Virus record (IMG/VR): IMGVR_UViG_3300013902_000267
Strand: one strand, 5' to 3'
Source of the DNA: a virus
Lineage: Duplodnaviria > Heunggongvirae > Uroviricota > Caudoviricetes
Length of the DNA: 64,000 nucleotides
The translations under genes were made by a program, and so were the position numbers. Below are positions 1-64,000 of this stretch, one piece after another; position 1 is the first letter of the stretch, and each line of letters begins with the position of its first letter. The notes under the pieces were generated by a model. That model saw nothing but the letters and a program-made list of their open reading frames with translations, made no database searches and was not told the origin of the DNA.

Positions 1-32
1 TATATATAAGATAGTAAGCTTATAGATTTTAT

Positions 33-103
33 TGGGATATAATGTAATGGTAACATGGAATACTCTGAATGTTCTCTTACTGGTTCGAATCCGGTTATCC
101 CAA
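33..103 (+). tRNA. tRNA-Gln (anticodon CTG)
   Basis: Manual cloverleaf. Acceptor TGGGATA/TATCCCA is a perfect 7 bp. D-stem ATGT/ACAT. Anticodon stem GAATA/TGTTC (one G-U pair), loop CTCTGAA. T-arm ACTGG-TTCGAAT-CCGGT. Discriminator A. 71 nt. Confidence 0.8.
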
Positions 104-163
104 CATATTCGTAATTTTTATTTTTTATTTTTTTTATTTTTAAAGGATTTATACATAAAGAGA

Positions 164-197
164 AAAGGTTAATAAGATTTATTTCTTATTAACCTTT
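164..197. terminator. Perfect 14-bp inverted repeat (AAAGGTTAATAAGA ... TCTTATTAACCTTT) with a T/A-rich flank; probable bidirectional terminator
   Basis: Read directly. It lies between the tRNA (+) and the 3' end of the minus-strand gene 223..846. Confidence 0.5.
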
Positions 198-222
198 ATT
201 ATTTTATTTCTTAAAATAAATA

Positions 223-846
223 TTAATCTTCATCATCCCAATAATCATAATATTCATTTGGATCATAATTTAATTCTTTATCTTCCTTAAAATTATCAAT
301 CACCTTAGAATTTTCAACAAATTCTTTTACTTTTTCTATAATATCTGCATCGTTAATCATTATTTCTTGAGTGCCATCTGTTAACATTAAACCATCAATA
401 TTTATTTTATCGATTTTACATTCAGTTTCATCTGGATCATCAGGTTGATCATAATCATGTGAACGCATACCTGGCGTATAATCAACCCAACAATCAATGT
501 CTGCATTAAATGCTAAACTTACGCCATAATCTTCCATTGAACGTGTTAATATTGTTGCTGTTTCATTCTTTGGATCAACATCTGGTATAATATTACACAT
601 TAAACAATCGTCATCTTGATCATATTGCTCTATATATCCATTATCATTAAGAAGATCCATAATTAATGAATTAATTAATTCTTGTGGAAGTGATTCCATA
701 TCAGAAAGATCAATATCTCCATTTTCATCATAATACTTTGGATCAATATTAGATGATGTTATTATACCTTCATTAAGTGATTTCTTAAGTGCTGAAGCAA
801 TACCATTTACTAATGATTCATATAATGCTTTATTTTGTTTCTTCAT
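223..846 (-). CDS. Hypothetical acidic (D/E-rich) protein
   Basis: Intact 207-aa ORF in the standard code. No recognisable motif. Confidence 0.45.
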   Translation of the reverse strand: MKKQNKALYESLVNGIASALKKSLNEGIITSSNIDPKYYDENGDIDLSDMESLPQELINSLIMDLLNDNGYIEQYDQDDDCLMCNIIPDVDPKNETATILTRSMEDYGVSLAFNADIDCWVDYTPGMRSHDYDQPDDPDETECKIDKINIDGLMLTDGTQEIMINDADIIEKVKEFVENSKVIDNFKEDKELNYDPNEYYDYWDDED

Positions 847-942
847 AATTTCTATTAAATGCTAAATTATTTTTTATATTTATCATTTTTAAAACTATTT
901 AAAATAATTAATCTATAATAATTAAAATAAAAGGTTTGTTTT

Positions 943-1518
943 ATGAGTACACGTTGTAATTTACAAATACAAGATAATATAGAAGGAGAACATATATTAT
1001 ATCGACACTGTGATGGCATGCCAGATTCTGCAGGTAATGAAATAAAGAATTTCCTTAATGACTATGTAAAGAATACTAATACAACATATAATTATGAAGA
1101 AATTTCTAAAGGTATTATAGAACAGTTAGGATTTGAAGACGAAGGTAAAGTAGCAAAAGATATAAACTATTTTTATGAAATTGTTGTGCATCCAAATACA
1201 ATATTCTATACATGTTGGCATGTACCTGTATTTGGCAATTATGATATTGATAGTTTGGAGGATTATCCTGATTGTGAAGAACTAGAATGTGAGGAATTCA
1301 ATAAGTGTAATATACGAAAAGAAACTATTAATAAATCAACAGATGATATTGTTGATTCTAAAGAACTATTAAAATATGTAGATAGAAGAAATAAATTTCT
1401 TGATGAACTTTTAGATGAAGTTGAATTAAACGGTGGTATATCAAGAGATAAAATTATGAATATGTTAAAAGTAACATATGATCAGGGGTATAATTATAAT
1501 AGAGTAGATAATATTTAA
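943..1518 (+). CDS. Hypothetical protein
   Basis: 191-aa ORF. First gene of a long plus-strand block whose members overlap by a few nt (operon-like). Confidence 0.5.
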   Translation: MSTRCNLQIQDNIEGEHILYRHCDGMPDSAGNEIKNFLNDYVKNTNTTYNYEEISKGIIEQLGFEDEGKVAKDINYFYEIVVHPNTIFYTCWHVPVFGNYDIDSLEDYPDCEELECEEFNKCNIRKETINKSTDDIVDSKELLKYVDRRNKFLDELLDEVELNGGISRDKIMNMLKVTYDQGYNYNRVDNI

Positions 1519-1530
1519 TTTATAATTGTT

Positions 1531-1710
1531 ATGAAAAAATATTTAGAGATTCATTTGAAATATGAATTACCAGAAGATTATGATATTGATATTATAAATG
1601 ATGGTATTGATAATAAAGAAACATGGTCTTATATATTAGATTTAATGACAGATAATGAAAATAGAGAAAGTAAGGATACATGTAAATATACAACAGTTAA
1701 GATATACTAA
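1531..1710 (+). CDS. Small hypothetical protein (59 aa)
   Basis: ATG at 1531 to TAA at 1708-1710. Fills the gap between neighbouring genes. Below the ORF-track size cutoff. Confidence 0.3.
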   Translation: MKKYLEIHLKYELPEDYDIDIINDGIDNKETWSYILDLMTDNENRESKDTCKYTTVKIY

Positions 1711-1712
1711 AT

Positions 1713-2396
1713 ATGAAACATTACGATTCAATAGATAATATAAAATATAATACTGAATTAGTAGGAGAACAAGTATGGGCATTCAATAAATTAGATGGTC
1801 AGAATTTTTGTGCTAAATATTCTGTAAAGAAAAAGGAATTTACAAATTTTGGTTCAAGAAAATGTATGGTAGATGAGACATCAGAACAATTTGGTGATGC
1901 TGTACGTTATTTTAAATCACATAATTATTCATCTATATTAAGTAATATAGTTGAAAAACATAGAGTAAAGAAAGATATATTTTGTGGTGTTGATGAAATT
2001 ACATTTTTCTTCGAATGGTATGGAGAACATAGTTTTGCAGGATTTCATTCTGAAGAAGATAAAGATAATATGCATCTTGCATTAATTGATGTGTTCATCA
2101 AAAAGAAGGGATATATTGAACCAAAGATATATATGGATCTATTTAGAGATTGTGGAATAGAATTGCCGCAATTAGTTTATACGGGACCATTATCAAATGA
2201 TTTTATTAAAGATATTCAAGAAAATGACTGGACTGAACCAAATTGTAAATTTCCTTATGTAAAGGAAGGTGTTGTAATAAGGAGATCTACTATTTTAAAA
2301 GGACAACGAATGCCTAAAGTAAAAGTTAAAACAAAATGGTGGTTAACTGAATTACATAAAAGATATACAGAAGAAGAATGTAAATTATTAGAGTAA
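1713..2396 (+). CDS. ATP-dependent polynucleotide ligase, RNA-ligase-like (KxDG nucleotidyltransferase)
   Basis: Motif I 'AFNKLDGQN' (KxDG). Motif IV-like 'EGVVIR'. Motif V-like 'KVKVKTK'. 227 aa, minimal ligase size. Confidence 0.55.
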   Translation: MKHYDSIDNIKYNTELVGEQVWAFNKLDGQNFCAKYSVKKKEFTNFGSRKCMVDETSEQFGDAVRYFKSHNYSSILSNIVEKHRVKKDIFCGVDEITFFFEWYGEHSFAGFHSEEDKDNMHLALIDVFIKKKGYIEPKIYMDLFRDCGIELPQLVYTGPLSNDFIKDIQENDWTEPNCKFPYVKEGVVIRRSTILKGQRMPKVKVKTKWWLTELHKRYTEEECKLLE

Positions 2397-2398
2397 TT

Positions 2399-2851
2399 AT
2401 GACAACAGGTGAATTAGACGAAATTGTAAAAGATATTATTAATATTTTTGGTAAACATATAAAGCTTGCAAGTTTATCAGAAAAATCATATGCAACAGGA
2501 CATGAAAATTATTATGATATAGTGTTTGAGAATACTACATCATTTACTTCACGAATGTTCGGTTATCAATATAGAAAGTTCCTTAATAATCTTGCAAGTT
2601 TAACTAATGGTGAAACAAGAAAAACAAATTCATATAAAGGATTTGTATATTATTGGTTTCCTGGATTTATTTACAAGAAAAATAATTTAAGAATTGAATT
2701 TGGAAGGAAAGGTTGGAATAGACATAGTGGTGATGATTCAACTACATGTTTTTATATGACGACTAATAACAAATATATTATTGAAGAAATTGTTAATAAT
2801 ATATTAAGAGATAGAGATATACGTATTTTAAAGAAGAATGATTATGAATAA
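2399..2851 (+). CDS. Hypothetical protein (possibly an accessory domain of the adjacent ligase)
   Basis: 150-aa ORF lying between the ligase and the HisG-like gene. Confidence 0.4.
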   Translation: MTTGELDEIVKDIINIFGKHIKLASLSEKSYATGHENYYDIVFENTTSFTSRMFGYQYRKFLNNLASLTNGETRKTNSYKGFVYYWFPGFIYKKNNLRIEFGRKGWNRHSGDDSTTCFYMTTNNKYIIEEIVNNILRDRDIRILKKNDYE

Positions 2852-3491
2852 TAAACCAACATTAGTTGTTCCAAAAGGCAGACTATATAAAGGAATTAAA
2901 CATATGTTTAATTTATGTAATATTGATATGCCTGATGAGAATACTAGACAATATTATTTCCCTGATTGGAGTGATGATTGTGCATTATTTATAGCAAAAC
3001 CTAAAGCAATACCAGAATTAATTGCAAGTAAATTCTGTGAATTCAGTATGTGCGGATATGATATTATAAAGAATAGTGAATATGAAAATGATATAGAGCT
3101 CATTAAACACACAGGACTAAATAGAGTAAAAGTATGTTTAGCTTCACGATATAATATTGATGAATTGTGTCATATGAATAAACCAGTTATTTGTGCCACA
3201 GAATTTGATGTGTTAGCAAATCATTATTTTACAAAATTAGGAATTCCACATTATATATTAAATACAGCAGGTTCAACAGAAGGATATATTGATATTGGTG
3301 CAGATTGTATTATTGATGTTGTAGAAACAGGGAAAACACTTAAAGAAAATAATATTAATATATTAGATACACTGATTGATACTGATACATGTATATTTGA
3401 ACATGCATCATTAATGGATGCAATGTTACCATCAAATATACAAATAATTTATGATCAATGGATTAATAAGACATGGGAAACGAGAATGTAA
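2838..3491 (+). CDS. hisG: ATP phosphoribosyltransferase-like protein (HisG short form)
   Basis: N-terminal 'PTLVVPKGRLYKG' matches HisG 'L-I-A-x-PKGRL'. PRPP-binding signature 'DVVETGKTLKEN' matches HisG 'DLVSTGxTL'. 217 aa. Confidence 0.65.
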   Translation: MIMNNKPTLVVPKGRLYKGIKHMFNLCNIDMPDENTRQYYFPDWSDDCALFIAKPKAIPELIASKFCEFSMCGYDIIKNSEYENDIELIKHTGLNRVKVCLASRYNIDELCHMNKPVICATEFDVLANHYFTKLGIPHYILNTAGSTEGYIDIGADCIIDVVETGKTLKENNINILDTLIDTDTCIFEHASLMDAMLPSNIQIIYDQWINKTWETRM

Positions 3492-3934
3492 AATATATAG
3501 TAGAATTTGATGGTAATGATGGCACAGGAAAAACTTATACGATAAAAGTATTATCAAAAGTTTTTTCTAACTGTATTTTTATAGATAGAGGATTATTCAG
3601 TAAAGCAACATTGCTATCAGACGAAAATGATGAAATGTATAAGTATATTGATGATAATATTGATATGAATAGAATTTATATTATATTGGATGATTATCCA
3701 GAACATTGTCAAATGCTTATAAAAAGAAGAGGAGATTCTATTGAAGAGAAATATCATACAATAGAAGATTTAGAGTATTATCGTAAACAATTTACAAACT
3801 TATATGGTTATTGTTGTAAAAAGAATTATGATAATGTTTATTTAGTTACACGATTATTACCAGATCATGTTCAGGTAATGATTGATATTATTAAGAAATT
3901 TACTAATTTTAATAAGGAAAATAATAATGAGTAA
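3473..3934 (+). CDS. P-loop nucleoside monophosphate kinase-like protein (thymidylate/dNMP kinase family)
   Basis: 'IVEFDGNDGTGKTY' matches the 'IVFEGxDGSGKTT' kinase P-loop. 153 aa. Confidence 0.5.
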   Translation: MGNENVKYIVEFDGNDGTGKTYTIKVLSKVFSNCIFIDRGLFSKATLLSDENDEMYKYIDDNIDMNRIYIILDDYPEHCQMLIKRRGDSIEEKYHTIEDLEYYRKQFTNLYGYCCKKNYDNVYLVTRLLPDHVQVMIDIIKKFTNFNKENNNE

Positions 3935-4577
3935 AATAATTATTGGTACCAGTAATCCAGGTAAGATTAGAGAAATTGCATCTATTCTTTCACCATTAGG
4001 ATATGAGATTGAACCGCATGCATTGGATGTTGATGAAACAGGAAAGACTATTAAAGATAATGCTATTATAAAAGCAAAAGCATATAGTAATGTATTTCCA
4101 GATACTTATGTTATTGCAGAAGATAGTGGATTAGTCGTTCCTAAATTGAATAATCTTCCTGGTCCGTATTCAGCAAGATTTCATGAAATTACAATAGATG
4201 ATAATTTGAATGTTATAAATGTTCCACATGAAGAATTTACTACGGATAAATCTGAACATGATAAACTTAATAATGAGAAGTTGTTGAAGTATATTAAAGA
4301 TATTCCGTTTGATGAGCGTGCAGCATATTTTGAAGTATGTTTTGTCATTGCAAAGAATGGAATTATTCAAGAAACATTTAGTGGTTATTCATATGGTTAT
4401 ATAGCAGATGAATTACGTGGAACAAATGGATTTGGTTATGATCCATTGTTTATTGGTGAGAATACATTTGGTAAGACATATGCAGAACTAGATTCTGCAA
4501 GAAAGAATTTAAAGAGTCACAGAAAGCAAGCATTGAAACAATTGGGCCTTTGGGTTTCACAGAATATAGAGAATTAA
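3927..4577 (+). CDS. Non-canonical purine NTP pyrophosphatase (Ham1/RdgB/ITPase family)
   Basis: 'MSKIIIGTSNPGKIREI' is a classic Ham1 N-terminus. The ORF track starts at 3882; the ATG at 3927 is the likely start. Confidence 0.7.
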   Translation: MSKIIIGTSNPGKIREIASILSPLGYEIEPHALDVDETGKTIKDNAIIKAKAYSNVFPDTYVIAEDSGLVVPKLNNLPGPYSARFHEITIDDNLNVINVPHEEFTTDKSEHDKLNNEKLLKYIKDIPFDERAAYFEVCFVIAKNGIIQETFSGYSYGYIADELRGTNGFGYDPLFIGENTFGKTYAELDSARKNLKSHRKQALKQLGLWVSQNIEN

Positions 4578-4583
4578 TAATAT

Positions 4584-5075
4584 ATGAAGAAATTTATTTT
4601 TCCAGGTTCATTTGATCCTTTTACAAATGGGCATAAAGCAATAGTAGATCAGACATATAAATTGTGTGATGAATTTATTATAGCATTAGCGACAAACTTA
4701 AAGAAAGGAGAAGGACTTATTAAACGTCCTGAGCGTATTAAGTTAATTAAAGAGATTTTTAAAGATTATCCGAATGTAAAGGTAATTGATATGACAGATA
4801 CCTTGATTTCTGATTATTGTAAAAAGAATGGAGTTTCTTATATTGTTAGAGGTATCAGAAATTCGGAAGACTTTACATATGAAAAATCATTGGCAGCTAC
4901 TAACCATTATTTGGCAGGTGTAGAAACAATGTTGGTAATGGGTTTTTGCGAACCATATAATATTGATATTTCATCTACATTCGTTAGAGAATTGGTACAT
5001 TATAAATTACCTATTGGTGAGTTTGTTCCACCAGTTGTTGAACAATATATTAAAGATAATAATTTAACATGGTAA
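4584..5075 (+). CDS. Cytidylyltransferase-fold nucleotidyltransferase, PPAT (CoaD)-like; NMNAT-like activity not excluded
   Basis: 'FPGSFDPFTNGH' is the (T/H)xGH motif. C-terminal 'ISSTFVREL...FVPPVV' resembles PPAT. 163 aa. Confidence 0.6.
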   Translation: MKKFIFPGSFDPFTNGHKAIVDQTYKLCDEFIIALATNLKKGEGLIKRPERIKLIKEIFKDYPNVKVIDMTDTLISDYCKKNGVSYIVRGIRNSEDFTYEKSLAATNHYLAGVETMLVMGFCEPYNIDISSTFVRELVHYKLPIGEFVPPVVEQYIKDNNLTW

Positions 5076-5938
5076 ATAAGATTCAAGAAGAAGATTTAAA
5101 AGCAGTTGAGTATTGTAAAACTGTATTATATCCTAAATGGAATATCAAAGATTTGTATTCTATAGATTTTGATACATTTAGAAAAATGCCGTTGGTTGTA
5201 GAAGGTGAAAGTAAAGAGATACGTGCATTGGATGATGATTATTGTATCATTTATTTTAAACCTACAATTTATTCATTTACATATAATAGAACTGGTATTG
5301 TAGAAGGAAGTAATATTCCACGTGTTCATGTAAGTAAAGTATTGTGTGAGTTACTTAAAGAAAATGGTATTAAACATGCATATCTAGATTATGGTGATGA
5401 ATTTGTATTAGCACGCATAATTAAAGATACACCTAATATTGAAGTTGTTGTAAAAGCAAATCATACAGGTACAAGTAAACATAGATATTTTGGTATGGGT
5501 AAATCACATGTAAGAATGTCACATCCATATTATTCGGGAATGAAAATTAAAGACATGGAACCATATCCAGCACCTATTGTAAGATTTGATTGGCGAAATC
5601 CATTTTGGGAACCAAATACACATAAGATGTTAGCTGATGAAGTTATGTGCGATGATCAAGCAGATTATTATATTGATGTTAAGAAAGCAAAGAAAACTGC
5701 AGCACTAACATTCAGTGTATTAAGTGATTTTCTTGCAAGTAAAGATATTGTTATTTATGATTTGTGTTTGTTTATATCAGAAGATGGTGAAACAGTATAT
5801 GGAGAAATTTCACCAGATTGTGGAAGATATAGACATTATGATTTAGGAAGTCTTGATAAGGATGTATGGCGTGCAGGAGGTTCATCAGATCAGGTATTGG
5901 AGAAGTGGAATTTACTGTATAAAATGATTACACAATAA
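5069..5938 (+). CDS. SAICAR-synthetase (PurC)-like ATP-dependent ligase
   Basis: 'LVVEGESKEIRALDDDYCIIYFKPT' resembles PurC 'LYRGKAKTVY..DLLVLEF'. C-terminal 'GEISPDCGRYRHYD' resembles PurC 'DEFSPDGSRLWD'. Confidence 0.5.
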   Translation: MVNKIQEEDLKAVEYCKTVLYPKWNIKDLYSIDFDTFRKMPLVVEGESKEIRALDDDYCIIYFKPTIYSFTYNRTGIVEGSNIPRVHVSKVLCELLKENGIKHAYLDYGDEFVLARIIKDTPNIEVVVKANHTGTSKHRYFGMGKSHVRMSHPYYSGMKIKDMEPYPAPIVRFDWRNPFWEPNTHKMLADEVMCDDQADYYIDVKKAKKTAALTFSVLSDFLASKDIVIYDLCLFISEDGETVYGEISPDCGRYRHYDLGSLDKDVWRAGGSSDQVLEKWNLLYKMITQ

Positions 5939-5940
5939 TT

Positions 5941-6177
5941 ATGAGAAAATACGAATGTGAGATTGAAGATTATCATGGACATTTCTTTCACCATCGGTTT
6001 GAAGCAAACGATGATAATGAAGCGTTGGATAAAGCAAATGACCATGGTTATAGATATTATGCTAATGATGATACTTTATATTATGTAGAAGGAGATTATG
6101 TTGATTATAGTAATATAAGTACAGATCATTATAAAGAGAATATAAAGAAGTACCATCAAATATGGACTTCAATTTAA
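5941..6177 (+). CDS. Hypothetical protein (His/Tyr/Asp-rich)
   Basis: 78-aa ORF followed by a strong terminator. Confidence 0.4.
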   Translation: MRKYECEIEDYHGHFFHHRFEANDDNEALDKANDHGYRYYANDDTLYYVEGDYVDYSNISTDHYKENIKKYHQIWTSI

Positions 6178-6189
6178 ATAGTATATTTA

Positions 6190-6225
6190 AAAGTCACTAA
6201 AATAAAAACTTTAGTGACTTTTTCT
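6190..6225 (+). terminator. Rho-independent terminator (AAAGTCACTAAA - loop - TTTAGTGACTTT, then a T-run)
   Basis: Perfect 12-bp stem read directly, followed by TTTCTATT. Confidence 0.7.
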
Positions 6226-6263
6226 ATTATTATATATGAATTATAATTTAAACTATAAGATAA

Positions 6264-6647
6264 ATGAATTTAATTACAAATATAAAGAAATCATACAAAC
6301 ATATACCATATACATTTAAACATTGGAAGATGGTATTGAAATTAGAGAAGAAATATATAGGCTATTATAAATATCCTTTTCATGATTTAGATAAATTGTT
6401 CATGTATATATTCTTCCCTTATTTAGGAACAAAGATAATTCAGAAAATTCATACAAAGTTTGCTAATCATCATTTACGTAAATATAAGAAACATATGAAT
6501 TTTGATGAAGCTATTCTTGATTGGGAATCTGCAAGGTTTACAAAACCTGATAAACCATTGGATGCGTGGGATACATATCAAAAATATTTTACGGAATTTT
6601 CAAATGAACTTTTACCTATATTTGAAAAATTTAACTTGAAACATTAA
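6264..6647 (+). CDS. Hypothetical basic protein
   Basis: 127-aa ORF. Confidence 0.4.
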   Translation: MNLITNIKKSYKHIPYTFKHWKMVLKLEKKYIGYYKYPFHDLDKLFMYIFFPYLGTKIIQKIHTKFANHHLRKYKKHMNFDEAILDWESARFTKPDKPLDAWDTYQKYFTEFSNELLPIFEKFNLKH

Positions 6648-6869
6648 AGACTTTATTTATATACGTTTATATAAAATACATAATGATTTTGTTTTAGAAG
6701 AACATTTATAAAAACTGTTTTAATAATTAGTGTAAAAGTGAGCACACAGAAAAAGAGAATTATGATAATTTCTGTAGAGCATGGATCAATACCAGCATTA
6801 TATAATGTACAGTTTATAGCAACGAATGTTCGAAATTTAAATTAACTATATGTCTAACATTCTTAATTT

Positions 6870-6942
6870 TTATTATTGGTAATAAGTGGCAAAACATGCT
6901 AGGAATAGTAAGTTATCGGTTCGAACCCGATATAATAAAGAT
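6870..6942 (+). tRNA. tRNA-like element (canonical T-arm and 7-bp acceptor stem; D and anticodon arms unresolved)
   Basis: Acceptor TTATTAT/ATAATAA. T-arm ATCGG-TTCGAAC-CCGAT. I could not fold a convincing anticodon arm. Possible degenerate or atypical tRNA. Confidence 0.3.
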
Positions 6943-7154
6943 AGAAAATGGATGATAGTTAATGATGCTAGATATAACGCTTATTATAGAAGTATTATAG
7001 GATTTGATTGAAGTGTGGATGTTTATTATACCTGTTCTATTTTTTAATAAAACAAATGTCCCTATAGATTGAAACATGGATTGAGATGAATATAATATGA
7101 TGTAATTTTAAGTTTGTTATATTTAGCATTAATTTTTTAATAAGAATTATTAAT

Positions 7155-7598
7155 ATGTATATGTTACGATTACAAGATTTACCAGATGGTGCAATAGTTC
7201 AATTATACTATAGGTCTTACGAAGAAGGATATGGACGTAGTAAACCAATGTTTAGAACATATATTATATCATTTAATGATAATACTATAATTTTTTCAAA
7301 TGTAGAATCTAAATACGAAGGTAATTTTAGTTTTTATTTAAATCAAACAGCACAATATATACATTTTGATCCAACAGACATAAATAATATTAATAATTTT
7401 GGATTTGATAAAAACTATATTATTGTATATGGAATTTATACATTTGATGATTCTAATAATAAAGTAAAAATGCCATATTCAATGAAAGGCAAGTATAAAA
7501 TGAACATATACAATACAAAATGTATATATCAAGAAGATATATCAAAAATTGCAGGGGATGAAATACAAGCTTACAATAGACGATACAAATATTATTAA
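7155..7598 (+). CDS. Hypothetical protein
   Basis: 147-aa ORF. Confidence 0.4.
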   Translation: MYMLRLQDLPDGAIVQLYYRSYEEGYGRSKPMFRTYIISFNDNTIIFSNVESKYEGNFSFYLNQTAQYIHFDPTDINNINNFGFDKNYIIVYGIYTFDDSNNKVKMPYSMKGKYKMNIYNTKCIYQEDISKIAGDEIQAYNRRYKYY

Positions 7599-8109
7599 TA
7601 TAAACATATTACCCGGTGCAAAATTTGAATGTACAATATATAAAGGCAACGGACATTATGAAAGTTCATATGGAACTATTATGAAATGCAATGATAGATT
7701 AGTATTAATGTTGTGTGGACTTTTGTTTTTTGGATATGACTATCATTCTTGGAATAGTATTCATACTTATAATAAAAAACATTATCTGTATTATAATTAT
7801 TATAAGAATGATAACGATAGTATGAAAATAAAAGGTATTGTATGGTATTTAGATTTTGAAAAATATCCAGATAATTTTGGATTGTCTCCAAAATTATTTG
7901 TTGTTACTGATATATGGTTTAATAATATACATATATATAAAAGTAATTATATGTTGAAGAAATACAAACCAAGTTTAAAACCAAATTATATACATGAAGC
8001 AAATGAAAATTGTAAATGTTTTAAATATTGCGGTGGTAGTGTATATTCATCGGAAAAGTTAGAGGAATATGCAGAAGTAATACCTAATAAAAATTATAAT
8101 TATGAATAA
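7549..8109 (+). CDS. Hypothetical protein
   Basis: 186-aa ORF. Overlaps the upstream ORF by about 50 nt; the true start may be the later ATG at about 7558. Confidence 0.4.
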   Translation: MQGMKYKLTIDDTNIININILPGAKFECTIYKGNGHYESSYGTIMKCNDRLVLMLCGLLFFGYDYHSWNSIHTYNKKHYLYYNYYKNDNDSMKIKGIVWYLDFEKYPDNFGLSPKLFVVTDIWFNNIHIYKSNYMLKKYKPSLKPNYIHEANENCKCFKYCGGSVYSSEKLEEYAEVIPNKNYNYE

Positions 8110-9580
8110 TATTAAAGAAAATAATTTTTTCATTCCTAGAAAAATTGCTGTAGGATTTGTAAAAAGAGCAAATACATATTCAGGAAAGTTATCTTATATT
8201 ACTTATTATGATAATACTAATAAATTACGTAAGGACGTATCTTGGAATGGTTGGAGAGATAAAAATATAGAACCTGTATATACGGATAATATTCCAACAA
8301 CAGGTTTTATTATTAATAAACGTGCAGGAGGCGAAAAATGGGGATGGAACCAAAGAGCAACATATGCGCGTATATATGATCCAAGAGGGTTTGAATTTGA
8401 GATAACTATAGATAATCTTCTTTGGATTCTGGAATATACTAATTCAGAAAACAAGGAATTAAAAGGACAATTTGTATATAGTTGGTATGGAACTGAACTT
8501 GTACTTATGCCTATTGTTTCATCTGATTATGAAGAATCTAAACGTTTATCTGAACAACAATATAATAAAACATCGTTTAAAGAACGCGATTTAATTCCTG
8601 GAACACTTTATAAAATGAAAGGTAAGGAATTAAATGAATTGGTATATATTGGTAAAGTAAAAGTATCTACTGAATTCAATATGTCTTATGTTAATAAATT
8701 AGCATTTGTACCTATACAGGATTCTTGGAAGTTATATTCACATTATGATAAAAATATCAACAGATCTGATTTCTTTATATTTAAAAGTGTTTCGTCTGTT
8801 ATAGCAGAAATGCAACAAAATTATTTTAGTGACGATATTGTAAAAGAATATCTACATAGATTTGATATGTGCGCGTATTCATATAATTTCTGGAATAATT
8901 TTGGTAATTTCATTGATAAATTTGTTTCTGACCATCCATGTATAATGAATGATTATAAAAAACCATATAAGATAGAATATAATAGATATAGCACAGAGAA
9001 GAATAATTATAATAATATTATTGATAAATTCGAATATAATGGTATAAAGTTAGATTCATTAAGAATTATTCCTGAATGGTTAATCCAAACAGACAGAGAA
9101 CACATATTTTATGAAAATACAAGTGTATTAAAATCAGTTATATCCGATGATGGTAAATCCGTATTGATAAAAGATCAATATCCTACTATAGAAAAGATTA
9201 ATACATTTAATAGGATTGTATATAAACGAATGTATGATTTCATGAATATTGATTTAAATACAAATACATTTAATAAAATATGTGATCCCGGATTGTGGGA
9301 TGAATATAGAGGTCATCATTCTTGCGAAGTATCAAATATTATATATAAGCATCCATCAGAAACTACAGATGTTCAGAAAGCAAGAGAAATTAATACTCAG
9401 GTTTCATTAAATGATAACAGAACATTCTTATATTATATAACGAAGGATAATTATATATCTATATCATTACAGGAAATGATACGGAATCATCGTTATATGA
9501 AATTCGGTTTCTCGAATGGTATAGATGAGAATAAATGGGTAACATTAGATGTAATATTGTTACCAAAAAAGATTAAGTAA
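8102..9580 (+). CDS. Hypothetical protein (492 aa)
   Basis: Long intact ORF in the standard code. Confidence 0.5.
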   Translation: MNNIKENNFFIPRKIAVGFVKRANTYSGKLSYITYYDNTNKLRKDVSWNGWRDKNIEPVYTDNIPTTGFIINKRAGGEKWGWNQRATYARIYDPRGFEFEITIDNLLWILEYTNSENKELKGQFVYSWYGTELVLMPIVSSDYEESKRLSEQQYNKTSFKERDLIPGTLYKMKGKELNELVYIGKVKVSTEFNMSYVNKLAFVPIQDSWKLYSHYDKNINRSDFFIFKSVSSVIAEMQQNYFSDDIVKEYLHRFDMCAYSYNFWNNFGNFIDKFVSDHPCIMNDYKKPYKIEYNRYSTEKNNYNNIIDKFEYNGIKLDSLRIIPEWLIQTDREHIFYENTSVLKSVISDDGKSVLIKDQYPTIEKINTFNRIVYKRMYDFMNIDLNTNTFNKICDPGLWDEYRGHHSCEVSNIIYKHPSETTDVQKAREINTQVSLNDNRTFLYYITKDNYISISLQEMIRNHRYMKFGFSNGIDENKWVTLDVILLPKKIK

Positions 9581-9601
9581 TTTTTTTATTTCAAAATAAT
9601 T

Positions 9602-9624
9602 ATGTATCTTTGTATTGTTAATAA
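9602..9624 (+). promoter_or_regulatory. Conserved promoter-like motif ATGTATCTTTGTATTGTTAATAA (copy 1 of 6)
   Basis: Same 23-mer family upstream of five minus-strand genes, always in the direction of transcription. Followed by a conserved AACAATTAAAAATAT element about 15 nt before the ATG. Confidence 0.55.
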
Positions 9625-9657
9625 ACAAAAAGTATAAACAATTAAAAATATATAATT

Positions 9658-10149
9658 ATGGCAACAAATAAAAAGAATACAGTTAAGAAGTATATGCTTT
9701 CCCAAAATTTACCTTTTGGTAATTTAAAAGCAGGCATGATTTTCTCTTATGATACTATTACAAAAACTGCGGTATTTCCAAATGGACAAGAGATCTCACC
9801 ATTTGATGTAACAGATAAGAATTTCGTTAAGTCTGTCGCAGATGTAAAGTTTAATGTAGGTGATTGTGTCATTTATCATACACGATTGTATAAGATTACT
9901 GATATTAACTATGTAACAGGTCGTTGTAAGCTTTTAGAGTTTTACGCAAATAAAGAGGTTGATTTTGTAAGTCATTCTGTATTGACAGCAGCACAAGTTT
10001 ATTGGTTTGTTAATTCGTCTGGAACTGTTTCATCATCATATATTGGCAAACAACCAGATGCAGACTTATGGAGAGCAAAAACAAAGAACATGTTTAATAC
10101 CAAGGAGGAGTGTCAGAAGTATAAGAATATTGTTCTTAAAAGTAAATAA
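9658..10149 (+). CDS. Hypothetical protein
   Basis: 163-aa ORF preceded by the conserved promoter motif and followed by a terminator. Confidence 0.5.
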   Translation: MATNKKNTVKKYMLSQNLPFGNLKAGMIFSYDTITKTAVFPNGQEISPFDVTDKNFVKSVADVKFNVGDCVIYHTRLYKITDINYVTGRCKLLEFYANKEVDFVSHSVLTAAQVYWFVNSSGTVSSSYIGKQPDADLWRAKTKNMFNTKEECQKYKNIVLKSK

Positions 10150-10198
10150 AGAATATTTTTCAAATTTAAAATTTTAAATTAATATTTTATTTAACTCT

Positions 10199-10240
10199 TA
10201 AAGAGATTTGTAGTGATTACAAGTCTCTTTTTTCTTTTTA
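10199..10240 (+). terminator. Rho-independent terminator (AAGAGATTTGTA / TACAAGTCTCTT, one mismatch, T-run)
   Basis: Hairpin read directly, followed by TTTTCTTTTT. Confidence 0.6.
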
Positions 10241-10269
10241 ATAAATATATAAAATATAAAAGAAGTATT

Positions 10270-10863
10270 ATGCCAACAATGATGCCATTAATGGATAAAG
10301 ATACCGTAAGATATATAACATAGAATATTACACCAGAAGAAACTAAATATGTAGCTGATATAAAATCTACTATTGATGATACAAAGTGTGAACCAGAGAA
10401 ATGTGATGATGTTATATATCTTACTAAGATTATCGCTTTTTATACTAAATTTACAAATCTTGCAAATACAACACCTAATAATCAATATAAGATGCATATT
10501 CAAGATTTTATGTGGAGATTACAGCAATATAAGGAAGATATATTTGAAGTTGTTCAATCTATCATAGGAGTTTTAAATGGTTCCGATATTACAAAGATTG
10601 AATTACCTATAAGTGATAATCCATTAGAGATTATAAATGAATTAAAACAATGTGTACAAAATTGGTTTACACTTCATACAGATGATATTGAATATGAAGG
10701 CGCTAGATCATTAACTAGTTCATTCCTTTCTGTAATTCATAAGTTTGTTTACCTTTTTAGATTAGATAAATGCTCGACTGCTGATTATGGTCAGGATTAG
10801 AAATTACCAAATCCTGATGCAGGATTATGTGGAGTAAACGGAGCATATGCAGTAAATTTTTAA
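10270..10863 (+). CDS. Hypothetical protein; TAG-recoded (2 in-frame TAG)
   Basis: Continuous frame from ATG 10270 to TAA 10861-10863. The ORF track shows only the fragment 10492..10800 because it treats TAG as a stop. Confidence 0.55.
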
Positions 10864-10874
10864 TATGATATAAT

Positions 10875-11828
10875 ATGAATCCTATAAATCAACCATCATC
10901 TAGAAATTACAATATCAATGGTAGTACAAGAAATAATGGGTTCTTATATAAAATTATGCCTTTATCATTTAATTTACAATAGAGAGGAAATGATTTTAAA
11001 GTTAAAAAATACAATAAGTGTAAATTTAATATCGGCGATAATGTAAGAGGATTGTGTTTGGAAGATAAGAAAGAACATTCAGGACGAATTACTAATATCT
11101 TATACAGTACAAATACAGAAGTTCCTTATTTAGTTTATATCATTGATAATAAGACAAGATAGAAATTATCATTAAACTTTAGTTCGCTAGAATTTAATAA
11201 TTCTAAAATTGATGAGTCATATGGGTTTGATGTTGCCATTAAACTATATGAAACATTAAATAAAGATAAATATAATAAATTAAAACTTTAGAATAGAATG
11301 GTAAATTCAATAAAAGTTTTACTTGAAGAATATTTTAATAATACAGAACAAATGGATATGTTGTTAAATGATTATTAGAAACAACAGAAAAAAGCAAGTA
11401 AAGCATATGATTCACGTCAAGAGTTTTTAAAATCAATATTAGGTAAAGTAACATATAACAAATATCAAAATAAAGGTATGTTTGCTCCTATTCCTTTATC
11501 TGCATTGCATTTAACATTCGAAGATTTTTATTATTTGTTTCCAGAGAATAATATTAAGATGAGACCAATGGATAATGAAGCAGGTGTAGAGAAAGTAAAG
11601 AAACTTATTGCACGTATTAATAAGGAATATCCTAATAACGGTATTAGATTGTTAGATAATGGTGTTTCTTATACATTAAGTTCAAATCTTGTATTTAAGA
11701 GATTAGATAATATAATTGATTTTTTATAGATAATTCAGAAAAATGTTTTGAGGATTTCATCTGATAAAACAAATCCAACAGTTAATTGGAAGGCGATGAT
11801 AAAGAAATTCAGAAATTATCTACGATAA
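10875..11828 (+). CDS. Hypothetical protein; TAG-recoded (5 in-frame TAG)
   Basis: Continuous frame from ATG 10875 to TAA 11826-11828. Contains the track fragment 11478..11729. Confidence 0.5.
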
Positions 11829-11861
11829 TCAAATAAGTAAAATAAATTAATTAAAATAATA

Positions 11862-12365
11862 ATGATGATAACTACAAACATAAGTAACATTCCAGACGCA
11901 TGGGATGGTTATTTTGAACAATAGGTTAATAAGTTCACGCCTTCTGTTGAAGTTCCTAAGCCTTGGAGACATCCGGTTGGACCTGAACCTATGATGAAAC
12001 CTTGCAAGCATCATAAGACATAGTTTATTATAAAACATAAACCTGCTACATTACCAAATGGACCAGAACATGGATGTAACGTATGTGATCCATATCATCC
12101 AAATTTGTATGATCATATGAATATGCCTTGTTTTAATCAACATAAACCATATGGTATCGCTACTAATAGATTAATGAGTCCATTTGAAGATGATGATAGA
12201 CCTGATTGGCATGAATTCCATGCTAAGAATCGTAAACCTATGATGTTTGAAGAAGTTATAGATGAAAATGGTTGTTCACATGGTCCTCATGGAACAATTA
12301 ATGTTAGACCAGTTGAACCTGCTGATGATGAAGCAGATGAGATTGAAGATGAAGTAACAGTTTAA
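11862..12365 (+). CDS. Hypothetical Cys/His-containing protein; TAG-recoded (2 TAG)
   Basis: ATG 11862 to TAA. Contains the track fragment 12105..12365. Confidence 0.5.
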
Positions 12366-12398
12366 AATGAAAATTAATTAATGATAGAAATATAAATT

Positions 12399-13166
12399 AT
12401 GCAAACATCAAGTAAAGTTTCATACGATAATTGGAGTGATTGGAATTTAGGAAATTAGATAATGAATATAAGACCTGTTGGTACATATTGCTTCTGTGAA
12501 CATCATCATTGTCACCATCATCATCCTTGTGATTGTGTAGATTGTGAATTCTCAGAATCATATATTAAACCAGAATCTTGTTGTCATCATCATCCGCATC
12601 CACCAGTACCATGTCCACCACATCATTGTGATTGTCATGATCCACATTTATTTCCAATTGATCAAGATAATGATGGATTTGTAGAAAGTGATATGATTCA
12701 TAAACATCCAGAACCATATATTCCAGAACCATTACCAGGAGAAATTGGAGATAAAGAAGATGATACAACAAATAGAATGGAAGTAGGTGACGAAGTTGAT
12801 GATATTGATGATTCAACAAATTATTATGGTTCAAATTTAGTTGTAAGTATTCCTAAAGAAATTCAACCAGTAGAAACATCAGATGAAATTGATTCTATTT
12901 TAGATGAAGATACACAAGATGATATGGTAACTACTGATGAAGATGGTTATCATACATTAAGTGATGAAGTTCCAGCAGAAGAAGATAATTGGGAAACATC
13001 AAAAATGATTGATACTAATACATCTAAAATTATTGAAGAAACACCAGTTCCTGAATAGGAATTAAAGGAAGTTGAAACTATTCCATCTGTAGAATCAGTA
13101 GAAGAGAAACCCACACGTGGACGTAGAAGAGTTAATCGTGGAGGAAGACGTAAAAAAGAAGAATAA
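12399..13166 (+). CDS. His/Cys-rich (metal-binding-like) protein with a basic C-terminal tail; TAG-recoded
   Basis: 'CEHHHCHHHHPCDC...CCHHHPHPP...HHCDCHD' His/Cys clusters. Reading through TAG at 13056 extends to '...RGRRRVNRGGRRKKEE' and TAA at 13164-13166. Confidence 0.5.
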
Positions 13167-13180
13167 TTTTTATTCTATAT

Positions 13181-13227
13181 ATAATAGAAAAGAGACTTAG
13201 AACAAAAATACTAAGTCTCTTTTTATT
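13181..13227 (+). terminator. Rho-independent terminator (AAAGAGACTTAG / CTAAGTCTCTTT, T-run)
   Basis: Perfect 12-bp stem followed by TTTATTTTTT. Confidence 0.7.
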
Positions 13228-13262
13228 TTTTATAAACATTCACATTTAATTTTACTATAAAA

Positions 13263-13889
13263 TTAAAGCATACATTCATCCCACCAGTCAGCGCGGAAAG
13301 TCATATCACAAGACATCAAATCTGTACTGTCATAATTAAGTGTAGGACCAGGTACACCTGTTGTAGGGAAAATGTAATAGAATACCCATTGCCAATATGG
13401 ATTACCAGCACGATCTTGCATAGTAATAGTCATTGATGGCGCCACGTAATCTTTCTTAAGGCCTTCACGACCTGTAAGAGGATCATAAATAAGGTCAACC
13501 CATTCACGAAGGAACTTATATGTGTAGTTCTCAGGTGAACCGTTATCATATGAAAGGTTAAGGTTAAAGTGTAATGTCAAGTCGACATTAGTTCTATCTG
13601 GTTTTGCACCAGCGAATGAACGTTGTGCAAATTTATACTTTTGCTCTGTTGCGTTAGCACCAAATGAAGTAGAAATCTGACCAACACTTTGTACACCTTC
13701 AAGAATAATATTCAAACGTTCATCATCTGTTGTATCAACCATACCTTGAGGACAACTTAATTGAACAGTAAACAAGTTCAAATATATAGGTTCCCATAAT
13801 GAGGTAGATACACGGCTATTTCTAAAATGTGATAATCCTAACAAACCTGGAGATTTCTTAGGTAAAGTAGGTCCATTTGTTACTGCCAT
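13263..13889 (-). CDS. Tail tube protein, T4 gp19 family
   Basis: 'NRVSTSLWEPIYLNLFTVQLS' resembles T4 gp19 'PNLFQVEIS'. C-terminal 'DMTFRADWWDE' resembles gp19 'LALDYWE'. 208 aa. Implies a contractile tail. Confidence 0.55.
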   Translation of the reverse strand: MAVTNGPTLPKKSPGLLGLSHFRNSRVSTSLWEPIYLNLFTVQLSCPQGMVDTTDDERLNIILEGVQSVGQISTSFGANATEQKYKFAQRSFAGAKPDRTNVDLTLHFNLNLSYDNGSPENYTYKFLREWVDLIYDPLTGREGLKKDYVAPSMTITMQDRAGNPYWQWVFYYIFPTTGVPGPTLNYDSTDLMSCDMTFRADWWDECML

Positions 13890-14042
13890 ATTATTATTAA
13901 AGTATATTTTATTTTATTTATCTGTGAAAAATAGGTAGATTAAATGTAGACAAAAATATTTTTTTATAGTATAAATTAAGAATTTAAAAAAAATAGAGAT
14001 AAATAATTAAGTTCAAAAAATAAATTTTAAATAAAGAAGAAA

Positions 14043-14216
14043 ATGAAGAAGATTTTATTTGTACTTGCTGCTGTTGTAACAATGAGTTTCGCTTCTTGTG
14101 GTAACAAGACTACTACATGTGGAACAGCAAATGATTCAACTGCAACAGATACTACAGTTGTTGATTCTACAGCTACAGATTCAACTGCAGCTGATTCTAC
14201 AGTTTGTCCTATGTAA
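14043..14216 (+). CDS. Small lipoprotein (signal peptide plus lipobox Cys) with a DSTAT-type tandem repeat
   Basis: MKKILFVLAAVVTMSFASC-GNK, a Bacteroidota-type lipoprotein signal. Preferred over the antisense track ORF 14027..14221. Confidence 0.55.
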   Translation: MKKILFVLAAVVTMSFASCGNKTTTCGTANDSTATDTTVVDSTATDSTAADSTVCPM

Positions 14217-14301
14217 TTCATAAGACAAACTTTATTTTAGAGAAGATTATTGTGTAATTAAAATATAACCTAATATAAGGTTTATATTAAACTAATTTTA
14301 G

Positions 14302-14350
14302 AGATATACTAAATATATTCATTTATATTTGGTATATCTTTTTTTATTTA
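14302..14350 (+). terminator. Rho-independent terminator (AGATATAC ... GTATATCT, then TTTTTTATTT)
   Basis: 8-bp stem with a long loop and a T-run. Confidence 0.45.
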
Positions 14351-14389
14351 ATAAATATTTAAAATTTATTTAACTGAATTATATAATAT

Positions 14390-15286
14390 ATGGCAACATG
14401 GAATCAAGCAGTTCAATAGATGGGTAAGTTTTATCAATAGAATATACATACATATCAAGGAGGTAAATCAGGACATGCGACAGGTGCTAGACGTTCTTAT
14501 TCATGTCCTTTAGTTGGACACAGTGTAGGAGATGATTGTTCAGGATTTACTTCTGCGTGTTTATAGTTATTTGGAGCATTTCCAGGCTCATATATTGTTT
14601 CATCTAGTGGTTTTGCATCAACATCTGGTGCAACAGCCGCATATTTAAGAAAAGCTGGATTTTCACCGTTAAGATATATTAGTTACTCATCTTTATAGCC
14701 ATATGATATTGTTGCAAGAAATGGACATGTTGAAGTATTTTGTGGTATGAAGGGAAGTTCACCAATGTCATACGCATGGGGAAATATTCATGATGGCATA
14801 AATGGACATGTTGGTATGCCATGTTGGTTTTCTAAACAGTCTTATTCTATTGTATGGAGAAATTCTGGTGTAAGTATAGATACACCATTAGATTTTTCTT
14901 CAGTGTCTGGCGGTTCATTACAACAATAGATGAATTCTGGATATGGTACAGGTGGAACATTAAATGGGTAGACAGGTTCATAGTTTAATTATACATCAAA
15001 TACATATCCTGTTCATGATGAATATGAAACTATTTCATCTGGTAATGGTTCAAAATCTGTATTTGAAATTGTAGGTGAAAATACATTACGTATGGCATAT
15101 ACAAATTCATCATATATACAACAATTAGATTCATCTAATTATTAGTTAAAAAATACTCGTATATATTCAACTAATGATGCATCTATAATATTAGATGAAT
15201 TATCAATACCATTAGATCCATTTGATACGAGTGTTAATACATTAGATTCAAGTGTTATTGATAATTCAGTTAAAACAAATAATTAA
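14390..15286 (+). CDS. NlpC/P60-family peptidoglycan endopeptidase (virion- or tail-associated lysin); TAG-recoded (8 TAG)
   Basis: Catalytic-Cys signature 'GDDCSGFTSAC' (NlpC/P60 'DCSGF'). One frame from ATG 14390 to TAA 15284-15286, interrupted only by TAG. C-terminal module shared with the next gene. Confidence 0.65.
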
Positions 15287-15292
15287 TAATAT

Positions 15293-16333
15293 ATGGCTGG
15301 CAAGAAATTACTTAATGGTGTTTATATAACAAAGAAAATAATGGAAGCTTTTAATCTTAAAGATTATCAGGCTGCTGGATTTGCTGGTTGTTTTATGGAA
15401 GAATCTGGTTGTGATCCCGGTGCATATAATGCCGCTGAAAAATCTGGAAGATTTAAAGGTTCATCAGCGAACGGTGCAGGTTATGGTGCAGGTCTTGCAT
15501 AGTGGTCTAATGCATGGAAACGGTAGATATAGAGATAGTTTAATAATTCAAGGCCTATAGAAAATTGGACATTAGATTAGCAAATAGCTATTGTTACTAA
15601 AGGCTGTTCATAGTCTTTTGTAAATTTATTAAGAAAATGTACATCAGTAGGTTAGTCTACAGATATTGTTTTAAGAGGATATGAAAATGGTTCTGCAGGT
15701 AAAGGTACTAAATTACGTTCATAGCAATCAATGAAAGCATATACGTGGTGTAAGACATCATATATGGCAGATGGTAGTAGACGTACGTTTAGTGATGGAT
15801 ATATTGGTGCATTAACATGTAGAACATCATGGGCTAATGCAGTTTTAAGTAAAATGGGATCAGTTAATCTTGCAGATTTATCCGGATTAGGAACAGAAGT
15901 AGGTGGAGGATTAGGTGATGATGGCTCTTTTGGTTCTACTGGTGGAGGAGGAACTGGAGATTCAAACGCATATCCTGTTCATGATGAATATGAAACATTT
16001 ACTGGACAAGGTGGAAATATATTTGCAAATGCAAAAGATAATGCATTTCAATTAGCTGCTGATGCATCAAAATCTAAATTTTCATCTAAAGATTCTGAAG
16101 CATCTAAGCATACACGTATATATTCTACAAATGATTCTTGTATTGTTTTAGATGAATTAAGTATACCATATGATCCAAATGATCCAACTATTGAATATGC
16201 AAATCAAAATGTAAAAGCGGAAGATGTTAAGAAAGATACATCTACTAATGCAAAAGATAATACTAAAGACACATCTACAAATAAAAGTACAAATAAATCT
16301 AATACTACAAAAAAGACAACTAAATCTAAATAA
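15293..16333 (+). CDS. Phage tail lysozyme-like protein (Phage_lysozyme2 family); TAG-recoded (about 9 TAG)
   Basis: 'AAGFAGCFMEESGCDPGAYNAAE...GAGYGAGLA-Q-WS' matches the tail-lysozyme family signature. The family has Q where this gene has TAG. Confidence 0.6.
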
Positions 16334-16335
16334 TT

Positions 16336-19300
16336 ATGATTACAATAAATGGTATTAAATATTTAAAAAAAGGAGAGACATCAAATGATAAAACAATAAC
16401 GCATTATTATTATACAGATTCATTAAAGAAAACTTATAACATAATATATAATGGCAAAAATGCTAAATTATATACAGATACTAAAGTATACAAGGATTCT
16501 GATACAAATTAGATTATAAAGAAAGATTTCTTTAATTATACTATTGATTACGGAACAGGAAAATATGGAGGTGTTTGTTATTCAAAATCAGATGAAGATA
16601 AGATATTAGGTATGGTCGATTCTGATAGTAATATAGATGGAAGTTCTAATGGAGATTCTACAACTGATGGTGATAATAGTTCAAACTCTGGAAATAATTC
16701 TGATGATTCTGATAATAATGACGGTAATAGTTCAAATAATGGTAATGGAACAGGTGATGATACAAATGATTCTGATAGTAATGGATCTGGTAATAAAGAT
16801 ACTAATAATAAAGGTATATTTGAGGATTCAATGGGTAATAAAGATAAAGATAATCCTCGAAGTTCATTACCATTAGGAGCAGATATTAAAGATCCTGATG
16901 TTACAGGTTTTAGCATTGATGAAGTAACAGCGCCACATCCACGAGAAAACAATTGGTATAATAAAGGTTCTGTTTGTCCAATAATACGTATAAATGATCA
17001 TTATTTTTCTGATACTGAAATATAGCATTTTTCTATGGAAACTGGATATTATAAGAATTTTTATGATTATCAAGTATACCAAGCACCGTTAACAGGTGTT
17101 TTACCAACTATGAGGCTTATTGTTACAACAACAGATCCAGGTTTATTAAAGAAAGATTTTATAAAGCAAGGTGATAGATGTAATGTATTTTTCTAGAGTA
17201 ATCATTCTATGATTAAATCTATGAGATGTGATTTCAGAATTACTAATGTTGTAACAGATTAGTTAGATTAGACGTAGTATTAGAAATATCAAACATAGAT
17301 TATAACAGGTGAACTTTATGTCCCGGATTTAAGAAATGAAGAAACTCGTTATAATTTTAATGGTTCATCAAGAGATGCTATGATGGATTTGGCAAAGAGA
17401 TTAAGATTAAGTTTTTTCTTTTGTGATCCTGATGATACTAATGATAAAATGGTTTGGTGTAATTGTAAAACACCTGAAATGTTCATTCATGATTTAACAA
17501 CGCATGCATGGAAAAATTCTATATCATTCTTTGAATCTTGGATTGATCCACGTTATGGATTATCTTTTATGAATATTAATAGATTATTAGGTGAAGATGG
17601 ATTTGATGAATCAATAGATATGACATTCTGGACTAATACATTTATTAATAATAGATCAGTTGATGGAAAATCTGCAAATGAAACAGATACAGAATAGAAA
17701 AATAGTACACATATTCAAACAAAATGTTTTACTAATATTATTAATGATAATGAATCTGCTACAGTATATCATGTTAATAGTTGGAGATTGGTTAATAATG
17801 CATAGGAAATACAAGATTTTGTTGGATTGAATTGTAAAATGCAATATTCATCTGTTAATCCTGGATTATTATCAGATGAGAATAATAATCCAAATTATAG
17901 TGTAGAATTTTCATTATGTTTAAATAGAACTAAATTTGATCCAACTAAAAAGGATAATGATTTTTATGTATTATTAGGACCTGGTAGAAATATGACATAT
18001 GCGAGTGGCGATGCCGCCATGGGAACATCTGAAACACAATCTTCAAATAAAAATGAACCTGAACAAGTTACAAATCAAATGTCTGATGGTGATGCAGATG
18101 CAATGGATAGTACAGGAAATAATATGATGTCTTCTGGTAATACACATCAATTTTATGAAGTTGCTTATGAACATAATATGAGAAATTTACTATAGTTATA
18201 GAAATAGTATTTACTTGTAGAATTAAATGGTGCAAACTTAAGTATTGTTCGCGGTGAAAAAATGCCTATTGTATTAATGGATTTAAATAAAGCAGAACAA
18301 GCTATTAGAACTAGTCAAGCACGTACAAAAATAGAAGAATGTATGTATGAAGCTGAATCCGGTTGGTATATAATTGATGGTATTGAATGGGTTTTTGATC
18401 CTGATAATGATTAGGGACAAGGTACAAACTGGCGAACTAATGTGAAATTAGTTAGAAGAGAATGGCCAATACCATCAAAAATAAAAGATGCAAATGGTAA
18501 TACTGTTTCAAAAAATGTCGCAAATAGTATTGTTTTGGTAGATATTGGAAACGGACAATAGATAAGAATGGCTTATTATGATGCAGTAAAGAAATATAGT
18601 TAGGAAATAAAAAATGGTGATGTCAAAATATTAGGTGGAACAACATCTGAAGACGCAGTTGTAATTGGTCAGAAAAAACAAAACATATCTTCAACTAATG
18701 ATGAATAGAATTCAGATGATCTAGAAGAAAGTGGTAAATTATATACTGCAAATGGTGTAGAGACTGTAAGTGCAGTTAATTTTAATCTTGATTTAATGGA
18801 TCAATATGTAAAAGATTCTGATTATGTTGGTTAGTCTACAATACCTTTAACTGGTTTGAAAGATTTTATGAAAAATATTTATAAAACAATATTATCTGAA
18901 TCCGATAATAAATGTAAATTGGTATCTGGAAGACGGTGGGCAGTAGATGAATATGGTAATAAGGTAAATGGAAATGCGTTTGTAAAGAAATATGATTATT
19001 ATAAATGTATGAATGCTATAGGTGAAGTAATGTATTTTAAAAAAAATAATTCAAGTCATTTATATGGTGAAGCTATTGATATTATTAATAATGGTATAGA
19101 TTTTACTGAACTTATGACTAATGTAATAATGAAATCACCTGCGATATTAAAATTATTTTATGATAATGGTGTTTCTGCTTATATAGAGCAAGCAAAGGAT
19201 GATACAGGCGCAACTACTAAACATTACCATATTGGAACTGATACAATAAAACAACGAGAATTTTGGGAATCTGTTAAAGCTATATTAGGTTCTGATATGA

Positions 19301-19425
19301 TTCCAGGAACTATGATAACATTTATGAACTATATGACAAAAAATACATAGAGAACAACAGAATTCTCTGTAAGTAGTGAAATAGACGAAAACACATTACA
19401 AAAAAATAGTAATAATGATAAATGA
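16336..19425 (+). CDS. Large tail fibre/baseplate-like protein (about 1029 aa) with an N-terminal G/S/D/N-rich low-complexity region and a C-terminal peptidase-M15 domain; TAG-recoded (more than 20 TAG)
   Basis: One frame from ATG 16336 to TGA 19423-19425. Track fragments 16612, 17380, 17827 and 18856 are all in the same frame. M15 motifs 'SHLYGEAIDI' and 'HYHIG' near the C-terminus. Confidence 0.6.
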
Positions 19426-19429
19426 AAAT

Positions 19430-19460
19430 AAGGGAATAGATATTTGTAATCTATTCCCTT
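19430..19460. terminator. Bidirectional terminator hairpin (AAGGGAATAGAT / ATCTATTCCCTT) between convergent genes
   Basis: Perfect 12-bp stem read directly, with T-run TTTATT. Confidence 0.6.
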
Positions 19461-19467
19461 TATTATA

Positions 19468-20433
19468 TTAAATATGTTTTCTTTTTAATATTTGAATAAA
19501 TTCATCTTCAGTTATTTGAGCACCTGCTGCACCTTCATGTCCTCCACCATGATAATATTCTTGAAGATATTTACCACAATGGAATTCATGTGTATCTGTA
19601 GGATTATACAATGAAATTGCCCACATACCATCAGGTAATCTCTTAAATACAATACCGTTTTTGATTTTATCTTTACATGTTTTAAATATCTGTGAATTTG
19701 TTGGTTTCTGAATAAACAAAGCACATGCAGATCGATTATCAAATCCTACAGTCCATGTAAAATCACCATATGAATTAATGAGGTTCTTATTGTTTCTATC
19801 AATAATCTCTGATTCTAACTTACCTAATTCTTTAAGTTTCCCTAGTTCACATGCTAATTCTTCTGGTTTTGCTTGATATATTATATAATATACATGATTA
19901 ATAATTTCACTTACATTTAAATCATATTTATTATTAACACCAATGTTTACATATCTACAAAAATCAAAATTAATATTCTCCGCATCATAACTCCAGCTAT
20001 CCCATGCAGACAATACTTTAAACAAATCCGGTATTCTTCCAATAAAATTATACAAATAGCTAAAAGCATTATATAATGCAGAATGATCGATTGTCCTTAA
20101 ACCCTGAATATCGTCAAAATGTAATTCTTTTGAACTATTAATCATAGGCGCATGATGGTCAAACCAATATAGTTTATCACCAAAATGTTTTTTCAGTTTA
20201 AGCATTGTTTCTGCTGTATCAAACGAAATATCTGATATATAAACATAATCATATACACCTATAATATCATTTTGAATATTTAAGTTCTCCATCCCATTAT
20301 AATCTTCACCTAATAGTGTGATCATATTTGGATGTATTCCTTTTTCAATTACAAGAAAATTATATATGATAGCCATCGAAAATAAACCATCATTATCTTC
20401 CTTGTGATATATAATTAAATATTTGTCATCCAT
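19468..20433 (-). CDS. DHH-DHHA1 family phosphoesterase (NrnA/RecJ-like nanoRNase or oligonucleotide phosphodiesterase)
   Basis: Motif I 'YHKEDNDG'. Motif III 'FDHHAP'. DHHA1 'GGGHEGAAG'. 321 aa. Confidence 0.65.
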   Translation of the reverse strand: MDDKYLIIYHKEDNDGLFSMAIIYNFLVIEKGIHPNMITLLGEDYNGMENLNIQNDIIGVYDYVYISDISFDTAETMLKLKKHFGDKLYWFDHHAPMINSSKELHFDDIQGLRTIDHSALYNAFSYLYNFIGRIPDLFKVLSAWDSWSYDAENINFDFCRYVNIGVNNKYDLNVSEIINHVYYIIYQAKPEELACELGKLKELGKLESEIIDRNNKNLINSYGDFTWTVGFDNRSACALFIQKPTNSQIFKTCKDKIKNGIVFKRLPDGMWAISLYNPTDTHEFHCGKYLQEYYHGGGHEGAAGAQITEDEFIQILKRKHI

Positions 20434-20445
20434 TATATTATTAAT

Positions 20446-20631
20446 TTAATAATTAGTTTTCTGTTTCTCTAACATTTCTATTGCTTTTGCTTGTCTATCT
20501 ACTGTCTCTTGAAGTTGTTCACACTTATATTTGTAATAATGAGCTTCACCAGCTGCAATCAATATACAAACACATGTAAGTCCCAATATATAAATATCAA
20601 GCTTATTAAAAATCTTTTTTATTGTTTCCAT
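20446..20631 (-). CDS. Small membrane protein (one TM plus a coiled coil); spanin- or holin-like
   Basis: 'IYILGLTCVCILIAA' TM segment followed by a charged helical tail. Confidence 0.35.
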   Translation of the reverse strand: METIKKIFNKLDIYILGLTCVCILIAAGEAHYYKYKCEQLQETVDRQAKAIEMLEKQKTNY

Positions 20632-20642
20632 TTAATATATAA

Positions 20643-21344
20643 TTATTTTGATAAAGTACAATTATTAAAGAAAGTACAATATGATATATTAACTATATCA
20701 TTATATATAATTGTATCAACAAGTTCATCATATCTCAAAAGAGATGCTATGAAATTTTTATTATTCTGAAATTTAACACCTGGTTGCAATATCTTCGTTT
20801 CATAATGCATCCATATATTAACATTATTAAACTTATTTTTTAATATATCTATATACTTATGATAATCATCAAATGTATTAAATACACCTTTAAATAATGT
20901 ATCTATTATGTTAATATCATTGAAATCAACACTATTTAATAAATTTAATTCATCTGTATTACATGTTTCATATATTACATTATTATCTTTATCATATGAT
21001 TTTGTATTATATAAAATAAGTTGTATATCCTTTTCAGTTGTATTAATTATTTTTATATTTCTAACTATCAACGGACATGATATAATATATGATATAGGAC
21101 ATAGTATGCAGTTCTTTTTAATATTACTATCAAATATTAATGTAACACCACCATCTGAATATTCTATATCATCTATATTATGAACAATATTAATGTTTAT
21201 ATTATAATCATTCTTTTGTTTCTTTAATTTCAGTATATCATCTTTCCATCTTTTGAATTCTAATTCTCTTTGTTCATTTAGAACCTTTGAACCAACAGAT
21301 TCATTATTTACTATGTTATCAAATTCTTCGTCAAATAAATTCAT
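20643..21344 (-). CDS. Hypothetical protein
   Basis: 233-aa ORF. Confidence 0.4.
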   Translation of the reverse strand: MNLFDEEFDNIVNNESVGSKVLNEQRELEFKRWKDDILKLKKQKNDYNININIVHNIDDIEYSDGGVTLIFDSNIKKNCILCPISYIISCPLIVRNIKIINTTEKDIQLILYNTKSYDKDNNVIYETCNTDELNLLNSVDFNDINIIDTLFKGVFNTFDDYHKYIDILKNKFNNVNIWMHYETKILQPGVKFQNNKNFIASLLRYDELVDTIIYNDIVNISYCTFFNNCTLSK

Positions 21345-21435
21345 ACCTTTTTAAAATTAATCAATAATTATATAGAAAAATGATGAAAAAGTTATATATT
21401 TTCTTAAAAATATTGATATTTTAACAATAAAAAAT

Positions 21436-21461
21436 GATTCCAGTAGAAGTATACTGGAATC
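21436..21461 (-). terminator. Terminator hairpin (GATTCCAGTA / TACTGGAATC) downstream of nrdD
   Basis: 10-bp perfect stem 30 nt beyond the nrdD stop codon. Confidence 0.5.
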
Positions 21462-21489
21462 ATTAAAATATTAAAATAAAATAGTTAAA

Positions 21490-24400
21490 TTAAATATTTT
21501 CTTTTGGTAAATAAACACGTGTCTTTTGTTCTTTCTGACGTCCATCAGACCAATTCGAAATTTTAGTTAAATCACAATATACCCGAACTTTCATTCTATT
21601 TTAAAGGGGTTAGACTATACCACTAACTTCTTGAGTTACATCTTGGTAGTCGTTGAGGGCTTTTATTTGTTTCGTATCAAATAACTATCCCTGCTGATTA
21701 TCCATTGTTATATCATTAGAATTTTTACACTTTGGTATCTAATGCTTTAGGAACTTCCAGCATATTCGATGTTTGCTATATATGTCACCATATATAGGGG
21801 CATTTAATTAAAAATTTACCCGATTATTCTGTCATATAAACTTACATGAACTGATCCACACTTTGGACATACACTAAATGGTGTCTTTGAAATATATCCA
21901 CAATCTTCACATTTACAATTAGGAACATTAAATGTCCAATATTGACAACCATTCTCTGCCGCAAATTTCATAATGTGAACAATCTGTTTCTTAGACAAGT
22001 GCTCTGACAAATTGAGATGCGCTGCTGAACCACCATCCAAAAAATCTCCAATATAGTTCTTACCATGTAAGGTAATCTTATCAAAGATTGACAATGTTTT
22101 ATCATTTGGTTTGAATATGTAAGACGCATACAGGTTAGTGTCTGTTGGTACCCAATCAACTCTGTTACATGATTACATAATAATTTTAATATTATTGTTG
22201 AATGTAATCTGATTTATTAATATATTCATTTAGATTTATTAAACCTGCATGAATTTTCCTATGACAATTTGAACATACACATACACATTTTTTTATTTCT
22301 TCATATAGTTTTTCTTTACCTCTCCCTCGATGTTTACCTATTGTAAAATCTTTTTCATTTGGATCTATATGATGAAAATCTATACAACATGGTTCATATT
22401 CACTACATATTATACATGGATTCTTTAATGAATATAACCATTCTGTTTTTCTTTTTTGTGAACGCTTATTTTTGTTCATTATGTATTTCAGGATGTGCTT
22501 TTCTCATCTATTTCCTATATAATTTTCTACATTCTTTACATACTGCACGTCCTTTTTCAAACATTTCTATAGACAATTCTTTACCACATTTATTACATAT
22601 TTTTGTTGTCATATATATTAAATTATGTTTTATTATTTATCACCGGAACATGACAAAAATAACATAACCCAATTATATTAATAAACGCTTAATTATTTCT
22701 AATCAAGTCTCTATGTTACCATAGAGTTCGGACTATTGCATAGTTTTGTTTCACAACAAAACTCCTTTTTATTTAGTCTCTCAGGCTGCCCATAACATTG
22801 TTGTTATTGCTTGCCCCTCGTTATCCTTACTACCGGTACCTAAGGTAATAAAATGTAAGGAACTTCGAGTCAATTAAAAAAGGTTTTACATGGACATTGT
22901 TATTGTTGTCTATCCATCTTCAGAATCCCAATTATAATTCTTTATTGCCAAACTTTCAGCTGGTATACATTCAGTATTGAACGTTAACTTATGACCGTTA
23001 AATGTACCTGCAGCTTCTTGATTCTTTTGCTTTATATATCCAAATATTGTTTGACAAAGTTTTTCATAATGAGGATTTACATTACAAGTAATTCCTAAGA
23101 ATTCTGCCATTTGATTAAGACCATTCAAACCAATTGTTAAATATTGCTTATTCAAATTAATAAACCCTGCTTTATATACAGGTAATAATCCTGCGTCATA
23201 CATATCCCAAAGAAGTTCATTATATGCTGTATGATATTTATATACTCTATCAAGAATATTACCAAAATATTCGCACATATCATCATAATGCTCTTCTACA
23301 TTTTCTTTTGTTACTCCAGATTTCTTAACACTGTTAAACCAGTCTTGAGTTATGCGACTAAGATTCAGGGTTATCACACTTTTACTTCCTGTTTGACGTT
23401 TTCTCCATATATTTCTATATGGTCCGGGTCATATCTTATGTTTATTTAAATAATAAACATTGCACTATTTCGGCATTTAAAACGATTCGTTTCCTAAAAC
23501 GTTACTACGTATCAATAGTAGTCCTACTCCACCTGCTCATCACTTAGGGGATGACCTCCACACACATTAATAATTTTTATATGTTCTACCTATTAACATA
23601 TTCCTAAAATTATTCATTAAATAATTTTTATATTTACCGATTTTTAATTCTTCAATAGATTTGCCATTATTATATTGTTCTCTTAAATAAACAACTTCAT
23701 CTTTAGATAACAATGGTAACTTCTATTTACATTTATCAGTTCTAATAGGCATTTTTACATGCATATATGATTTTCCAAATAATATTTTATTAAATCCACT
23801 CCATGAATATAAATTACTATATTCTTTAAAAATATCATCTTCTTTTTCACCATTTACAAAATATCTTATTCTTATGTTTAATACTTCTTCATCAGATAAA
23901 TTCTTAGAATTTGCATGCATATTTCCTCTACGTGTTCTTCGATCTGATTTATAAAAATCATTTACTTTATCTGTATTATATTCTATACCAATTTCAGGTC
24001 TTGTATAATAATGCCAATATTTTGAAAATCCACTTTTTGACATTCTATCTTTATACATTTCATATACTTCTCCAAAAGTATATTTCATAGAATAACGTAT
24101 TTTTCTTAATTCTAATAATTCATTATCATTTAATATTGCTTTGGGATGCTCCTCCCCAACTTTTATTATAGTTGCAGAATGTCCACCCAATGTAGAATTA
24201 TATCCATTATTATAACTATCATATAATTTAATGTAATATATTTCTTTATTATCAGCTTCATCCTAATTAGGAACATTATCTTCTAATATTGAAAAATTTG
24301 ATTCATTAATATTATATTTTCTCATTGCTCTATATAATTTATAATCACTATGTTTCATATCATTTAAATGTTCTCTTACTCTTATATGATAATGATGTGT

Positions 24401-27400
24401 CTACCCAATATATACTTTTCCATTAGGAAATGATATTTTATAAATTGTAAATATTTTATTCATATATTATAAATGTAAAATTATAACATATTTATATTAA
24501 CTTGGCTCGGTATTACCATGCATATAGTTTCACAACTTATGTTTAGGCTTCACCGATGCATTAATATCGCTATATTAATACATTGCTTGATTAGCAATTA
24601 AGCACATAAAGGACCCAAGTTGATCCCTAAATTTCCATTTGTGAAGTTGAATTCCTTTGTTTGTATCTTATTCTTAAGTCTGCAGTTATGTGTTATATTT
24701 CCATTAGGCATTAAGAAATATGGTTCAAGATTCTTATCGCAGAGTTCTACACAATAATAATCTTTTGGTTCATCAAGATTTACAACTTCAACCTTTGTAA
24801 TTTTTCTTATAACAATGTCTTGATCTACATCTTTAAAATCATTTCTAAACATACCCATATATTGTCCATACTCAAAGATAAGTTGATCTCCTGTTTGAAG
24901 CAAATATGCTTGCTTATCTTTAATCATCTTATCATCATCAATAATAGGGAATATATGATCCGGTGTAACTCTCATTACATTTCGTGATTCATCCGGATTA
25001 AAATCGTCTGGAGCGAAATAAATTCTTACTTCTTGAACTGCTTCTGCTTTTACAAACTTAGCATTTACCCATTCACCTGTACATTTACCTGTTGTACCAT
25101 TAAAATTCATATGATATACATTAATAATTTCATCCTTATGCTTTTCATATGCATTTTTAAATGACTCAACCATATATGCGTTTGAACCTGCGTTTTCTTC
25201 CATATTACAAGGTTCTACATACATGAATGGAGTATCACCATCGAAACAACAACTTGATAATGAATCAACTGTATCTGACATATATGTAAAGAATGAATGA
25301 CCTCTTGCATATTCATCCGCCACAAAATCTGCAGATTCCTTATCAAGGAATTCTCCATCCTTATATACTAATGCGAAACTTTCCCATTTATATTCTATAT
25401 AGTTCGTTACACTATATACGTTCATAATAATGAACTGCTTTATGTTACCATAAAGATTAGACTATATCACAATCCTATAAATATAGGATTCTCCCCATTT
25501 CCACTCACTTGAGTGTACTTCCTTTCGGAATAGTCGTTGAACCTTATTATATAAATGAATATTTATGACCATAATATAATCTATTTGCATTTATCGATTT
25601 TACTAATCCTGATATACATGCAGTTCCTCCAATATTTTTAATAACTTCGGACATTGATGAATATATTATATTATTATCTAAACATTTTATTTTCTTTGGA
25701 AACGTTTTTCCCTTCATCGTATTACCAAATGTTTTAATAGAATATAATTCATTCTCTGATTGTGTGCACCATTCTAAATTATCTACTCTATTATCTGATC
25801 TATTACCATTTAAATGATTTACAAATGGTTTATTTTCAGGATTTGGTATAAATTCTTGAGCAACAAGTCTATGACATAAATATCTAGTTTTAATAGAATT
25901 TTGCATTAATGATATTCTTAAATAACCATCTAATGTATATTCTACTTTTAATGGTTTACCTTTATACGGACGTAATCCACCCCATCTACAAGGCACCATT
26001 CTATCTTTACTTCTGAAATTACCTAAATTACTAACTTCAAATGCGCCATCATATCCTGTTATACTTTTCCAAATTTCTTCCATAATATTCTCTTATATAA
26101 TCTTGGTTGCTGATTATCTAATAACTTCGCATATTTATTAGAGTTCCCAGCAGTTAAAGGAGTTTTTCAATAATAAATTACTTTATTATGCCGCAGATTG
26201 ATTTACGGGGAAGGTGATTATCGTACGAAGACGTTCCTTATTAAACCATATCATGAAGTCTTTCTGTAACCATGAAACACTTTCCCAACATGGTCTTGTT
26301 CCTTCTTCATCAGGAAATACAAATTCACCAAACATACCTTCAAAGAACGGTTTATCAAAATAAGAGAAATTTACAACATTTTTTCTTCTACATAAATCGT
26401 TACTTTATGTACGTTACTATTTGTAACTGCTCTATGATTTCCATAGACGATTAACGAATTTCACGTTAAAAGGGTTTGTTTAAACCGTTTAGACTATATC
26501 ACCAAATTTAATTTTCTTAAATTTGCACCTACACTTCCATAACACTTGTTATGTACTCTACTAACTCATTTAAAGTTTTCGATAGTCGTTGAACTTTTAT
26601 CCTTGTAGGATAATTAGCTGCGTATGATTACCCAATCTTTATCGTTTTTACAATCTGATAGCCGTTATACTATCTGCTACTATCTATGTTACCATGATAT
26701 GCTGTAGATAAAGCTCTAAGGGACTTCCCGCAATTCAAGGTGTTTATTAACGTCAGCACATGTAATTTCTCTTATAATTTAATTATTACCAAAATTATGT
26801 ATTTTATACATGTGACAATTTTTACAATATGTTATAAGATTATCTATGTTATTAAGTTCTTTATTTTTTATCGCTAAATTAAATAATTCATCAAAATTAT
26901 CAGTAGGATTTAATTCTGGATGTTCTGATAATAAATTATGAAATAATATTTTAAATGGAACTATATGATGAACTTGAAGATTTTCATGACAACCGCATAG
27001 CTAACAAGTATTATGATCTCTCTCTATAACTTCTGGAACTAATCGATTAAAATATGTTCTTATTTTATTACCTAATCTTGTAGTATCTGTTGTATATGGA
27101 ATATTAGTAATATTTAAACTATTTAATACTCTATTAATTACAGCTATTGTACAATTATATCTCCGTGCCAATTCTGTTTTTGATATTGACTATTCAATAT
27201 ATAAATTATATAATTTTTTATAATCATTAAAATCTTCTGGTATTTCTTTTTTATGATAATTCCACATAGATTCTGCAAAAGTACGTCTTTTAATCCCATT
27301 ATGTTTTAAATGACTTCTTATAGTAGTTGCTGAACAGTTAAATATTTTACCTATTTCTACTGTAGATTTACCATCATTATATAATTTTATTATTTCCTAA

Positions 27401-28901
27401 TCATTTGTATCATCATATTGTTCATAAACTTCATAATTAGTATTTTTTATATTATATTTTTTAAAATATCTATTAATAGTACCTTTATGACATTTATATA
27501 TTTCTGAAATTTCTTTCATTGTTAAACCATTATTAACATAATTTATTAAATCTTCTTTTTTAATTATTAATTTAGATTTTTCAATATTCCATTTTCTTAA
27601 ATATTCTTTAATATTTGCTAATGTTGTATTTCCTTCTTTAGCACACTATTTTCGTGTTAAACCTTTAATAACATAATTTTCATATAACCAATCTCTATCT
27701 TTTGTAAAATATCTATAATTAGACATAATTTCAGATATGTAAAATTACATACAGGATTATGTAATTTTTAATTTATTTTAGTTTATGCTGACTATAATCC
27801 TCTGGAGGCCGCAGGTTGGTTAATTGAATACACGACCTATTGAAAGAATTGTTGAATACATGAACCAATAGTTCTTGTACCATCACCTATCTTAATAGGA
27901 TTCGTAAAATCTTTTATTGAACCTTCAACATCATATTGTGATAATTCTTTCTCATATGCTTCAAGTTCTTCATCTGTTAACTCTCTTTCTGAATTATAAA
28001 CAAGTTCATCACGAAGTTTGTTTAATTCGTCTGAACCAAAATCATGTTTTCTCAATGTATCTACATCTTTACACCAATAATTAGATTCATTAAGAAGTTT
28101 CCTATATTTAGGCCCAATCTTATAAAATTCTTTACTATGCAAATGATAATCTTCACCAAACTCTTTTCTTGCAAAATAATCAAAATAAACAAGAAATTCC
28201 GATGTTGCAACTGCACCTGCAAATTGAGCAGCAACTGCAAATACAAGATTTACATACATACCACAATAAGAATCAAGATTTTGTGGATGACATGAAAGAC
28301 CTCCTATTTTTTCTAAACCATTATGAAGGAATGGATACATAGTTATACTTGTGCAATACGGACTTATGGCACCAGCGAAGCTAGACTCATCGTTCTTATA
28401 TATAATATGGTTTTTTAAATCTTTTTGATATTGTTTTGCTTTAAAATTTGGATATAGTTCTTTAAGTTTCCTTGTAATCATACCTCTGCTTACAAGAATA
28501 TTATCAGCTTTATGAATTTCAGCATTTAATACACCGATATTCTTAGAAGAAACATTAGAATTATCATCTACAGTACTATTTGCAGTATTAGATGCATTCT
28601 TATATCTTTCAATAAATGCTTCCTTATTAGCAACCCATTCTCTAATTTCCTTTTTCTTGTTACGATAAAGAATAAATTCTTTCGCAACTTTAGGATAATC
28701 ATGAGAATACAAACTTGTTTCAATTTGATCCTGTATTTCCTCTACAGGAATACCATCATATGGTGTTATTGAGTTTGCAATATTAGCTATAGTATCTTTA
28801 GTATACTTAGTTTTCGTAGACTTAAACGCCTCACGAATCGCTCGTTTAACTGTCTAAACACTATAGTTCTCAAAACTACCATCACGTTTCGTTACCTTCA
28901 T
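21490..28901 (-). CDS. nrdD: Anaerobic ribonucleoside-triphosphate reductase NrdD, split into about 6 exons by 5 intron-like insertions, with a mini-intein in exon 3. Approximate exons: 28901-27840, 26390-26205, 25425-24601 (includes the intein), 23415-22906, 22165-21819, 21578-21490
   Basis: Exon 1: ATP-cone-like N-terminus 'MKVTKRDGSFENYSV-Q-TVKRAI' and 'SPYCTSITMYPFL'. Exon 2: '...ERLRTIITFPV'. Exon 5: Zn-ribbon 'CEDCGY...CPKCGS' ending '...DRIIG'. Exon 6: 'YCDLTKISNWSDGRQKEQKTRVYLPKENI' completes the RxxGY glycyl-radical motif and resembles E. coli 'WNDGKQ..KDRV'. Intervening segments carry HE ORFs and RNA-like conserved blocks. Confidence 0.7.
21579..21818 (-). mobile_element. Intron 5 of nrdD: small (about 240 nt) ORF-less group I-like intron just after the glycyl-radical Gly codon
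   Basis: Exon 5 stops at TAA immediately after '...DRIIG'. The missing C-terminus resumes about 240 nt downstream in another frame. The intervening sequence has GC-richer structured blocks. I could not find a canonical ending at the 3' splice site. Confidence 0.5.
22166..22905 (-). mobile_element. Intron 4 of nrdD (group I-like), carrying a small HNH endonuclease ORF
   Basis: NrdD reading frames break on both sides. The internal HNH ORF is 22192..22479. Confidence 0.5.
22192..22479 (-). CDS. HNH homing endonuclease (small, 95 aa)
   Basis: 'CIICSEYEPCCIDFHHIDP...CSNCHRKIH' HNH zinc-finger motif. Confidence 0.65.
   Translation of the reverse strand: MNKNKRSQKRKTEWLYSLKNPCIICSEYEPCCIDFHHIDPNEKDFTIGKHRGRGKEKLYEEIKKCVCVCSNCHRKIHAGLINLNEYINKSDYIQQ
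23416..24600 (-). mobile_element. Intron 3 of nrdD (group I-like), carrying a GIY-YIG homing endonuclease
   Basis: Exon 3 ends '...GINLGPLCA' at TAA 24598. Exon 4 resumes after an in-frame TGA near 23415. Confidence 0.5.
23567..24463 (-). CDS. GIY-YIG homing endonuclease; TAG-recoded (3 TAG)
   Basis: 'IYKISFPNGKVYIG-Q-T' GIY-YIG motif with TAG at the conserved Gln. Continuous 299-codon frame from ATG (rc of 24461-24463) to TAA. Contains the track fragment 23723..24190. Confidence 0.7.
24685..25083 (-). other. Mini-intein (about 133 aa, no endonuclease domain) inside nrdD exon 3
   Basis: Begins 'CTGEWVN...'. Block B 'RVTPDHIF' (T-x-x-H). C-terminal 'YYCVELCDKNLEPYFLMPNGNITHN' followed by the extein Cys. 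Confidence 0.6.
25426..26204 (-). mobile_element. Intron 2 of nrdD (group I-like), carrying an HNH endonuclease
   Basis: Shares conserved blocks (TATGTTACCAT, GACTATA, TAGTCGTTGAAC) with the other nrdD introns. Confidence 0.5.
25547..26083 (-). CDS. HNH homing endonuclease (HNH_3 type, 178 aa)
   Basis: 'FEVSNLGNFRS' NUMOD-like N-terminus. 'HRLVAQEFIPNPENKPFVNHLNGNRSDNRVDNLEW' HNH_3 signature. Confidence 0.7.
   Translation of the reverse strand: MEEIWKSITGYDGAFEVSNLGNFRSKDRMVPCRWGGLRPYKGKPLKVEYTLDGYLRISLMQNSIKTRYLCHRLVAQEFIPNPENKPFVNHLNGNRSDNRVDNLEWCTQSENELYSIKTFGNTMKGKTFPKKIKCLDNNIIYSSMSEVIKNIGGTACISGLVKSINANRLYYGHKYSFI
26391..27839 (-). mobile_element. Intron 1 of nrdD (group I-like), carrying an HNH endonuclease with HTH repeats
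   Basis: Structured GC-richer 5' part (CTGGAGGCCGCAGGTTGG). 3' part has the conserved GTTTAGACTATATCACC and TAGTCGTTGAAC blocks. Confidence 0.5.
26779..27726 (-). CDS. HNH homing endonuclease with repeated HTH (NUMOD1-like) modules; TAG-recoded (4 TAG)
   Basis: C-terminal 'CQLCGCHENLQVHHIVP...CKNCH' HNH motif. Three '...KEISEIYKCHKGTINRY...' HTH-like repeats. 316-codon frame, invisible to the ORF track. Confidence 0.6.
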
Positions 28902-29038
28902 ACTTAGTTTTCTTTCTATTTTATTTTTGGTAAAATATTTATTCTCGACTATGAGAATTTTTCAAAATATTATTTTATATATTATATAAAAAAATGCAAA
29001 TGAAGTCTTATAACAAACATCATTTGCATTAAAATATT

Positions 29039-29758
29039 TTAATTATTTTTAAAAATTTTTTCTTTCCAATAATTAAAGTCAATATCTTTGATTTGATATT
29101 GAATTAAATTTCCAGTTAATACATCAGAAAGTTTTACAGGTTTATAATCATTTCCATCAACACCAACATCATATGTCATTGCTTTTTCTTTTAATTTCTT
29201 AGCAATATTTGCATCTGTACCTGTATATGTTTCAACATTCTTTGGTGTATGCAGATGTCCATGTATATTGAACTTTCCTAAAAATTGACCATCACAATGT
29301 GGATAATGTGAAACTGTAAATTGAAGAATTATTTTATCTTTATAATCGTCATATATTTGTACAATAAGTTCTGTACTCCAATATACTTTACTATTCTCAT
29401 TATATGGCATCATATTCCTTCTTTGCAATACATTCTTTACATCATGATTTCCAATAATATTATAAATCTTTTCAGCATTAATATTATTAACCATTTCATC
29501 ATATGTACTTACATTACTAAATATAAAATCACCACAATTTATAAGTATTGGATTAACGCATTCAGATAAAGTTTCATTAAGATTATCAAATAAAACTTTA
29601 TTCATTTCTTGTACATCTTTAAATGGTCGATTACAATATTTTATTATATTTGCATGATTTGCATGTATATCACTAGTAAAAAATATTCTATTTATATCAG
29701 ATACTTTAAACTTTAATATATGCGGCCCCATTACTACTGTTTTCTTTTCTTGCTTCAT
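29039..29758 (-). CDS. Calcineurin-like metallophosphoesterase
   Basis: 'FFTSDIHANH', 'NCGDF', 'GNHD', 'GHLH' motifs. Confidence 0.6.
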   Translation of the reverse strand: MKQEKKTVVMGPHILKFKVSDINRIFFTSDIHANHANIIKYCNRPFKDVQEMNKVLFDNLNETLSECVNPILINCGDFIFSNVSTYDEMVNNINAEKIYNIIGNHDVKNVLQRRNMMPYNENSKVYWSTELIVQIYDDYKDKIILQFTVSHYPHCDGQFLGKFNIHGHLHTPKNVETYTGTDANIAKKLKEKAMTYDVGVDGNDYKPVKLSDVLTGNLIQYQIKDIDFNYWKEKIFKNN

Positions 29759-29761
29759 TAT

Positions 29762-30016
29762 TTACCAAAATCCCCTTTTATAATCTTCATATTCTACATA
29801 ACATCTTTCTACATTCCTAAATAGAATTTTAAAATAACGTGGAAGTTCATCATACATTAATGCTAAACATTGATCTACACTTAATGGATCAACTATATAT
29901 TCATGTCCAGATAATTCCCAACATTTAGTTATAAGTTTTGCTTCACTTTCAACATAATCACACATAAATGGAGCAATCCATATATTACCAGAGTTCTTAA
30001 TTGTTACAATTCTCAT
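29762..30016 (-). CDS. Hypothetical protein
   Basis: 84-aa ORF in a tightly packed minus-strand operon. Confidence 0.35.
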   Translation of the reverse strand: MRIVTIKNSGNIWIAPFMCDYVESEAKLITKCWELSGHEYIVDPLSVDQCLALMYDELPRYFKILFRNVERCYVEYEDYKRGFW

Positions 30017-30018
30017 TA

Positions 30019-30822
30019 TTACATATTTCTAAATGAAGTTTTTGGATCAAAACCTGCATTTATAATTTTTGTTTTATTATCAGGTAAGCATTCAGGTTCT
30101 TTCTTTGTTTCCCAAAGAAAATTCTCTATATCTATATAAACATTCTGTTCATTCGTTATTCTACTTCTATTTGAACCTAATACATCAAACTTTTGTTTTA
30201 CAAATATAGGATTAATTGTTAATCCTGCATTACCATCAAGATAGTGAGAAATATCATCTGATTCATTAGCATACATAAAAGTAGGTGATTCAAGCTTTCT
30301 GAATATATCTGGATTCTCTATTTTCCAACTTTGTTTTTCAAATTCAAATTTAGGAATATACCACCTACTATTTCTATCATACAATTTATCAATATGAAGC
30401 TTTTCTCTTAATCCATTTTTCTTACAATATTCATCAAATTTACATTGGACCTTATTATAAATTTTATCCCACAAATTCTTATCATGTACATATTCTTCAG
30501 CAACTGGTATAGGATTTAATTCAATAGGGACATATGTATTTCTTGTAATTTTATGCATAATTACATAAAATGGACATATATAGATATAAGGATAAAATCC
30601 ACATACAATAGATTCCATCCATGCTACATAATCTTCTTTAAATCCATATGTATGAAAATAAAGATGTCCATAATCATGAATTTCCTTTATAATAGATTTA
30701 TATTTTTTATCATCTTTATCTATTTGTATAGGATTACGTACATAGGTAATACTTTCATCTGGTTTACCAAGAATAAATCCAAATGAATCATAAAAATCCT
30801 TATATTTTGATACTATTTTCAT
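30019..30822 (-). CDS. Hypothetical protein
   Basis: 267-aa ORF. Confidence 0.4.
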   Translation of the reverse strand: MKIVSKYKDFYDSFGFILGKPDESITYVRNPIQIDKDDKKYKSIIKEIHDYGHLYFHTYGFKEDYVAWMESIVCGFYPYIYICPFYVIMHKITRNTYVPIELNPIPVAEEYVHDKNLWDKIYNKVQCKFDEYCKKNGLREKLHIDKLYDRNSRWYIPKFEFEKQSWKIENPDIFRKLESPTFMYANESDDISHYLDGNAGLTINPIFVKQKFDVLGSNRSRITNEQNVYIDIENFLWETKKEPECLPDNKTKIINAGFDPKTSFRNM

Positions 30823-30827
30823 AATGA

Positions 30828-31280
30828 TTAAACTTTCATTTCTTTGTTAGATTCTGCAATATAAAGTTTCATATGTGTAAATATCATATATCCCCTATAT
30901 ACAGTATCTAAATTTTCATTTTCGTAAAAATGCTTTACTGCATTCTTCCTTTGTTCTTCACGTATTTCATCTATTCCTCTCCATTGAGATTCAGACCTAT
31001 ATGTATATTCATTAAATTTAAATCCATATGAATATTGTTCATATAAATCATTATTTAGTTTTCGAACGTGATTATATATATTTTCCCAAAGTTTCTTATC
31101 TATCCGTTTATTTGCATTCATAAAAAGATAAATCATGTCATAATTATCTTCTATATATGTAGCAAATGTTTCTTTAATATATGGCTGAAATTCTTCATAT
31201 GGATGATGTTTCTTTGGACGACCTCGTTTTCTTTTAACCGGTTGTTCAATAATTTCTTCAGTATCTTTAATTTCTTCCAT
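30828..31280 (-). CDS. Hypothetical protein with an AT-hook-like basic N-terminus (KRKRGRPKK)
   Basis: 150-aa ORF. Possible DNA-binding protein. Confidence 0.4.
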   Translation of the reverse strand: MEEIKDTEEIIEQPVKRKRGRPKKHHPYEEFQPYIKETFATYIEDNYDMIYLFMNANKRIDKKLWENIYNHVRKLNNDLYEQYSYGFKFNEYTYRSESQWRGIDEIREEQRKNAVKHFYENENLDTVYRGYMIFTHMKLYIAESNKEMKV

Positions 31281-31282
31281 TT

Positions 31283-31477
31283 TTACTTTGCAAACTTTAA
31301 TTTCATAATAAGTTCATCCACTAATTCACCTGGAACATCATTCACTTTAATATATTGATTATCAAACTCAGACCATACACATGTGCATTCAGTCCACTTC
31401 AATACATCAATTAACTTTTGAACCATATCCTTTGAAAGTGATACTTGATTATTATTTCCTTTAAGTGTAAAATCCAT
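31283..31477 (-). CDS. Hypothetical small protein
   Basis: 64-aa ORF. Confidence 0.3.
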   Translation of the reverse strand: MDFTLKGNNNQVSLSKDMVQKLIDVLKWTECTCVWSEFDNQYIKVNDVPGELVDELIMKLKFAK

Positions 31478-31598
31478 TATCGTTTTAATTTAAGTTATTA
31501 ATATACATATATTACTTTAAAAATATTGATTTGTTTACTCATATAAAATAAAAAATCTCTAATAATCTTTCAAAATTATTAGAGATAAAAATATAAAA

Positions 31599-32393
31599 TT
31601 ACTTTCCAAGAATTAAATTAGGAATTCCGTGACTACCAACATATGTTTTTGGTAGTTCTCCTGTCCATTTTTCAATTGCCATTTTTTGAATAAGCAAAGG
31701 TGTAAGAGACTGTTCTTTCAACTTATTTGCTTTAGCTTCTGCTTCTGCAAGAACAATCTTTTTCTTTGCTTCTGCTTCTGCCACGCGTATCTCATTGCTG
31801 ACTCGCATTTCATCTTGTATAGCTTTGTTTTTAGCATTAATAGCTTCTTCATAAGATTTCGGATAACCAATACCTGGTGTTAGTTGCTGAAGAATAAAAT
31901 GTTCTTTTGCAAATGATTTTCTAACTCTATCCTCAAATGATTTATCAACTGATTCTCGATTTGATACAATCTGATCTGCTGTATACTTGTTGAATTCAAT
32001 ACGAGCAGCGTCTCTAATATATACATATAATGTATTCTTTACAATATCATCAAGTTGCTTACGATATTTCTTAAATATAATAGGCGATTTCCCATCTTCT
32101 ATTTTTACAAGAACTGCTGGATCAACTGTAAATTTTGTTCCATCTTTACTGTTTACTTCAAATGATGGATAATCTACTGTCTGAATATATGTAGGATATT
32201 CAAATACGTCATTCGTAAATGGACAATACCATTTAACGCCTGTACATAGACTTACTTCACCCACACCCTTATCATCACCATAAAGATTTACATAAATACC
32301 TTCACACCCTGCGTCTATCCTCTCATACCAGCAAGATGTCAAACTCATACATGCTATAATAGCAACAATAAAATTCAATAGAATTTTCTTCAT
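31599..32393 (-). CDS. SPFH/band-7 (stomatin/prohibitin-like) domain lipoprotein
   Basis: Signal peptide plus lipobox 'MSLTSC'. SPFH-like C-terminus with 'RVAEAEAKKKIVLAEAEAK'. Confidence 0.5.
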   Translation of the reverse strand: MKKILLNFIVAIIACMSLTSCWYERIDAGCEGIYVNLYGDDKGVGEVSLCTGVKWYCPFTNDVFEYPTYIQTVDYPSFEVNSKDGTKFTVDPAVLVKIEDGKSPIIFKKYRKQLDDIVKNTLYVYIRDAARIEFNKYTADQIVSNRESVDKSFEDRVRKSFAKEHFILQQLTPGIGYPKSYEEAINAKNKAIQDEMRVSNEIRVAEAEAKKKIVLAEAEAKANKLKEQSLTPLLIQKMAIEKWTGELPKTYVGSHGIPNLILGK

Positions 32394-32418
32394 ATAAAAT
32401 TATATTTTAAATAGTTAA

Positions 32419-32670
32419 TTAATGTTGTATATTCTTATTCATTTCTTTTTGTCTCTTCATATATCTAATATAAAAATCATTATAATATCGCAATACAATA
32501 ATACAGCAATATATAGTAAATAATATAACAAATAACGCTACAATATTTAAAATCGTAGATGTTACAGAAAGTAATGTAGGTATTGCATATCCAAACATTA
32601 CAACCAGCAGAATAATAAATCCTGATGTTACTGTATAAATTCCTAATTTTCTAAGTGGATTATGATACAT
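32419..32670 (-). CDS. Small two-TM membrane protein (holin-like candidate)
   Basis: Two hydrophobic segments followed by a basic C-terminus. Confidence 0.3.
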   Translation of the reverse strand: MYHNPLRKLGIYTVTSGFIILLVVMFGYAIPTLLSVTSTILNIVALFVILFTIYCCIIVLRYYNDFYIRYMKRQKEMNKNIQH

Positions 32671-32739
32671 AGTTTTAATTTTTATAATTATAATTTTATA
32701 TAATTATTTATTACATTTGTCTACTTTTAATATAAAGAA

Positions 32740-32769
32740 AAGAGAATAACAAGTTAATGTTATTCTCTT
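32740..32769 (-). terminator. Rho-independent terminator downstream of htpG (AAGAGAATAACA / TGTTATTCTCTT)
   Basis: Perfect 12-bp stem with a U-run on the minus strand. Confidence 0.65.
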
Positions 32770-32779
32770 CAATATAAAA

Positions 32780-34816
32780 TTACTTTTCAATCATCTTAAT
32801 AGATCTCTTAACGAATTTCGCTAAATCTTCACCTTGAAGCAAACCATACTGCAACAATGCAATATCAATCAACTCGTGAATATGATTATCTGTATGTGCA
32901 TGATTATTGATGATTTCTTTCTTCTTCTCTAGGACTTTATCAAGTTCTTCCTTAATAGGTTTCTTTGCATCATCATTTTCTGCGTTTTCAAGGCGTGAAT
33001 TAATGTCTTTAACTTGTTCATTAATTTCATTAATTGCAGGTCCAATTTCTTTTTCTGCAATCTTAATAATTTTCTTAACAACCTTTGAATCTGCATTAAT
33101 TACAAATTTAATATTTGCATTATCCTCAAGATACATACCAGCATTATTAAGCATAGACATTTCTTTCATACGACGGAAGAACTCATCTGCGATAATAGTA
33201 ATAGGCAAAGCATCCTTGCCATCTTGCTTAACCTGGAATTGATGTGTAATCTTAGGAAGATTCAAATCAATACAATCAAACAAAGAAATAAGCATACTAA
33301 TAATATTATCAGAAATTGGTTTAACTTTCTTTGTATCATCTTCTTTCTGAATAAGTTCCTCTGGTACTGCAGAGTCAATTCTCTTAAATGTTACATTCTT
33401 ATCCTGAAGTTTCATCTCGAATGTATGAACTTCAAATGCACCATATTGACTATTAAACAACAAGATGTTATATCCATATTCCTTCAATGCTTCAATATAT
33501 GTATATTGTGTAGCAGTATCATATGTATAAAGATATACAATCTTTCCATTCTTATCTTTCTGTGTCTCTAATACCTTATCATAATATTCATCAAAAGTAT
33601 ACATCTTATTATCTGTATCAACAAGAAGAATAATATCCTTTGCCTTGTCAAAAATATTAGGCTCCGTTACAACACCAAGGTTAATAAATGTTTTAATCGT
33701 CTCCCATTTCTTTTCATATGTTTCACGATCTTTCTTCATAAGAGTTCTCAATGAACTCATTACCTTATTTGTAATATGTGAACTAATCTTCTTAACATTC
33801 GCATCATTCTGAAGAACTGATCTTGAAACATTCAAAGGAATATCAGGGGAATCAATCACACCATGAAGAAGACTCAAATAATCTGGCAATACACCATCAA
33901 CATCATCTGTAACGAATACGCGGTTACAATACAAATTCAAATGTCTACGTTCAAAAATAGGATGTTTTTGATCGAATGCTGGGAAATAAAGAATACCCTT
34001 AAATGTAAATGGTGTATCAATATTAATATGAATCCAGAAAAGAGGGTCAGGTCTACCAGGAAATGTATCCTTATAAAACTTAATATAATCTTCATCTTTA
34101 AGTTCTGATGCAGACTTCAACCACAATGGTTCATCTCTTGTAATCAAATTTTCTGTAGGCTCTGGATATGTAACTTCACCTGTAGACGCATCTGTTGTAG
34201 GTGCAGGAATATCTTTAAGATAAATCTTTACAGGAAGATATTCAGCATATTTCTTAAGAAGTTCAGAAAGTTTTGAATTATTTACATATTCCTTATACTC
34301 ATCAGAAATATGCATAATTACATCTGTACCAACAGTTTCTTTATCATCATCTACAAGAGTAAATTCTGTTGTTCCTTCACAAGTCCAACGACATGCTGTT
34401 GAACCTTCCTTATAACTCTTTGTGACAATCTCAACCTTTGAACTCACCATGAAACTTGAATAGAATCCAAGTCCAAAATGTCCAATAATCTGAGTATCTT
34501 TATATTTCTCAAGAAAATCATTAGCACCCGAAAATGCAATCTGATTAATATACTTCTCTACTTCATCAGCAGTCATACCGATACCCATATCAGATACAGT
34601 AATAGTATTATCTTCATGATTAATAGATACTGTAACTTTCAAATCATCGGGATTTGCATTATACTCATTTGCGCTAATAACCTTAACAAGTTTCTCTGTT
34701 GCATCAACTGCATTACTAACAATCTCACGGATAAAAATATCCTGATCGTTGTACATGAACTTTTTTATCAATGGAAAAATATCCTAACTAGTAACTCCAA
34801 TATTACCTTTTTGCAT
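32780..34816 (-). CDS. htpG: Hsp90-family molecular chaperone HtpG, with a TAG codon at position 11
   Basis: 'IFIREIVSNAVDA' HATPase signature. Reading through TAG (plus 34784-34786) restores a Bacteroides-type N-terminus 'MQKGNIGVTS-Q-DIFPLIKKFMYND' (matched from memory). The track ORF 32780..34771 starts at an internal Met. Confidence 0.8.
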
Positions 34817-34894
34817 ATTTAATTATCAATAAAATTTTTATTTAATTATTATACTCTAATATAAGTTAATTGTTTGAATTATTTTAAAATAAAA

Positions 34895-34923
34895 AAGGGT
34901 ATAACCTTTAGAGTTATACCCTT
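34895..34923 (-). terminator. Terminator hairpin (AAGGGTATAAC / GTTATACCCTT)
   Basis: 11-bp perfect stem with a U-rich flank on the minus strand. Separates htpG from the upstream 565-nt ORF-free region. Confidence 0.55.
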
Positions 34924-34929
34924 TAAAAA

Positions 34930-35495
34930 TTAATAGTATGTTTTTAATAATTATTCAAAATCTAAAAGTCCAATAAAATCTCCGCTTTAAATTAACCTCC
35001 AATAACACAGGGACATTCATTACTCATTAATCATCCAATTAATCTATAATACTATTTTCATCTCATTTTCAACTCCTAAACTTATATCAAACTTTTATTT
35101 TAAAATAAAAATCTTTATAAAAATTATCATCTCATTTTCAATTCCAATATATTACTTCATAATCTTCAAATTAACTTTCTTGGGTATAATACTACTGTAC
35201 TATTAAAATAAAGTTTCAATAATACCTTCCTAATAAACTGAAATAACTAATAAATAGTATCTAATTTATGTTTTTACTTGATTTATGGGATTATCAGAAA
35301 TATGTATATTGTTTATTCTTAAATATATTTAATCGTTCATATTCTATTATATATTACTACAACTATACATATATTCATATCATATTTCTAATTATAAATA
35401 TCTATTGATACTTATCTGATAAAGGAAATGGTCATAAAATCATAATGGTTTAGCCTATAGATTCAGTTATACTATTATTTTTTATATTATATCTT
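34930..35495. other. ORF-free AT-rich region (about 565 nt) with two direct repeats TCATCTCATTTTCAA(C/T)TCC (35058-35077 and 35127-35145)
   Basis: No ORF of useful length in any frame, even allowing TAG as sense. Direct repeats 69 nt apart. Candidate ncRNA, 3' UTR or replication-origin-like region. Confidence 0.35.
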
Positions 35496-35921
35496 TTACT
35501 TATTAGTACTATCCTCTTTATTATTTTGAGCAATATCTTCATTCATCATTCGATAAATACGCTCAGGTGATTCATTGAATGTTGCAGACTCAATTGTCTC
35601 ATTATTAAAGTAAATAGTTGATACATACTTTCCAGATTCCTCTGTTTGAGAAATAACAGAAATAATATCTGTATTTACAATCATTACAGAATTATCGTCA
35701 TTCGAATGAAGCTTCAAAAAATCTGTATTACCAAAATCAATAATATTTTGATAAATTTTCTCGGGTGTTTCATTCACTGTAATACTATCAATATTATCAT
35801 CATCAAAATATACAGTTGTTACTTTATCTTCTGTACATACAATACTAATCTTATTAATACGTATAATAATAACACTGTTATCTTCCTTTGAATGAAGTTT
35901 CAAAAACTTATTTGTTGACAT
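35496..35921 (-). CDS. Hypothetical protein with an internal tandem duplication (two about 60-aa repeats)
   Basis: 'FLKLHSKEDNSVIIIRINKISIV' and 'FLKLHSNDDNSVMIVNTDIISVI' repeat. Confidence 0.4.
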   Translation of the reverse strand: MSTNKFLKLHSKEDNSVIIIRINKISIVCTEDKVTTVYFDDDNIDSITVNETPEKIYQNIIDFGNTDFLKLHSNDDNSVMIVNTDIISVISQTEESGKYVSTIYFNNETIESATFNESPERIYRMMNEDIAQNNKEDSTNK

Positions 35922-36016
35922 ATTTGTTATTTAGTTTATATTACTTTATTAAATTCAAATTACAATAATCATATAATGTAAATTAGATAAAGTCTATAAT
36001 TTATTTAAAATATTTT

Positions 36017-36421
36017 TTACTTACAAGGAATCCAATTAAACTCCATAGAAAATACTTGCAATCCTGGTTCATACTTAATATGATACATTTTGCAATCATT
36101 TCTATTTAATGTAAATATAGTTCCTTGTGGTCCTTCTACTTGCTTAAGAATTAATACATTAAGAAGTTGACTTTTTGATGTATAAATAAACTTCTTACAT
36201 ATATATTTCTTAACTATTTCTCTTGATCCACAAACTGACTTTTGCCTAAGCATATACTTTTGTCCAATAACAAACTTTTTGTTAACAAGAGCTTTTGCAT
36301 TATTCTTTGCCTCTTGTTTTGATAATTCAACAATAGGTTCAATTAATGCGTCTTGCTCTTGTTCTTGCTTAGTCTTTAGTTCAGATTTTTTTGGACTCGC
36401 TTCCATCAAAAAAAATCCCAT
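36017..36421 (-). CDS. Hypothetical protein
   Basis: 134-aa ORF. Confidence 0.4.
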   Translation of the reverse strand: MGFFLMEASPKKSELKTKQEQEQDALIEPIVELSKQEAKNNAKALVNKKFVIGQKYMLRQKSVCGSREIVKKYICKKFIYTSKSQLLNVLILKQVEGPQGTIFTLNRNDCKMYHIKYEPGLQVFSMEFNWIPCK

Positions 36422-36438
36422 AACTATATATACTAAAA

Positions 36439-37560
36439 TTACTTTTTATCTGTATCTGTCAATGATACTTCAAGTTGACGTGCAAATTCACGCAAATGAT
36501 GCTCATATTCTTTTCGCTCCTCTGCACCACGTTCATGAATATTCTTAACTTCCTGAATAGTCTGAATAAGTTCCTGAGTTGTGTCCTTAAGTGTATCAAG
36601 TTTAATAACCGATTCCTCACTTGCCTTTGCAACATTAACAGAATTCATATGCAATGCCTTTGCATTTTCACGAAGGATCTTATTCGTTGTATCAGTAATT
36701 CTTTGTTGTGCCTCAATAGAATTTTTCTGATTATTCATAATGATACTAATAGAAATCTGATTCTTCCACAACGGTAAAACATTATTTACAATATTATCAG
36801 ACTTATCTGCAATTGCAATATTATTTTGCTGAGTTGCTCTAATCTGAAGAAGATTCTGCGTCAATACATATTCAGTTGTCTCCATATCAACAACCTTCTT
36901 CTGGATCTGATTCAAGAAATTCTGAGTATCATTAATCTCATACATTTCATAATCATTTGCATGTGCCTTCATATTTTCAAGTTCATCCTTTACTGCTTGC
37001 TCACGAATTTTAGCAGCCAAAATCAACTCTCGTATTTGCTCAATATATGATACATTAGCATCAAAAATAACATTAAGTGTTGAGTTATCTCTCAATGCAA
37101 CAGTACGTGCTTGGTCAATCTTTTCACCAATCTTAGATACACTATCCTTAATAGTATCATATTTTGTCATAATAGACTCAACAGAAGTCATCATCTTTCC
37201 AATAATAGGGAAATTACGCCAAAACTTCTTCCATCGTGTATTAGTATTAATCTCATCAATATCAATAAGATTAAGTTGTCCAAGAAGTTCATTTGTCAAC
37301 TGAACAACAACAGATGAATTATCGCCACGAACAGAATTCAAAAGGTTATCACCATTTCGAGAAATAACAGAGCTAAGTTCCTTACCATATGATGTAACAG
37401 TTGTCATATCATGTCGATCAAGTTTCTCTGTCTTTTGTAGATACTTTTGCTTTTCATCAGCAGACATAACAGCAATACGCTGATCATAGTTATACTGATT
37501 TTGAGTAAGGGTTTCTACTTGTCCCTTCTCATTAAACATTGCTACTTTTGTATTATCCAT
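36439..37560 (-). CDS. TelA/KlaA-like (toxic-anion-resistance family) coiled-coil protein
   Basis: 373 aa. Size and helical, Q-rich composition resemble the TelA family. No sharp motif, so a tentative call. Confidence 0.3.
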   Translation of the reverse strand: MDNTKVAMFNEKGQVETLTQNQYNYDQRIAVMSADEKQKYLQKTEKLDRHDMTTVTSYGKELSSVISRNGDNLLNSVRGDNSSVVVQLTNELLGQLNLIDIDEINTNTRWKKFWRNFPIIGKMMTSVESIMTKYDTIKDSVSKIGEKIDQARTVALRDNSTLNVIFDANVSYIEQIRELILAAKIREQAVKDELENMKAHANDYEMYEINDTQNFLNQIQKKVVDMETTEYVLTQNLLQIRATQQNNIAIADKSDNIVNNVLPLWKNQISISIIMNNQKNSIEAQQRITDTTNKILRENAKALHMNSVNVAKASEESVIKLDTLKDTTQELIQTIQEVKNIHERGAEERKEYEHHLREFARQLEVSLTDTDKK

Positions 37561-37633
37561 TAACTTTAGTAATTTAAAATTATTAATTAAAATTTACATT
37601 AATATATATAATAACTTATTAAAAATGTTTAAT

Positions 37634-38197
37634 TTACCAACCACATTTTTCAGTTATTAACTTTAATTTGTCTTTCTCCTCTTTTTTCAATGCATCAACT
37701 TCTTCTTTTACCATATGTGGATCATCATATATTTGAATTTTAGGTAAAACTTTTTTATTCTTATTACGACCCCACATTTCATTTAGATATTTGCTATATT
37801 TAGACATCGCTTCAAATCTATAATCAGGTGCATATCTATTATTATTTGTTGCAATATAATATAATTCTTCCTTTTTCTTATCAACGAAATCTTCTAATGT
37901 TTTGTTATTACCTATATATCTTTCCAATAATCTATAATTAAAAGATGTATTTTGAATATTATCCGGAGTAATAGTATTTGCAAGAATTTTTTTACGTTCT
38001 CTATCAATAACAATATATCTAAGTTCACATACGTTAAGTTCTTCGATAAAATTATCACAAACAGACTTATCATCAAATTCTTCTGCTTGTTCATTATCTG
38101 AATTTTGTGGAATACCGTAATTATTGATAGATCTAATCTTATCTATATAAATAACTACATATCTCTTATGCCATAAATATCTTCTATAATTATTCAT
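37634..38197 (-). CDS. Hypothetical protein
   Basis: 187-aa ORF. Confidence 0.4.
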   Translation of the reverse strand: MNNYRRYLWHKRYVVIYIDKIRSINNYGIPQNSDNEQAEEFDDKSVCDNFIEELNVCELRYIVIDRERKKILANTITPDNIQNTSFNYRLLERYIGNNKTLEDFVDKKKEELYYIATNNNRYAPDYRFEAMSKYSKYLNEMWGRNKNKKVLPKIQIYDDPHMVKEEVDALKKEEKDKLKLITEKCGW

Positions 38198-38202
38198 AAT
38201 AA

Positions 38203-38982
38203 TTAAACTTTATCTTGACTAAATATATTATATGAAATATTAAATTCTTTCTCGTTATTTGTTATATTTTTAATAGTACCGAATTCATCTATCATAAATC
38301 CAGCTCTACAATCCAAACATGCATATGTTTCTCTAAATATAGGTGTTTCTTGTTGTTGTGTATGTCCAAATATCTGATAATAAATATCATCTAATTTATT
38401 ATCTTCATATTGTAATTCGCATTCATCAGCCCAAAGTATTGAACCGTATTTAGAATACCCTCCACGTGCATATCCTACATAATCAAAAACTTTTGCTAAC
38501 TTTTGATTATCATGTTTCCGTATAAGTTCATTTAAATATGTAATAGAATCATAAATATTCTTATGTTTTATTTCACCTACATATTCGTTTTTCCATTGAT
38601 TACCAATACATGAATGACTAAATGTTACCATACAATCATTTATCATTCTGTATGTAACTACTTTAAAATATTTTATATTATCAATAAACAATTTACGATA
38701 TTCATCAGCATGCTCATAATCATATCGCGATCTAGATAAAAATTTCTTGCTGATATATTGTATATCATGATTTCCTAATAATAGTGTTACTTTATCAATA
38801 TTTTTAGATTTAAAATCAAGAATTTCTTTGAAATTACTTATAGCATCATCTATAGTTATTCCTTCATATCTATATGGATCCAAATAATCACCTAAGAATA
38901 TAATTTCATCACATTCTTGATTCACACATTCTTTCCAAAATGTACGTCCATGAATATCCGGTATAATTATAATTTTACTCAT
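38203..38982 (-). CDS. Calcineurin-like metallophosphoesterase
   Basis: 'IIIPDIHGRTFW', 'FLGDYLDP', 'LGNHD' motifs. Confidence 0.6.
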   Translation of the reverse strand: MSKIIIIPDIHGRTFWKECVNQECDEIIFLGDYLDPYRYEGITIDDAISNFKEILDFKSKNIDKVTLLLGNHDIQYISKKFLSRSRYDYEHADEYRKLFIDNIKYFKVVTYRMINDCMVTFSHSCIGNQWKNEYVGEIKHKNIYDSITYLNELIRKHDNQKLAKVFDYVGYARGGYSKYGSILWADECELQYEDNKLDDIYYQIFGHTQQQETPIFRETYACLDCRAGFMIDEFGTIKNITNNEKEFNISYNIFSQDKV

Positions 38983-39035
38983 TAAATAAAATACTTTTAT
39001 AAATTATATTCATTAGATGATTATTTGTTTGATAA

Positions 39036-40082
39036 TTATTCAGATACATTATCTTTCATAACTTCATGATATTGTTCCTTTGCATATTCTTGCATATCAG
39101 GAACGTCATCTGTTTCATCAATAATTTCAATATTGAGTATTGTTTCGATAACATCCTCCAATGTTACAATACCTCTAAACGTTCCATATTCATCAGTAAT
39201 TGCAGAAATATGTTCATGATTCTTTACCATATCATTAAATATATCTGATACATCTGTAGTATCAATATAGTTATGAATATCATGGACATAATCAGAAATC
39301 TTAATATCCTCCTTTGTTAAATCCAATTCATTCTTAAGAATATAACCACTACAATAGTTATTCATATTCATACAAGGAATACGAGAGAATGTATCACCAT
39401 TAGAAAGATATTTATATAAATCTGTATCTTTATGAACTGTTATATAATCCGCAATAGTTTCAACAACAGTTGCAGGCGTCATAATATCTTCAGCTTTATA
39501 TTGATTAAGTTTCAATATACGTTGAATAATCATATTCTCTTTCTTATCAATTACTCCCTCTTTTGCACCTTCATCTGTCATTGCAATAATCTCTTCACGT
39601 GAAATAGCAACAGCATTATCATTACTAATAAGACGTGTTACAAAATTAAGAATCTTAACCAGTGGATATGTAATATAAATCATTATATTAATTACACGAG
39701 TAACATACAATGTAATATTTTTCCAATAATTTGCACCTATAGTTTTTGGTAAAATCTCAGCAAACATAAGAATCAATACTGTAAATATTGCTGATATGAT
39801 ACCTATAAATGAAGCGCCATCAATACCTTGTTCAACTGCATATGCTGATGCAGCTGAACCAACAATAGATGCACCTACTGTATTTGCAATAGTATTAATA
39901 ATAAGGATAGCAGACAATGGTTTATCCATATTTTCCTTAAAATTTCTTAATATATCTGCCCCAGATTTTCCTTTAAGTGTAGATACAAAAGACATAGGTG
40001 TAGAAGACAAACATGCTTCACATAACGAGCAAATTGCTGATACCACAATGGCAATCAACATATAAATTATAATTGTTTCCAT
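39036..40082 (-). CDS. CNNM/CorC-family transporter (DUF21 transmembrane domain plus CBS pair)
   Basis: N-terminal multi-TM DUF21-like region. 'IMTP...' CBS-pair region. 348 aa. Confidence 0.5.
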   Translation of the reverse strand: METIIIYMLIAIVVSAICSLCEACLSSTPMSFVSTLKGKSGADILRNFKENMDKPLSAILIINTIANTVGASIVGSAASAYAVEQGIDGASFIGIISAIFTVLILMFAEILPKTIGANYWKNITLYVTRVINIMIYITYPLVKILNFVTRLISNDNAVAISREEIIAMTDEGAKEGVIDKKENMIIQRILKLNQYKAEDIMTPATVVETIADYITVHKDTDLYKYLSNGDTFSRIPCMNMNNYCSGYILKNELDLTKEDIKISDYVHDIHNYIDTTDVSDIFNDMVKNHEHISAITDEYGTFRGIVTLEDVIETILNIEIIDETDDVPDMQEYAKEQYHEVMKDNVSE

Positions 40083-40087
40083 TTAGC

Positions 40088-40396
40088 TTAATCTTTTTTA
40101 TAATAATCATTCAGCCAATCACATTTTTTAAGATAATGGATATATTCACCATTACGGAATGATCCCTCTAAATATTGTGTATCATCCCATGTTTCTTCAT
40201 GTGTATAACCTGTCTGAAGACTATGACATAATACTCTTACATCATTACATTCATCTTCATTGAAATCAGTTAATAATGTAAATACCATATCACCTTCACC
40301 ACCACCATTACGGAATGTATAACCAGTTTTCAGATATTGAGGACGAGACCAGAAATCTGAATGATTCATAGGATAGAATTGTACTTTATTACTCAT
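40088..40396 (-). CDS. Hypothetical protein
   Basis: 102-aa ORF. Confidence 0.35.
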   Translation of the reverse strand: MSNKVQFYPMNHSDFWSRPQYLKTGYTFRNGGGEGDMVFTLLTDFNEDECNDVRVLCHSLQTGYTHEETWDDTQYLEGSFRNGEYIHYLKKCDWLNDYYKKD

Positions 40397-40434
40397 AATT
40401 ATTTTATTTTTAATTGTTTAATATACCATATTAA

Positions 40435-40698
40435 TTAGAATGGCAGTTCAGATTCAATAACACCTGGCTCTCCTAATGGGAGAAAATCCATACATGTATT
40501 AGTATTAAATACACGATCAAATGCATACATTACAGAAAACTTTACAAACTCATCCTTATCAACAATAAGATCTGATGTTTCCTGCTGAATATATGATGCT
40601 TCTGCAACTAATGTATTTAATGTATCATTATCAGTTAATTCTTTATTAAAACGATTCTTATATTCGTTTTTAATCATTTCTATTAATGTTGTATTCAT
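40435..40698 (-). CDS. Hypothetical protein
   Basis: 87-aa ORF preceded by promoter-motif copy 5. Confidence 0.4.
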   Translation of the reverse strand: MNTTLIEMIKNEYKNRFNKELTDNDTLNTLVAEASYIQQETSDLIVDKDEFVKFSVMYAFDRVFNTNTCMDFLPLGEPGVIESELPF

Positions 40699-40721
40699 AT
40701 TTCTTATTTTTTATAATTGAA

Positions 40722-40743
40722 TTATTACATCACAAAGATACAC
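40722..40743 (-). promoter_or_regulatory. Conserved promoter-like motif (variant GTGTATCTTTGTGATGTAATAA), copy 5
   Basis: Same family as 9602..9624. 25 nt upstream of the ATG of 40435..40698. Confidence 0.45.
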
Positions 40744-40810
40744 ATATTTTTTAAAACAAAAAAATGATGATACTATATTTTTCAATATAATACCATCATT
40801 TAATATTTAA

Positions 40811-41974
40811 TTATTGTTCGTCAATATAACTATTTGAATCATCATTATCAATATTTTCAGATTGTTCATCTTCAATATTAGTTATACTCTTTAATATATT
40901 ATCTTTATATTTTTTATTTATACATTTATTTAATATATATGGTTCCATAGTTTCCGATCTACTAAACATAAATCCATTTGATTCATATAAATTTGAATTC
41001 TTTTTACATAAAGCAGATATTCTAGAAAATGCAACACCTGTTATCTTTTCCGCATCTTTTAATTTATTACATTTATATAACAATTTTCCGTTTAAATTAA
41101 ATACATTTACTCCTTTTTGTGTTAATAATATATCTTTATTTTTATAATTTACACAATAATTATATATTTCATTAGTCCATTTTCTAGTTAATGTAGGTAA
41201 CTAATATTTTATTATATAATTTTCATAATAATATTTAAAAATAGTTCTTGCTTTCTTAGATGATATAATATAATAACCAAAATTTTTTGTTTTATCTTCT
41301 ATAAAAATATTTGATGTTTTATCCTATAATATTTCTTCAAATCTTTGTTTTATATATAATAGTGTTTCATATGTTCCTACACAACTTATATATAAACGTT
41401 TACTTTTATGTCTATTTTCATTATATACTCCTATAGAACCATCTCCATCTATTACACCTATAATAAAGCAATCCTTATATATAGTTTCTAATATTGGTGG
41501 TATATATACATTCGTTTTCTATTTAGTAATATTAAAATTTTTATATAAATCATTCACTATCTACTCAGATAAAATATGAAAACTTACATTTTTAAATTTT
41601 TTATTATTTAAAATATTATAACCATAATATAATTTATATGTTGATGATATATTATATTTCAACTATTTTAAAAAATTCTCATCTTTTATTGATAATTTTA
41701 TATTCAAATTTTTATTTGTTTTATCTATAGAACCATCGGCAGCTATAAACCCTGCATAGTAAGAATTTATCGGATTTATTAATGAAAAATAATTATCATT
41801 AACATTATAAATACGTTCTCCTTTAATATTTTTCTTTAGTTGTAAATTATATACCTTTTTCCAATATGTTAAATTCTTACAAATTTTACCGGTAATTTCT
41901 TTTGATGCAACCTATTCTGAAATATTTTTATTATTTGCATAATCTATAATTTCCTATAATATATTTTTATCCAT
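40811..41974 (-). CDS. LAGLIDADG homing endonuclease (double-motif); TAG-recoded (7 TAG)
   Basis: 'YYAGFIAADGSI' and 'FIIGVIDGDGSIGV' LAGLIDADG motifs. 388-codon frame from ATG (rc 41972-41974) to TAA. Contains the track fragment 40811..41083. Confidence 0.7.
40860..40886. repeat. 27-nt repeat GATTGTTCATCTTCAATATTAGTTATA (copy A, 3' end of the LAGLIDADG gene)
   Basis: Identical to 42066..42092 at the 3' end of the Rnl2-like ligase gene. Encodes '...ITNIEDEQS' in both. Confidence 0.8.
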
Positions 41975-42008
41975 TTATTAAAAAATATTTTATATATTTA
42001 TATAAAAT

Positions 42009-42038
42009 ATGGAAGCATTTAAACTTAAATGCTTCCAT
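42009..42038 (-). terminator. Hairpin (ATGGAAGCATTTAA / TTAAATGCTTCCAT) downstream of the ligase gene
   Basis: 14-bp inverted repeat between the ligase stop and the LAGLIDADG start. Confidence 0.45.
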
Positions 42039-42043
42039 AAATA

Positions 42044-43555
42044 TTAATTAGTTTCATTTTCTGATGATTGTTCATCTTCAATATTAGTTATACCTGCATC
42101 TAATTCTTTTTCTTCCTTATTAACAAAACGATAGCACTTCAATTTGAATGCACGAGGTATCATATCATCTATTTTAATTACAACACCTTCATGTGGAACT
42201 TTATTATTACATTCAGGTGATAACATTTCCATATAAAAATTCTTATCACTTGACATCTTATTCCAAAAATTTTCGTGCCAATGATTAGTTATATCAAGCT
42301 CAGGATACAAATCTTTAGCTTTACCATAATAATATTCAATTACAGGTGTTAATTCATGTTGAATACACCATACTTGTACTTCTCGTGGTGAAAATTCATG
42401 TACATCTCCATCAACATTTGTTAAAGTAATACGATATATCATTATCTTAAAATGCTTTCCATATGTATACTCTTCACCAGACTTTAAAGGTACACATCCA
42501 TAATCATATCCCTTTTGTATATAATTATTATTTGGAAGATAACCTACAATTTCTGCATAAATCATCATTCCCTTTATCATGTGTGGCTTTAATACATTAA
42601 ATGCTTCACCCCATATATCAAAATTATAGAATCCCTTATGATATACATTACCATTTTTTTCAGATTCCTTCATTATATACTGGTTTTTTATAACAGTTCT
42701 TGATGAATATAAATAATCATAATCATTAAATTCATAACCTGTTAAAAATTTCGCAATTTTCTGCTTTATAGTTAATTGTTTCTTACATAAAACATAACCA
42801 ACACAAAGAGAAGTACCGTGCCATTTAGAACTTATATGTATATAATCATTAGGTTGAACAACAAATGGAACCTTCTTAACAAGTGCAGTGTCGTAATGGA
42901 ACCTAAATTGTTCTGGTATAACTCTGTTAAATCTCTTTAACTTTCGTTGTCTTCTCTTATATCTAGATTGATCACCTCCAGTTTTATTTCTCTTTATAAA
43001 TATCTTTGGTATAAATTTCTTTGATAACCAAAATGATTTACCATTATGTTCAATAGTATCAAACCATGTTCCATCCTTTATATCATTCTCATTAACTTCT
43101 ATATTAAAATTATCTAATATAAAATTAAGAACTACTTGTAATTCTATCAAGAAACCATCTGATACACCATTAGGTAAAAATACTTTTTCAACTTCTCCAG
43201 TAGATGGATCAATTTTATCCATTGTTGCTCGTAGTCTAATGGACTTCACTCTACCATTATCATCAAATAACCCAGTTTTATTAGGATTACTATTCATTTC
43301 ATTTTTACGATATAAATTAGCATATCTTAAAAATTCAGGATTTATTTGTGTACTTGATGGAAAGAATACATATTTTCCTGGTTGTGAATCCTTACTTACT
43401 ATAACATTATAAATTGTATCTCCACCTATTCTACAACACTTTAACTTGTTAACTTCAGGATTAGGATGTGGAGAGAAATCCTCTTCCTTGATATAAATTA
43501 CACGTGAAACATAATTAGGGTGTAATTCACTTTCCTTCGACTTAATAAACTTCAT
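42044..43555 (-). CDS. RNA ligase, Rnl2-like nucleotidyltransferase (KxHG motif I) with an N-terminal extension
   Basis: Motif I 'SSKWHGTS' resembles T4 Rnl2 'KIHGTN'. Motif IV 'HEGVVIKID'. Motif V 'AFKLKCYRF'. 503 aa. Confidence 0.6.
   Translation of the reverse strand: MKFIKSKESELHPNYVSRVIYIKEEDFSPHPNPEVNKLKCCRIGGDTIYNVIVSKDSQPGKYVFFPSSTQINPEFLRYANLYRKNEMNSNPNKTGLFDDNGRVKSIRLRATMDKIDPSTGEVEKVFLPNGVSDGFLIELQVVLNFILDNFNIEVNENDIKDGTWFDTIEHNGKSFWLSKKFIPKIFIKRNKTGGDQSRYKRRQRKLKRFNRVIPEQFRFHYDTALVKKVPFVVQPNDYIHISSKWHGTSLCVGYVLCKKQLTIKQKIAKFLTGYEFNDYDYLYSSRTVIKNQYIMKESEKNGNVYHKGFYNFDIWGEAFNVLKPHMIKGMMIYAEIVGYLPNNNYIQKGYDYGCVPLKSGEEYTYGKHFKIMIYRITLTNVDGDVHEFSPREVQVWCIQHELTPVIEYYYGKAKDLYPELDITNHWHENFWNKMSSDKNFYMEMLSPECNNKVPHEGVVIKIDDMIPRAFKLKCYRFVNKEEKELDAGITNIEDEQSSENETN
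42066..42092. repeat. 27-nt repeat (copy B, 3' end of the Rnl2-like gene)
   Basis: Identical to 40860..40886. Confidence 0.8.
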
Positions 43556-43657
43556 ACTAGATTTAATTTTATTTTCCTATGTCATTCTTTAGTTCGAGTC
43601 TCCACTACTCACGTATCACCAGATTATTTTTTAATAGGAAAATAATCAAACCTATTA

Positions 43658-43930
43658 TTAATATTTAGAAAACTGTTCATTCAGAACAGATAATTCTTTT
43701 TCTTTCTTAAAAATTAGCTTATCTAGGAAATCATCCATCATTCTCATTTCATCTTGATTTAGAATAATGTCAATATATGGTTTTCCATAATGATATGTTT
43801 GATAATCACTTTTCATTATCCATTCAATATCATGCAACTTTTTTAATTCTTTACATGCGGATATAATACCTTTAGTCTTTAATATTCTTTCATGTAAAGA
43901 ATTAATTTTTTTTAAAGTATCTTCATTCAT
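43658..43930 (-). CDS. Hypothetical protein
   Basis: 90-aa ORF. Confidence 0.35.
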   Translation of the reverse strand: MNEDTLKKINSLHERILKTKGIISACKELKKLHDIEWIMKSDYQTYHYGKPYIDIILNQDEMRMMDDFLDKLIFKKEKELSVLNEQFSKY

Positions 43931-43933
43931 AAT

Positions 43934-44425
43934 TTAAAATAGTTTAACGGACGCATTAGTATCCATTCTTTCCTTCATACCATTATTATAATAATCAGCC
44001 AAAATTTCAGCTTTAATTTTAGGTGACAATACTTTCCGTACTACATAATCATAATTAAAATTAAAGAATTCATTTATAGCTATTACCATTTCATATGCAG
44101 ATAATGTCTTCACCTCTGCTAATTTATTTTTCATGTAATAGAAGATTTTCCCTGTTTCTTCCTTAGGTATTTTTGGAACGACGAATGTAGATGTATCAAC
44201 TTTATATTGTTCTGCAAATGGAGATTCTATCCATATGCTATATAATTTTTCTGCTGTATCTTTCCTTTCATGCAACAAGACTATATCATCTGTCATCGCA
44301 TAATCATACTAATCTGCGACTAAAGGAGATACAGTCATTGTTTGACTTGAAAGATCTGCATTATAGTCTGAACTCGCAAAATACCCATCATTACTAAGCA
44401 TCTTCTATGTATTAATTCTTGCCAT
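43934..44425 (-). CDS. Hypothetical protein with a TAG-containing N-terminal extension
   Basis: The track ORF 43934..44296 extends in frame through two TAG codons to ATG (rc 44423-44425): 'MARINT-Q-KMLSNDGYF...'. Confidence 0.4.
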
Positions 44426-44491
44426 ATAATGTTTGATATTTTTTCTTTTACTATAATTATATGATAAAAATAGCAAATTGTTTATAATATT

Positions 44492-45682
44492 TTACATAGA
44501 AAATAAATCTTGTGCTTGTATTTGTGTTTCAGTTAATCCTAATTGCGGAGTACTCATAGAATCAGATGCACCGGGACGAATACCAACAGATGAAGAATAA
44601 TTATTTGAATTATTATGTTGGTAATTATTATCTCCTTTATGCTTATCTTTTACTAATCCATCCAATGAAACATTCTCAGGAATAATATTTTCCTCAAGAT
44701 TCTCTTCAATTCTTAAATATGTAGGATTAAAATCAAATTTCTTCTTATCTCCCATGTGTCCAGAATTACGTATTGCTACTGCTTTCAAATAATATGTATT
44801 ATCTACACGCATTAAAGATGACTGAATAATACCGAACAAACTATCAACAGTTGCGATAAGACCTCCAGATTCTGAAACGTTACTCATACCAATATCAGTA
44901 GAATCATATGCAGTTCTATTTGTCTGTGTTAATGATACAACACACCAATTATTTCTCTGAGCCATCGCACGAACATCCTCGCAGATAGATTTAATCTTTA
45001 AATATGTACTTTCAGAATTTGGATTCTTTGCGTCTTTCATAATATTAACATAATCAATGAAAATGTTCTTAAACTTAAATGGTTTATCTTCTGTAGATAA
45101 CTCTTCTTCTTGCTTAAGTAAGAATGACTCAATATCATAAACAGTTGCAGATGATGTAGGGAACTCTTCTATAATAAACTTACCTGGATTAATAAGTGAA
45201 TTCATATAAAATTCCTTCATTTTCTGCATCATAAGATTTGTGTCTGATGCATACTTATCATATTCTTCAATTGGAATATTAAAAAGATTTGAACCTATAC
45301 GTTGTGCTACAAGCTGATAAGCCATCTCCAATGTAATATATGCAGAATTCTCACCATTTCTTACAGAATTCGCACATAGGTTACAAAGCCACATAGATTT
45401 ACCAACTTTAGGTGACCCCATAAATACATTAAGAGTCTTATTTGCCCATCCGCCTTTCAAACATTGATCAACAAAATTATAACCTGTTTTCCTTGTTTCA
45501 AGTTCAGTTTGTTTATGATTAATTGGGTCAAAGAAATCATGTCCTTTAGAATTATTTAATGTAAAATTAGTTTCACTCTGAAATAATGATTTTATATGTT
45601 GTACAATTTCTGCACAATTTTCAAATGTAACTTCAGATTCTGTTGTCTTTACATATTCAATAACTCTTCGGAGACCTGTCAT
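44492..45682 (-). CDS. DnaB-family replicative helicase (C-terminal RecA-like domain)
   Basis: Walker A 'GSPKVGKSMW'. 'ITLEM'. Walker B 'IFIDYVNIM'. 396 aa. Confidence 0.6.
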   Translation of the reverse strand: MTGLRRVIEYVKTTESEVTFENCAEIVQHIKSLFQSETNFTLNNSKGHDFFDPINHKQTELETRKTGYNFVDQCLKGGWANKTLNVFMGSPKVGKSMWLCNLCANSVRNGENSAYITLEMAYQLVAQRIGSNLFNIPIEEYDKYASDTNLMMQKMKEFYMNSLINPGKFIIEEFPTSSATVYDIESFLLKQEEELSTEDKPFKFKNIFIDYVNIMKDAKNPNSESTYLKIKSICEDVRAMAQRNNWCVVSLTQTNRTAYDSTDIGMSNVSESGGLIATVDSLFGIIQSSLMRVDNTYYLKAVAIRNSGHMGDKKKFDFNPTYLRIEENLEENIIPENVSLDGLVKDKHKGDNNYQHNNSNNYSSSVGIRPGASDSMSTPQLGLTETQIQAQDLFSM

Positions 45683-45688
45683 TAAATT

Positions 45689-46000
45689 CTACCATTCGCC
45701 AAATGCTACTGTATTCTGTTCCAACCATTCATCTGTATATTGACTAACCATATCACGAGTTTGCCATAATGTATGAATTTGATCTTCTGTTACTTTATCA
45801 TCTTTAGCTGCTAATCTAATAAGATCTATTGTTTGTTGCTCAGTTGGTTCTGCTCTAAAATCTAATATATGCGGTTTAACCACATCAAATATAATTTTTA
45901 ATGCAGGATTAGTAAAATATCTTCCTTTAAAAGACTATACAAGATTTAAATTCTTAATTATATAAAAGAATATGACGTTTTCAAGATACGTATTATTCAT
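45689..46000 (-). CDS. Hypothetical protein with a TAG-containing N-terminal extension
   Basis: The track ORF 45689..45883 extends in frame through one TAG to ATG (rc 45998-46000). Confidence 0.4.
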
Positions 46001-46125
46001 AAATAAATTATTCTACCTTTGTTTTAATTTATAGTGAGTAAAAGTATTAAAGTTTATTAGCAATTCAAAAATTAAGAAAATTATATATAGTTTTGTAAAA
46101 CTATAAAAATTTCTCAATTTTTATA

Positions 46126-46938
46126 TCATTTTATTGGAATTTTTGATGTTTTTTCAAAGATTTTTCTATTGTTTTCATCATTAAGTATATACCCACTGTG
46201 AATAACAAATTTATCTCTATCAAACTCCCCATATTCATCTGATTTCATATGAACAGTTTCCTTATATACAAATCTTCCATATTTCTTTCCATCATCAAAT
46301 GTATTCCAATCAATATCAGTTGATTCTTTCAAAATATCTATAAGTTCATCTGCTTTCTTTGATGTACATTCCTTATGTGACAAATAAGTTCTTACTGTTT
46401 GTTGCTTGCTGTTTCTTATACAATCAAGTTGTCTATATAAGAACCATGTATAAACATCATTATATGATGGAACATTCCATGCTTTACAATCGAACTCATG
46501 TAATTTTATATTATTAATAATATCAATAAGTTCAGATTTACTGAATTGCTCTTTACATGTTCTATTAATTGCTTCAATAATCATTAATTGATTAAACTTA
46601 GATGTTGCCATTGATGCACATAGTGGTAATATTTTCTCCAATCTATAACCAAAAAATGAATCTGTTTCTGGTGTATCAAAATCCGTAATAACAAGAGATA
46701 TTTCATCTGACTGGACATATGCGAATTTACATCCTTGTATACATTCACATAAATATCTTGCGGTTTCATTCATAATATTAATGAATGTATCATCAAATGG
46801 TTTCTTGAAATATTTTTTAATGGTTGATGAAAATGATCTACCGTCTAACATAACCATTACATAACTATTTGGCATTAACTTATAATCTGTTAAACCACGA
46901 AGATATAGCATTCTATCTTCAATATTCTTAAATTTCAT
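46126..46938 (-). CDS. Thg1-like 3'-5' nucleotidyltransferase (tRNA-His guanylyltransferase family, TLP)
   Basis: 'VMVMLDGRSFSSTIKKYFKKPFDD' resembles Thg1 'VVVRLDGRNFHRF..KPND'. 'AYVQSDEISLVI' resembles 'AYGQSDEYSFVF'. The track ORF starts at 46980; the ATG at 46938 is more plausible. Confidence 0.6.
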   Translation of the reverse strand: MKFKNIEDRMLYLRGLTDYKLMPNSYVMVMLDGRSFSSTIKKYFKKPFDDTFINIMNETARYLCECIQGCKFAYVQSDEISLVITDFDTPETDSFFGYRLEKILPLCASMATSKFNQLMIIEAINRTCKEQFSKSELIDIINNIKLHEFDCKAWNVPSYNDVYTWFLYRQLDCIRNSKQQTVRTYLSHKECTSKKADELIDILKESTDIDWNTFDDGKKYGRFVYKETVHMKSDEYGEFDRDKFVIHSGYILNDENNRKIFEKTSKIPIK

Positions 46939-47025
46939 AATTATACAAATATAATAAAAGGATATTATCAAATAAATCAAATATTTGGTAATATCCTCAT
47001 GTTATTAAAAATTAAATATTCATTA

Positions 47026-47262
47026 TTAATATACAAATTGAATCTTTGATTCAGCCATATTTGTGATACGCCATGAGAACATAGTACCACTCATTTGCTC
47101 AGTTACCTTGTGTTCACAATTTGTAACATTTGTAGCCTCAACAAGATGCACTTCCTTAATTTTCTTAGGCTTACCATTATCTGGATTTTCTCCATCAATA
47201 ACAACAGTACACATATAGAACTTATTGCCTTCTGATGGTTGCATTACTTTCATGTCTTCCAT
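47026..47262 (-). CDS. Hypothetical protein
   Basis: 78-aa ORF. Confidence 0.35.
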   Translation of the reverse strand: MEDMKVMQPSEGNKFYMCTVVIDGENPDNGKPKKIKEVHLVEATNVTNCEHKVTEQMSGTMFSWRITNMAESKIQFVY

Positions 47263-47457
47263 AAATTAAACAATTAAATTTGATTTTTTACTTCTTGCTT
47301 ATCCTTCTTAGTTTTAGTTTTTAAATTAATTATTTTTAAAAACCTATGTTTCTTGTTTCATAGACACACTACTTTTTAGTATAGTTATTATTTATAACTT
47401 CTGTCATCCATAGTTAGTATCTCCACAAGCGTAAATTCGGTAAAACTCAACCCTATT

Positions 47458-47772
47458 TTAAACTATTAAATTTAATTTTTTCTCTTCTTGCTTATCATTT
47501 TTATTCTTCATATTCTTTCTACTTTCAAAAAGTTTCTTATCATATGGACTTAATTCCCTACAATTAGCACATATAAAAACTTTCAATGGAACTTGTGTAG
47601 TTTCTGAACCTTGACCAATAAGCATGCCAGGAACTTTCTTAAAAATAATACCAGGTATAAAAACCTCACATCCACAATTTGGACATACTTCTGAAGGATA
47701 ATCTAACGGATTTACCGCTGGCATATTTGCATTAGTACCAGCGGCATTTCCAAATAGTTTGCTATTTTCCAT
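47458..47772 (-). CDS. Zinc-ribbon protein
   Basis: 'CPNCGCEV...CANC' motif. Confidence 0.4.
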   Translation of the reverse strand: MENSKLFGNAAGTNANMPAVNPLDYPSEVCPNCGCEVFIPGIIFKKVPGMLIGQGSETTQVPLKVFICANCRELSPYDKKLFESRKNMKNKNDKQEEKKLNLIV

Positions 47773-48881
47773 TAGTCAACTTTATTTTCTTCTTTTTCTG
47801 CATCAGCTGCAGCTTCTTCAGCCTCACGACGTGCAATAACAGCATCACGTTCATCAGATGGTACATCTGACAAAATTACACGATTCTTCTCAATCTTATG
47901 TACATATACCTGTACATTTGCACCTGCAGGAATTTCATTATTTCTCATTGCCTCGCGAGTCTCATCCTTTACAAGTGTCTTATGCAACATACCTGTAATA
48001 AACTCGTCAAGCTCGACGAACACACCAAATGAGGTTGTACCTGTTACTTTACCCTCAAATACATGGTCCTTATCATTCTCCAACAAATCCTCAAGTTCAC
48101 GAAGCTTGACTGGAAGCATTGTTCTCAAGAACTTCTTACGTGATACAACAAAACCATAATTTGGATCATAAGATTCAATCATAACCTCAAACTTAGTACC
48201 AACCATGCTCTCAAAATCAGTTACACGGTTAGCTGCTGCCATTGAACCAGGCATAAATGCCTTAACCGTATTCATAATATCAACAACAAATCCACCCTTA
48301 TTAGTAGACAAAATTGTTGCGTAATATGCCTTAGACTTCTTGGTAATCTGTTCCTTCATCTCTCTCTCAAGAGTTTCAACATAACCATTCCAGATAGACG
48401 CTTTCTCAACATCACCCTCTGTAATCTTAGCATTCAAATCCATACCAAGAAGTTGTTCCTTAAACTTAGGGTCCTTCAATGCGGTTACAAACATATCCTT
48501 ATCCATTGTCTTATCATCACCGACATTGAACTGATTAAAGAACTGATGTTCCTTATTAAGATCAACGATAACATTGTTAGAACCACCATTAATTGTCAAC
48601 ATCAATGTATCATCATCAATAGGATCAATATCAGAAATATGCACAAGTGCATTCTTAATAAGTTCCTTACTACCAATTACATGAACATTTGCATATGCAT
48701 CATACAAATCCTGTGCATAAGATTCATGACTATAAACTTTCTCGTTATTCTTTGTCTTAATATTCTTATTTACCTTAAGTGAAGTACCATTCCATCCATC
48801 ATCATATGGACTCCAATCAAATGAACCCGGTGTTGGTTCGCCCCATTCATAACGTTGGGTCAACTCATTAAATTTCGCCAT
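47772..48881 (-). CDS. S1-domain RNA-binding protein (ribosomal protein S1-like, about 3 S1 repeats)
   Basis: Repeated '...G.V..I...G.FV.L......GMLH' S1-like segments. 369 aa. Confidence 0.5.
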   Translation of the reverse strand: MAKFNELTQRYEWGEPTPGSFDWSPYDDGWNGTSLKVNKNIKTKNNEKVYSHESYAQDLYDAYANVHVIGSKELIKNALVHISDIDPIDDDTLMLTINGGSNNVIVDLNKEHQFFNQFNVGDDKTMDKDMFVTALKDPKFKEQLLGMDLNAKITEGDVEKASIWNGYVETLEREMKEQITKKSKAYYATILSTNKGGFVVDIMNTVKAFMPGSMAAANRVTDFESMVGTKFEVMIESYDPNYGFVVSRKKFLRTMLPVKLRELEDLLENDKDHVFEGKVTGTTSFGVFVELDEFITGMLHKTLVKDETREAMRNNEIPAGANVQVYVHKIEKNRVILSDVPSDERDAVIARREAEEAAADAEKEENKVD

Positions 48882-48950
48882 TAAATATTCGTTTTTAAAA
48901 AATTAAACTTAAAATTATCAAAAATTAAAAATTATTAAATATTAAATTAA

Positions 48951-49829
48951 TTACTGTTGTACTGTTGAAAGAACAGTAAATGATGTTTGATCAGTTGATT
49001 CAATTCTTACCTTTTGCTTTGAATCATTAGGTAATGTAATAATAATACTCTCTGCATCACCTTTAAGATTTACTGCTGTAAAGAAATTACTTCTGTAAAT
49101 AGGTATTGCATTTTCTGCACCTGTACCATCTTTCAAGAAACCAAGCAAATAATCATAAGATTCATTTGTATCATCATACGCATAAAGTGCCCATTTGCCT
49201 GTACCTTCATCAATCTTTGTATAGAACTTAATAATATCTTTCTTTGCATCTGTAACAAAAATAGAAGAAATATTAGTAAGATTCTTCAATACATTCATTG
49301 AAATCTCAAATGACATAGGATTTGCAATAACATTAATTCTATCAAAGAAAAGTTCATCTGATACTTGTTCAAACTCAGATATATTGCAATCCTTTACCTT
49401 CATTGTATTTGTACGAGATTTAAGTCTAATAGACTGTGCATGGAACTCATCTCCTACATGTCCCTTATAAACATCAAAATCTACATTCAATTGAAAATCT
49501 GTATCCTTGAAAATATCGATAACGGAAATAAATCGTGGAAGAATCATAAAGATACCAATCTTAATTCTTACATTATATTTCTCATTCCATTCATCAAGAG
49601 AATATGCAACATTATCATTATCTCTGATATTCAAAATTTCCAATCCAGCATTTTCAAAAGAAATCTTTGCATATTTAACTACAGTATGATCTGCAGTAAA
49701 ACCCTTTGAAACAAAGCATTGTTCTTTCAAATCACATTCTATGAGAAGTGAACTTTGGATTTCCTTAAAGGCTTTCAACCATGTAGAAAATCCTGCAGTT
49801 GTTCCTTTATTCTTAAATACTAAATTCAT
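48951..49829 (-). CDS. Hypothetical protein
   Basis: 292-aa ORF. Confidence 0.4.
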   Translation of the reverse strand: MNLVFKNKGTTAGFSTWLKAFKEIQSSLLIECDLKEQCFVSKGFTADHTVVKYAKISFENAGLEILNIRDNDNVAYSLDEWNEKYNVRIKIGIFMILPRFISVIDIFKDTDFQLNVDFDVYKGHVGDEFHAQSIRLKSRTNTMKVKDCNISEFEQVSDELFFDRINVIANPMSFEISMNVLKNLTNISSIFVTDAKKDIIKFYTKIDEGTGKWALYAYDDTNESYDYLLGFLKDGTGAENAIPIYRSNFFTAVNLKGDAESIIITLPNDSKQKVRIESTDQTSFTVLSTVQQ

Positions 49830-50134
49830 TATTAAATTATGTTAAAATTAAACGTTTATAATTATTAGATATTTAACTTAATAACAACATATACAAACTT
49901 TATAATATATGTGAAGTTAACCTAAGAAACTATATTATAATATAGAAGATAATTATCTAAATCTTATCTTATCTTTTTTTTAAAAATATAAATTAATTTA
50001 AATTCTATATGCATAATTTATAAACTAAATTCTTCCAATGACTTAAATTTATAAATACATAATGTATATAAAATAAATATATTCATATTTTAATATTTTA
50101 TTTATTATATTGATTAACTTATAAAAAGTTTATA

Positions 50135-50371
50135 TTAAATTCTTGAAAAATTTTTAATAATTGAATTTATACGTTTTGTATGTTTTAATTGTTGTTGTGT
50201 AGTTGGCCATTTAGTATATCCTCTGCTAAACCATGTATGAACAGCAATTAAATTTGTATCATAAAATTCATTTTTAATATCATTGCTATATATCGCTGAT
50301 GTTAATCCCGATAAATCAAATGTACAATTATTTTTTACAAAATCTGAATCATATAAATCTGTACCAAACAA
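50135..50371 (-). CDS. Hypothetical protein
   Basis: 78-aa ORF. Confidence 0.3.
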   Translation of the reverse strand: MFGTDLYDSDFVKNNCTFDLSGLTSAIYSNDIKNEFYDTNLIAVHTWFSRGYTKWPTTQQQLKHTKRINSIIKNFSRI

Positions 50372-50410
50372 ATAATATATAGGTGTATCAGATAAAATTA
50401 CTAATGCTTG

Positions 50411-51157
50411 CTACAATATATAATATGGTTCAAAATTAGGTTCTTCTTCATCTTTATAACTATATGGAATTTGATGGGGTTCAATTTTATTATCAGGATC
50501 ATCTCTTACTGTTTTACAATAAGGTGTCTCATGATTTGGTAAATCAACTCTTGTTTCTCGAAATATCTTTGCATTAGAAATCATTTTCATTGATTCTCCA
50601 TTCATATACTTATATAAATCTTTATCTTTATTGTTTATTAATTTATTGATAAATTCTTTATATAAAGTATTAGGATTTTTCTCAAATTCGTTTGATATAT
50701 ATGTAATTATATTATTAAAAGAAATATTTTTATCTCTTAATAATTTAATATTCCAAAAACTTAAAAAAGTATTAATCATAAAACGACTATGATTCCTATG
50801 ACAAAATACCCCACCATCTTGAGGACCTGCTATACAACAACCACTTTGTACAAAATTCTTAAATTCTTTTATTAAAGATTCAAAATCATTAATAAAACAA
50901 TCCTCATCTATATAAATTACATAATCAAAATTTTTATTAGATAACATATAACTAAACATTAATAAAAATGCATCTAACCCATAAAATGGCTTGTTATCTT
51001 TTATACCTGGAATAACCCAAAAATTTTGAATAGGTATATATTCTATATATGTCTTTAATGACGGTATTAACAATGAACTAGGTAAACATATTGAATTTGT
51101 TACAAAGCATACTTTATTCTATGATAACCATGTTTTAATCTCTACTATATTATCCAT
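50411..51157 (-). CDS. Putative DXD-motif glycosyltransferase-like protein with a TAG codon at position 13
   Basis: 'FDYVIYIDEDCFIND' DxD-like motif. In-frame extension through TAG to ATG (rc 51155-51157). Confidence 0.3.
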
Positions 51158-51209
51158 TTAAATAAAATTAAATTATTGTATATATTTTACTTTAAATTAA
51201 TAATAAAGT

Positions 51210-51518
51210 TTACAATGTTGATATATTAAAGCCACAATAACTCAATAAAATTACTATACGGATAAAATCTTGCATTTTAACATTTTCAAAATCTTTAACT
51301 TGCTCAAGATGTATCTTTAATAATTTTATATCTAATGGTTTATTTTCCTTATATAGTTTATATACATAATCATAACATATTTCAAAAAGTTCTTTTTCAC
51401 TTTTAGGCATATCACCATTAAGAATAGTATTCTTCATTTCTAAAGAATAATGGTCAAAGTCCATTTTCTCAAGGGACTTTGACCATTCATTAAAATCTTG
51501 TTTATTTGTTGTGTTCAT
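51210..51518 (-). CDS. Hypothetical protein
   Basis: 102-aa ORF. Confidence 0.35.
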   Translation of the reverse strand: MNTTNKQDFNEWSKSLEKMDFDHYSLEMKNTILNGDMPKSEKELFEICYDYVYKLYKENKPLDIKLLKIHLEQVKDFENVKMQDFIRIVILLSYCGFNISTL

Positions 51519-52227
51519 AATACTTTCTATACTCTTTGTATAATTTATCTATAATCAATTGGTTATCTAAATTTTCAATATGAATTTCATTTACCATTGC
51601 ACATAATTTCCATAATTCATATTGATTAATACCAGATTTTTCATAATCATGATACCATGTAGTTTCAGGAAACATCCATCCATCATCCTCGCCAATACCA
51701 AATATATGAATATCATTATGTAATTTATCTATAATTAATGATACACCACCATATGATTGACAATGACTATTATATGTAAAATGGTAAAGTCTTATAGAAG
51801 CTTCATCATAAAACCCTTTATCATAACAACCAAATGAATCCATCATATTACCTAAATAACACGGATCATAATCATATTCATATTTAACTTCTGCTAAATC
51901 ATTATACCAACGTGGTTGTCGATTTTTAATAACACCTATTTGAATAAGTTTATCTTCAATATCCTTATTATAAGGCCAATATTGCCATAAACAATTGCAT
52001 CCATAATGAGTTAATTCAGCAAATTTATATATATCATTCTGAATACATTCAAAGAATGGTGCATATTGCGTTTTATCTATATTATTTTCTTCAAAATATT
52101 TAAGATCATAACCACAACAACTACCATCTGCATCGGCAAGTAAATCTTCTTTCTGTTTATCAGATAATTCAGTTTTATTAAATATATATGGTAACCATTC
52201 AGAGCCTTTATTATAATCTAGAATCAT
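51502..52227 (-). CDS. Hypothetical Cys-rich protein
   Basis: 241-aa ORF. Confidence 0.4.
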   Translation of the reverse strand: MILDYNKGSEWLPYIFNKTELSDKQKEDLLADADGSCCGYDLKYFEENNIDKTQYAPFFECIQNDIYKFAELTHYGCNCLWQYWPYNKDIEDKLIQIGVIKNRQPRWYNDLAEVKYEYDYDPCYLGNMMDSFGCYDKGFYDEASIRLYHFTYNSHCQSYGGVSLIIDKLHNDIHIFGIGEDDGWMFPETTWYHDYEKSGINQYELWKLCAMVNEIHIENLDNQLIIDKLYKEYRKYYEHNK

Positions 52228-52478
52228 ATGGTACCTCCTTTCTTTATTAATATAGGTTTATAATAATCCTGAAAAAATTCAGGACATGCTAAAGGATTAA
52301 ATTCATTAGCTTTACGTAAATCTATATTTTCCCTTACATTTTTACAAAAAGGTTTAAGTACAGAAATTATATCATCTTCAAATATCTTTTCGCCTGTATT
52401 AATATCAACTAAACCAGTCCATGCAACATCTGATCTTTCAGATACCCATTGATTATTTTTATTTAGCCATGTTCTCAT
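52224..52478 (-). CDS. Hypothetical protein
   Basis: 84-aa ORF. Confidence 0.35.
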   Translation of the reverse strand: MRTWLNKNNQWVSERSDVAWTGLVDINTGEKIFEDDIISVLKPFCKNVRENIDLRKANEFNPLACPEFFQDYYKPILIKKGGTI

Positions 52479-52600
52479 TGTATAATTATCTTTTAGTTTT
52501 ACATTTAATTATACAAGATATTGAATAGAACAATAAATATATATATTCTATCCAATATCAGGCAGCCAGTTTCATTTATAGTTTGAAACAAACTTTTTAT

Positions 52601-52738
52601 TTATCGTACATCACCAGTAAAAATTGCCCATATAAACTGAAGTACCATTCCGATAACTCCAAATACTACAGGAATAATTACACATGCAAGTGCAAATACA
52701 GCAATCGCTATGATGATACCAAGTAAAAACATTATCAT
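52601..52738 (-). CDS. Small hydrophobic membrane protein (45 aa)
   Basis: MIMFLLGIIIAIAVFALACVIIPVVFGVIGMVLQFIWAIFTGDVR. Downstream of promoter-motif copy 6. Below the ORF-track cutoff. Confidence 0.35.
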   Translation of the reverse strand: MIMFLLGIIIAIAVFALACVIIPVVFGVIGMVLQFIWAIFTGDVR

Positions 52739-52773
52739 AATCTTTATATTTAAATTGTTAATATTTATGTTTA

Positions 52774-52796
52774 TTATTTACATTACAAAGATACAT
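52774..52796 (-). promoter_or_regulatory. Conserved promoter-like motif (ATGTATCTTTGTAATGTAAATAA), copy 6
   Basis: Same family as the other copies. Followed by TTAACAATTTAAATAT and then the ATG. Confidence 0.45.
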
Positions 52797-52834
52797 AATA
52801 TTTTCCTAAATAAAAAATATATTACCTAAAATTA

Positions 52835-53368
52835 TTAAGAATTTAAATAATTATGAAATGAACCATCATCAGAATCTCCAATAAGATTGTTCAATACATG
52901 CCAATACTCAAGATAACGCTTTGCTTTCTCCATATCCTGTGTTTCTTTCTCCTTATGGTCAGATCTCCAAATATACTTAAATGAATTCAACTTACAGAAA
53001 TCCATTGTTGCTTGTTTTCCAAATGTCTGAAGCATAGCTTCTATACATTGTAAGCCATTACCACCAGCGCCATAATGATTTGGATGTTCAACAACATTCA
53101 AATTCTGTGTACTAAAAATAGGATTTAATTTTGTCTTATGTAATTGTAAATGTGCAGGTTCATCCTTAAATACAATCTTCTCATAATTCAACGGTTCTCT
53201 ATTCTATTCAGCTACATTATCACTAATAGGTTCACCACATTTCTCGTCATTATCTGTTGCAACTTCATCGGTTCTATTAGAAACAAATACAATATCTTTA
53301 TCATCCTTTGTACGTGTAGGTTCACCATATACAGGTTCCTATGTACGAGTTTCCTTATTATAACTCAT
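52835..53368 (-). CDS. Phage protein (DUF3310-like C-terminal domain) with a TAG-containing N-terminal extension
   Basis: 'KYIWRSDHKEKETQDMEKAKRYLEYW' resembles the DUF3310 signature. Extends through two TAG to ATG (rc 53366-53368). Confidence 0.35.
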
Positions 53369-53413
53369 ATTATATCAATTAGTTTTCATTTATAATTATA
53401 CAGTAAAAATAAA

Positions 53414-53884
53414 TCATTGTTTAATAGATTTTAACGAAATTAATGTAGTTCCAGATAAATCTATTAAATCTTTTTCTTTTGATGAAAAATCTAATATATG
53501 TTGTGTATGAGTTTCTTTAATTATACCATCGTTTTCCTATATAGGTTCAGGTTCAATTAAATAAGATAACTATTCATTATTATCTTTTTTATGTATCATA
53601 TATAATGTATTCTGTTCTAACGCATCTTCTATTGAAAGTTCTTTAGTTGAACCATCAGCAAAATATGTTACGCTTGGTATTGGTGCATCTAAATCATAAT
53701 ACGTCTAAATAATATCATATTTAGACGTATCTATATCATTTATACTTTTAATATTAGTTAAATCATCTTCATCATTATTTTCATCTACAATATCTGACGT
53801 AATATCATTAACTCCTGTAAATTTTACTAATAGACAAAGAATAACAAAAAAACCTATACTTATTGATATTACTGGATCTATCAT
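53414..53884 (-). CDS. Membrane-anchored acidic protein; TAG-recoded (4 TAG)
   Basis: N-terminal TM 'ISISIGFFVILCLLV'. 157-codon frame found only when TAG is read as sense. Confidence 0.4.
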
Positions 53885-53913
53885 AATCTCTTATTTTATT
53901 AAATTAATAATTA

Positions 53914-54147
53914 TTATTTACTCTCAAAATTAATAGTTGATACATCTTCCACTTTTTCTTTTAAACTATCAACTGTTATTGTATGTGTATTCTGTTGCTC
54001 TTGTAATGAGTCTACAATGAATTCCTGTGTTTGCTTAATATGCTTTAGCTTCTCTTCATAATCAATACGGAGACGATTTGCAATTACAAGCATCATTATA
54101 AATCCTAATACAAATAAAACAATAAATACTGTTACTATTATATTCAT
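53914..54147 (-). CDS. Small membrane protein (one TM plus a coiled coil); spanin- or holin-like
   Basis: 'IIVTVFIVLFVLGFIMMLVIA' TM segment followed by a charged helix. Confidence 0.35.
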   Translation of the reverse strand: MNIIVTVFIVLFVLGFIMMLVIANRLRIDYEEKLKHIKQTQEFIVDSLQEQQNTHTITVDSLKEKVEDVSTINFESK

Positions 54148-54264
54148 ATTATTTTCTAATTAAAATTTTACTTTTTATTTATAGTATATTAAATCAATAA
54201 AGTTTATATATTAAAATAAAAAATGGATAGATAGTTAAACGAAAAAACTATCTATCCATCATAA

Positions 54265-55302
54265 TTATGCTTGATACGAATACTTGTCAAACAATGATTC
54301 AATATTAGAGGGATGCACAGCATTTATGCCGATTTCATTGCATTTTTTCAATGTATCATGGAAATCATCTATAAGACATACATCCTTAACATTCCACTTC
54401 ATTTTATGAGCAAACTGCTCAATAAAAACGTGCTTATAATTTTTATTTCCGACAAACATTCGGTTCTCAACAGGAATCTCTGGGAAATATTTATCAAGCC
54501 ATTCATTCTTCTCATTCCACGCTATTGAATTAGCACATGCAGTCACAATATAAACATTCTTCATGTCATAATGTTTCTTAACAAAATCAATGATATGTTT
54601 AACAGGCTTCAAATTTTTAAATAGTTCGCTACTTACAAAATCTGAATTTCCGTTAATATCAAGTTTTGCCTTGCCATAACAAGCTAATGTACCATCCATG
54701 TCAAGAAGTAAATACTTATTGGTAAAATAATCAACGCGAATGAATTCATCTACCAATGGGATGTACTTATTCTTACATGCTTCAATACGTAAATTTTTCT
54801 TATAAATATCTTCAATTGGAACTTTACGAGTTCTTCCTTGAAGTCTATTTATACAAACTTCTACAGGAGTATCAAAGAATATACAAGTAATCTTATCTAC
54901 ATTTTTATTTCTTAAATAATCTATAATACTAAGATTATAATGATTATTAATTCCACCGCCGTCAAGAATAACATTACAATTAATCTTTGAACTATCTGCA
55001 ATAGCAAAAATTATTTTTCGTGTTATTTGAACCGACTCTTCATGAACAACTTCCGGATGTTCATCAGTATAACCTTTTAACAATGGTTTAATTTCATCAG
55101 CAGAAATTACTATTGTTTCATTTATACAAAGATTATCTTCAATTGTCTGAATAATTTTATCTAAATTACATTCATCAAATGGTTTATCTAAAATAGATGT
55201 TAACCATTCAATGAGATGCAAAATATTTGGATAATTCTCTTGAAGATATGTACTTTTACCAGATGCAGGCAAACCGAGGAAGTACGAGAACTTACTGATC
55301 AT
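54265..55302 (-). CDS. pnk: Polynucleotide 5'-kinase/3'-phosphatase (T4 Pnk-like)
   Basis: N-terminal P-loop 'GLPASGKSTY'. C-terminal HAD phosphatase 'LLLDMDGTLA' resembles T4 'IFDVDGTLA'. 'CLIDDFHDTLKKCNEIGINAV' resembles T4 '[23 protein letters not shown]'. Confidence 0.7.
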   Translation of the reverse strand: MISKFSYFLGLPASGKSTYLQENYPNILHLIEWLTSILDKPFDECNLDKIIQTIEDNLCINETIVISADEIKPLLKGYTDEHPEVVHEESVQITRKIIFAIADSSKINCNVILDGGGINNHYNLSIIDYLRNKNVDKITCIFFDTPVEVCINRLQGRTRKVPIEDIYKKNLRIEACKNKYIPLVDEFIRVDYFTNKYLLLDMDGTLACYGKAKLDINGNSDFVSSELFKNLKPVKHIIDFVKKHYDMKNVYIVTACANSIAWNEKNEWLDKYFPEIPVENRMFVGNKNYKHVFIEQFAHKMKWNVKDVCLIDDFHDTLKKCNEIGINAVHPSNIESLFDKYSYQA

Positions 55303-55327
55303 AACTAAAATATAATTTAATTTTTAA

Positions 55328-56911
55328 TTAGTCAACAGTTCCATCAAGAAGTTTATGAACTGCATCTTGACGAGTCTTTCGGATTTCAGCAAGTGTAAAC
55401 TCTCTTACTAACTTACCATCTTCAAAAACAGTCTTCAATTCATTCTTATCTGATGCTTCCTCTTCAGGCGTTACACGATCAACTGGTACATACTTACCAT
55501 TACCATCTTTTACAACCATAAGAAGTCCACGATGTGATTTCTTTGGCATACCGCATACTGTTTTAGGATCCTTATAAATTTCTATAGGTTTGCCATTAAC
55601 TTTACACCATGTAGACTTACAGGCTATGCCTAAAGAATCTCTGGATCGTACATTATAAGTAAAGCTTCCTATACCTTCAATAAGGTTAGTTGCTGCGAAA
55701 CCCTTATCTTCAAGTTGAGAATATGTATCCTTTTGGCGTTTCATATTAATTGAGTCTCCATAAAGAAGTCCAATATGTGGATCAAGAATTTTATATCCTT
55801 TTTCATTAAATGTTCCACCGAACGTATTCCAAAGAAATTCATAAGAACCCATCTTTACAAATGGATCTTCTGCTTCCGGATCACCACAAATAATTTTAAC
55901 AGGATCACCACTATCAGGACGAATTACTACACGCCCATTACGAGACATAATTTGTTCTTTATACTTAGGAACAATCTTTGTCAAGAAATACCAATAATCA
56001 TAACCATCTGCAACAATTGAAATAATACCATCTGGAAATTCATCAAGCATATTCTTAAAATAAACTTCATCATTTGGCTTACCTGTTTCATCTGTTGCAT
56101 TAGAGCACTCAATAGAATGTTCAGTAGCTGGAACAGTTGCAGCTATCAATTCTTTTTTAGGATCTGCATTATAATAATACTCAATCATCTTAATTGCTGG
56201 AACTGTTTCAGAACCACAAAAAGAAGTAAGATGTGCCATACCAGAAACAATAGATGCTTCAAATGAACTCATTCCTCTCATAGAGAAATCATGACATAGA
56301 AATGCAAGATTAGACATATCGTTAGGATTATAAAAACCAGTTTTCATAGCATGTCTAACAAGTTCACGTTTAAATACATCAGCTGTTGTTGCAGAAGTAA
56401 TTGGAAGCCAAAGGACATTTGAAGTCAAAGACTCCAAATAATTTGTGAGCCAAGCAAAATCAGGATGTGTATTTGTGATTGTTAAAATAGGGCATCCGAT
56501 TGGACAATATGAACCTTCAGGAAGTGCCTTAATACGAATAGGAAGATAACCAAGTTTATGCAATGCAATAATATGATCAACCCCTACTTTCTTTGCAACT
56601 GCTTCTCCTAGAAATGTAGTTGTCAAATCTGTATAAGTTTTTCGTACAGTATCTTCATCAAGATTAAAGAAATAATTATTAAATGTATTAATAAGATACT
56701 TCTTAATAAAATACTGAATACCAAACACAACTGCTCCCTCTGTAGCTTCCGGAAAATATTTATTACTACGAGGAGTAAAGTTACTGAAAAGTTGCGTCAT
56801 TCCCTTAGGGTACATACAGTGATGACCAAGCTTGTAGCCATCTGTCATAAGCATTGCATTAAGAAGTATGTCTTCTACCAATACATGCTGTGAATCTTTT
56901 ACGTTTGTCAT
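55328..56911 (-). CDS. nadV: Nicotinamide phosphoribosyltransferase-family protein (NadV/NAMPT-like; a Namat-type enzyme cannot be excluded)
   Basis: 'MLMTDGYKLGHHCMYP' resembles the NAMPT N-terminal 'DSYKVTHYKQYP'. 527 aa. Confidence 0.65.
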   Translation of the reverse strand: MTNVKDSQHVLVEDILLNAMLMTDGYKLGHHCMYPKGMTQLFSNFTPRSNKYFPEATEGAVVFGIQYFIKKYLINTFNNYFFNLDEDTVRKTYTDLTTTFLGEAVAKKVGVDHIIALHKLGYLPIRIKALPEGSYCPIGCPILTITNTHPDFAWLTNYLESLTSNVLWLPITSATTADVFKRELVRHAMKTGFYNPNDMSNLAFLCHDFSMRGMSSFEASIVSGMAHLTSFCGSETVPAIKMIEYYYNADPKKELIAATVPATEHSIECSNATDETGKPNDEVYFKNMLDEFPDGIISIVADGYDYWYFLTKIVPKYKEQIMSRNGRVVIRPDSGDPVKIICGDPEAEDPFVKMGSYEFLWNTFGGTFNEKGYKILDPHIGLLYGDSINMKRQKDTYSQLEDKGFAATNLIEGIGSFTYNVRSRDSLGIACKSTWCKVNGKPIEIYKDPKTVCGMPKKSHRGLLMVVKDGNGKYVPVDRVTPEEEASDKNELKTVFEDGKLVREFTLAEIRKTRQDAVHKLLDGTVD

Positions 56912-57106
56912 AAAATAATTTGTTTAAATTTTAATTTGATTACAATAATAATTTGTTTGTTTAATTATCTTGTAATCATTATTTATATATATTATTAATT
57001 AAATTGTTTATAAAATTCATATTAAAAAAATAACATCCTATTTTCACAAACAAGATGTTAATAATTCAAAGACATATTTATTTGAAAATTAAGTTGCGAA
57101 ATTAAT

Positions 57107-57652
57107 TTATGCAGCCTGTCGAACTTCCCAATCAATAATATCAACAACATACTTTTCTTTGTTGATAGAAATTGACTTAATATTTTTAAGTGAAAGTGTT
57201 CTATACTCAATAACAGAAGTACTTGCCTTTTTCTTTGGCATGAATCTCTTCATATACACTTCATCTTCTGCAGAAATCTTCTCACCATTAAGAATAATAT
57301 TATTCTTTGAATAATTATTAGGAATGTAAATCAAACATACATTACCTGTACTAATATATTGCATAACAACATTCTTTACAAGATGACGGCGATTTGTATC
57401 TGTTGCCTTATAATCCTCACCAAGAATCTTACTCATTGTCTTTTCATAATCCTGTCCAAAATGGAAAGTAACTGAGAAATCTGTGCGTGGTTGAAATCCA
57501 TCCTTAATATGTTCCTTAGGAAGACCATCTGTATTAAACTTATTCAACTTAATATCAGACTCACCATATACAGTGACATACTTACCGTTGCACTTTGCGT
57601 TAGACATAAGCTCGATAAACTCATCTACTGTTGTAATAATATTGTTGTTCAT
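57107..57652 (-). CDS. Hypothetical protein
   Basis: 181-aa ORF preceded by promoter-motif copy 2. Confidence 0.45.
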   Translation of the reverse strand: MNNNIITTVDEFIELMSNAKCNGKYVTVYGESDIKLNKFNTDGLPKEHIKDGFQPRTDFSVTFHFGQDYEKTMSKILGEDYKATDTNRRHLVKNVVMQYISTGNVCLIYIPNNYSKNNIILNGEKISAEDEVYMKRFMPKKKASTSVIEYRTLSLKNIKSISINKEKYVVDIIDWEVRQAA

Positions 57653-57687
57653 ATTCTTTATATTTTTAATTGTTCAACTTAATTGTT

Positions 57688-57710
57688 TTATTAACAATAC
57701 AAAGATACAT
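57688..57710 (-). promoter_or_regulatory. Conserved promoter-like motif ATGTATCTTTGTATTGTTAATAA (copy 2)
   Basis: Identical to copy 1. Followed by AACAATTAAGTTGAACAATTAAAAATATAAAGAAT and then the ATG. Confidence 0.55.
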
Positions 57711-57888
57711 GTTTTATTTCAAATAAAAAAATATTAGAAGAAAAAATTAAATATTTTCTCTTAAAAATTTATCGATAAGTTTTTTAACACTATTACATTT
57801 ATATTGTGTTTCTACATAACTACCTGTCCAATCAGTATGAACATGAAAATTCTCAAGAAACCAGTTTGCAATCTTTTCTTTATCCATA

Positions 57889-58188
57889 TCAATAATCTTC
57901 TGCATCTCGTGAAACTCTCATATTCTTTAAATCATTAATGAGTTTTTCACACTCTTTTAACAATACATATATAGTAGAAATAATTATCACTATAATAAAT
58001 AATAATATTCCTAATGCTATATAAAACCCTGAATCTTCATAATTAGAAATAAACTTAAAACATGTAATTATATATGTAAAAGTAAATGGTATTACTAAAC
58101 ATAAAATCCAATTTATTATATGTCTCCATACATGTTTCTCTATATATTCGTTTCTCTCTTTATGTGATTTAAACCATTTATTTTCCAT
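57889..58188 (-). CDS. Hypothetical membrane protein
   Basis: 99 aa with two hydrophobic segments. Confidence 0.35.
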   Translation of the reverse strand: MENKWFKSHKERNEYIEKHVWRHIINWILCLVIPFTFTYIITCFKFISNYEDSGFYIALGILLFIIVIIISTIYVLLKECEKLINDLKNMRVSRDAEDY

Positions 58189-58229
58189 ATTTCCTATTTC
58201 TTTTTTACATCATCAATAGTTAGAATACG

Positions 58230-58415
58230 TCACTTTTTAATATAAAATTTCTTTATAGATGGAGATTCCTGTATTTCTTCAAATAATGAACATGGACTAA
58301 ACCAATTATGTACAGTCTTAGCATATTCCATTGCTGTCTCTTCTGAATCGCAAACTGCAGATAATTCACGATTATATTCGTCACATGTACGATAAACTTC
58401 TACAACTTCTTTCAT
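58230..58415 (-). CDS. Hypothetical protein
   Basis: 61-aa ORF. Confidence 0.3.
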   Translation of the reverse strand: MKEVVEVYRTCDEYNRELSAVCDSEETAMEYAKTVHNWFSPCSLFEEIQESPSIKKFYIKK

Positions 58416-58434
58416 AATTATATGTAATTTAAAA

Positions 58435-58623
58435 TTAATTATTCAAATGTATATCATTAATACATAAAGGGATAAAAATATAAAATATATTTTCTATATA
58501 TAATGATAAAATCAAATTCCATAAATTATCTATAGTTAACATATTATAATACCAAAATCCCAATATAGTTAGTACGCTACCTATGATAGAACATAAAATA
58601 GTAAATTTATATATTTGTTTCAT
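58435..58623 (-). CDS. Hypothetical small membrane protein
   Basis: 62 aa, hydrophobic. Confidence 0.3.
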   Translation of the reverse strand: MKQIYKFTILCSIIGSVLTILGFWYYNMLTIDNLWNLILSLYIENIFYIFIPLCINDIHLNN

Positions 58624-59009
58624 TCTTTAATTTTTCTACCTAAAATATTTTTTAACATCCATACCAACATATTAAATGCAACCAATAATTTATTTTCTGT
58701 ATCATCAGTCTCTTCTGAATGAACTATATTATCACCTTTCATATTTTCAAGTTTCACCGAATAACTATCAATAACCATATAATATTCTGTACTCATAGTC
58801 AAATCTTCAATACGACGGTATAAATCTTGAAGAGTATATGTATAATAACCTAATTTATACTTAACTAATTGTTCACAATAATCTTTGTGCATATTTACAT
58901 TATATTGATTTTTACCAATATAAATTAATGAAGCATCTGAAATATCAAGTCCAAGCTTCACCAATATATCCATATTATCTTTTGATAATGTAATTGTATT
59001 CTCTTTCAT
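58620..59009 (-). CDS. Hypothetical protein
   Basis: The ATG at rc 59007-59009 ('MKENTITLSKDN') is preferred over the track start at 59030, which lies inside the promoter motif. Confidence 0.4.
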   Translation of the reverse strand: MKENTITLSKDNMDILVKLGLDISDASLIYIGKNQYNVNMHKDYCEQLVKYKLGYYTYTLQDLYRRIEDLTMSTEYYMVIDSYSVKLENMKGDNIVHSEETDDTENKLLVAFNMLVWMLKNILGRKIKE

Positions 59010-59020
59010 ATATATAATTT

Positions 59021-59043
59021 TTATTAACAATACAAAGATACAT
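59021..59043 (-). promoter_or_regulatory. Conserved promoter-like motif ATGTATCTTTGTATTGTTAATAA (copy 3)
   Basis: Identical 23-mer, 11 nt upstream of the ATG at 59009. Confidence 0.5.
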
Positions 59044-59147
59044 ATTTTATTTTAAATAAAAAAGAGATATAACAAAATAATCTGTTATACCTCTTATAAA
59101 ATATATCTTAAAATAATAAAAAATTACATAATATATTGTAAAAGCAT

Positions 59148-60137
59148 CTATGTTTCCTCATCAGCTTTTAATTTTGGATATGCAGCTCTAAGTATCTGTA
59201 ATACACGTGTTTCTGTCATTCCATGTTCTTCTGCAACTTGCCATGTATTCTTTTCACCACGTCCATTAATACCATAGCAATCACATACAATTTCACCATC
59301 TCTTTCACCAAGAACTCTCTTTACATTATCTTCAAGTTCTCTTTCAAGATCAGCGTTATTAAGATTACTATCAGGGTCTTTAAATGTCCTATTAGCTGTT
59401 ACATCACCTAATGTTGTTTTAGAATCATCATCATCCCCGTATGATTTATCCAAACTATTTGCACGTGTATTTGCTTCCATTGTTTGTGCAAATGTTTCAT
59501 ATTTCAAATCTGGATGTTTCTTTACGAGAACATTATAAATATCATCAATATCAGGTTCATAACCATTCTTATTATATAATTGATCCTTGATACGAGCGGC
59601 TTCACGAGCAATACTACCCATATTACGGGGAACTGCCATATGTCCACCTACCTCATCAACAGCAGTCATAATTTCTCTACGAATATACCAAATAGCATAA
59701 GAAACAAAACGTACATCTTTACCTGGCAAACTTGGATCATATGTATCTGCTGCTTGCATAAGTCCTATATTTCCATATTGAATCATATCTTCCTTTGGTA
59801 TATTAATATTTTTATACTTATTGACAACAGAAATAACAAATGGAAGATTTGCGGACACCAACTTATTCTTTGCCTTTTCAATTTCTCTCTTATTATCAGA
59901 ATGTTGAATAATATCAGCAAGTTTCACTTCATCTGCATGTGATAATTGTTTTTTCTTATTAATAGCATGTAAATATGCAATAGTAGACTTTGCTGTATTT
60001 TCATCCTGTGTAATAGCAAAATCATCATGCAAATCCATATGCATTCCATTATTAGCTTCATTGAGTTTCTTTCTAATAGTCTTAGAAACATTTCTCATGA
60101 TACTTTCATACAATGTCTTCTTTTCATTTAACTTCAT
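59148..60137 (-). CDS. Sigma-70 family RNA polymerase sigma factor
   Basis: Region 2 'GNIGLMQAADTYDPS...RFVSYAIWYIRREI'. Region 4 'TWQVAEEHGMTETRVLQILRAAYPKLK'. 329 aa. Confidence 0.7.
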   Translation of the reverse strand: MKLNEKKTLYESIMRNVSKTIRKKLNEANNGMHMDLHDDFAITQDENTAKSTIAYLHAINKKKQLSHADEVKLADIIQHSDNKREIEKAKNKLVSANLPFVISVVNKYKNINIPKEDMIQYGNIGLMQAADTYDPSLPGKDVRFVSYAIWYIRREIMTAVDEVGGHMAVPRNMGSIAREAARIKDQLYNKNGYEPDIDDIYNVLVKKHPDLKYETFAQTMEANTRANSLDKSYGDDDDSKTTLGDVTANRTFKDPDSNLNNADLERELEDNVKRVLGERDGEIVCDCYGINGRGEKNTWQVAEEHGMTETRVLQILRAAYPKLKADEET

Positions 60138-60186
60138 ATCTTGATAAAAATTATTTCAATATTTTAAATATTTATCTTAAAATAAA

Positions 60187-60219
60187 AATAGAGAATAGTT
60201 ATCGCAACTACTCTCTATT
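60187..60219 (-). terminator. Terminator hairpin (AATAGAGA ... TCTCTATT) with a U-run on the minus strand
   Basis: 8-bp outer stem plus inner AGTT/AACT pairing. Confidence 0.45.
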
Positions 60220-60231
60220 TATAATTATCTA

Positions 60232-60789
60232 TTATTCTATATTTAATATTTGTTTAATCTTTACTATGTCATCCTGTGTTATACCTGAATAACTATCTAT
60301 TTTTATAAAGTTATCCTGTTGATATGTCATCATATCATCATCGTCATCTACTATACAATAATCTATTCTTAATTCATCATCTTTAAATTTAAAATAATCT
60401 TCATCATAAAATTGTTTATAGTTTCGCACATTTGTATTTCCGCTATACATAAGGAAATAATGAATTTCATTTCCTCTTATTGAGTGTTCATCATGATATT
60501 TTGGTGTTATACCTACTATATATTTAATTAAACATTTCAAATCTTTATACTTATCAAACGCATATTTTGTTGCTTCTAATGAAATCTCTCTCCATGACGA
60601 TGATATAACTAATCTTACATTATAATTCTCACATAATTGTTCTATAAGTTTTACTGCATTTTTGTCTACAAAATGATCACCATTTTCTTCATTTATATAT
60701 TTCTTTCCTTCCTTTGTAAAACACCAATTCGCATATTGTTCAGAATTCAAAACACCGTCTATGTCTAAAAATAATATTTTTATATTCAT
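60232..60789 (-). CDS. HAD-superfamily phosphatase
   Basis: 'ILFLDIDGVLN' HAD motif I. 185 aa. Confidence 0.55.
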   Translation of the reverse strand: MNIKILFLDIDGVLNSEQYANWCFTKEGKKYINEENGDHFVDKNAVKLIEQLCENYNVRLVISSSWREISLEATKYAFDKYKDLKCLIKYIVGITPKYHDEHSIRGNEIHYFLMYSGNTNVRNYKQFYDEDYFKFKDDELRIDYCIVDDDDDMMTYQQDNFIKIDSYSGITQDDIVKIKQILNIE

Positions 60790-60792
60790 TTA

Positions 60793-61116
60793 TTAATCTT
60801 CATCAAAATTATCATATATTGAAATCTTATTCTTCCTACGTTCTTTCTTAGGTTCTATACAAGGAAAACAATACTCTCCTACATGCTTTATATATCTTTC
60901 ATTCGTATATGTTGGTTCACCTTTAAAATTAAAATTCCGTTGTTCACCATATGCAATATGTTTCTTTTTCTTCCATTTAACAACTTTATCTTTCTGTACT
61001 TCTATATCTTGTAAATCCTTATGTTTATTCTTTACTTTAAATTTTTTATCACATTCTACTACAAAACTAGATGAACCCTTATTTACTTTATGTGTTTGAT
61101 GATAACTTCTTGACAT
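60793..61116 (-). CDS. Hypothetical basic protein
   Basis: 107-aa ORF. Confidence 0.35.
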   Translation of the reverse strand: MSRSYHQTHKVNKGSSSFVVECDKKFKVKNKHKDLQDIEVQKDKVVKWKKKKHIAYGEQRNFNFKGEPTYTNERYIKHVGEYCFPCIEPKKERRKNKISIYDNFDED

Positions 61117-61132
61117 AATATAAATTTTTTAT

Positions 61133-61444
61133 TTATAATCTTTCTATATTTATAACTTTATCTGCTAATAATGGTTTTAATGTTTTATTAAACGTGTTTT
61201 CACTTATAGAAATTTTTTTATATCTTAATTTATATTCTCGTGTATTACTTTCAAAAGGATTATTTACTTCATATTTTAATTCAGAAGCAAAATATATTGT
61301 ATAATATATATTTGGTCTAACAGAATCATATGTTCTACTTATATTCTTTTCTATATATACAATGGATTTAATAGGTAAAATTATATTACTACATTTTATA
61401 TATTCTATATTATTTCCTTTACTATGATTTTTAAATTTTATCAT
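61133..61444 (-). CDS. Hypothetical protein
   Basis: 103-aa ORF. Confidence 0.35.
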   Translation of the reverse strand: MIKFKNHSKGNNIEYIKCSNIILPIKSIVYIEKNISRTYDSVRPNIYYTIYFASELKYEVNNPFESNTREYKLRYKKISISENTFNKTLKPLLADKVINIERL

Positions 61445-61448
61445 TTTA

Positions 61449-61853
61449 CTAAATATATCTTAAATCATCTGCATAATCGCACATATCTAAAAATTCATTT
61501 TGAAGTTCACTATCTATAATAGTAAATGCTCTGACTTCATCATATGATTTCTTGTCTGGAATAACATCACACCAATCTGCATCCACATCATATACTTTAT
61601 GCGTCGCTGTAGACATAACACGAATCATTGTTTTTTCTTTATATTCTTGTGTATATCCTAACGGTCCATATTCGTTAACTAATACTGTTTTCTTAAATGG
61701 CTTCATAATACATACAAGTCTTGTATTCATTTCATCTTTCTCACATGAATACATTCCTGGTATAAGCAATACTCTTTTACCTGTTGTTACATTTATATTA
61801 TATTCACAGTTACTTCTGAGAAATATCAAATCACCAATATTAAAGCACATCAT
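61449..61853 (-). CDS. Hypothetical protein
   Basis: 134-aa ORF preceded by promoter-motif copy 4. Confidence 0.4.
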   Translation of the reverse strand: MMCFNIGDLIFLRSNCEYNINVTTGKRVLLIPGMYSCEKDEMNTRLVCIMKPFKKTVLVNEYGPLGYTQEYKEKTMIRVMSTATHKVYDVDADWCDVIPDKKSYDEVRAFTIIDSELQNEFLDMCDYADDLRYI

Positions 61854-61888
61854 AATTCTTTATATTTTTAATTGTTTATATTCTTATT

Positions 61889-61911
61889 TTATTAACAATA
61901 CAAAGATACAC
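61889..61911 (-). promoter_or_regulatory. Conserved promoter-like motif (GTGTATCTTTGTATTGTTAATAA), copy 4
   Basis: Followed by AATAAGAATATAAACAATTAAAAATATAAAGAATT and then the ATG. Confidence 0.55.
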
Positions 61912-62091
61912 ATTATTTTTGATATAAAAAAGAAAACATAAAGAAATATCAATTTTTATAGTAAAAACAATTAAAATTCTATAGAAATCTTATTAAATTT
62001 TATAATATTTTTTAAACAAGTATAGATAAGAAAAGTCTACCATGACTTACATCATAATAGACTTATAGTACATCTTTAAAAATAATATCTG

Positions 62092-62187
62092 TGGATATAG
62101 ATGGACTCGAACCACCATGTATCTGCCCTAGAATTATGATACAAACTAACATCATATTAGTCGCGTTTACCATTTCGCCATATATCC
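62092..62187 (-). tRNA. Type II (long-variable-arm) tRNA, about 96 nt. The anticodon loop TATGATG gives TGA (Ser) if canonical, but position 33 is atypical
   Basis: Acceptor GGATATA/TATATCC. T-arm GGTGG-TTCGAGT-CCATC. Anticodon stem ACTAA/TTAGT. Unusually long variable arm (stem TGTATC/GATACA with a 14-nt loop). Confidence 0.45.
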
Positions 62188-62193
62188 ATATAG

Positions 62194-62266
62194 CAGGCCT
62201 GATGAGATTCGAACTCACAACAACATGATTAAAATTCGTGTGCTCTACCAATTGAGCTACAGGCCC
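62194..62266 (-). tRNA. tRNA-Lys (anticodon TTT)
   Basis: 5' GGGCCTGTAGCTCAATTGGTAGAGCA... T-arm GTGAG-TTCGAAT-CTCAT. Anticodon loop ATTTTAA. 73 nt. One C-A mismatch in the anticodon stem. Confidence 0.65.
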
Positions 62267-62374
62267 AAAGTTCTATTTTAAATTTCCACGCAATAGAACT
62301 CCGAAGATTTGTAGATCTGTGTTCATGGTACTTAATCTAATGCTTGTTTTTAATACTGACGTGTTAACCTCTTC

Positions 62375-62470
62375 ACCAAATCCCCGATTAAATAATATGT
62401 AATAGAGGGGATTCATGGGTTCGAACCATGGATAATCAGTAAAATCATGATATATCACGAATGACACCAT
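62375..62470 (-). ncRNA. tRNA-like fragment: T-arm (CATGG-TTCGAAC-CCATG) plus acceptor 3' strand, with its complement GGGGATT placed downstream. Degenerate, permuted or unusual tRNA
   Basis: The minus strand reads ...CATGGTTCGAACCCATGAATCCCC-(21 nt)-GGGGATT... I could not fold a canonical cloverleaf. Confidence 0.25.
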
Positions 62471-62682
62471 GACAATCTACGTTAACTGTAATACTAAAGC
62501 TCTTGACTCAATGCTAACGCTAAAATCTAGGATTCTGTTTATGCTAAATGTAATCAAGCTAATGCTTTAGTCAATTTACATATGTTATATATGATATTAT
62601 ATTCAAAGTCTATTATTCATATCAAAAATATTTTTAAGAAATAAATATCATAAATGAATCGATAACATTTATTATATAATAT

Positions 62683-63897
62683 ATGAATAAGAATTATAAC
62701 AAACTATATGAAGAAATGATGTCAGATATTTCAGTTATCGTTAAAAAGAAAATAAATGAAGCATATGACAATCAGCTTCTCGAAGAATATGGTGCAAAGG
62801 ATATGTTTAATGATATTATGAAAGAAGCATCAAAAGAAGGTAAAATCTTTTATAAGCATCTTAAATAGTTTATAATTTATATCATCAAAAAATTACAAGA
62901 GACAGATCAATATAAAAAAGCTGAAAAACTTATGAATGCGTATGTTCAGAAAGTACAGAAATATATTGATGAACATAAGAAGATTACTCCGAGACGTATG
63001 TTGAAAATTACTGTTGCTGTATTGACAATGTATGGAGGTGTTTCAATGATACAAGATTGTAAATAGATGATTAAATCTTTATAGGGTAATGTTGAAACTT
63101 ATGAATAGAAAGTAGAAAATGTACCGGATGAAAAGCAACAAGAAGTAATAGTAGAAGAACCTGAAGATTTTGTTGTTGAAGTTAAAGATGAAGCAAAAGA
63201 AAAATTAAGTGTCAAGAAAGTATCTACTGAAGATATTAATAATACACCTGAAAAGAAATTTAAGGAAGACAAGAATTTCAATTTTAAGTCAAGCAACGAG
63301 GCTCGCGAATTTATTAAACATCATGAGTTATGCTTACTTTACCCTTATTACGCAAAACCCGAAGAGGAAGCAAAAGGAATGGTAACTATTGGTTATGGTC
63401 ATGTTGTATTGGAATCAGATGGTGAATTATACAAGAAAGTATAGCAATTAAAAAAGAAAGGCTTAATTAAACAATCATTTGTTACAAAAAATGGTAAAAC
63501 TATTTTAAACCCTAATCATTGTAAAACCATTATAACAAAGACTGACGCAGATAAATTATTTTAGAAAGATATTAAGATTGCTGAATAGCGTGCATATAGA
63601 ACTATACAAAATATGCCTACTGATGATGATAATGTTAAATATTATATGTTATATAATCAAAAAATAAGAGATGGTTTAACATCATTATGTTATAATGCTG
63701 GATAGCTTAAACATGAAAAATATACATTCATAACAAAAGGTCTTGCAAAATCTAGATATGATTATCAAGCATAGAAAATAAATGCAGGTGATTATAATGT
63801 ATCCTTTAAATATTTCAAGAATATTAAAGATAATCCTAACAGAAGAAATGAGGAATATAAGTTATTCTTTATGAACGCAAATAAGTCTATGTCATAA
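62683..63897 (+). CDS. T4-type lysozyme (GH24) endolysin with a long N-terminal extension containing a TM segment (membrane-anchored or SAR-like); TAG-recoded (about 12 TAG). Alternative starts at 62932 and 63067
   Basis: Single frame. '...HHELCLLYPYY...GMVTIGYGH' matches the T4L catalytic Glu and 'TIGIGH' regions. 'LAKSRYDYQAQ' resembles 'LAKSRWYNQ'. 'PNRRNEEYKLF' resembles 'PNRAKRVITTF'. TM 'ITVAVLTMYGGVSMI' about 110 aa upstream of the catalytic domain. Confidence 0.65.
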
Positions 63898-63922
63898 TAA
63901 AAAATAAATTTTAATTAAATAT

Positions 63923-64000
63923 ATGAAAAAATTATTTGAAGCAAAATAGAAGCCATTAGTTGTTTATAATCCTGCTGATATTTTCATGAAATATAATATG
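63923..64000 (+). CDS. Hypothetical protein, 5' partial at the window end; contains an in-frame TAG
   Basis: ATG 63923 'MKKLFEAK-Q-KPLVVYNPADIF...'. Runs off the window. Confidence 0.3.

What the first reader, a model, noticed from the sequence alone, without database searches (positions are those of the whole stretch)
1713..5938. Unusual nucleotide-enzyme island: HisG-like PRTase, PurC-like ligase, PPAT-like nucleotidyltransferase, P-loop kinase, Ham1 and a KxDG ligase in one operon
Tightly overlapping standard-code genes encode these enzymes. They do not form a known phage nucleotide-salvage set: there is no dUTPase, thymidylate synthase or RNR here. A HisG-type ATP phosphoribosyltransferase and a SAICAR-synthetase-fold ligase are rare in phages. 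The same enzyme folds were noted by Anantharaman, Iyer and Aravind (2012) in bacterial Ter (TelA/TerD) stress-response neighbourhoods, where a PRTase, an ATP-grasp or PurC-like ligase and HAD or metallophosphatases were predicted to make a nucleoside-like metabolite. This window also encodes a TelA-like protein, two metallophosphoesterases, a HAD phosphatase and a CorC/CNNM transporter. The phage may therefore carry a Ter-like metabolite pathway, a DNA- or nucleotide-modification pathway, or an NAD/ADPR-related one.
Basis: inference. Interest (0 to 1): 0.7.

Follow-up and report, generated by a model that had tools for sequence, protein, structure and literature searches.

The report
Histidine-pathway branch cassette in a megaphage
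This Lak megaphage operon contains a four-gene cassette (HisG, a small kinase, an ITP-cleaning enzyme and an unusual PurC-like enzyme) that is also found, often fused into one protein with histidine-pathway enzymes, in other huge phages, giant viruses and tiny symbiotic bacteria. It most likely diverts the first steps of histidine synthesis into a coformycin-type nucleotide that blocks adenine deaminases.

Summary
Window 1713-5938 of Prevotella megaphage Lak-B7/B8 holds seven tightly packed same-strand genes with the predicted domains.

The Ter-like interpretation is not supported. Only four genes form a conserved unit: HisG, a mini thymidylate-kinase-like kinase, Ham1 and the PurC-like protein.

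The PurC-like protein belongs to a small, sharply delimited family of 361 clusters among 1.84 billion representatives. In this family the canonical PurC D-F-K-x-E strand is replaced by D-x-C-x-F/M.

In huge phages, giant viruses, CPR bacteria, predatory bacteria and others, the family sits next to, or is fused with, HisG, HisA, HisI/HisE, the kinase and Ham1. Examples are HisG-Kin-PurCl and the 1200-1340 aa Kin-PurCl-HisA-HisIE-HisG proteins, one from Bodo saltans virus.

The only known SAICAR-synthetase homologues fed by HisG-HisE-HisI-HisA are CofB/PenC of coformycin/pentostatin biosynthesis.

I therefore infer a coformycin-type diazepine nucleotide, kept phosphorylated. Ham1 would clear ITP. 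This fits a counter-measure to ATP/AMP deamination such as RADAR or Cad1.

Unproven: the chemistry, the missing reductase and orthology to CofB. The PPAT-like gene, the RNA ligase and the 150-aa ORF are Lak-specific additions.

The parts
2838..3491 (+). Short-form HisG (ATP phosphoribosyltransferase), 217 aa, without the C-terminal regulatory domain. Core cassette gene.
   Evidence: PF01634 at 2e-24; TIGR00070 at 106.6 bits against a cut-off of 75.75. The DVVETGKTL PRPP-loop is visible in the sequence. In relatives it is fused to the kinase and/or the PurC-like domain.
3473..3934 (+). Mini thymidylate-kinase-like P-loop NMP kinase, 153 aa. Core cassette gene.
   Evidence: P-loop GNDGTGKT and a DRG motif. 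The family profile hits thymidylate kinase 2pbr at 4e-11. The domain is fused to HisG, to PurCl or to Ham1 in many relatives. In some fusions an adenylate-kinase domain replaces it.
3927..4577 (+). Ham1/RdgB-type non-canonical purine NTP pyrophosphatase (ITPase), 216 aa from the ATG at 3927. A TTG at 3882 is an alternative start. Core cassette gene.
   Evidence: PF01725 at 6e-48; TIGR00042 at 157.5 bits against 145.35. Relatives carry PurCl-Ham1, PurCl-Ham1-Kin and Kin-Ham1 fusions. It is present in 30 of 63 loci.
5069..5938 (+). PurC-like enzyme (PurCl), 289 aa. It has the SAICAR-synthetase fold but is not canonical PurC. It is the signature gene of the cassette.
   Evidence: - PF01259 at 39.6 bits; TIGR00081 only 26.7 bits against 189.9.
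- AF2 model pLDDT 84.8; Foldseek finds PurC structures with TM 0.80 and 25% identity.
- 55-76% identical to homologues in other phages and bacteria.
- The family has only 361 clusters among 1.84e9 representatives.
- D-x-C-x-F replaces the PurC D-F-K-x-E strand.
4584..5075 (+). CoaD/PPAT-like HIGH-motif nucleotidyltransferase, 163 aa. It is a Lak-specific insertion between Ham1 and PurCl.
   Evidence: - TIGR01510 at 132.5 bits against 103.3; NadD TIGR00482 only 44.5 bits against 112.
- phrog_29208 at 6e-21.
- Found only in loci L050-L054.
- The same position holds PurA in the 660-kb Lak relative and EndoV in L055 and L068.
1713..2396 (+). RNA ligase-like protein (KxDG), 227 aa. First gene of the array, Lak-specific.
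   Evidence: PF09414 at 2e-8; phrog_548 RNA ligase at 3e-12. Present only in Lak loci and absent from L067-L069.
2399..2851 (+). 150-aa ORF of unknown function, Lak-specific.
   Evidence: Only weak Cas6-like hits (Pfam 0.011; PADLOC 1.8e-4). The AF2 model has pLDDT 56.6 and is not usable. It is 78% identical in a diverged Lak.
5941..6177 (+). 78-aa ORF that closes the array, conserved in Lak phages.
   Evidence: 72-100% identical in L050-L054. No family hit.
6189..6222 (+). Terminator-like hairpin with a 13-bp stem, probably the end of the transcription unit.
   Evidence: Five such sites were found in 7.2 kb against 1.2 expected. None lies on the + strand inside 1713-6177.

Best explanation
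The island is an early-expressible operon (no recoded TAG codons) built around a conserved four-gene cassette: HisG, a mini NMP kinase, Ham1 and a PurC-like enzyme (PurCl).

Proposed mechanism:
1. HisG condenses ATP (or dATP) with PRPP. The enzyme class is shown; the substrate is inferred.
2. HisE, HisI and HisA convert the product to the aminoketone PRFAR. These enzymes are encoded in the cassette of most relatives. The ~540-kb Lak phages have lost them, so the Prevotella host would supply them (inferred).
3. PurCl acts on that intermediate as CofB/PenC does in coformycin/pentostatin biosynthesis. It would give an 8-ketocoformycin-type 1,3-diazepine ribotide (inferred from context and precedent).
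4. The kinase keeps the product in the cell as a di- or triphosphate (inferred).
5. Ham1 hydrolyses (d)ITP. The family is shown; the role is inferred.

The biological purpose would be to block and repair adenine-nucleotide deamination. That deamination could come from ATP-deaminase defences such as RADAR RdrB and CRISPR Cad1, or from host AMP/adenosine deaminases.

The PPAT-like enzyme, the RNA ligase and the 150-aa ORF are Lak-specific passengers in the same transcript.
For: Shown by tool results:
1. Domain identities and thresholds.
2. PurCl is not canonical PurC. It scores far below the purC equivalog cut-off. An HMM of the family retrieves only 361 clusters at 50% identity from 1.84e9 proteins. 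The PurC D-F-K-x-E strand is D-x-C-x-F/M in 119/119, 104/104 and 85/125 members, and D-x-K-x-E occurs in 0, 0 and 1.
3. Gene context in 63 non-redundant loci, same strand within 5 kb of PurCl:
   - kinase 38, HisG 31, Ham1 30, HisA and HisIE 17, PurA 7;
   - at least one of the five partners in 47 loci.
4. Fusions among the top 150 family representatives:
   - Kin-PurCl, about 35;
   - HisG-Kin-PurCl, about 20;
   - Kin-PurCl-HisA-HisIE-HisG of 1200-1340 aa, about 12;
   - HisA-HisIE-HisG-Kin-PurCl, 2;
   - PurCl-Ham1-Kin;
   - adenylate kinase-HisG-PurCl-Ham1.
   One megafusion is Bodo saltans virus ATZ80961.1.
5. The 660-kb Lak relative has the full set HisIE, HisA, HisG-Kin, Ham1, PurA, PurCl. 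The 15 Lak-A/B/C genomes have no HisA or HisIE.
6. HisF and HisH were not seen in any Pfam-annotated neighbourhood. They were not searched for across all loci. The pathway therefore appears to stop at the HisA product.
7. Occasional neighbours all concern inosine. PurA is in 7 loci and endonuclease V is in two phages.

From the literature:
- Coformycin, pentostatin and adechlorin clusters recruit a HisG homologue (PenA/AdeC), a HisA homologue (AdeK) and a SAICAR-synthetase homologue (PenC/AdeA), and share early steps with histidine synthesis (PMC12648386, PMC13055916, PMC11592144).
- RADAR and Cad1 defend by converting (d)ATP to (d)ITP with ADA-type active sites (PMC9994260, PMC11645235).

From memory (Ren et al. 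2020 PNAS, not readable here): CofB converts the HisA product to 8-ketocoformycin-5'-phosphate.
Against: - No SDR reductase like CofA/PenB was seen in the neighbourhoods that were annotated. No systematic SDR search was run. The product would stay at the 8-keto stage unless a host enzyme reduces it.
- Orthology to CofB/PenC is untested. No actinobacterial protein appears among the 233 listed homologues. The family motifs found no Streptomyces genome.
- A kinase and an NTP pyrophosphatase in one cassette look opposed if both act on the product.
- CPR bacteria with minimal genomes keeping a 'secondary' pathway is odd and fits nucleotide housekeeping better.
- Dependence of Lak on host HisIE/HisA is assumed, not checked.
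- No deaminase defence has been looked for in Prevotella.
Confidence: 0.5

Rival explanations
1. Purine interconversion module. PurCl turns the opened-ring histidine intermediate (ProFAR/PRFAR) back into an ordinary nucleotide such as IMP, or into AICAR/ZMP and then ZTP. The cassette would then be an ATP-to-IMP route or an alarmone route. Ham1, PurA and the kinase would handle the inosine or Z nucleotides.
For: - Ham1, PurA and EndoV all act on hypoxanthine nucleotides.
- The cassette sits in CPR bacteria with reduced genomes, next to PurA in 6 CPR loci.
- No reductase was seen in the annotated neighbourhoods.
- Adenylate-kinase fusions occur.
Against: - HisA is conserved in the cassette. It is unnecessary if only ring re-closure to IMP is needed.
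- Five enzymes plus PRPP would replace what one deaminase does.
- An AT-rich phage (27% GC) and giant viruses have no obvious need to drain ATP into IMP.
- No enzyme of this fold is known to do these reactions.
Confidence: 0.2
2. Non-canonical nucleotide for nucleic acids. The product is phosphorylated by the kinase and incorporated into phage DNA or RNA as a protective modification. Ham1 would remove a competing NTP, by analogy with PurZ/MazZ/DatZ of Z-genome phages.
For: - The cassette combines a dedicated NMP kinase with an NTP pyrophosphatase.
- A PurA homologue sits in the 660-kb Lak cassette.
Against: - The same cassette is chromosomal in many bacteria and one archaeon.
- No dedicated polymerase or glycosylase is linked to it.
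- Lak DNA was assembled from ordinary sequencing without reported anomalies. This is general knowledge and was not tested here.
Confidence: 0.08
3. Unlinked auxiliary metabolic genes. HisG boosts host histidine synthesis, PurC boosts purine synthesis, CoaD boosts CoA, and Ham1 is ordinary house-cleaning. They would be neighbours by chance.
For: HisG, Ham1 and CoaD pass NCBIfam equivalog cut-offs. Huge phages are reported to carry purine and pyrimidine genes similar to those of CPR bacteria (PMC7162821).
Against: - PurCl fails the purC equivalog cut-off and lacks the PurC K-x-E strand.
- Repeated domain fusions join HisG, Kin, PurCl, Ham1 and HisA/I/E.
- Linkage is conserved across phyla and virus realms.
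Confidence: 0.05
4. Ter-like (TelA/TerD-linked) nucleoside-metabolite pathway, or an NAD/ADPR pathway.
For: - TelA, CNNM, two Metallophos genes and a HAD gene are in the same window.
- One distant PurC-like gene neighbours TelA in Anaeromicropila (L046).
- NAMPT lies at 55328-56911, and the PPAT-like enzyme has weak NMNAT similarity.
Against: - Those genes are 23-50 kb away on the opposite strand.
- None of the Lak TelA, CNNM, Metallophos or NAMPT genes has a homologue in the other 62 loci.
- The Ter module uses nucleobase PRTases, not HisG (PMC7824862).
- The PPAT-like gene is absent from all non-Lak cassettes.
Confidence: 0.03

Closest known systems
Coformycin / pentostatin / adechlorin biosynthetic clusters of actinomycetes (cof, pen, ade, mac). 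Components: HisG homologue PenA/AdeC, HisA homologue AdeK, SAICAR-synthetase homologue CofB/PenC/AdeA, SDR CofA/PenB.
   Same: - A HisG homologue is recruited together with a divergent SAICAR-synthetase-fold enzyme, and often HisA.
- The pathway branches from the early histidine route.
- In both, the SAICAR-synthetase homologue is not a normal PurC.
   Different: - No SDR reductase, exporter or protege-nucleoside genes were seen in the annotated neighbourhoods.
- A mini NMP kinase and Ham1 are core parts instead, which suggests an intracellular nucleotide rather than a secreted nucleoside.
- The carriers are viruses, CPR bacteria and predatory bacteria, not actinomycetes.
- Sequence orthology to CofB/PenC could not be tested.
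Cordyceps militaris Cns3 (pentostatin/cordycepin cluster). From memory of Xia et al. 2017: an N-terminal nucleoside/nucleotide kinase fused to a C-terminal HisG domain.
   Same: The kinase-HisG domain order matches the bacterial cassette protein (L003 9028-10014). The kinase-HisG linkage is seen throughout this family.
   Different: No PurC-like gene is reported in the cns cluster. Cns3 is fungal. In the window the kinase and HisG are separate overlapping genes in the order HisG then kinase.
Canonical histidine operon (HisG, HisE, HisI, HisA, HisH/F, HisB, HisC, HisD).
   Same: The first four activities are the same protein families. Lak HisG passes the hisG equivalog threshold.
   Different: The later his genes (HisF, HisH, HisB, HisC, HisD) did not appear in the annotated neighbourhoods. 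The Lak HisG is a short form without a regulatory domain. The pathway continues with PurCl.
Phage NAD+ reconstitution pathways (NARP1/NARP2), known from memory.
   Same: Conceptually the same. The phage carries small-molecule metabolism that undoes a nucleotide-depleting immune effector. The window also carries a NAMPT gene.
   Different: Different enzymes and a different metabolite. Here the target would be adenine-nucleotide deamination, and part of the answer would be an inhibitor rather than resynthesis alone.
Ter (TelA/TerD) associated nucleoside-like metabolite module.
   Same: Both are predicted nucleotide-derived metabolite pathways with a PRTase and phosphoesterases. A TelA gene is in the window.
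   Different: The PRTase class differs (HisG against nucleobase PRTases). There is no TerD, TerB or TerC linkage. Co-occurrence was found in 1 of 63 related loci.

Membership tests
HisG ATP phosphoribosyltransferase (PF01634 / TIGR00070) | Profile score above the curated cut-offs | tested here: met
   PF01634 86.7 bits against 25.5; TIGR00070 106.6 bits against 75.75
HisG ATP phosphoribosyltransferase (PF01634 / TIGR00070) | PRPP-binding loop D-[LIV]-x-x-[ST]-G-x-T-[LM] (PROSITE-type signature, recalled from memory) | tested here: met
   DVVETGKTL is present in the translation of 2838-3491
HisG ATP phosphoribosyltransferase (PF01634 / TIGR00070) | ATP + PRPP -> PR-ATP activity | not testable with these tools
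   Needs an enzyme assay. Some BGC HisG homologues (AdeC, AdeL) do not complement hisG (PMC13055916).
Canonical SAICAR synthetase PurC (TIGR00081) | Equivalog score above the cut-off | tested here: not met
   26.7 bits against 189.9
Canonical SAICAR synthetase PurC (TIGR00081) | D-F-K-[LI]-E active-site strand | tested here: not met
   The window protein has DLCLF where 2yzl and 3u54 have DFKIE and DFKLE. The replacement holds family-wide.
SAICAR_synt fold superfamily (PF01259) | Pfam gathering score and fold | tested here: met
   39.6 bits against 20. Foldseek top 38 hits are all PurC/PAICS, with TM 0.80 normalised by target length.
CofB/PenC-type diazepine-forming enzymes | SAICAR-synthetase homologue genomically linked to HisG/HisA homologues | tested here: met
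CofB/PenC-type diazepine-forming enzymes | Adjacent NADPH-dependent SDR (CofA/PenB) for 8-keto reduction | tested here: not met
   No SDR appears in the neighbourhoods annotated with Pfam or among the recurrent neighbour clusters examined. No dedicated SDR search was run across all loci.
CofB/PenC-type diazepine-forming enzymes | Sequence orthology to CofB/PenC/AdeA | not testable with these tools
- No PDB entry exists.
- No actinobacterial names appear among the listed homologues.
- The afdb50 library was unavailable.
CofB/PenC-type diazepine-forming enzymes | Conversion of PRFAR to 8-ketocoformycin-5'-phosphate | not testable with these tools
   Biochemistry is required
Ham1/RdgB ITPase (TIGR00042) | Equivalog score above the cut-off | tested here: met
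   157.5 bits against 145.35
Pantetheine-phosphate adenylyltransferase CoaD (TIGR01510) | Equivalog score above the cut-off and a T/HxGH motif | tested here: met
   132.5 bits against 103.3. FTNGH is present in the translation.
NMN/NaMN adenylyltransferase (NARP2 partner of NAMPT) | NadD/NMNAT equivalog score | tested here: not met
   TIGR00482 44.5 bits against 112.45. phrog_3462 NMNAT only 1e-7, against phrog_29208 at 6e-21.
Ter (TelA/TerD) metabolite system | Linkage of the biosynthetic genes to TelA/TerD/TerC/TerB | tested here: not met
   TelA lies about 30 kb away on the opposite strand. Only L046 among the related loci has TelA nearby.
Known anti-phage defence proteins (PADLOC) | Match to a PADLOC model | tested here: not met
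   No hit for HisG, Ham1, PPAT or PurCl. The kinase (mads_8, E 0.0014) and the 150-aa ORF (Cas6, E 1.8e-4) have only weak chance-level hits.

The most novel reading that the evidence does not exclude
Huge phages, giant viruses, CPR episymbionts and predatory bacteria share a previously undescribed pathway. It hijacks the first four histidine-pathway steps to make a phosphorylated ring-expanded purine (coformycin-type) nucleotide. That nucleotide would be a transition-state inhibitor of ATP/AMP deaminases. Together with Ham1, and in some cases PurA or EndoV, it would neutralise deaminase-based immunity such as RADAR and Cad1. This would be the first virus-encoded biosynthesis of a small-molecule enzyme inhibitor used as counter-defence.
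Probability: 0.3. Interest if true: 0.92.

Novelty: new variant of a known kind. Interest (0 to 1): 0.8.

Why it matters
- It would explain a conserved but unannotated gene set found in megaphages, giant viruses such as Bodo saltans virus, and CPR bacteria.
- It would extend coformycin/pentostatin-type chemistry far beyond actinomycetes and fungi.
- It would give a concrete, testable candidate for how viruses resist ATP-to-ITP immune effectors.
- Even if the product is different, the family is a sharply defined new enzyme whose substrate can be guessed. It is fused to HisG, HisA and HisIE, so it is directly assayable.
- It also shows that the ~540-kb Lak phages rely on host histidine enzymes for a viral pathway.

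Tried and rejected
- Reference sequences for CofB/PenC. Ren et al. 2020 (PMC7229688), Xu et al. 2018 (PMC6210108) and Anantharaman et al. 2012 are not held. A direct comparison was therefore impossible.
- PDB. No CofB-like entry exists; sequence and fold searches return only PurC/PAICS.
- AFDB. The afdb50 fold library was unavailable.
- Plasmids. A tblastn of a family member found nothing.
- Third homologue search. It was seeded with the Nostocales member, which sits in a nucleoside-BGC-like context, hoping to reach actinomycete proteins. None was named.
- PADLOC and PHROGs. No informative hits for the core genes.
- Literature searches. Searches linking coformycin/pentostatin, HisG or PRA-CH with phages, RADAR or giant viruses found nothing relevant. 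One search with short terms was wasted.
- The 150-aa ORF. The single-sequence AF2 model has pLDDT 56.6, too poor for a fold search.
- Promoter scan. It is uninformative in 27% GC DNA: 71 sites found against 68 expected.
- An idea that was dropped. I considered that HisG plus the PPAT-like enzyme could cyclise PR-ATP to N1-cADPR. I rejected it because the PPAT-like gene is absent from every non-Lak cassette.

Full report
**What is there**

The window is part of the Prevotella megaphage Lak-B7/B8 genome (100% identity). The 4.2-kb island is conserved at 83% nucleotide identity in Lak-A and Lak-C.

They are packed with overlaps of 7-19 nt or gaps of 2-6 nt. All use ATG starts and TAA stops. None contains an in-frame TAG, whereas nearby late-type genes carry up to 19. 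A terminator-like hairpin follows at 6189-6222. This looks like one transcription unit that can be translated before the phage's stop-codon recoding takes effect.

- RNA ligase, HisG, Ham1 and a CoaD-like nucleotidyltransferase. The last three score above the NCBIfam equivalog cut-offs.
- A small P-loop kinase whose family profile matches thymidylate kinases.
- A protein with the SAICAR-synthetase fold.

**The PurC-like protein is the key**

It reaches the Pfam threshold but scores only 26.7 bits against the purC equivalog cut-off of 189.9. An AlphaFold model (pLDDT 84.8) superposes on PurC structures with TM 0.80 but only about 25% identity.

Its homologues, in contrast, are 55-76% identical across phages and very different bacteria. 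Nineteen diverse members share about 95 invariant residues.

An HMM of the family retrieves only 361 clusters at 50% identity from 1.84 billion representative proteins. The family is therefore small and sharply separated from the huge PurC family.

The PurC strand D-F-K-[IL]-E, seen in the aligned PurC structures 2yzl and 3u54, is D-x-C-x-F/M in essentially all members. D-x-K-x-E is essentially absent. I call this family PurCl.

**Context of PurCl**

I fetched 69 loci from genomes, viral contigs and metagenome assemblies and mapped partner genes with tblastn and home-made HMMs.

In 63 non-redundant loci, the genes on the same strand within 5 kb of PurCl are:

| Partner | Loci |
|---|---|
| Mini kinase | 38 |
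| HisG | 31 |
| Ham1 | 30 |
| HisA and HisI/HisE | 17 |
| HAD phosphatase (a distant subfamily) | 10 |
| Adenylosuccinate synthetase PurA | 7 |

At least one of the five core partners is present in 47 loci.

The typical bacterial arrangement is [HisA-HisI-HisE fusion][HisG][PurCl][Ham1][kinase]. The carriers include:
- CPR bacteria (Saccharibacteria, Parcubacteria lineages);
- Myxococcota, Bdellovibrionota, Oligoflexia, Planctomycetia and Acidobacteriota;
- one Woesearchaeote;
- huge phages of 229-660 kb;
- giant-virus bins.

Domain fusions make the link unambiguous. Among the top 150 family representatives there are:
- about 35 Kin-PurCl proteins;
- about 20 HisG-Kin-PurCl proteins;
- about 12 Kin-PurCl-HisA-HisIE-HisG polyproteins of 1200-1340 aa;
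- two HisA-HisIE-HisG-Kin-PurCl proteins;
- PurCl-Ham1 and PurCl-Ham1-Kin proteins;
- roughly 900-aa proteins with adenylate kinase-HisG-PurCl-Ham1.

One polyprotein is ATZ80961.1 of Bodo saltans virus.

HisF and HisH were not seen in the Pfam-annotated neighbourhoods, although they were not searched for across all loci.

**What is core and what is Lak-specific**

The PPAT-like gene, the RNA ligase and the 150-aa ORF are found only in the ~540-kb Lak phages.

The 660-kb Lak relative carries [HisIE][HisA][HisG-Kin][Ham1][PurA][PurCl]. Gut phages of 229 and 395 kb carry [HisG][Kin-Ham1][endonuclease V][PurCl]. The slot between Ham1 and PurCl is therefore variable, and in the window it holds the PPAT-like gene.

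tblastn with three different HisA/HisIE queries finds nothing in the 15 deposited Lak-A/B/C genomes. These phages have lost the middle steps and presumably use the host's enzymes (inference).

**Mechanism**

HisG, HisE, HisI and HisA convert ATP and PRPP to the aminoketone PRFAR. This is established knowledge of the histidine pathway.

The only enzymes of the SAICAR-synthetase fold known to be coupled to that route are CofB, PenC and AdeA of the coformycin, pentostatin and adechlorin clusters. Those clusters also recruit HisG (PenA, AdeC) and HisA (AdeK) homologues (PMC12648386, PMC13055916, PMC11592144).

From memory of Ren et al. 2020, which is not readable here, CofB cyclises the HisA product to 8-ketocoformycin-5'-phosphate. 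The reaction releases ammonia and erythronate-4-phosphate and needs ATP only as an activator.

Two observations fit that chemistry better than simple ring re-closure:
- HisA is conserved in the cassette.
- The Lys/Glu pair of the PurC strand is lost while the nucleotide-binding motifs are kept.

I therefore infer that PurCl makes a coformycin-type diazepine ribotide.

The cassette differs from the actinomycete clusters in two ways:
- No reductase, phosphatase or exporter was seen in the annotated neighbourhoods of the main subfamily.
- An NMP kinase and Ham1 are always associated.

This suggests that the product is kept inside the cell as a nucleotide.

Coformycin-type compounds are transition-state inhibitors of ADA-type deaminases (general knowledge). 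RADAR RdrB and CRISPR Cad1 are ADA-type enzymes that defend by turning (d)ATP into (d)ITP (PMC9994260, PMC11645235).

Ham1 removes (d)ITP, PurA re-aminates IMP, and endonuclease V removes inosine from nucleic acids. The occasional neighbours share the theme of undoing adenine deamination. Early, standard-code expression in Lak fits a counter-defence or host-takeover role.

**Weak points**

- No dedicated reductase was found.
- Orthology to CofB/PenC could not be tested.
- A kinase plus a pyrophosphatase would be futile if both act on the product.
- The presence of the cassette in minimal CPR genomes next to PurA fits a purine-interconversion role.

I give the diazepine and deaminase-inhibitor model about 0.5. 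A different transformation of the same intermediate (IMP, AICAR/ZTP) gets about 0.2. The remaining readings get little.

TelA, CNNM, two metallophosphoesterases and a HAD gene are in the window. They lie 23-55 kb away on the other strand. Their homologues are absent from the related loci, except for one TelA next to a 31%-identical PurC-like gene in Anaeromicropila.

The Ter module is described as using nucleobase PRTases and HAD enzymes (PMC7824862). That survey of 224 jumbo phages mentions neither HisG nor SAICAR synthetase nor Ham1. The Ter and NAD/ADPR readings are not supported.

**Novelty**

None of the literature searches I could run links this gene set to phages, giant viruses or CPR bacteria. 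PADLOC and PHROGs have no models for the core genes.

The cassette is best described as a new variant of the coformycin/pentostatin type of histidine-pathway branch. It has a different accessory set and a very different host range. Its product and role remain to be shown experimentally.

Noticed in passing
window 55328-56911 (-) and 54265-55302 (-): A NAMPT-type nicotinamide phosphoribosyltransferase (PF04095 and NAMPT_N) sits next to a P-loop kinase/NT5C-like protein. This looks like a phage NAD+ salvage or reconstitution set. The NMNAT partner was not identified; the PPAT-like gene at 4584-5075 is a weak candidate.
   Followed up: partly
window 46126-46938 (-), 60232-60789 (-), 1713-2396 (+), 19468-20433 (-): RNA-repair-type genes are scattered in the window: a Thg1-like tRNA-His guanylyltransferase, a HAD_SAK_2 'Swiss Army Knife RNA repair' domain, an RNA ligase and a weak DHHA1-domain protein. 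The 395-kb phage L068 has Tpt1, Metallophos and HAD_SAK_2 next to its cassette.
   Followed up: no
window 29039-40082 (-): A cluster of Metallophos, Band_7/SPFH, TelA (PF05816, 1e-68), a second Metallophos and a CNNM/CorC transporter. It looks like a membrane-stress set and is unrelated by context to the island.
   Followed up: partly
window 10270-19425 (+) and many - strand genes beyond 22.8 kb: ORFs become long only if TAG is read as sense; 16336-19425 has 19 in-frame TAGs. The island and many other genes have none. The gene strand and the GC skew both switch at about 19.4-20 kb.
   Followed up: partly
window 2399-2851 (+): The 150-aa ORF gives weak Cas6-like hits in two independent libraries (Pfam PF21350 at 0.011; PADLOC Cas6 at 1.8e-4). 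It sits directly after an RNA ligase, so the two may form an RNA-processing pair.
   Followed up: partly
L046 7872-11479 (Anaeromicropila populeti): A distant PurC-like gene (31% identity) is followed by a HIT/DcpS-like protein and a TelA homologue.
   Followed up: no
L034 3516-11471 (Bradyrhizobium) and L041 4745-13876 (Nostocales HT-58-2): Distant PurCl subfamilies lie in natural-product-like clusters. In Bradyrhizobium a PurCl-HAD fusion is flanked by a PhyH dioxygenase, a MetRS paralogue, an aminotransferase and a P450. In Nostocales PurCl is flanked by HD, SAH-hydrolase-like, HAD, GATase, PhoD and MatE exporter genes.
   Followed up: partly
P0284, P0287 (metagenomic proteins): These are formamidase/acetamidase (PF03069)-PurCl fusion proteins, another unexplained architecture of the family.
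   Followed up: no
L055 7444-7944 and L068 7491-7988: The endonuclease V homologues inside the phage cassettes are only 165-166 aa and match about 110 of the 198 profile positions. They may be truncated or specialised.
   Followed up: no
window 33-104 (+) and 62193-62266 (-): There are two tRNA genes, tRNA-Gln(CTG) and tRNA-Lys(TTT). Neither is a TAG suppressor.
   Followed up: no

What the first reader, a model, noticed from the sequence alone, without database searches (positions are those of the whole stretch)
9602..9624. 23-nt promoter-like motif (A/G)TGTATCTTTGT(A/G)(A/T)TGT(A/T)AATAA present six times, plus a phage sigma factor
Copies lie at 9602 (+), 40722 (-), 52774 (-), 57688 (-), 59021 (-) and 61889 (-). 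Each is in the direction of transcription, 11-35 nt upstream of a start codon. Four copies are followed by a second conserved element AACAATT(A/T)AAAATAT. Every instance precedes a standard-code gene. The phage encodes its own sigma-70-family factor (59148-60137). The motif contains TTTG, which is reminiscent of Bacteroidota promoter elements. It could define an early or middle regulon distinct from the TAG-containing late genes.
Basis: seen in the sequence. Interest (0 to 1): 0.6.

Follow-up and report, generated by a model that had tools for sequence, protein, structure and literature searches.

The report
Host-type early promoters of Lak megaphage
The repeated 23-base motif is the core of about 57 near-identical promoters in a 550-kb Prevotella megaphage; they copy the host's own promoter consensus and sit only in front of genes and tRNA arrays that can be read in the standard genetic code, an expected kind of phage early promoter that had not been mapped for this phage in the papers I could search.

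Summary
In detail: five exact copies and one copy with a 1-nt deletion, against none expected by chance.

- **Source.** The window is Prevotella phage Lak-B7 (MK250026.1, bases 139512-203511).
- **Full family.** The six copies belong to 57 sites genome-wide. All share TTTTT, a 17-nt A/T spacer, then GTATCTTTG.
- **What the motif is.** It matches the Bacteroidota sigma-A promoter: a -7 box TAnnTTTG, a T-rich -33 element 19 nt upstream, and a purine at the predicted start site.
- **Seen elsewhere.** The same extended motif lies at gene 5' ends in Bacteroidota genomes, including Prevotella, and in unrelated viral contigs.
- **What it drives.** 53 sites precede an ORF 19-53 nt downstream. None has an internal TAG codon. 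The other four have no ORF; three of them precede tRNA genes.
- **Conservation.** Lak-A1 keeps 52 such sites, 39 of them before orthologous genes.
- **Late class.** A second motif, ATAAATA (like the T4 late promoter), precedes about 118 genes. 76% of these contain TAG, and they include the tail sheath and the large terminase.
- **The window's sigma gene.** It has its own ATAAATA promoter behind a terminator. A gp55-like late sigma lies outside the window.

Most likely these are early promoters read by the host RNA polymerase, comparable to the PeSL cassettes of T4-like phages. This is a new member of a known kind. No transcript data were available.

The parts
9582..9617 (+). Promoter module 1. 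T-run (-33 element) 9582-9586, -7 box TATCTTTG 9605-9612, predicted start site G at 9617.
9637..9646 (+). Leader element AACAATTAAA, 21 nt before the ATG of gene 9658-10149.
9658..10149 (+). First and only gene of this unit: 163 aa, no TAG codon, no Pfam match.
10200..10230 (+). Intrinsic terminator (14-bp stem plus T-run) that closes the one-gene unit.
10241..10247 (+). ATAAATA late-type promoter motif, 22 nt before a TAG-containing ORF that starts at 10270.
40728..40763 (-). Promoter module 2, the variant copy. T-run 40763-40759, -7 box 40740-40733, start site 40728. A 16-bp hairpin (window 40796-40765, converted from the fold) ends directly at the T-run. Drives gene 40698-40435 (87 aa, no TAG).
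52781..52816 (-). Promoter module 3. -7 box 52793-52786, start site 52781, leader element 52759-52750. First ORF 52738-52601 (45 aa, no TAG).
57695..57730 (-). Promoter module 4. -7 box 57707-57700, start site 57695, leader element 57674-57665. Drives gene 57652-57107 (181 aa, no TAG).
59028..59063 (-). Promoter module 5. -7 box 59040-59033, start site 59028, 19-nt leader. Drives gene 59009-58620 (129 aa, no TAG).
59062..59095 (-). Intrinsic terminator after the sigma gene (15-bp stem). Its T-tail is the -33 T-run of promoter module 5, so terminator and promoter form one composite cassette.
59148..60137 (-). RpoD-like sigma-70-family factor: 329 aa, no internal TAG, stop codon TAG. Its N-terminal 27 aa are shared with nine other Lak proteins.
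60169..60175 (-). ATAAATA motif 31 nt before the sigma ATG (36-38 nt if counted from the start of the motif, as). This is the sigma gene's own late-type promoter.
60186..60220 (-). Intrinsic terminator (16-bp stem) that separates the motif-driven operon from the sigma gene.
61896..61931 (-). Promoter module 6. -7 box 61908-61901, start site 61896, leader element 61876-61867.
60232..61853 (-). Four-gene unit behind module 6: 61853-61449 (stop codon TAG), 61444-61133, 61116-60793 and 60789-60232 (HAD_SAK_2 domain). None has an internal TAG.

Best explanation
**What it is.** The motif is the core of a class of about 57 strong promoters in Prevotella megaphage Lak-B7. They reproduce the promoter consensus of the host phylum's primary sigma factor (sigma-A of Bacteroidota).

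**Anatomy.**
- A T-run at -35 to -31, which is the -33 element.
- A 17-nt A/T spacer.
- G at -13, then the -7 box TAtcTTTG at -12 to -5.
- A purine start site 5 nt after the G of TTTG.

**Inferred mechanism.** On infection the unmodified host RNA polymerase holoenzyme binds these sites. It transcribes short units of 1-11 genes, mostly small proteins without recognisable domains, plus the large tRNA arrays. All of these can be translated in the host's standard code.

**Other features.**
- In about 40% of sites the T-run is also the U-tract of a stem-loop terminator for the unit upstream. This gives composite terminator-promoter cassettes.
- A sub-family of at least 16 sites, four of them in the window, also shares a 5' leader, AACAATTAAAAATATAAAgaATT-ATG, fixed relative to the start codon. 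It is probably a translation-initiation leader.

**The late class.** TAG-containing genes, including tail sheath and terminase, carry a different motif. It is T4-like: ATAAATA 20-39 nt before the ATG, with no upstream element. It is presumably read through the phage's gp55-like late sigma.

**Shown versus inferred.** Sequence architecture, position, orientation, code partition, conservation and occurrence in host genomes are shown. Which sigma reads the sites, the start-site position and the early timing are inferred.
For: **Identity of the window.** It is 100% identical to Lak-B7, MK250026.1.

**A sharply defined class.**
- GTATCTTTG occurs 56 times genome-wide, and 55 copies share the T-run in an exact register.
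- A weight-matrix scan gives 57 sites at 20 bits or more, against 0 in a Markov control, with almost no intermediate scores.

**Match to the host consensus.**
- The spacing TTTN-19 nt-TAnnTTTG equals the published -33/-7 consensus (PMC7366714).
- With the box placed at -12 to -5 (PMC9723704), the start site falls on a purine in 53 of 55 sites.

**Position.** 53 of 57 sites are followed by an ATG-initiated ORF 19-53 nt after the core. Three of the other four precede tRNA genes.

**Code partition.**
- First genes carry 0.21 TAG per 1000 codons, against 8.4 genome-wide. The only two TAGs lie at ORF ends, where they act as stops.
- None of 49 genes behind the motif has an internal TAG, against 76% of 118 genes behind ATAAATA (p = 1e-22).
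- Lak-A1 repeats this (p = 7e-18).

**Conservation.** Lak-A1 has 52 such sites. 39 of 51 Lak-B7 first genes have orthologs (median 65% protein identity) that are also first genes behind the motif. The flanks have diverged to about 40-55% identity.

**Host-type, not Lak-specific.**
- The pattern TTTTT-N16-TGTATCTTTGTA occurs in 74 non-Lak viral loci. 31 of 53 distinct sites lie directly before an ORF, and 7 have the ATG exactly at the predicted +1, i.e. leaderless.
- In bacterial genomes, 60 of 120 hits are Bacteroidota, six of them Prevotella or Prevotellaceae. These lie mostly outside ORFs: 38 of 60, against 12 of 60 in other phyla. Promoter-like placement is 18 versus 3 (p = 5e-4).
- In those host loci, other -7 boxes also prefer nn = TC and a preceding G (p = 0.03 and 0.004).

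**No phage polymerase.** Lak belongs to the T4-like jumbo group that lacks its own RNA polymerase (PMC7824862).

**Terminator overlap.** 22 of 55 sites have a strong hairpin ending 0-4 nt before the T-run.
Against: - There are no transcript 5' ends or expression timing for this uncultured phage. Promoter activity, start site and the word 'early' are all inferred.
- The -33 element is TTTT/TTTC rather than the textbook TTTG.
- The core is far more invariant (9 of 9 bases in 55 sites) than host promoters usually are. That could also fit a dedicated factor with narrow specificity.
- The phage encodes an RpoD-like sigma whose specificity is unknown.
- The host loci used for comparison were selected for holding one copy of the motif, which may bias the preference estimates.
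- About 7% of genes in motif-led runs (13 of 185) do contain TAG, so units may run into recoded genes, or my operon calls are imperfect.
Confidence: 0.78

Rival explanations
1. The motif is read by the phage's own RpoD-like sigma factor (window 59148-60137), not by host sigma-A. It would then define a middle class, or a phage-autonomous class, that only resembles host promoters because the two sigma factors are related.
For: - The sigma factor is conserved in all Lak relatives found, at 74-98% identity.
- It has regions 1.2 to 4.
- The motif core is unusually invariant.
- The sigma shares an N-terminal peptide with nine other proteins, so it might be specially targeted.
Against: - The same extended motif sits at gene starts in Bacteroidota chromosomes and in unrelated viral contigs.
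- The sigma gene is insulated from the motif-driven operon by a 16-bp terminator and carries an ATAAATA-type promoter, the class associated with late genes.
- The residues that contact -12 and -35 in E. coli sigma-70 are not conserved: Q437R, T440M, R584E, E585T, R588L. This alignment is from my memory of the sigma-70 sequence.
- Region 4 scores below the Pfam threshold.
- No close bacterial relative exists from which a host-like specificity could be inherited.
Confidence: 0.12
2. The repeats are mainly recombination substrates, as proposed for PeSL cassettes. They would be conserved because they mediate modular shuffling of small genes, with promoter activity secondary.
For: - The terminator-plus-promoter architecture and the association with small proteins lacking recognisable domains match the PeSL description (PMC2839356).
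- 4 of 6 Lak-B7 leaders are closer to a Lak-B7 paralog than to their Lak-A1 ortholog, which hints at gene conversion.
Against: - The one indel examined between Lak-B7 and Lak-B8 (947 bp at window ~55323-55334) is not flanked by the motif.
- 39 promoters stay before the same orthologous genes in Lak-A1.
- The exact register between T-run, box and purine, and the fixed distance to start codons, are transcription constraints that recombination would not require.
- This reading is compatible with the promoter reading rather than an alternative to it.
Confidence: 0.05
3. The 23-mer and the downstream AACAAT element form an RNA hairpin or a protein operator that controls translation or mRNA stability, rather than a promoter.
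For: ATTGTT in the 23-mer is complementary to AACAAT in the second element. The second element is fixed relative to the ATG.
Against: - There is no covariation. The copy at 52774 has AATGTA but keeps AACAATT, and the copy at 59021 lacks the second element.
- The spacing between the two arms varies by 19 nt.
- The predicted start site lies inside the left arm, so that arm would be truncated in the RNA.
- Most of the 57 sites lack the second element altogether.
Confidence: 0.03

Closest known systems
Bacteroidota sigma-A (sigma-ABfr) promoters: -33 TTTG / -7 TAnnTTTG (Bayley et al. 2000, as cited in PMC7366714; box at -12 to -5 in PMC9723704)
   Same: - A -7 box TAnnTTTG, with the upstream element 19 nt away.
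- A purine at the expected start site.
- Placement before genes.
- The exact extended form occurs in Bacteroidota and Prevotella genomes.
   Different: - The phage version is frozen at one sequence (G-TA-TC-TTTG in 55 of 55 sites).
- The -33 element is TTTT or TTTC embedded in TTTTTtATTT, not TTTG.
- The spacer is almost pure A/T.
PeSL cassettes (promoter-early stem-loop) of T4-like phages (PMC2839356, PMC4122927)
   Same: - Many near-identical copies of a promoter equal to the host consensus.
- An AT-rich upstream region and an adjacent stem-loop terminator.
- Preferential placement before small genes of unknown function.
- Occurrence in a phage of the T4-like jumbo group (PMC7824862).
   Different: - The host consensus here is the Bacteroidota type, not sigma-70 TTGACA/TATAAT.
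- The stem-loops are AT-rich, lack polyG/polyC, and are present at only about 40% of sites.
- Recombination at the cassettes was not seen in the one indel examined.
Phage T4 early / late promoter system (host sigma-70 early promoters; late TATAAATA read by gp55, gp33 and the clamp)
   Same: - Two promoter classes. One is host-like with an upstream element. The other is a lone ATAAATA box about 20-39 nt before the start codons of structural genes.
- A gp55 homolog is present (phrog_234 at 4e-11).
- The literature reports no phage RNA polymerase and a gp33 ortholog for the jumbo group in which it places Lak.
   Different: - In Lak the two classes coincide with two genetic codes, TAG-free versus TAG = Gln.
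- The gp55-like gene itself contains three conserved TAG codons.
- There is an additional full-length RpoD-like sigma of unknown role.
- I looked for neither a middle-promoter class nor MotA/AsiA homologs.
Stop-codon recoding as a timing device in phages (Devoto 2019, PMC6784885; Borges et al. 2022, recalled from memory and not read here)
   Same: TAG-free regions versus TAG-rich structural regions in Lak. The phage carries a suppressor tRNA(CUA) and, per the paper, release factor 2.
   Different: Those studies defined the classes by codon use alone. Here an independent DNA signal, the promoter type, separates the same two gene sets. No promoter is mentioned in the Lak papers I could search.

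Membership tests
Bacteroidota sigma-A-type promoter | A -7 box TAnnTTTG | tested here: met
   TATCTTTG is present in all six window copies and in 55 exact sites genome-wide. Two further sites of at least 20 bits carry one-mismatch cores.
Bacteroidota sigma-A-type promoter | A -33 element TTTG, 19-21 nt upstream of the -7 box | tested here: inconclusive
   TTT is invariant exactly 19 nt upstream in 55 of 55 sites. The fourth base is T (47) or C (8), never G. [quoted passage not shown]
Bacteroidota sigma-A-type promoter | Transcription starts about 5 nt after the G of TTTG (box at -12 to -5) | not testable with these tools
   No RNA data were available. Indirect support: a purine at that position in 53 of 55 sites, and 7 non-Lak viral sites with the ATG exactly there.
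Bacteroidota sigma-A-type promoter | Lies upstream of, and co-oriented with, genes in non-coding DNA | tested here: met
   53 of 57 sites lie before an ORF at 19-53 nt, and 3 lie before tRNA genes. Only 1 of 56 core copies lies inside a gene.
Bacteroidota sigma-A-type promoter | The same sequence is used by the host phylum's own genes | tested here: met
   60 of 120 genome hits are Bacteroidota, including Prevotella, and 38 of those 60 lie outside ORFs. Other host boxes prefer G-TA-TC-TTTG.
Bacteroidota sigma-A-type promoter | Bound and used by host RNA polymerase carrying sigma-A | not testable with these tools
   This needs in vitro transcription or reporter assays.
PeSL-type early promoter / terminator cassette of T4-like phages | Repeated promoter identical to the host consensus, with an AT-rich upstream region | tested here: met
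   definition in PMC2839356
PeSL-type early promoter / terminator cassette of T4-like phages | An adjacent stable stem-loop acting as a terminator | tested here: inconclusive
   22 of 55 sites have a hairpin of -5 kcal/mol or stronger ending 0-4 nt before the T-run; 33 do not. In the window, two of the six sites have one: 40721, and 59021, the latter also found by the terminator scan.
PeSL-type early promoter / terminator cassette of T4-like phages | Recombination between cassettes produces indels of the flanked genes | tested here: not met
   The single Lak-B7/Lak-B8 indel examined (947 bp) is not bounded by the motif. With one case only, this is weak evidence.
Phage-sigma-dependent promoter (as for SPO1 gp28 or T4 gp55) | A consensus distinct from the host's primary promoter | tested here: not met
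   The motif equals the host consensus. The distinct consensus in this genome is ATAAATA.
T4-type late promoter (for the second motif ATAAATA) | A TATAAATA-like box with no -35 element, before structural genes, in a phage that has a gp55 homolog | tested here: met
   - 119 copies lie 20-39 nt before an ATG, against 5 for the reverse complement.
- There is no conserved upstream position.
- Tail sheath and large terminase belong to this class.
- A gp55-like protein matches phrog_234 at 4e-11.

The most novel reading that the evidence does not exclude
The motif marks the standard-code half of a two-key temporal switch. The host polymerase reads the 57 host-type promoters and makes TAG-free early proteins and the tRNA arrays. 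The late programme is locked twice. First, it uses a different promoter, ATAAATA. Second, the gp55-like late sigma needed to read that promoter has three in-frame TAG codons (codons 20, 33 and 46, conserved in Lak-A1). Late transcription therefore cannot begin until the phage has switched the cell's genetic code. Recoding would then gate transcription as well as translation of late genes.
Probability: 0.4. Interest if true: 0.75.

Novelty: new member of a known kind. Interest (0 to 1): 0.45.

Why it matters
Lak megaphages are uncultured. Their infection programme is known only from codon-use maps. A promoter map changes three things.

- **Independent early and late classes.** It gives a sequence-based definition of early and late gene sets: about 57 host-type promoters, about 120 T4-like late promoters, and the terminators between them.
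- **Support for the recoding hypothesis.** These classes coincide almost perfectly with TAG-free and TAG-containing genes. This supports the idea that stop-codon recoding times the lytic programme. It also makes the idea testable on existing metatranscriptomes, by looking for 5' ends at the predicted positions.
- **Practical use.** The promoters are compact, consensus-perfect Bacteroidota promoters with matched leaders. They could serve as expression parts for Prevotella and Bacteroides genetics.

The principle itself, that phage early promoters copy the host consensus, is textbook, so the surprise is modest.

Tried and rejected
- **RNA hairpin or operator.** Pairing between ATTGTT and AACAAT was rejected. 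There is no covariation, the spacing varies, and the predicted start site lies inside the left arm.
- **Classical sigma-70 promoters.** TTGACA/TATAAT matches are not enriched: 51 found against 52.9 expected, and 6 against 10.2.
- **Sigma gene in the motif-driven operon.** My first assumption was that the sigma gene is the fifth gene of the operon behind 61889. A 16-bp terminator and a separate ATAAATA box lie between them, so I rejected it.
- **RpoD-like sigma as reader of ATAAATA.** I weakened this idea after finding a gp55-like late sigma elsewhere in the genome.
- **Specificity of the window's sigma from homologs.** The best 120 relatives are all Lak-type, so nothing could be inferred.
- **Rfam.** A scan of three 50-kb stretches holding the ORF-less promoter sites returned only tRNAs.
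- **Pfam.** Scans of the six proteins that share the sigma's N-terminal peptide gave no match.
- **PeSL-style recombination.** The Lak-B7/Lak-B8 indel is not bounded by the motif.
- **Suppressor tRNA.** No promoter of either class lies directly upstream of tRNA(CUA), so what drives it stays unresolved.
- **Literature.**
  - No paper held mentions Lak promoters.
  - One search was wasted on 'crAss' word matches.
  - A search for the literal core sequence gave only unrelated titles, which I did not open.
  - Borges et al. 2022 is not held.
- **A scripting error.** In one search the selected sites were not excluded. I corrected this, and only one search is used.

Full report
**1. The observation**

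The degenerate 23-mer has five exact matches in the window: 9602+, 52774-, 57688-, 59021- and 61889-. A sixth copy at 40721-40743(-) differs by a single-base deletion. Dinucleotide-preserving shuffles give 0.00-0.01 matches.

An alignment of the six loci shows that conservation extends upstream to a T-run, TTTTTTTATTT. In four copies it also extends downstream to AACAATTAAAAATAT. Each copy points at a start codon 11-35 nt beyond the 23-mer.

**2. Where the window comes from**

The window is 100% identical to Prevotella phage Lak-B7, MK250026.1. This is a 550,702-bp megaphage assembled from baboon faeces. Window base 1 is genome base 139512. The record carries no annotation.

I fetched the whole genome. 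I also fetched the whole of Lak-A1, from human faeces, which is about 81% identical in conserved stretches.

**3. The full family**

The core GTATCTTTG occurs 56 times in Lak-B7. Of these, 55 share one architecture. Counting from the G of the core as position 0:
- TTT is invariant at -22 to -20, within a T-run that spans -22 to -18.
- The spacer is A/T-rich.
- T is invariant at -1.
- After the core comes TAtT, then a purine at +13 in 53 of 55 sites.

A weight matrix finds 57 sites at 20 bits or more, against none in a Markov-simulated genome. Only two further hits score between 14 and 20 bits, so the class is sharply bounded.

**4. What the motif is**

TAtcTTTG is the -7 box TAnnTTTG of the primary sigma factor of Bacteroidota. 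The T-run lies exactly 19 nt upstream, where that consensus places its -33 element TTTG (PMC7366714).

In Flavobacterium psychrophilum the box occupies -12 to -5 (PMC9723704). On that numbering the start site falls on the conserved purine. In the window these are positions 9617, 40728, 52781, 57695, 59028 and 61896. Predicted leaders in the window are 19-43 nt long.

**5. Position and the genetic code**

Of the 57 sites, 53 are followed by an ATG-initiated ORF 19-53 nt after the core. Three of the other four precede tRNA genes, including the 19-gene array at 126-134 kb.

None of the 53 first genes has an internal TAG. The only two TAGs lie at ORF ends, where they act as stop codons. That is 0.21 TAG per 1000 codons, against 8.4 genome-wide.

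In my own gene set the split is as follows:

| Upstream signal | Genes | With internal TAG |
|---|---|---|
| Host-type motif | 49 | 0 (0%) |
| ATAAATA 15-45 nt before the ATG | 118 | 90 (76%) |
| Neither | 431 | 127 (29%) |

The Fisher test for the first two rows gives 1e-22. Runs of co-oriented genes led by the motif hold 185 genes, of which 13 contain TAG. Lak-A1 gives the same picture: 1 of 43 genes against 87 of 117, p = 7e-18.

**6. Conservation**

Lak-A1 has 57 core copies, 52 of them with the T-run in register. Of 51 Lak-B7 first genes, 39 have a distinct Lak-A1 ortholog that is also the first gene behind the motif. Median protein identity is 65% and the minimum is 33%. Sequence beyond the promoter has diverged to about 40-55% identity.

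**7. Host-type or phage-specific?**

I scanned two public collections for TTTTT-N16-TGTATCTTTGTA.

In IMG/VR, 74 of the 116 loci returned are unrelated to Lak and have G+C from 0.21 to 0.49. Of 53 distinct sites, 31 lie directly before an ORF. Seven have the ATG exactly 5 nt after the G of TTTG. These would be leaderless mRNAs beginning at the predicted start site.

In one-genome-per-species bacterial contigs, 60 of 120 loci are Bacteroidota. They include Prevotella, Prevotellaceae, Bacteroides, Parabacteroides and Flavobacteriaceae.
- 38 of these 60 matches lie outside ORFs, against 12 of 60 in other phyla.
- Promoter-like placement is 18 against 3 (p = 5e-4).

Within those Bacteroidota loci I examined 78 other upstream -7 boxes, with the selected sites excluded.
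- TC is the commonest middle dinucleotide: 19%, against 10% in coding DNA (p = 0.03).
- G is the commonest preceding base: 40%, against 23% (p = 0.004).

The Lak motif is therefore the modal host promoter, fixed at its consensus.

Lak is also placed in the T4-like jumbo group, which lacks its own RNA polymerase (PMC7824862).

**8. Terminators and the leader**

In 22 of 55 sites a strong hairpin ends 0-4 nt before the T-run. Many are 10-16 bp long, with energies of -9 to -16 kcal/mol. In these sites the T-run doubles as the terminator's U-tract.

The terminator scan finds these in the window:
- 59095-59062(-), abutting promoter 59021.
- 60220-60186(-).
- 62064-62033(-).
- 10200-10230(+).

The element AACAATTWAAA lies 20-23 nt before the ATG, apart from two outliers at 17 and 35, while its distance to the promoter varies from 9 to 28 nt. 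It belongs to the translation leader, not the promoter.

**9. The late class and the sigma factors**

A k-mer comparison of upstream regions lacking the motif brought out ATAAATA.
- It lies 20-39 nt before the ATG in 119 cases in Lak-B7 and 117 in Lak-A1. The reverse complement gives 5 and 8.
- It has no conserved upstream partner.
- It precedes the tail sheath and the large terminase.
- It resembles the T4 late promoter TATAAATA (my knowledge).

A homolog of the T4 late sigma gp55 lies at Lak-B7 404231-404617. phmmer against T4 gp55 gives 9e-5, and phrog_234 'late sigma transcription factor' gives 4e-11. It has in-frame TAG at codons 20, 33 and 46, conserved in Lak-A1.

The window's sigma (59148-60137) is a separate, full-length RpoD/RpoS-like protein. 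All of its best 120 relatives are Lak-type. Its gene lies behind the terminator at 60220-60186 and has its own ATAAATA box at 60175-60169. It is therefore not part of the operon driven by the motif at 61889, and its role is open.

**10. Comparison with what is known**

The closest described system is the PeSL cassette of T4-like phages. PeSLs are repeated early promoters identical to the host consensus, with an AT-rich upstream region and an adjacent stem-loop terminator, placed before small genes of unknown function (PMC2839356, PMC4122927).

The Lak modules match this in logic but use the Bacteroidota consensus. Recombination at the cassettes was not seen in the one Lak-B7/Lak-B8 indel examined.

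The Lak papers I could search do not mention promoters.

**11. Verdict**

The motif is real and is very probably a promoter. It is most likely read by the host RNA polymerase early in infection. This is an expected kind of element, newly mapped in this phage, so I rate it a new member of a known kind with moderate interest.

The added value has two parts. One is the near-perfect coincidence of two promoter classes with two genetic codes. The other is the TAG-containing late sigma.

All functional statements rest on sequence evidence only.

Noticed in passing
window 10241-10247(+), 60169-60175(-), 62641-62647(+), 42001-41995(-) and 14 more; about 120 genome-wide: A second promoter-like motif, ATAAATA, lies 20-39 nt before start codons and has no upstream partner. 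It is strand-specific (119 copies against 5 for the reverse complement). 76% of the genes behind it contain in-frame TAG, and they include tail sheath and large terminase. It resembles the T4 late promoter TATAAATA.
   Followed up: yes
Lak-B7 genome 404231-404617(+) = L009:4231-4617 (outside the window); Lak-A1 234458-234075: A gp55-like late sigma factor (phrog_234 at 4e-11) carries three in-frame TAG codons at codons 20, 33 and 46, conserved in Lak-A1. It has its own ATAAATA promoter. Late transcription may therefore depend on the switch of genetic code.
   Followed up: partly
window 60137-60057(-) (sigma N-terminus) and 62683-62760(+); eight further genes in Lak-B7, starting at 41507+, 42770-, 102023-, 231915-, 235640-, 316873-, 317598- and 532936+: Ten otherwise unrelated proteins, including the RpoD-like sigma, share an N-terminal peptide of about 27 aa, KKxLYESIMxxVSKxVKKKLNE.
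- The Ser after LYE is encoded by TCN in some copies and AGT in others, so selection acts on the protein.
- All ten genes have ATAAATA 27-42 nt upstream.
- There is no Pfam match.
- The ending LNE recalls the (L/I)xE prohead-protease sites of T4 capsid-targeting sequences. That link is speculative and rests on memory.
   Followed up: partly
window 59148-59150(-) and 61449-61451(-): The sigma gene and the first gene behind promoter 61889 both end in TAG, used as a true stop. Database gene calls for the sigma are 337-338 aa, which would fit read-through to the next TAA 8 codons later.
   Followed up: partly
Lak-B7 125972(+), 126095(+) and 482043(-) = L003:25972, L003:26095 and L010:32043: Three motif sites with no ORF share a conserved downstream sequence, GTTCTTTGAAATTTTGATA. 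Two precede the large tRNA array. Nothing was recognised after the third by ARAGORN or by Rfam at gathering threshold. Its transcript is unexplained.
   Followed up: partly
Lak-B7 414053-414125(+) and 345556-345628(+) (outside the window): The suppressor tRNA(CUA) lies directly after a 253-aa ORF containing 8 TAG codons, and no promoter of either class sits immediately upstream. A second suppressor-like tRNA, with anticodon UUA, lies about 600 nt downstream of the host-type promoter at 344934.
   Followed up: no
leaders after the promoters at window 9613-9657 and 57699-57653, and their paralogs genome-wide: In 4 of 6 orthologous pairs, the 5' leader in Lak-B7 is more similar to another Lak-B7 leader (0.90-0.91) than to its Lak-A1 ortholog (0.77-0.80). 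Lak-A1 has three identical copies, and a fourth differing at one base, of TATTGTTAATGAAATAATAAACAATTAAAAAATAAAGATT. This hints at gene conversion between promoter-leader cassettes.
   Followed up: partly
window ~55323-55334, intergenic between ORFs 54265-55302(-) and 55328-56911(-): Lak-B8 and at least seven other Lak-B genomes carry about 945 bp more than Lak-B7 across window 40000-64000. In Lak-B8 this is a 947-bp insertion at this point. My standard-code scan found no minus-strand ORF longer than 60 aa in it. It is not flanked by the promoter motif.
   Followed up: partly
window 62080-62470(-): tRNA-like sequences lie just upstream of promoter 61889 on the minus strand. ARAGORN calls one tRNA-Lys(UUU) at window 62193-62266. 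The neighbouring tRNA-like stretches were not resolved.
   Followed up: no
IMG/VR loci L026, L029, L040, L041 and about 20 more (G+C 0.44-0.49): A family of unrelated viral contigs with higher G+C carries the same promoter core 18 nt before a conserved gene of about 300 aa (MATLSGQKVK...). Other contigs place the ATG exactly at the predicted start site, which would give leaderless mRNAs.
   Followed up: partly

What the first reader, a model, noticed from the sequence alone, without database searches (positions are those of the whole stretch)
10270..19425. Mixed genetic code: TAG read as Gln in structural and lysis genes and homing endonucleases, and as single early gate codons in otherwise standard-code genes
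Two classes of gene coexist.
- Fully standard-code genes: 943-10149, and most minus-strand genes.
- TAG-containing genes, where TAG aligns to Gln in homologs: GIY-YIG 'YIG-Q-T', tail lysozyme 'GLA-Q-WS', T4L 'KLF-Q-KD'.
The structural/lysis genes carry 2 to more than 20 TAGs each. A second pattern is one or two TAGs within the first roughly 60 codons of otherwise TAG-free genes: htpG codon 11, nrdD codon 16, the 50411 gene codon 13, the 45689 gene codon 22, the 43934 gene, the 52835 gene. Their position near the 5' end would make translation conditional on a suppressor, a possible timing switch.
No tRNA with a CTA anticodon is present in this window. The tRNA-Gln at 33-103 has CTG, one point mutation away.
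Basis: partly seen in the sequence, partly recalled or inferred. Interest (0 to 1): 0.8.

Follow-up and report, generated by a model that had tools for sequence, protein, structure and literature searches.

The report
Amber-recoded Lak megaphage with 5′ gate codons
This window is a piece of the published Prevotella megaphage Lak-B7, which is already known to read the stop codon TAG as glutamine; what appears not to have been described is that genes carrying only one or two TAGs place them in the first ~30 codons, which fits a cheap translational "gate" that opens only once the phage's suppressor tRNA is present.

Summary
The window is 100% identical to Prevotella phage Lak-B7 (MK250026.1, 139512-203511). 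If TAG is read through, 10270-19425 becomes seven contiguous + strand genes with 46 in-frame TAGs and no in-frame TAA or TGA.

In Lak-A1/C1 orthologs, TAG exchanges mainly with CAA/CAG (77 of 163 non-TAG partners are Gln, against a 2.5% background). The window has no CTA tRNA. The genome has one at 414053-414125, plus a TAG-free RF2 gene at 291016-292167. All of this is published (Devoto 2019, Crisci 2021, Borges 2022).

In 207 ortholog-verified genes with at most 2 TAGs, 30 of 65 TAGs lie in codons 1-30, against 174 of 1620 CAA/CAG (odds ratio 7, p=3e-12). The segments before the TAG evolve like coding sequence. Ten of 17 non-conserved 5′ TAGs are replaced by another 5′ TAG in Lak-A1.

Carriers include htpG, nrdD, a DnaB-like helicase, DNA polymerase B, SSB, a RecA-like protein and the major capsid protein. 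I found no prior description of this positional pattern. Whether it is a selected timing gate or only the least costly place for a TAG remains inference.

The parts
10270..10863 (+). TAG-containing gene, function unknown; TAGs at codons 18 and 177
   Evidence: no Pfam hit
10875..11828 (+). TAG-containing gene, function unknown; 5 TAGs
11862..12365 (+). His/Cys-rich protein; TAGs at codons 21 and 54
12399..13166 (+). His/Cys-rich acidic protein; TAGs at codons 20 and 220
13263..13889 (-). tail-tube-like gene with no TAG (8 CAA/CAG), on the opposite strand inside the recoded block
   Evidence: PHROG 45 'tail tube' 3e-11
14390..15286 (+). recoded gene with 8 TAGs; shares a C-terminal module with the next gene
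15293..16333 (+). phage tail lysozyme with 8 TAGs
   Evidence: Pfam PF18013 7e-13
16336..19425 (+). 1029-aa gene of unassigned function with 19 TAGs. Its C-terminal part contains 'SSHLYGEAIDI' and 'HYHIG', which by eye resemble the motifs of M15/LAS-type cell-wall peptidases; this is my reading, with no family match.
   Evidence: No Pfam or PHROG hit; the peptidase-like motifs were read directly from the translation.
23567..24463 (-). GIY-YIG homing endonuclease with 3 TAGs, inside the nrdD region; absent from Lak-C1
   Evidence: Pfam GIY-YIG 1.7e-4; I-TevI 3e-5
26779..27726 (-). HNH/HTH homing endonuclease with 4 TAGs, inside the nrdD region; absent from Lak-A1
27783..28901 (-). first segment of nrdD (ATP-cone plus NRDD N-terminal part); gate TAG at codon 16 (28854-28856)
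   Evidence: Pfam; the TAG aligns to Gln of NrdD 8p23; conserved in A1/C1 and in IMG/VR Lak contigs
32780..34816 (-). htpG (Hsp90 family), 678 codons; its only TAG is at codon 11 (34784-34786)
   Evidence: Pfam HSP90 2e-42; homology to PDB chains runs through the TAG; first 45 nt identical in A1/B7/C1
40811..41974 (-). LAGLIDADG homing endonuclease with 7 TAGs; absent from Lak-A1 and Lak-C1
43934..44425 (-). 163-aa gene, function unknown; TAGs at codons 7 and 39
44492..46000 (-). DnaB-like replicative helicase; TAGs at codon 22 (45935-45937, conserved) and codon 104 (45689-45691)
   Evidence: Pfam DnaB_C 1e-17
50135..51157 (-). 340-aa gene, function unknown; TAGs at codons 13 and 249
52835..53368 (-). 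DUF3310 protein; TAGs at codons 10 and 55
53414..53884 (-). 156-aa protein with a hydrophobic N-terminus; 3 TAGs
62683..63897 (+). T4-lysozyme-like protein with 9 TAGs
   Evidence: Pfam PF00959 3e-6; T4L alignment
931..10149 (+). block of 15 TAG-free ORFs (0 TAG against 56 CAA/CAG): RNA ligase, HisG-like, Ham1, cytidylyltransferase, SAICAR synthetase and others
33..104 (+). tRNA-Gln(CTG), an ordinary Gln tRNA and not the suppressor

Best explanation
The window is part of Lak-B7, a ~551-kb Prevotella megaphage that translates TAG as glutamine (genetic code 15).

Decoding (inferred mechanism): TAG is read by a phage tRNA with a CUA anticodon. A phage RF2, which recognises only UAA and UGA, keeps termination at those codons going. 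Both genes lie outside the window.

Consequence (inferred): any gene with an in-frame TAG can yield full-length protein only once the suppressor is active. TAG-free genes can be translated at once under the host's standard code. These include auxiliary metabolism, RNA repair and RF2 itself.

Three gene classes by TAG use:
- No TAG.
- Heavily recoded genes, where about half of all Gln codons are TAG. In the window these are the tail lysozyme, the T4L-like lysozyme, a 1029-aa gene of unassigned function and the homing endonucleases.
- Genes with one or two TAGs, placed preferentially in the first ~30 codons. These include htpG, nrdD, the DnaB-like helicase, DNA polymerase B, SSB, a RecA-like protein, a 5′-3′ exonuclease, a Mre11-like phosphoesterase, ClpP, the Amidase_3 protein and the major capsid protein.

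Most likely reading of the third class: a single amber codon makes the protein suppressor-dependent, and it sits early so that the abortive product is a short, harmless peptide.

Shown here: the identity of the genome; that TAG behaves as Gln; the suppressor tRNA and RF2 genes; the three classes; the 5′ bias.

Inferred: the timing or gating function, and that early placement is selected for rather than merely tolerated.

My sub-probabilities: TAG is read as Gln via the phage suppressor, 0.97. The 5′ bias is real, 0.9. The 5′ TAGs are maintained by selection as gates, about 0.45.
For: Identity: 100% match to MK250026.1.

TAG behaves as Gln:
- The ORF structure is restored when TAG is read through.
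- TAG exchanges with CAA/CAG in orthologs, and Gln has by far the best likelihood.
- The nrdD TAG aligns to Gln in NrdD 8p23.
- Residues after C-terminal TAGs stay conserved, so TAG does not act as a stop there.

Machinery:
- tRNA(CUA) at genome 414053-414125. Its first three acceptor-stem pairs, U1-A72, G2-C71 and G3-C70, are the same as in both phage tRNA-Gln genes.
- An RF2-type ORF (SPY and GGQ motifs) with 0 TAG among 12 Gln codons.

Literature: Devoto 2019 (PMC6784885), Crisci 2021 (PMC8346664), Borges preprint.

Gene classes: heterogeneity p=4e-115; functions.

5′ bias:
- 30 of 65 TAGs against 174 of 1620 Gln codons lie in the first 30 codons (odds ratio 7.1, p=3e-12).
- Using codons 13-30 only, the odds ratio is 6.8 (p=6e-8), and this replicates in Lak-A1.
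- Within-gene permutation: 16 observed against 4.0 expected for 1-TAG genes, and 14 against 6.6 for 2-TAG genes.
- Segments before the TAG evolve like coding sequence: syn/nonsyn 0.83, against 0.21 for true upstream sequence.
- Turnover: 13 of 30 TAGs are conserved in position, and 10 of the other 17 are replaced by another TAG within 45 codons, against a 7 of 177 background.
- A 43%-identical HtpG in a divergent Lak-like clade has TAGs at codons 4, 40 and 87 of 662.
Against: - There are no expression, ribosome-profiling or peptide data for Lak-B7, so timing is untested.
- Devoto 2019 saw transcripts from both TAG-using and TAG-free regions in all samples.
- The capsid gene's codon-11 TAG is conserved only in the close Lak-A/B/C clade. 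More distant relatives have none, or a single TAG at about codon 96, 376 or 634.
- The turnover statistic can also arise if certain genes simply tolerate TAG only near the start.
- TAG-rich and TAG-free genes are interleaved at a fine scale, and an 8-TAG ORF sits directly upstream of the suppressor tRNA. No simple early/late block structure is visible.
- Replication genes that need the suppressor imply it must be made very early, which weakens a 'late switch' reading for that class.
Confidence: 0.7

Rival explanations
1. Cost minimisation without a timing function. TAG is decoded imperfectly because it competes with host RF1, so it is mildly harmful wherever it occurs. It is least harmful near the start, where the aborted product is short. 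Mutation-selection balance alone then leaves surviving TAGs near the 5′ end in genes under strong selection for yield. No gate is selected for.
For: - The fewer TAGs a gene has, the stronger the 5′ bias. The bias disappears in genes with 6 or more TAGs.
- Heavily recoded genes also show a mild 5′-to-3′ decline in TAG share, from 0.53-0.58 to 0.40.
- The capsid gate is not deeply conserved.
- Highly expressed structural genes (the major capsid protein, the tail-tube-like gene) almost avoid TAG.
Against: - TAG density drops sharply after about 30 codons (22.7, then 9, 4.5 and about 2.5 per 1000 codons) rather than gradually.
- 59% of lost 5′ TAGs are replaced by another 5′ TAG in the ortholog, against a 4% background.
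- The htpG, nrdD and DnaB-like TAGs are conserved across Lak-A/B/C and IMG/VR relatives.
- Among 205 genes with at most one TAG beyond codon 60, 31 carry exactly one TAG in the first 30 codons and only 3 carry more.
Confidence: 0.35
2. Start-codon artefact. The 'early' TAGs lie in 5′ leaders or short upstream ORFs, and the real genes start downstream of them.
For: - This is true for four in-frame TAGs in the window, upstream of 42044-43555, 51210-51518, 223-846 and 29762-30016.
- 43% of 5′ TAGs have an ATG within 15 codons downstream, against 26% of controls. The difference is not significant.
Against: - HtpG and NrdD homology to solved structures runs through the TAG.
- Segments before the TAG show third-position-dominated, synonymous-rich divergence like true coding sequence, for both short and long segments.
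- The 15 codons after the TAG also evolve like coding sequence, and the median distance to the next ATG is 24 codons.
- The bias persists when only codons 13-30 are counted.
Confidence: 0.03
3. The 5′ TAGs are part of a general translational ramp, that is, rare or slow codons enriched in the first 30-50 codons. They are not a suppressor-dependent switch.
For: The affected zone of about 30 codons matches the length reported for codon ramps (from general knowledge; not tested here).
Against: - The effect size is 7- to 11-fold, which I judge far larger than known ramp effects.
- The bias is confined to low-TAG genes.
- A stop codon that needs a phage tRNA is qualitatively different from a slow sense codon.
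Confidence: 0.08
4. An early TAG creates two isoforms. Before the suppressor is present, ribosomes terminate and re-initiate downstream, giving an N-terminally truncated protein. Later the full-length form is made.
For: - htpG has a TTG 6 codons and an ATG 10 codons after the TAG.
- There is a slight, non-significant excess of nearby downstream ATGs.
Against: - There is no significant enrichment of restart codons (p=0.17-0.24).
- The truncation would remove conserved N-terminal elements such as the NrdD ATP-cone start and the first HtpG helix.
Confidence: 0.07
5. TAG encodes something other than Gln (ARAGORN labels the tRNA 'Pyl'), or the TAG-bearing ORFs are decayed pseudogenes.
For: - ARAGORN labels the CTA-anticodon tRNA 'tRNA-Pyl'.
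- Individual distant homologs have Asn, Ser or Lys at some TAG positions.
Against: - The partner spectrum strongly favours Gln.
- The tRNA shares its first three acceptor-stem pairs with both phage tRNA-Gln genes.
- The ORFs are long, free of TAA/TGA, conserved, and evolve under purifying selection.
- Crisci 2021 reports Gln at 75-85% of aligned positions.
Confidence: 0.02

Closest known systems
Lak megaphage genetic code 15 (Devoto et al. 2019, PMC6784885; Crisci et al. 2021, PMC8346664)
   Same: It is the same genome. Lak-B7 is listed in Devoto's Table 1. TAG is repurposed to Gln. TAG is unused over large parts of the genome and used in regions encoding structural proteins. The tRNA(CUA), the RF2 and a tRNA with a TTA anticodon are all reported.
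   Different: Nothing differs for the code itself. Those papers describe TAG use by region (1-kb windows) and within the terminase. They do not describe where TAG sits inside genes. [quoted passage not shown]
Stop-codon recoding as a regulator of late and lysis genes (Borges et al. 2021/2022; Peters et al. 2022, PMC9523058)
   Same: Standard-code genes come first, code-change machinery is encoded in standard code, and structural, lysis and intron-endonuclease genes are enriched in the recoded stop codon. Lak replication genes are noted as 'mostly encoded in alternative code'.
   Different: That model is bimodal: TAG-free early genes and TAG-rich late genes. Here a third class appears, with one or two TAGs confined to the first ~30 codons. 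It includes replication genes and the major capsid protein. The preprint text contains no mention of N-terminal or positional placement.
Block-wise dual coding in crAss-like phages (Mgcod, Pfennig et al.; Yutin et al. 2021, PMC7886860)
   Same: Two coding regimes coexist in one genome that infects a standard-code Bacteroidetes host.
   Different: crAss-like genomes split into a few large blocks. In Lak-B7, TAG-free, single-TAG and TAG-rich genes are interleaved gene by gene.
Amber-mutant phages grown on suppressor hosts, and engineered amber-gated genes
   Same: A single early amber codon makes expression fully dependent on a suppressor tRNA.
   Different: Those are laboratory constructs or conditional-lethal mutants. 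Here the arrangement is natural, spread over about 30 genes, and the phage supplies its own suppressor.

Membership tests
Code-15 (TAG to Gln) recoded Lak megaphage | Sequence identity to a Lak genome | tested here: met
   100% identical to MK250026.1 over the whole window
Code-15 (TAG to Gln) recoded Lak megaphage | In-frame TAGs in conserved genes, with full-length ORFs restored when TAG is read through | tested here: met
Code-15 (TAG to Gln) recoded Lak megaphage | TAG positions correspond to Gln in relatives | tested here: met
   77 of 163 non-TAG partners are Gln, against a 2.5% background; log-likelihood -367 against -643. The nrdD TAG aligns to Gln in 8p23. Two distant single-homolog checks gave Asn and Ser.
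Code-15 (TAG to Gln) recoded Lak megaphage | Phage-encoded suppressor tRNA with a CUA anticodon | tested here: met
   Genome 414053-414125: ARAGORN call, Rfam tRNA 61.7 bits, first three acceptor-stem pairs shared with the phage tRNA-Gln genes. Not in the window.
Code-15 (TAG to Gln) recoded Lak megaphage | Phage RF2 (reads UAA/UGA), with no RF1 | tested here: met
   A six-frame search for the GGQ motif found one class-I release-factor ORF, at 291016-292167, with an RF2-type SPY/SPF motif and no TAG. Absence of RF1 rests on that motif search only.
Code-15 (TAG to Gln) recoded Lak megaphage | TAG not used as a terminator | tested here: met
   No 3′-end enrichment of TAG, and residues downstream of C-terminal TAGs are conserved
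Code-15 (TAG to Gln) recoded Lak megaphage | Gln observed at TAG positions in peptides | not testable with these tools
   Proteomic proof exists only for crAss-like phages (Peters 2022)
Late-gene-biased recoding model (Borges et al.) | Structural and lysis genes enriched in the recoded codon | tested here: inconclusive
   Met for the tail lysozyme and the T4L-like lysozyme. The most TAG-rich gene (1029 aa, 19 TAGs) has no assigned function. The tail-tube-like gene has 0 TAG, and the major capsid protein and the Amidase_3 protein have a single TAG.
Late-gene-biased recoding model (Borges et al.) | Code-change machinery encoded in standard code | tested here: met
   RF2 has 0 TAG among 12 Gln codons and sits in a mostly TAG-free block
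Late-gene-biased recoding model (Borges et al.) | TAG-free genes expressed early, TAG genes expressed late | not testable with these tools
   No time-resolved data. TAG-free genes in the window are auxiliary metabolism, RNA repair and stress types.
Block-wise dual-coded genome (crAss/Mgcod type) | A few large contiguous blocks, each with one code | tested here: not met
   Gene-by-gene mosaic. The TAG share per 10-kb bin ranges from 0 to 52% without large uniform blocks.
Pyrrolysine decoding of TAG | TAG positions not aligned to a standard amino acid; Pyl-type tRNA | tested here: not met
   The partners are Gln, and the tRNA shares its first three acceptor-stem pairs with the phage tRNA-Gln genes. 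pyl genes were not searched for.
Intron-borne homing endonucleases (group I intron plus HEG) | Endonuclease domain, and presence/absence polymorphism between close genomes | tested here: met
   GIY-YIG, HNH and LAGLIDADG domains. The insertions are absent from Lak-A1 and/or Lak-C1.
Intron-borne homing endonucleases (group I intron plus HEG) | Recognisable group I intron RNA around the endonuclease gene | tested here: not met
   No Rfam match up to E=1 in 21400-29100

The most novel reading that the evidence does not exclude
Lak phages run a three-tier translational programme written in one codon. TAG-free genes are translated at once. Core replication, chaperone and capsid genes carry a single selected amber 'gate' within the first ~30 codons, short enough that the aborted peptide costs little. 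Tail, lysis and homing-endonuclease genes are saturated with TAG. The gate is maintained by selection and moves by turnover, with a lost TAG replaced by another nearby. If so, this would be direct evidence that stop-codon recoding in phages is regulatory rather than drift.
Probability: 0.4. Interest if true: 0.7.

Novelty: new variant of a known kind. Interest (0 to 1): 0.5.

Why it matters
The reassignment itself (TAG to Gln in Lak phages, with a phage suppressor tRNA and RF2) is already known for this genome and adds nothing new.

The positional pattern matters because the main open question about recoded phages is whether in-frame stop codons are a regulatory device or a by-product of low GC content and suppressor acquisition. 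A strong 5′ placement of the only TAG in about 30 core genes points to selection acting on where the codon sits. So does its replacement by a nearby TAG in a related genome.

The pattern gives concrete, cheap tests. One is to fuse the first 40 codons of htpG or the capsid gene to a reporter, with and without the tRNA(CUA).

It also has a practical consequence. Annotation pipelines that switch code by genome block, or that pick the first ATG after a TAG, will truncate the N-termini of these genes.

Tried and rejected
- Group I introns around the nrdD endonuclease genes: no Rfam match, even at E up to 1.
- Ribozyme or other RNA next to the suppressor tRNA: only the tRNA itself was found.
- The third tRNA in the window as a hidden suppressor: its anticodon loop is UAUGAUG, not CUA.
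- The suppressor as a recent point mutant of tRNA-Gln(CTG): it is only 68% identical, no closer than to several other tRNAs, although the first three acceptor-stem pairs are shared.
- TAG as a real stop in some genes: no 3′-end enrichment, and downstream residues are conserved.
- Restart codons after 5′ TAGs: not significantly enriched.
- The base following the TAG: purine in 25 of 30 cases against a 66% background, which is weak.
- PDB homolog for the tail lysozyme: none found.
- Deep conservation of the capsid gate: not found beyond the close clade.
- NrdD and DnaB relatives outside Lak carry no TAGs in these genes (apparently standard-code phages), so they are uninformative.
- The published version of Borges 2022 (PMC9197471) is not held in the library, so only the preprint was checked.
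- The heavy protein-database searches, structure prediction and fold search were not used. The ortholog comparison answered the coding question.

Full report
WHAT THE WINDOW IS

A megablast of window 1-25000 against phage records gave a 100% match to Prevotella phage Lak-B7 (MK250026.1). Matches to the other Lak-B genomes were 99% or higher, and matches to Lak-A1, A2 and C1 were about 82%. After fetching the whole 550,702-bp record, the window maps exactly to genome positions 139512-203511. GC content is about 27%, and the coding strand switches near 19.4 kb.

CHECKING THE OBSERVATION

Under the standard code, 10.2-19.4 kb is a field of short ORFs. With only TAA and TGA as stops, it becomes seven tightly packed + strand genes. 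These are 10270-10863, 10875-11828, 11862-12365, 12399-13166, 14390-15286, 15293-16333 and 16336-19425. They carry 2, 5, 2, 2, 8, 8 and 19 in-frame TAGs.

The coding frame has 46 TAGs and no TAA or TGA. The two other frames hold 311 TAA and 223 TGA. The adjacent block 931-10149 has 0 TAG among 56 Gln codons, against 46 TAG and 58 CAA/CAG here (Fisher p=3e-11).

Pfam identifies 15293-16333 as a phage tail lysozyme and 62683-63897 as a T4-lysozyme-like protein. It identifies 23567-24463 as GIY-YIG, 26779-27726 as HNH and 40811-41974 as LAGLIDADG. It also identifies 32780-34816 as HtpG, 27783-28901 as the ATP-cone/NrdD N-terminus and 44492-46000 as a DnaB-like helicase. The 1029-aa product of 16336-19425 matched no Pfam or PHROG family.

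WHAT TAG ENCODES

I aligned every window ORF with its ortholog in Lak-A1 and Lak-C1 and read off the codon opposite each TAG. TAG faces TAG 55 times, CAA 53 times and CAG 24 times. Gln accounts for 77 of 163 non-identical partners, against a background Gln frequency of 2.5%. A likelihood comparison over all 20 amino acids puts Gln at -367 and the runner-up, Lys, at -643. The frequent TAG/CAA exchange needs two nucleotide changes, so it is hard to explain unless the two codons are synonymous.

I also checked against solved structures, with TAG masked as X:
- The nrdD TAG aligns to Gln in the ATP-cone of NrdD 8p23.
- The htpG TAG falls inside the conserved first helix of the Hsp90 N-domain.
- The T4L-like 'KLF-x-KD' aligns to Asn68 of T4 lysozyme, next to Gln69.
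- The GIY-YIG 'YIG-x-T' aligns to Ser in I-TevI.

TAG does not act as a terminator anywhere I could test. There is no enrichment at gene 3′ ends, and residues after C-terminal TAGs are conserved.

THE DECODING MACHINERY

The window has no CTA tRNA. It holds tRNA-Gln(CTG) at 33-104, tRNA-Lys(TTT) at 62193-62266 and a 96-nt atypical tRNA at 62092-62187 whose anticodon loop is UAUGAUG.

Genome-wide, ARAGORN finds 33 tRNAs, including one with a CTA anticodon at 414053-414125. Rfam confirms it at 61.7 bits. Its first three acceptor-stem pairs, U1-A72, G2-C71 and G3-C70, are the same as in both phage tRNA-Gln genes. Overall it is only 68% identical to tRNA-Gln(CTG). It is therefore a dedicated suppressor, not a recent mutant of the window's tRNA.

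A six-frame search for the GGQ motif finds a single class-I release factor, at 291016-292167. It has an RF2-type SPY motif and no TAG among its 12 Gln codons.

All of this agrees with the literature. Devoto 2019 describes code 15 for this very genome, with TAG unused over large parts of it and used in regions encoding structural proteins. Crisci 2021 reports the CTA suppressor, the RF2 and a universal TTA-anticodon tRNA. Borges et al. propose recoding as a regulator of late and lysis genes, and note recoded homing endonucleases in another phage clade.

THE 'GATE CODON' SUB-CLAIM

This is the only part that goes beyond published work, so I tested it hardest.

In the window, N-terminal alignments with Lak-A1 and C1 confirm the TAG positions:
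- htpG: codon 11.
- nrdD: codon 16.
- The DnaB-like gene: codon 22, plus codon 104.
- 43934-44425: codons 7 and 39.
- 50135-51157: codons 13 and 249.
- 52835-53368: codons 10 and 55.

All of these TAGs lie downstream of a conserved ATG and inside conserved protein sequence. Four other in-frame TAGs are upstream of the conserved start and are not coding. Nucleotide alignments show indels upstream of the ATG. From the ATG onward, differences fall only on third codon positions. The first 45 nt of htpG, including the TAG, are identical in all three genomes.

To get statistics I assembled the whole of Lak-A1 and paired 502 reciprocal-best ORFs. I defined each start as the most upstream ATG aligned in both genomes.

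Gene classes. Of 413 genes with at least 80 codons, 243 have no TAG, against 86 expected if TAG use were uniform (chi-square p=4e-115). The TAG share of Gln codons is bimodal: zero in one group and about 0.3-0.7 in the other.

5′ bias. In genes of at least 150 codons with at most 2 TAGs, zero-TAG genes included (207 genes), 30 TAGs lie in codons 1-30 and 35 in all later codons. That is 4.8 against 0.65 per 1000 codons. CAA/CAG split 174 against 1446 (odds ratio 7.1, p=3e-12). For single-TAG genes, 16 of 23 TAGs are in the first 30 codons. In the 1-2-TAG genes, density is flat at about 23 per 1000 codons over codons 1-30, then falls to 9, 4.5 and about 2.5.

Controls:
- The segments between the ATG and the TAG evolve like coding sequence. 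Differences at codon positions 1, 2 and 3 number 45, 29 and 93, with syn/nonsyn 0.83.
- The comparison values are 0.74-0.86 for true coding sequence and 0.21 for true upstream sequence.
- This holds for short and long pre-TAG segments separately.
- Counting only codons 13-30 still gives an odds ratio of 6.8 (p=6e-8), and the result replicates with Lak-A1 as the focal genome.
- Shuffling which Gln sites are TAG within each gene gives 16 observed against 4.0 expected for 1-TAG genes, 14 against 6.6 for 2-TAG genes, and 19 against 13.3 for genes with 3-5 TAGs. There is no effect in genes with 6 or more TAGs.

WHO CARRIES THE EARLY TAGS

Outside the window, the carriers and their TAG codons are:
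- Major capsid protein: codon 11, the only TAG in 667 codons.
- DNA polymerase B: codon 7.
- RecA-like protein: codon 6.
- SSB: codon 21.
- 5′-3′ exonuclease: codon 28.
- Mre11-like phosphoesterase: codon 9.
- PD-(D/E)XK nuclease: codon 14.
- DinG-like helicase: codon 30.
- ClpP: codon 6.
- Amidase_3 domain protein: codon 30.

TAG-free genes in the window are RNA ligases, Ham1, a HisG-like protein, a cytidylyltransferase, SAICAR synthetase, NAMPT, TelA, SPFH, CNNM and an S1-domain protein. The tail-tube-like gene at 13263-13889, on the opposite strand inside the recoded block, is also TAG-free.

CONSERVATION AND TURNOVER

Of the 30 Lak-B7 genes with a 5′ TAG, 13 have TAG at the same column in Lak-A1. 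Ten have a different TAG within the first 45 codons, and 7 have none. Only 7 of 177 genes without a 5′ TAG in B7 have one in A1.

IMG/VR relatives give a mixed picture at greater distance:
- The capsid gene's codon-11 TAG exists only in the close clade. Capsid genes 58-72% identical have none, or one at about codon 96, 376 or 634.
- A 43%-identical HtpG from a divergent Lak-like clade has three TAGs, at codons 4, 40 and 87 of 662. These are again 5′, but at new positions.
- The NrdD and DnaB-like genes of Lak-clade contigs keep TAGs at codons 16 and 22. Relatives outside Lak carry no TAGs in these genes (apparently standard-code phages) and say nothing.

HOW IT MOST LIKELY WORKS

Shown: TAG behaves as Gln; a phage tRNA(CUA) and an RF2 exist; genes fall into TAG-free, single or early-TAG, and TAG-rich classes.

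Inferred: TAG-bearing genes cannot give full-length protein until the suppressor is active. In genes where yield matters, a single TAG is kept near the start, so the block is complete but the aborted peptide is short. The edge at about 30 codons is close to the length of nascent chain generally taken to fit in the ribosomal exit tunnel. That link is my speculation.

The main rival is that early TAGs are merely the least harmful ones under imperfect suppression, with no timing role. The sharp positional step, the predominance of exactly one early TAG per gene (31 genes, against 3 with more) and the replacement pattern lean toward maintenance. They do not exclude gene-specific tolerance. No restart-codon signal supports an isoform model.

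Two points argue against a simple late switch. The suppressor must be active early enough for replication genes. TAG-rich and TAG-free genes are also interleaved finely, with an 8-TAG ORF directly upstream of the suppressor tRNA.

NOVELTY

The mixed code is already known for this genome. I searched the held literature: Devoto 2019, Crisci 2021, the Borges preprint, Peters 2022, Yutin 2021, the theta-ribozyme paper and a 2026 crAss preprint. I found only the two-class early/late picture and no mention of 5′ placement. The published Borges 2022 text is not held, so prior description cannot be fully excluded.

I rate the finding a new variant of a known kind and of moderate interest. It is ordinary as a code reassignment. 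As positional evidence it bears on whether recoding is regulatory, which is worth following up.

Noticed in passing
window 62092-62187 (-): A 96-nt tRNA found by Rfam (45 bits) but missed by ARAGORN. It has a ~25-nt insert or long variable arm and an odd anticodon loop, UAUGAUG (A at position 33). Lak phages are reported to have intron-containing tRNAs (Devoto 2019). The overlapping ORF 62063-62566 is probably spurious.
   Followed up: partly
window 22886-28961 (-): nrdD is a mosaic. Its pieces are separated by an HNH endonuclease gene (26779-27726, absent from Lak-A1) and a GIY-YIG endonuclease gene (23567-24463, absent from Lak-C1). The 24598-25590 segment contains the C-terminal part of an intein. 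No Rfam group I intron was detected, so how the pieces are joined is unresolved.
   Followed up: partly
window 40811-41974 (-): A LAGLIDADG endonuclease gene with 7 TAGs, absent from both Lak-A1 and Lak-C1. It appears to be a recent free-standing or intron-borne insertion between two TAG-free genes.
   Followed up: partly
window 14043-14216 (+): A small TAG-free ORF that starts MKKILFVLAAVVTMSFASCG. By eye this looks like a signal peptide with a lipobox. It lies just upstream of the tail-lysozyme gene pair and could be a spanin-like or other lysis-associated lipoprotein.
   Followed up: no
window 11862-13166 (+): Two adjacent recoded genes encode proteins very rich in His, Cys and Pro (for example CHHHHPCDC and HHHPHPP). 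They have acidic tails and no family match. They may bind metal.
   Followed up: no
window 13263-13889 (-): A tail-tube-like gene (PHROG 45) lies on the opposite strand inside the heavily recoded block yet contains no TAG. Like the major capsid protein, an abundant virion protein avoids TAG in its body.
   Followed up: partly
Lak-B7 genome 345556-345628 (outside the window; locus L007 45556-45628): A well-folded tRNA with a TTA anticodon, which would read TAA, the phage's main stop codon. It is already reported as universal in Lak genomes, with no evidence of TAA recoding (Crisci 2021).
   Followed up: partly
window 34772-34816 (-): The first 45 nt of htpG, including the codon-11 TAG, are 100% identical in Lak-A1, B7 and C1, while synonymous changes begin right after. 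This suggests an extra constraint on this stretch, such as the initiation region or an RNA structure.
   Followed up: no
L053/L054 (IMGVR_UViG_3300008715_000016 and 3300008522_000006) 1498-3492: A divergent Lak-like clade has an HtpG only 43% identical to the window's, with TAGs at codons 4, 40 and 87 of 662. The same contigs' capsid gene has its TAGs near the 3′ end (L035, L036).
   Followed up: partly
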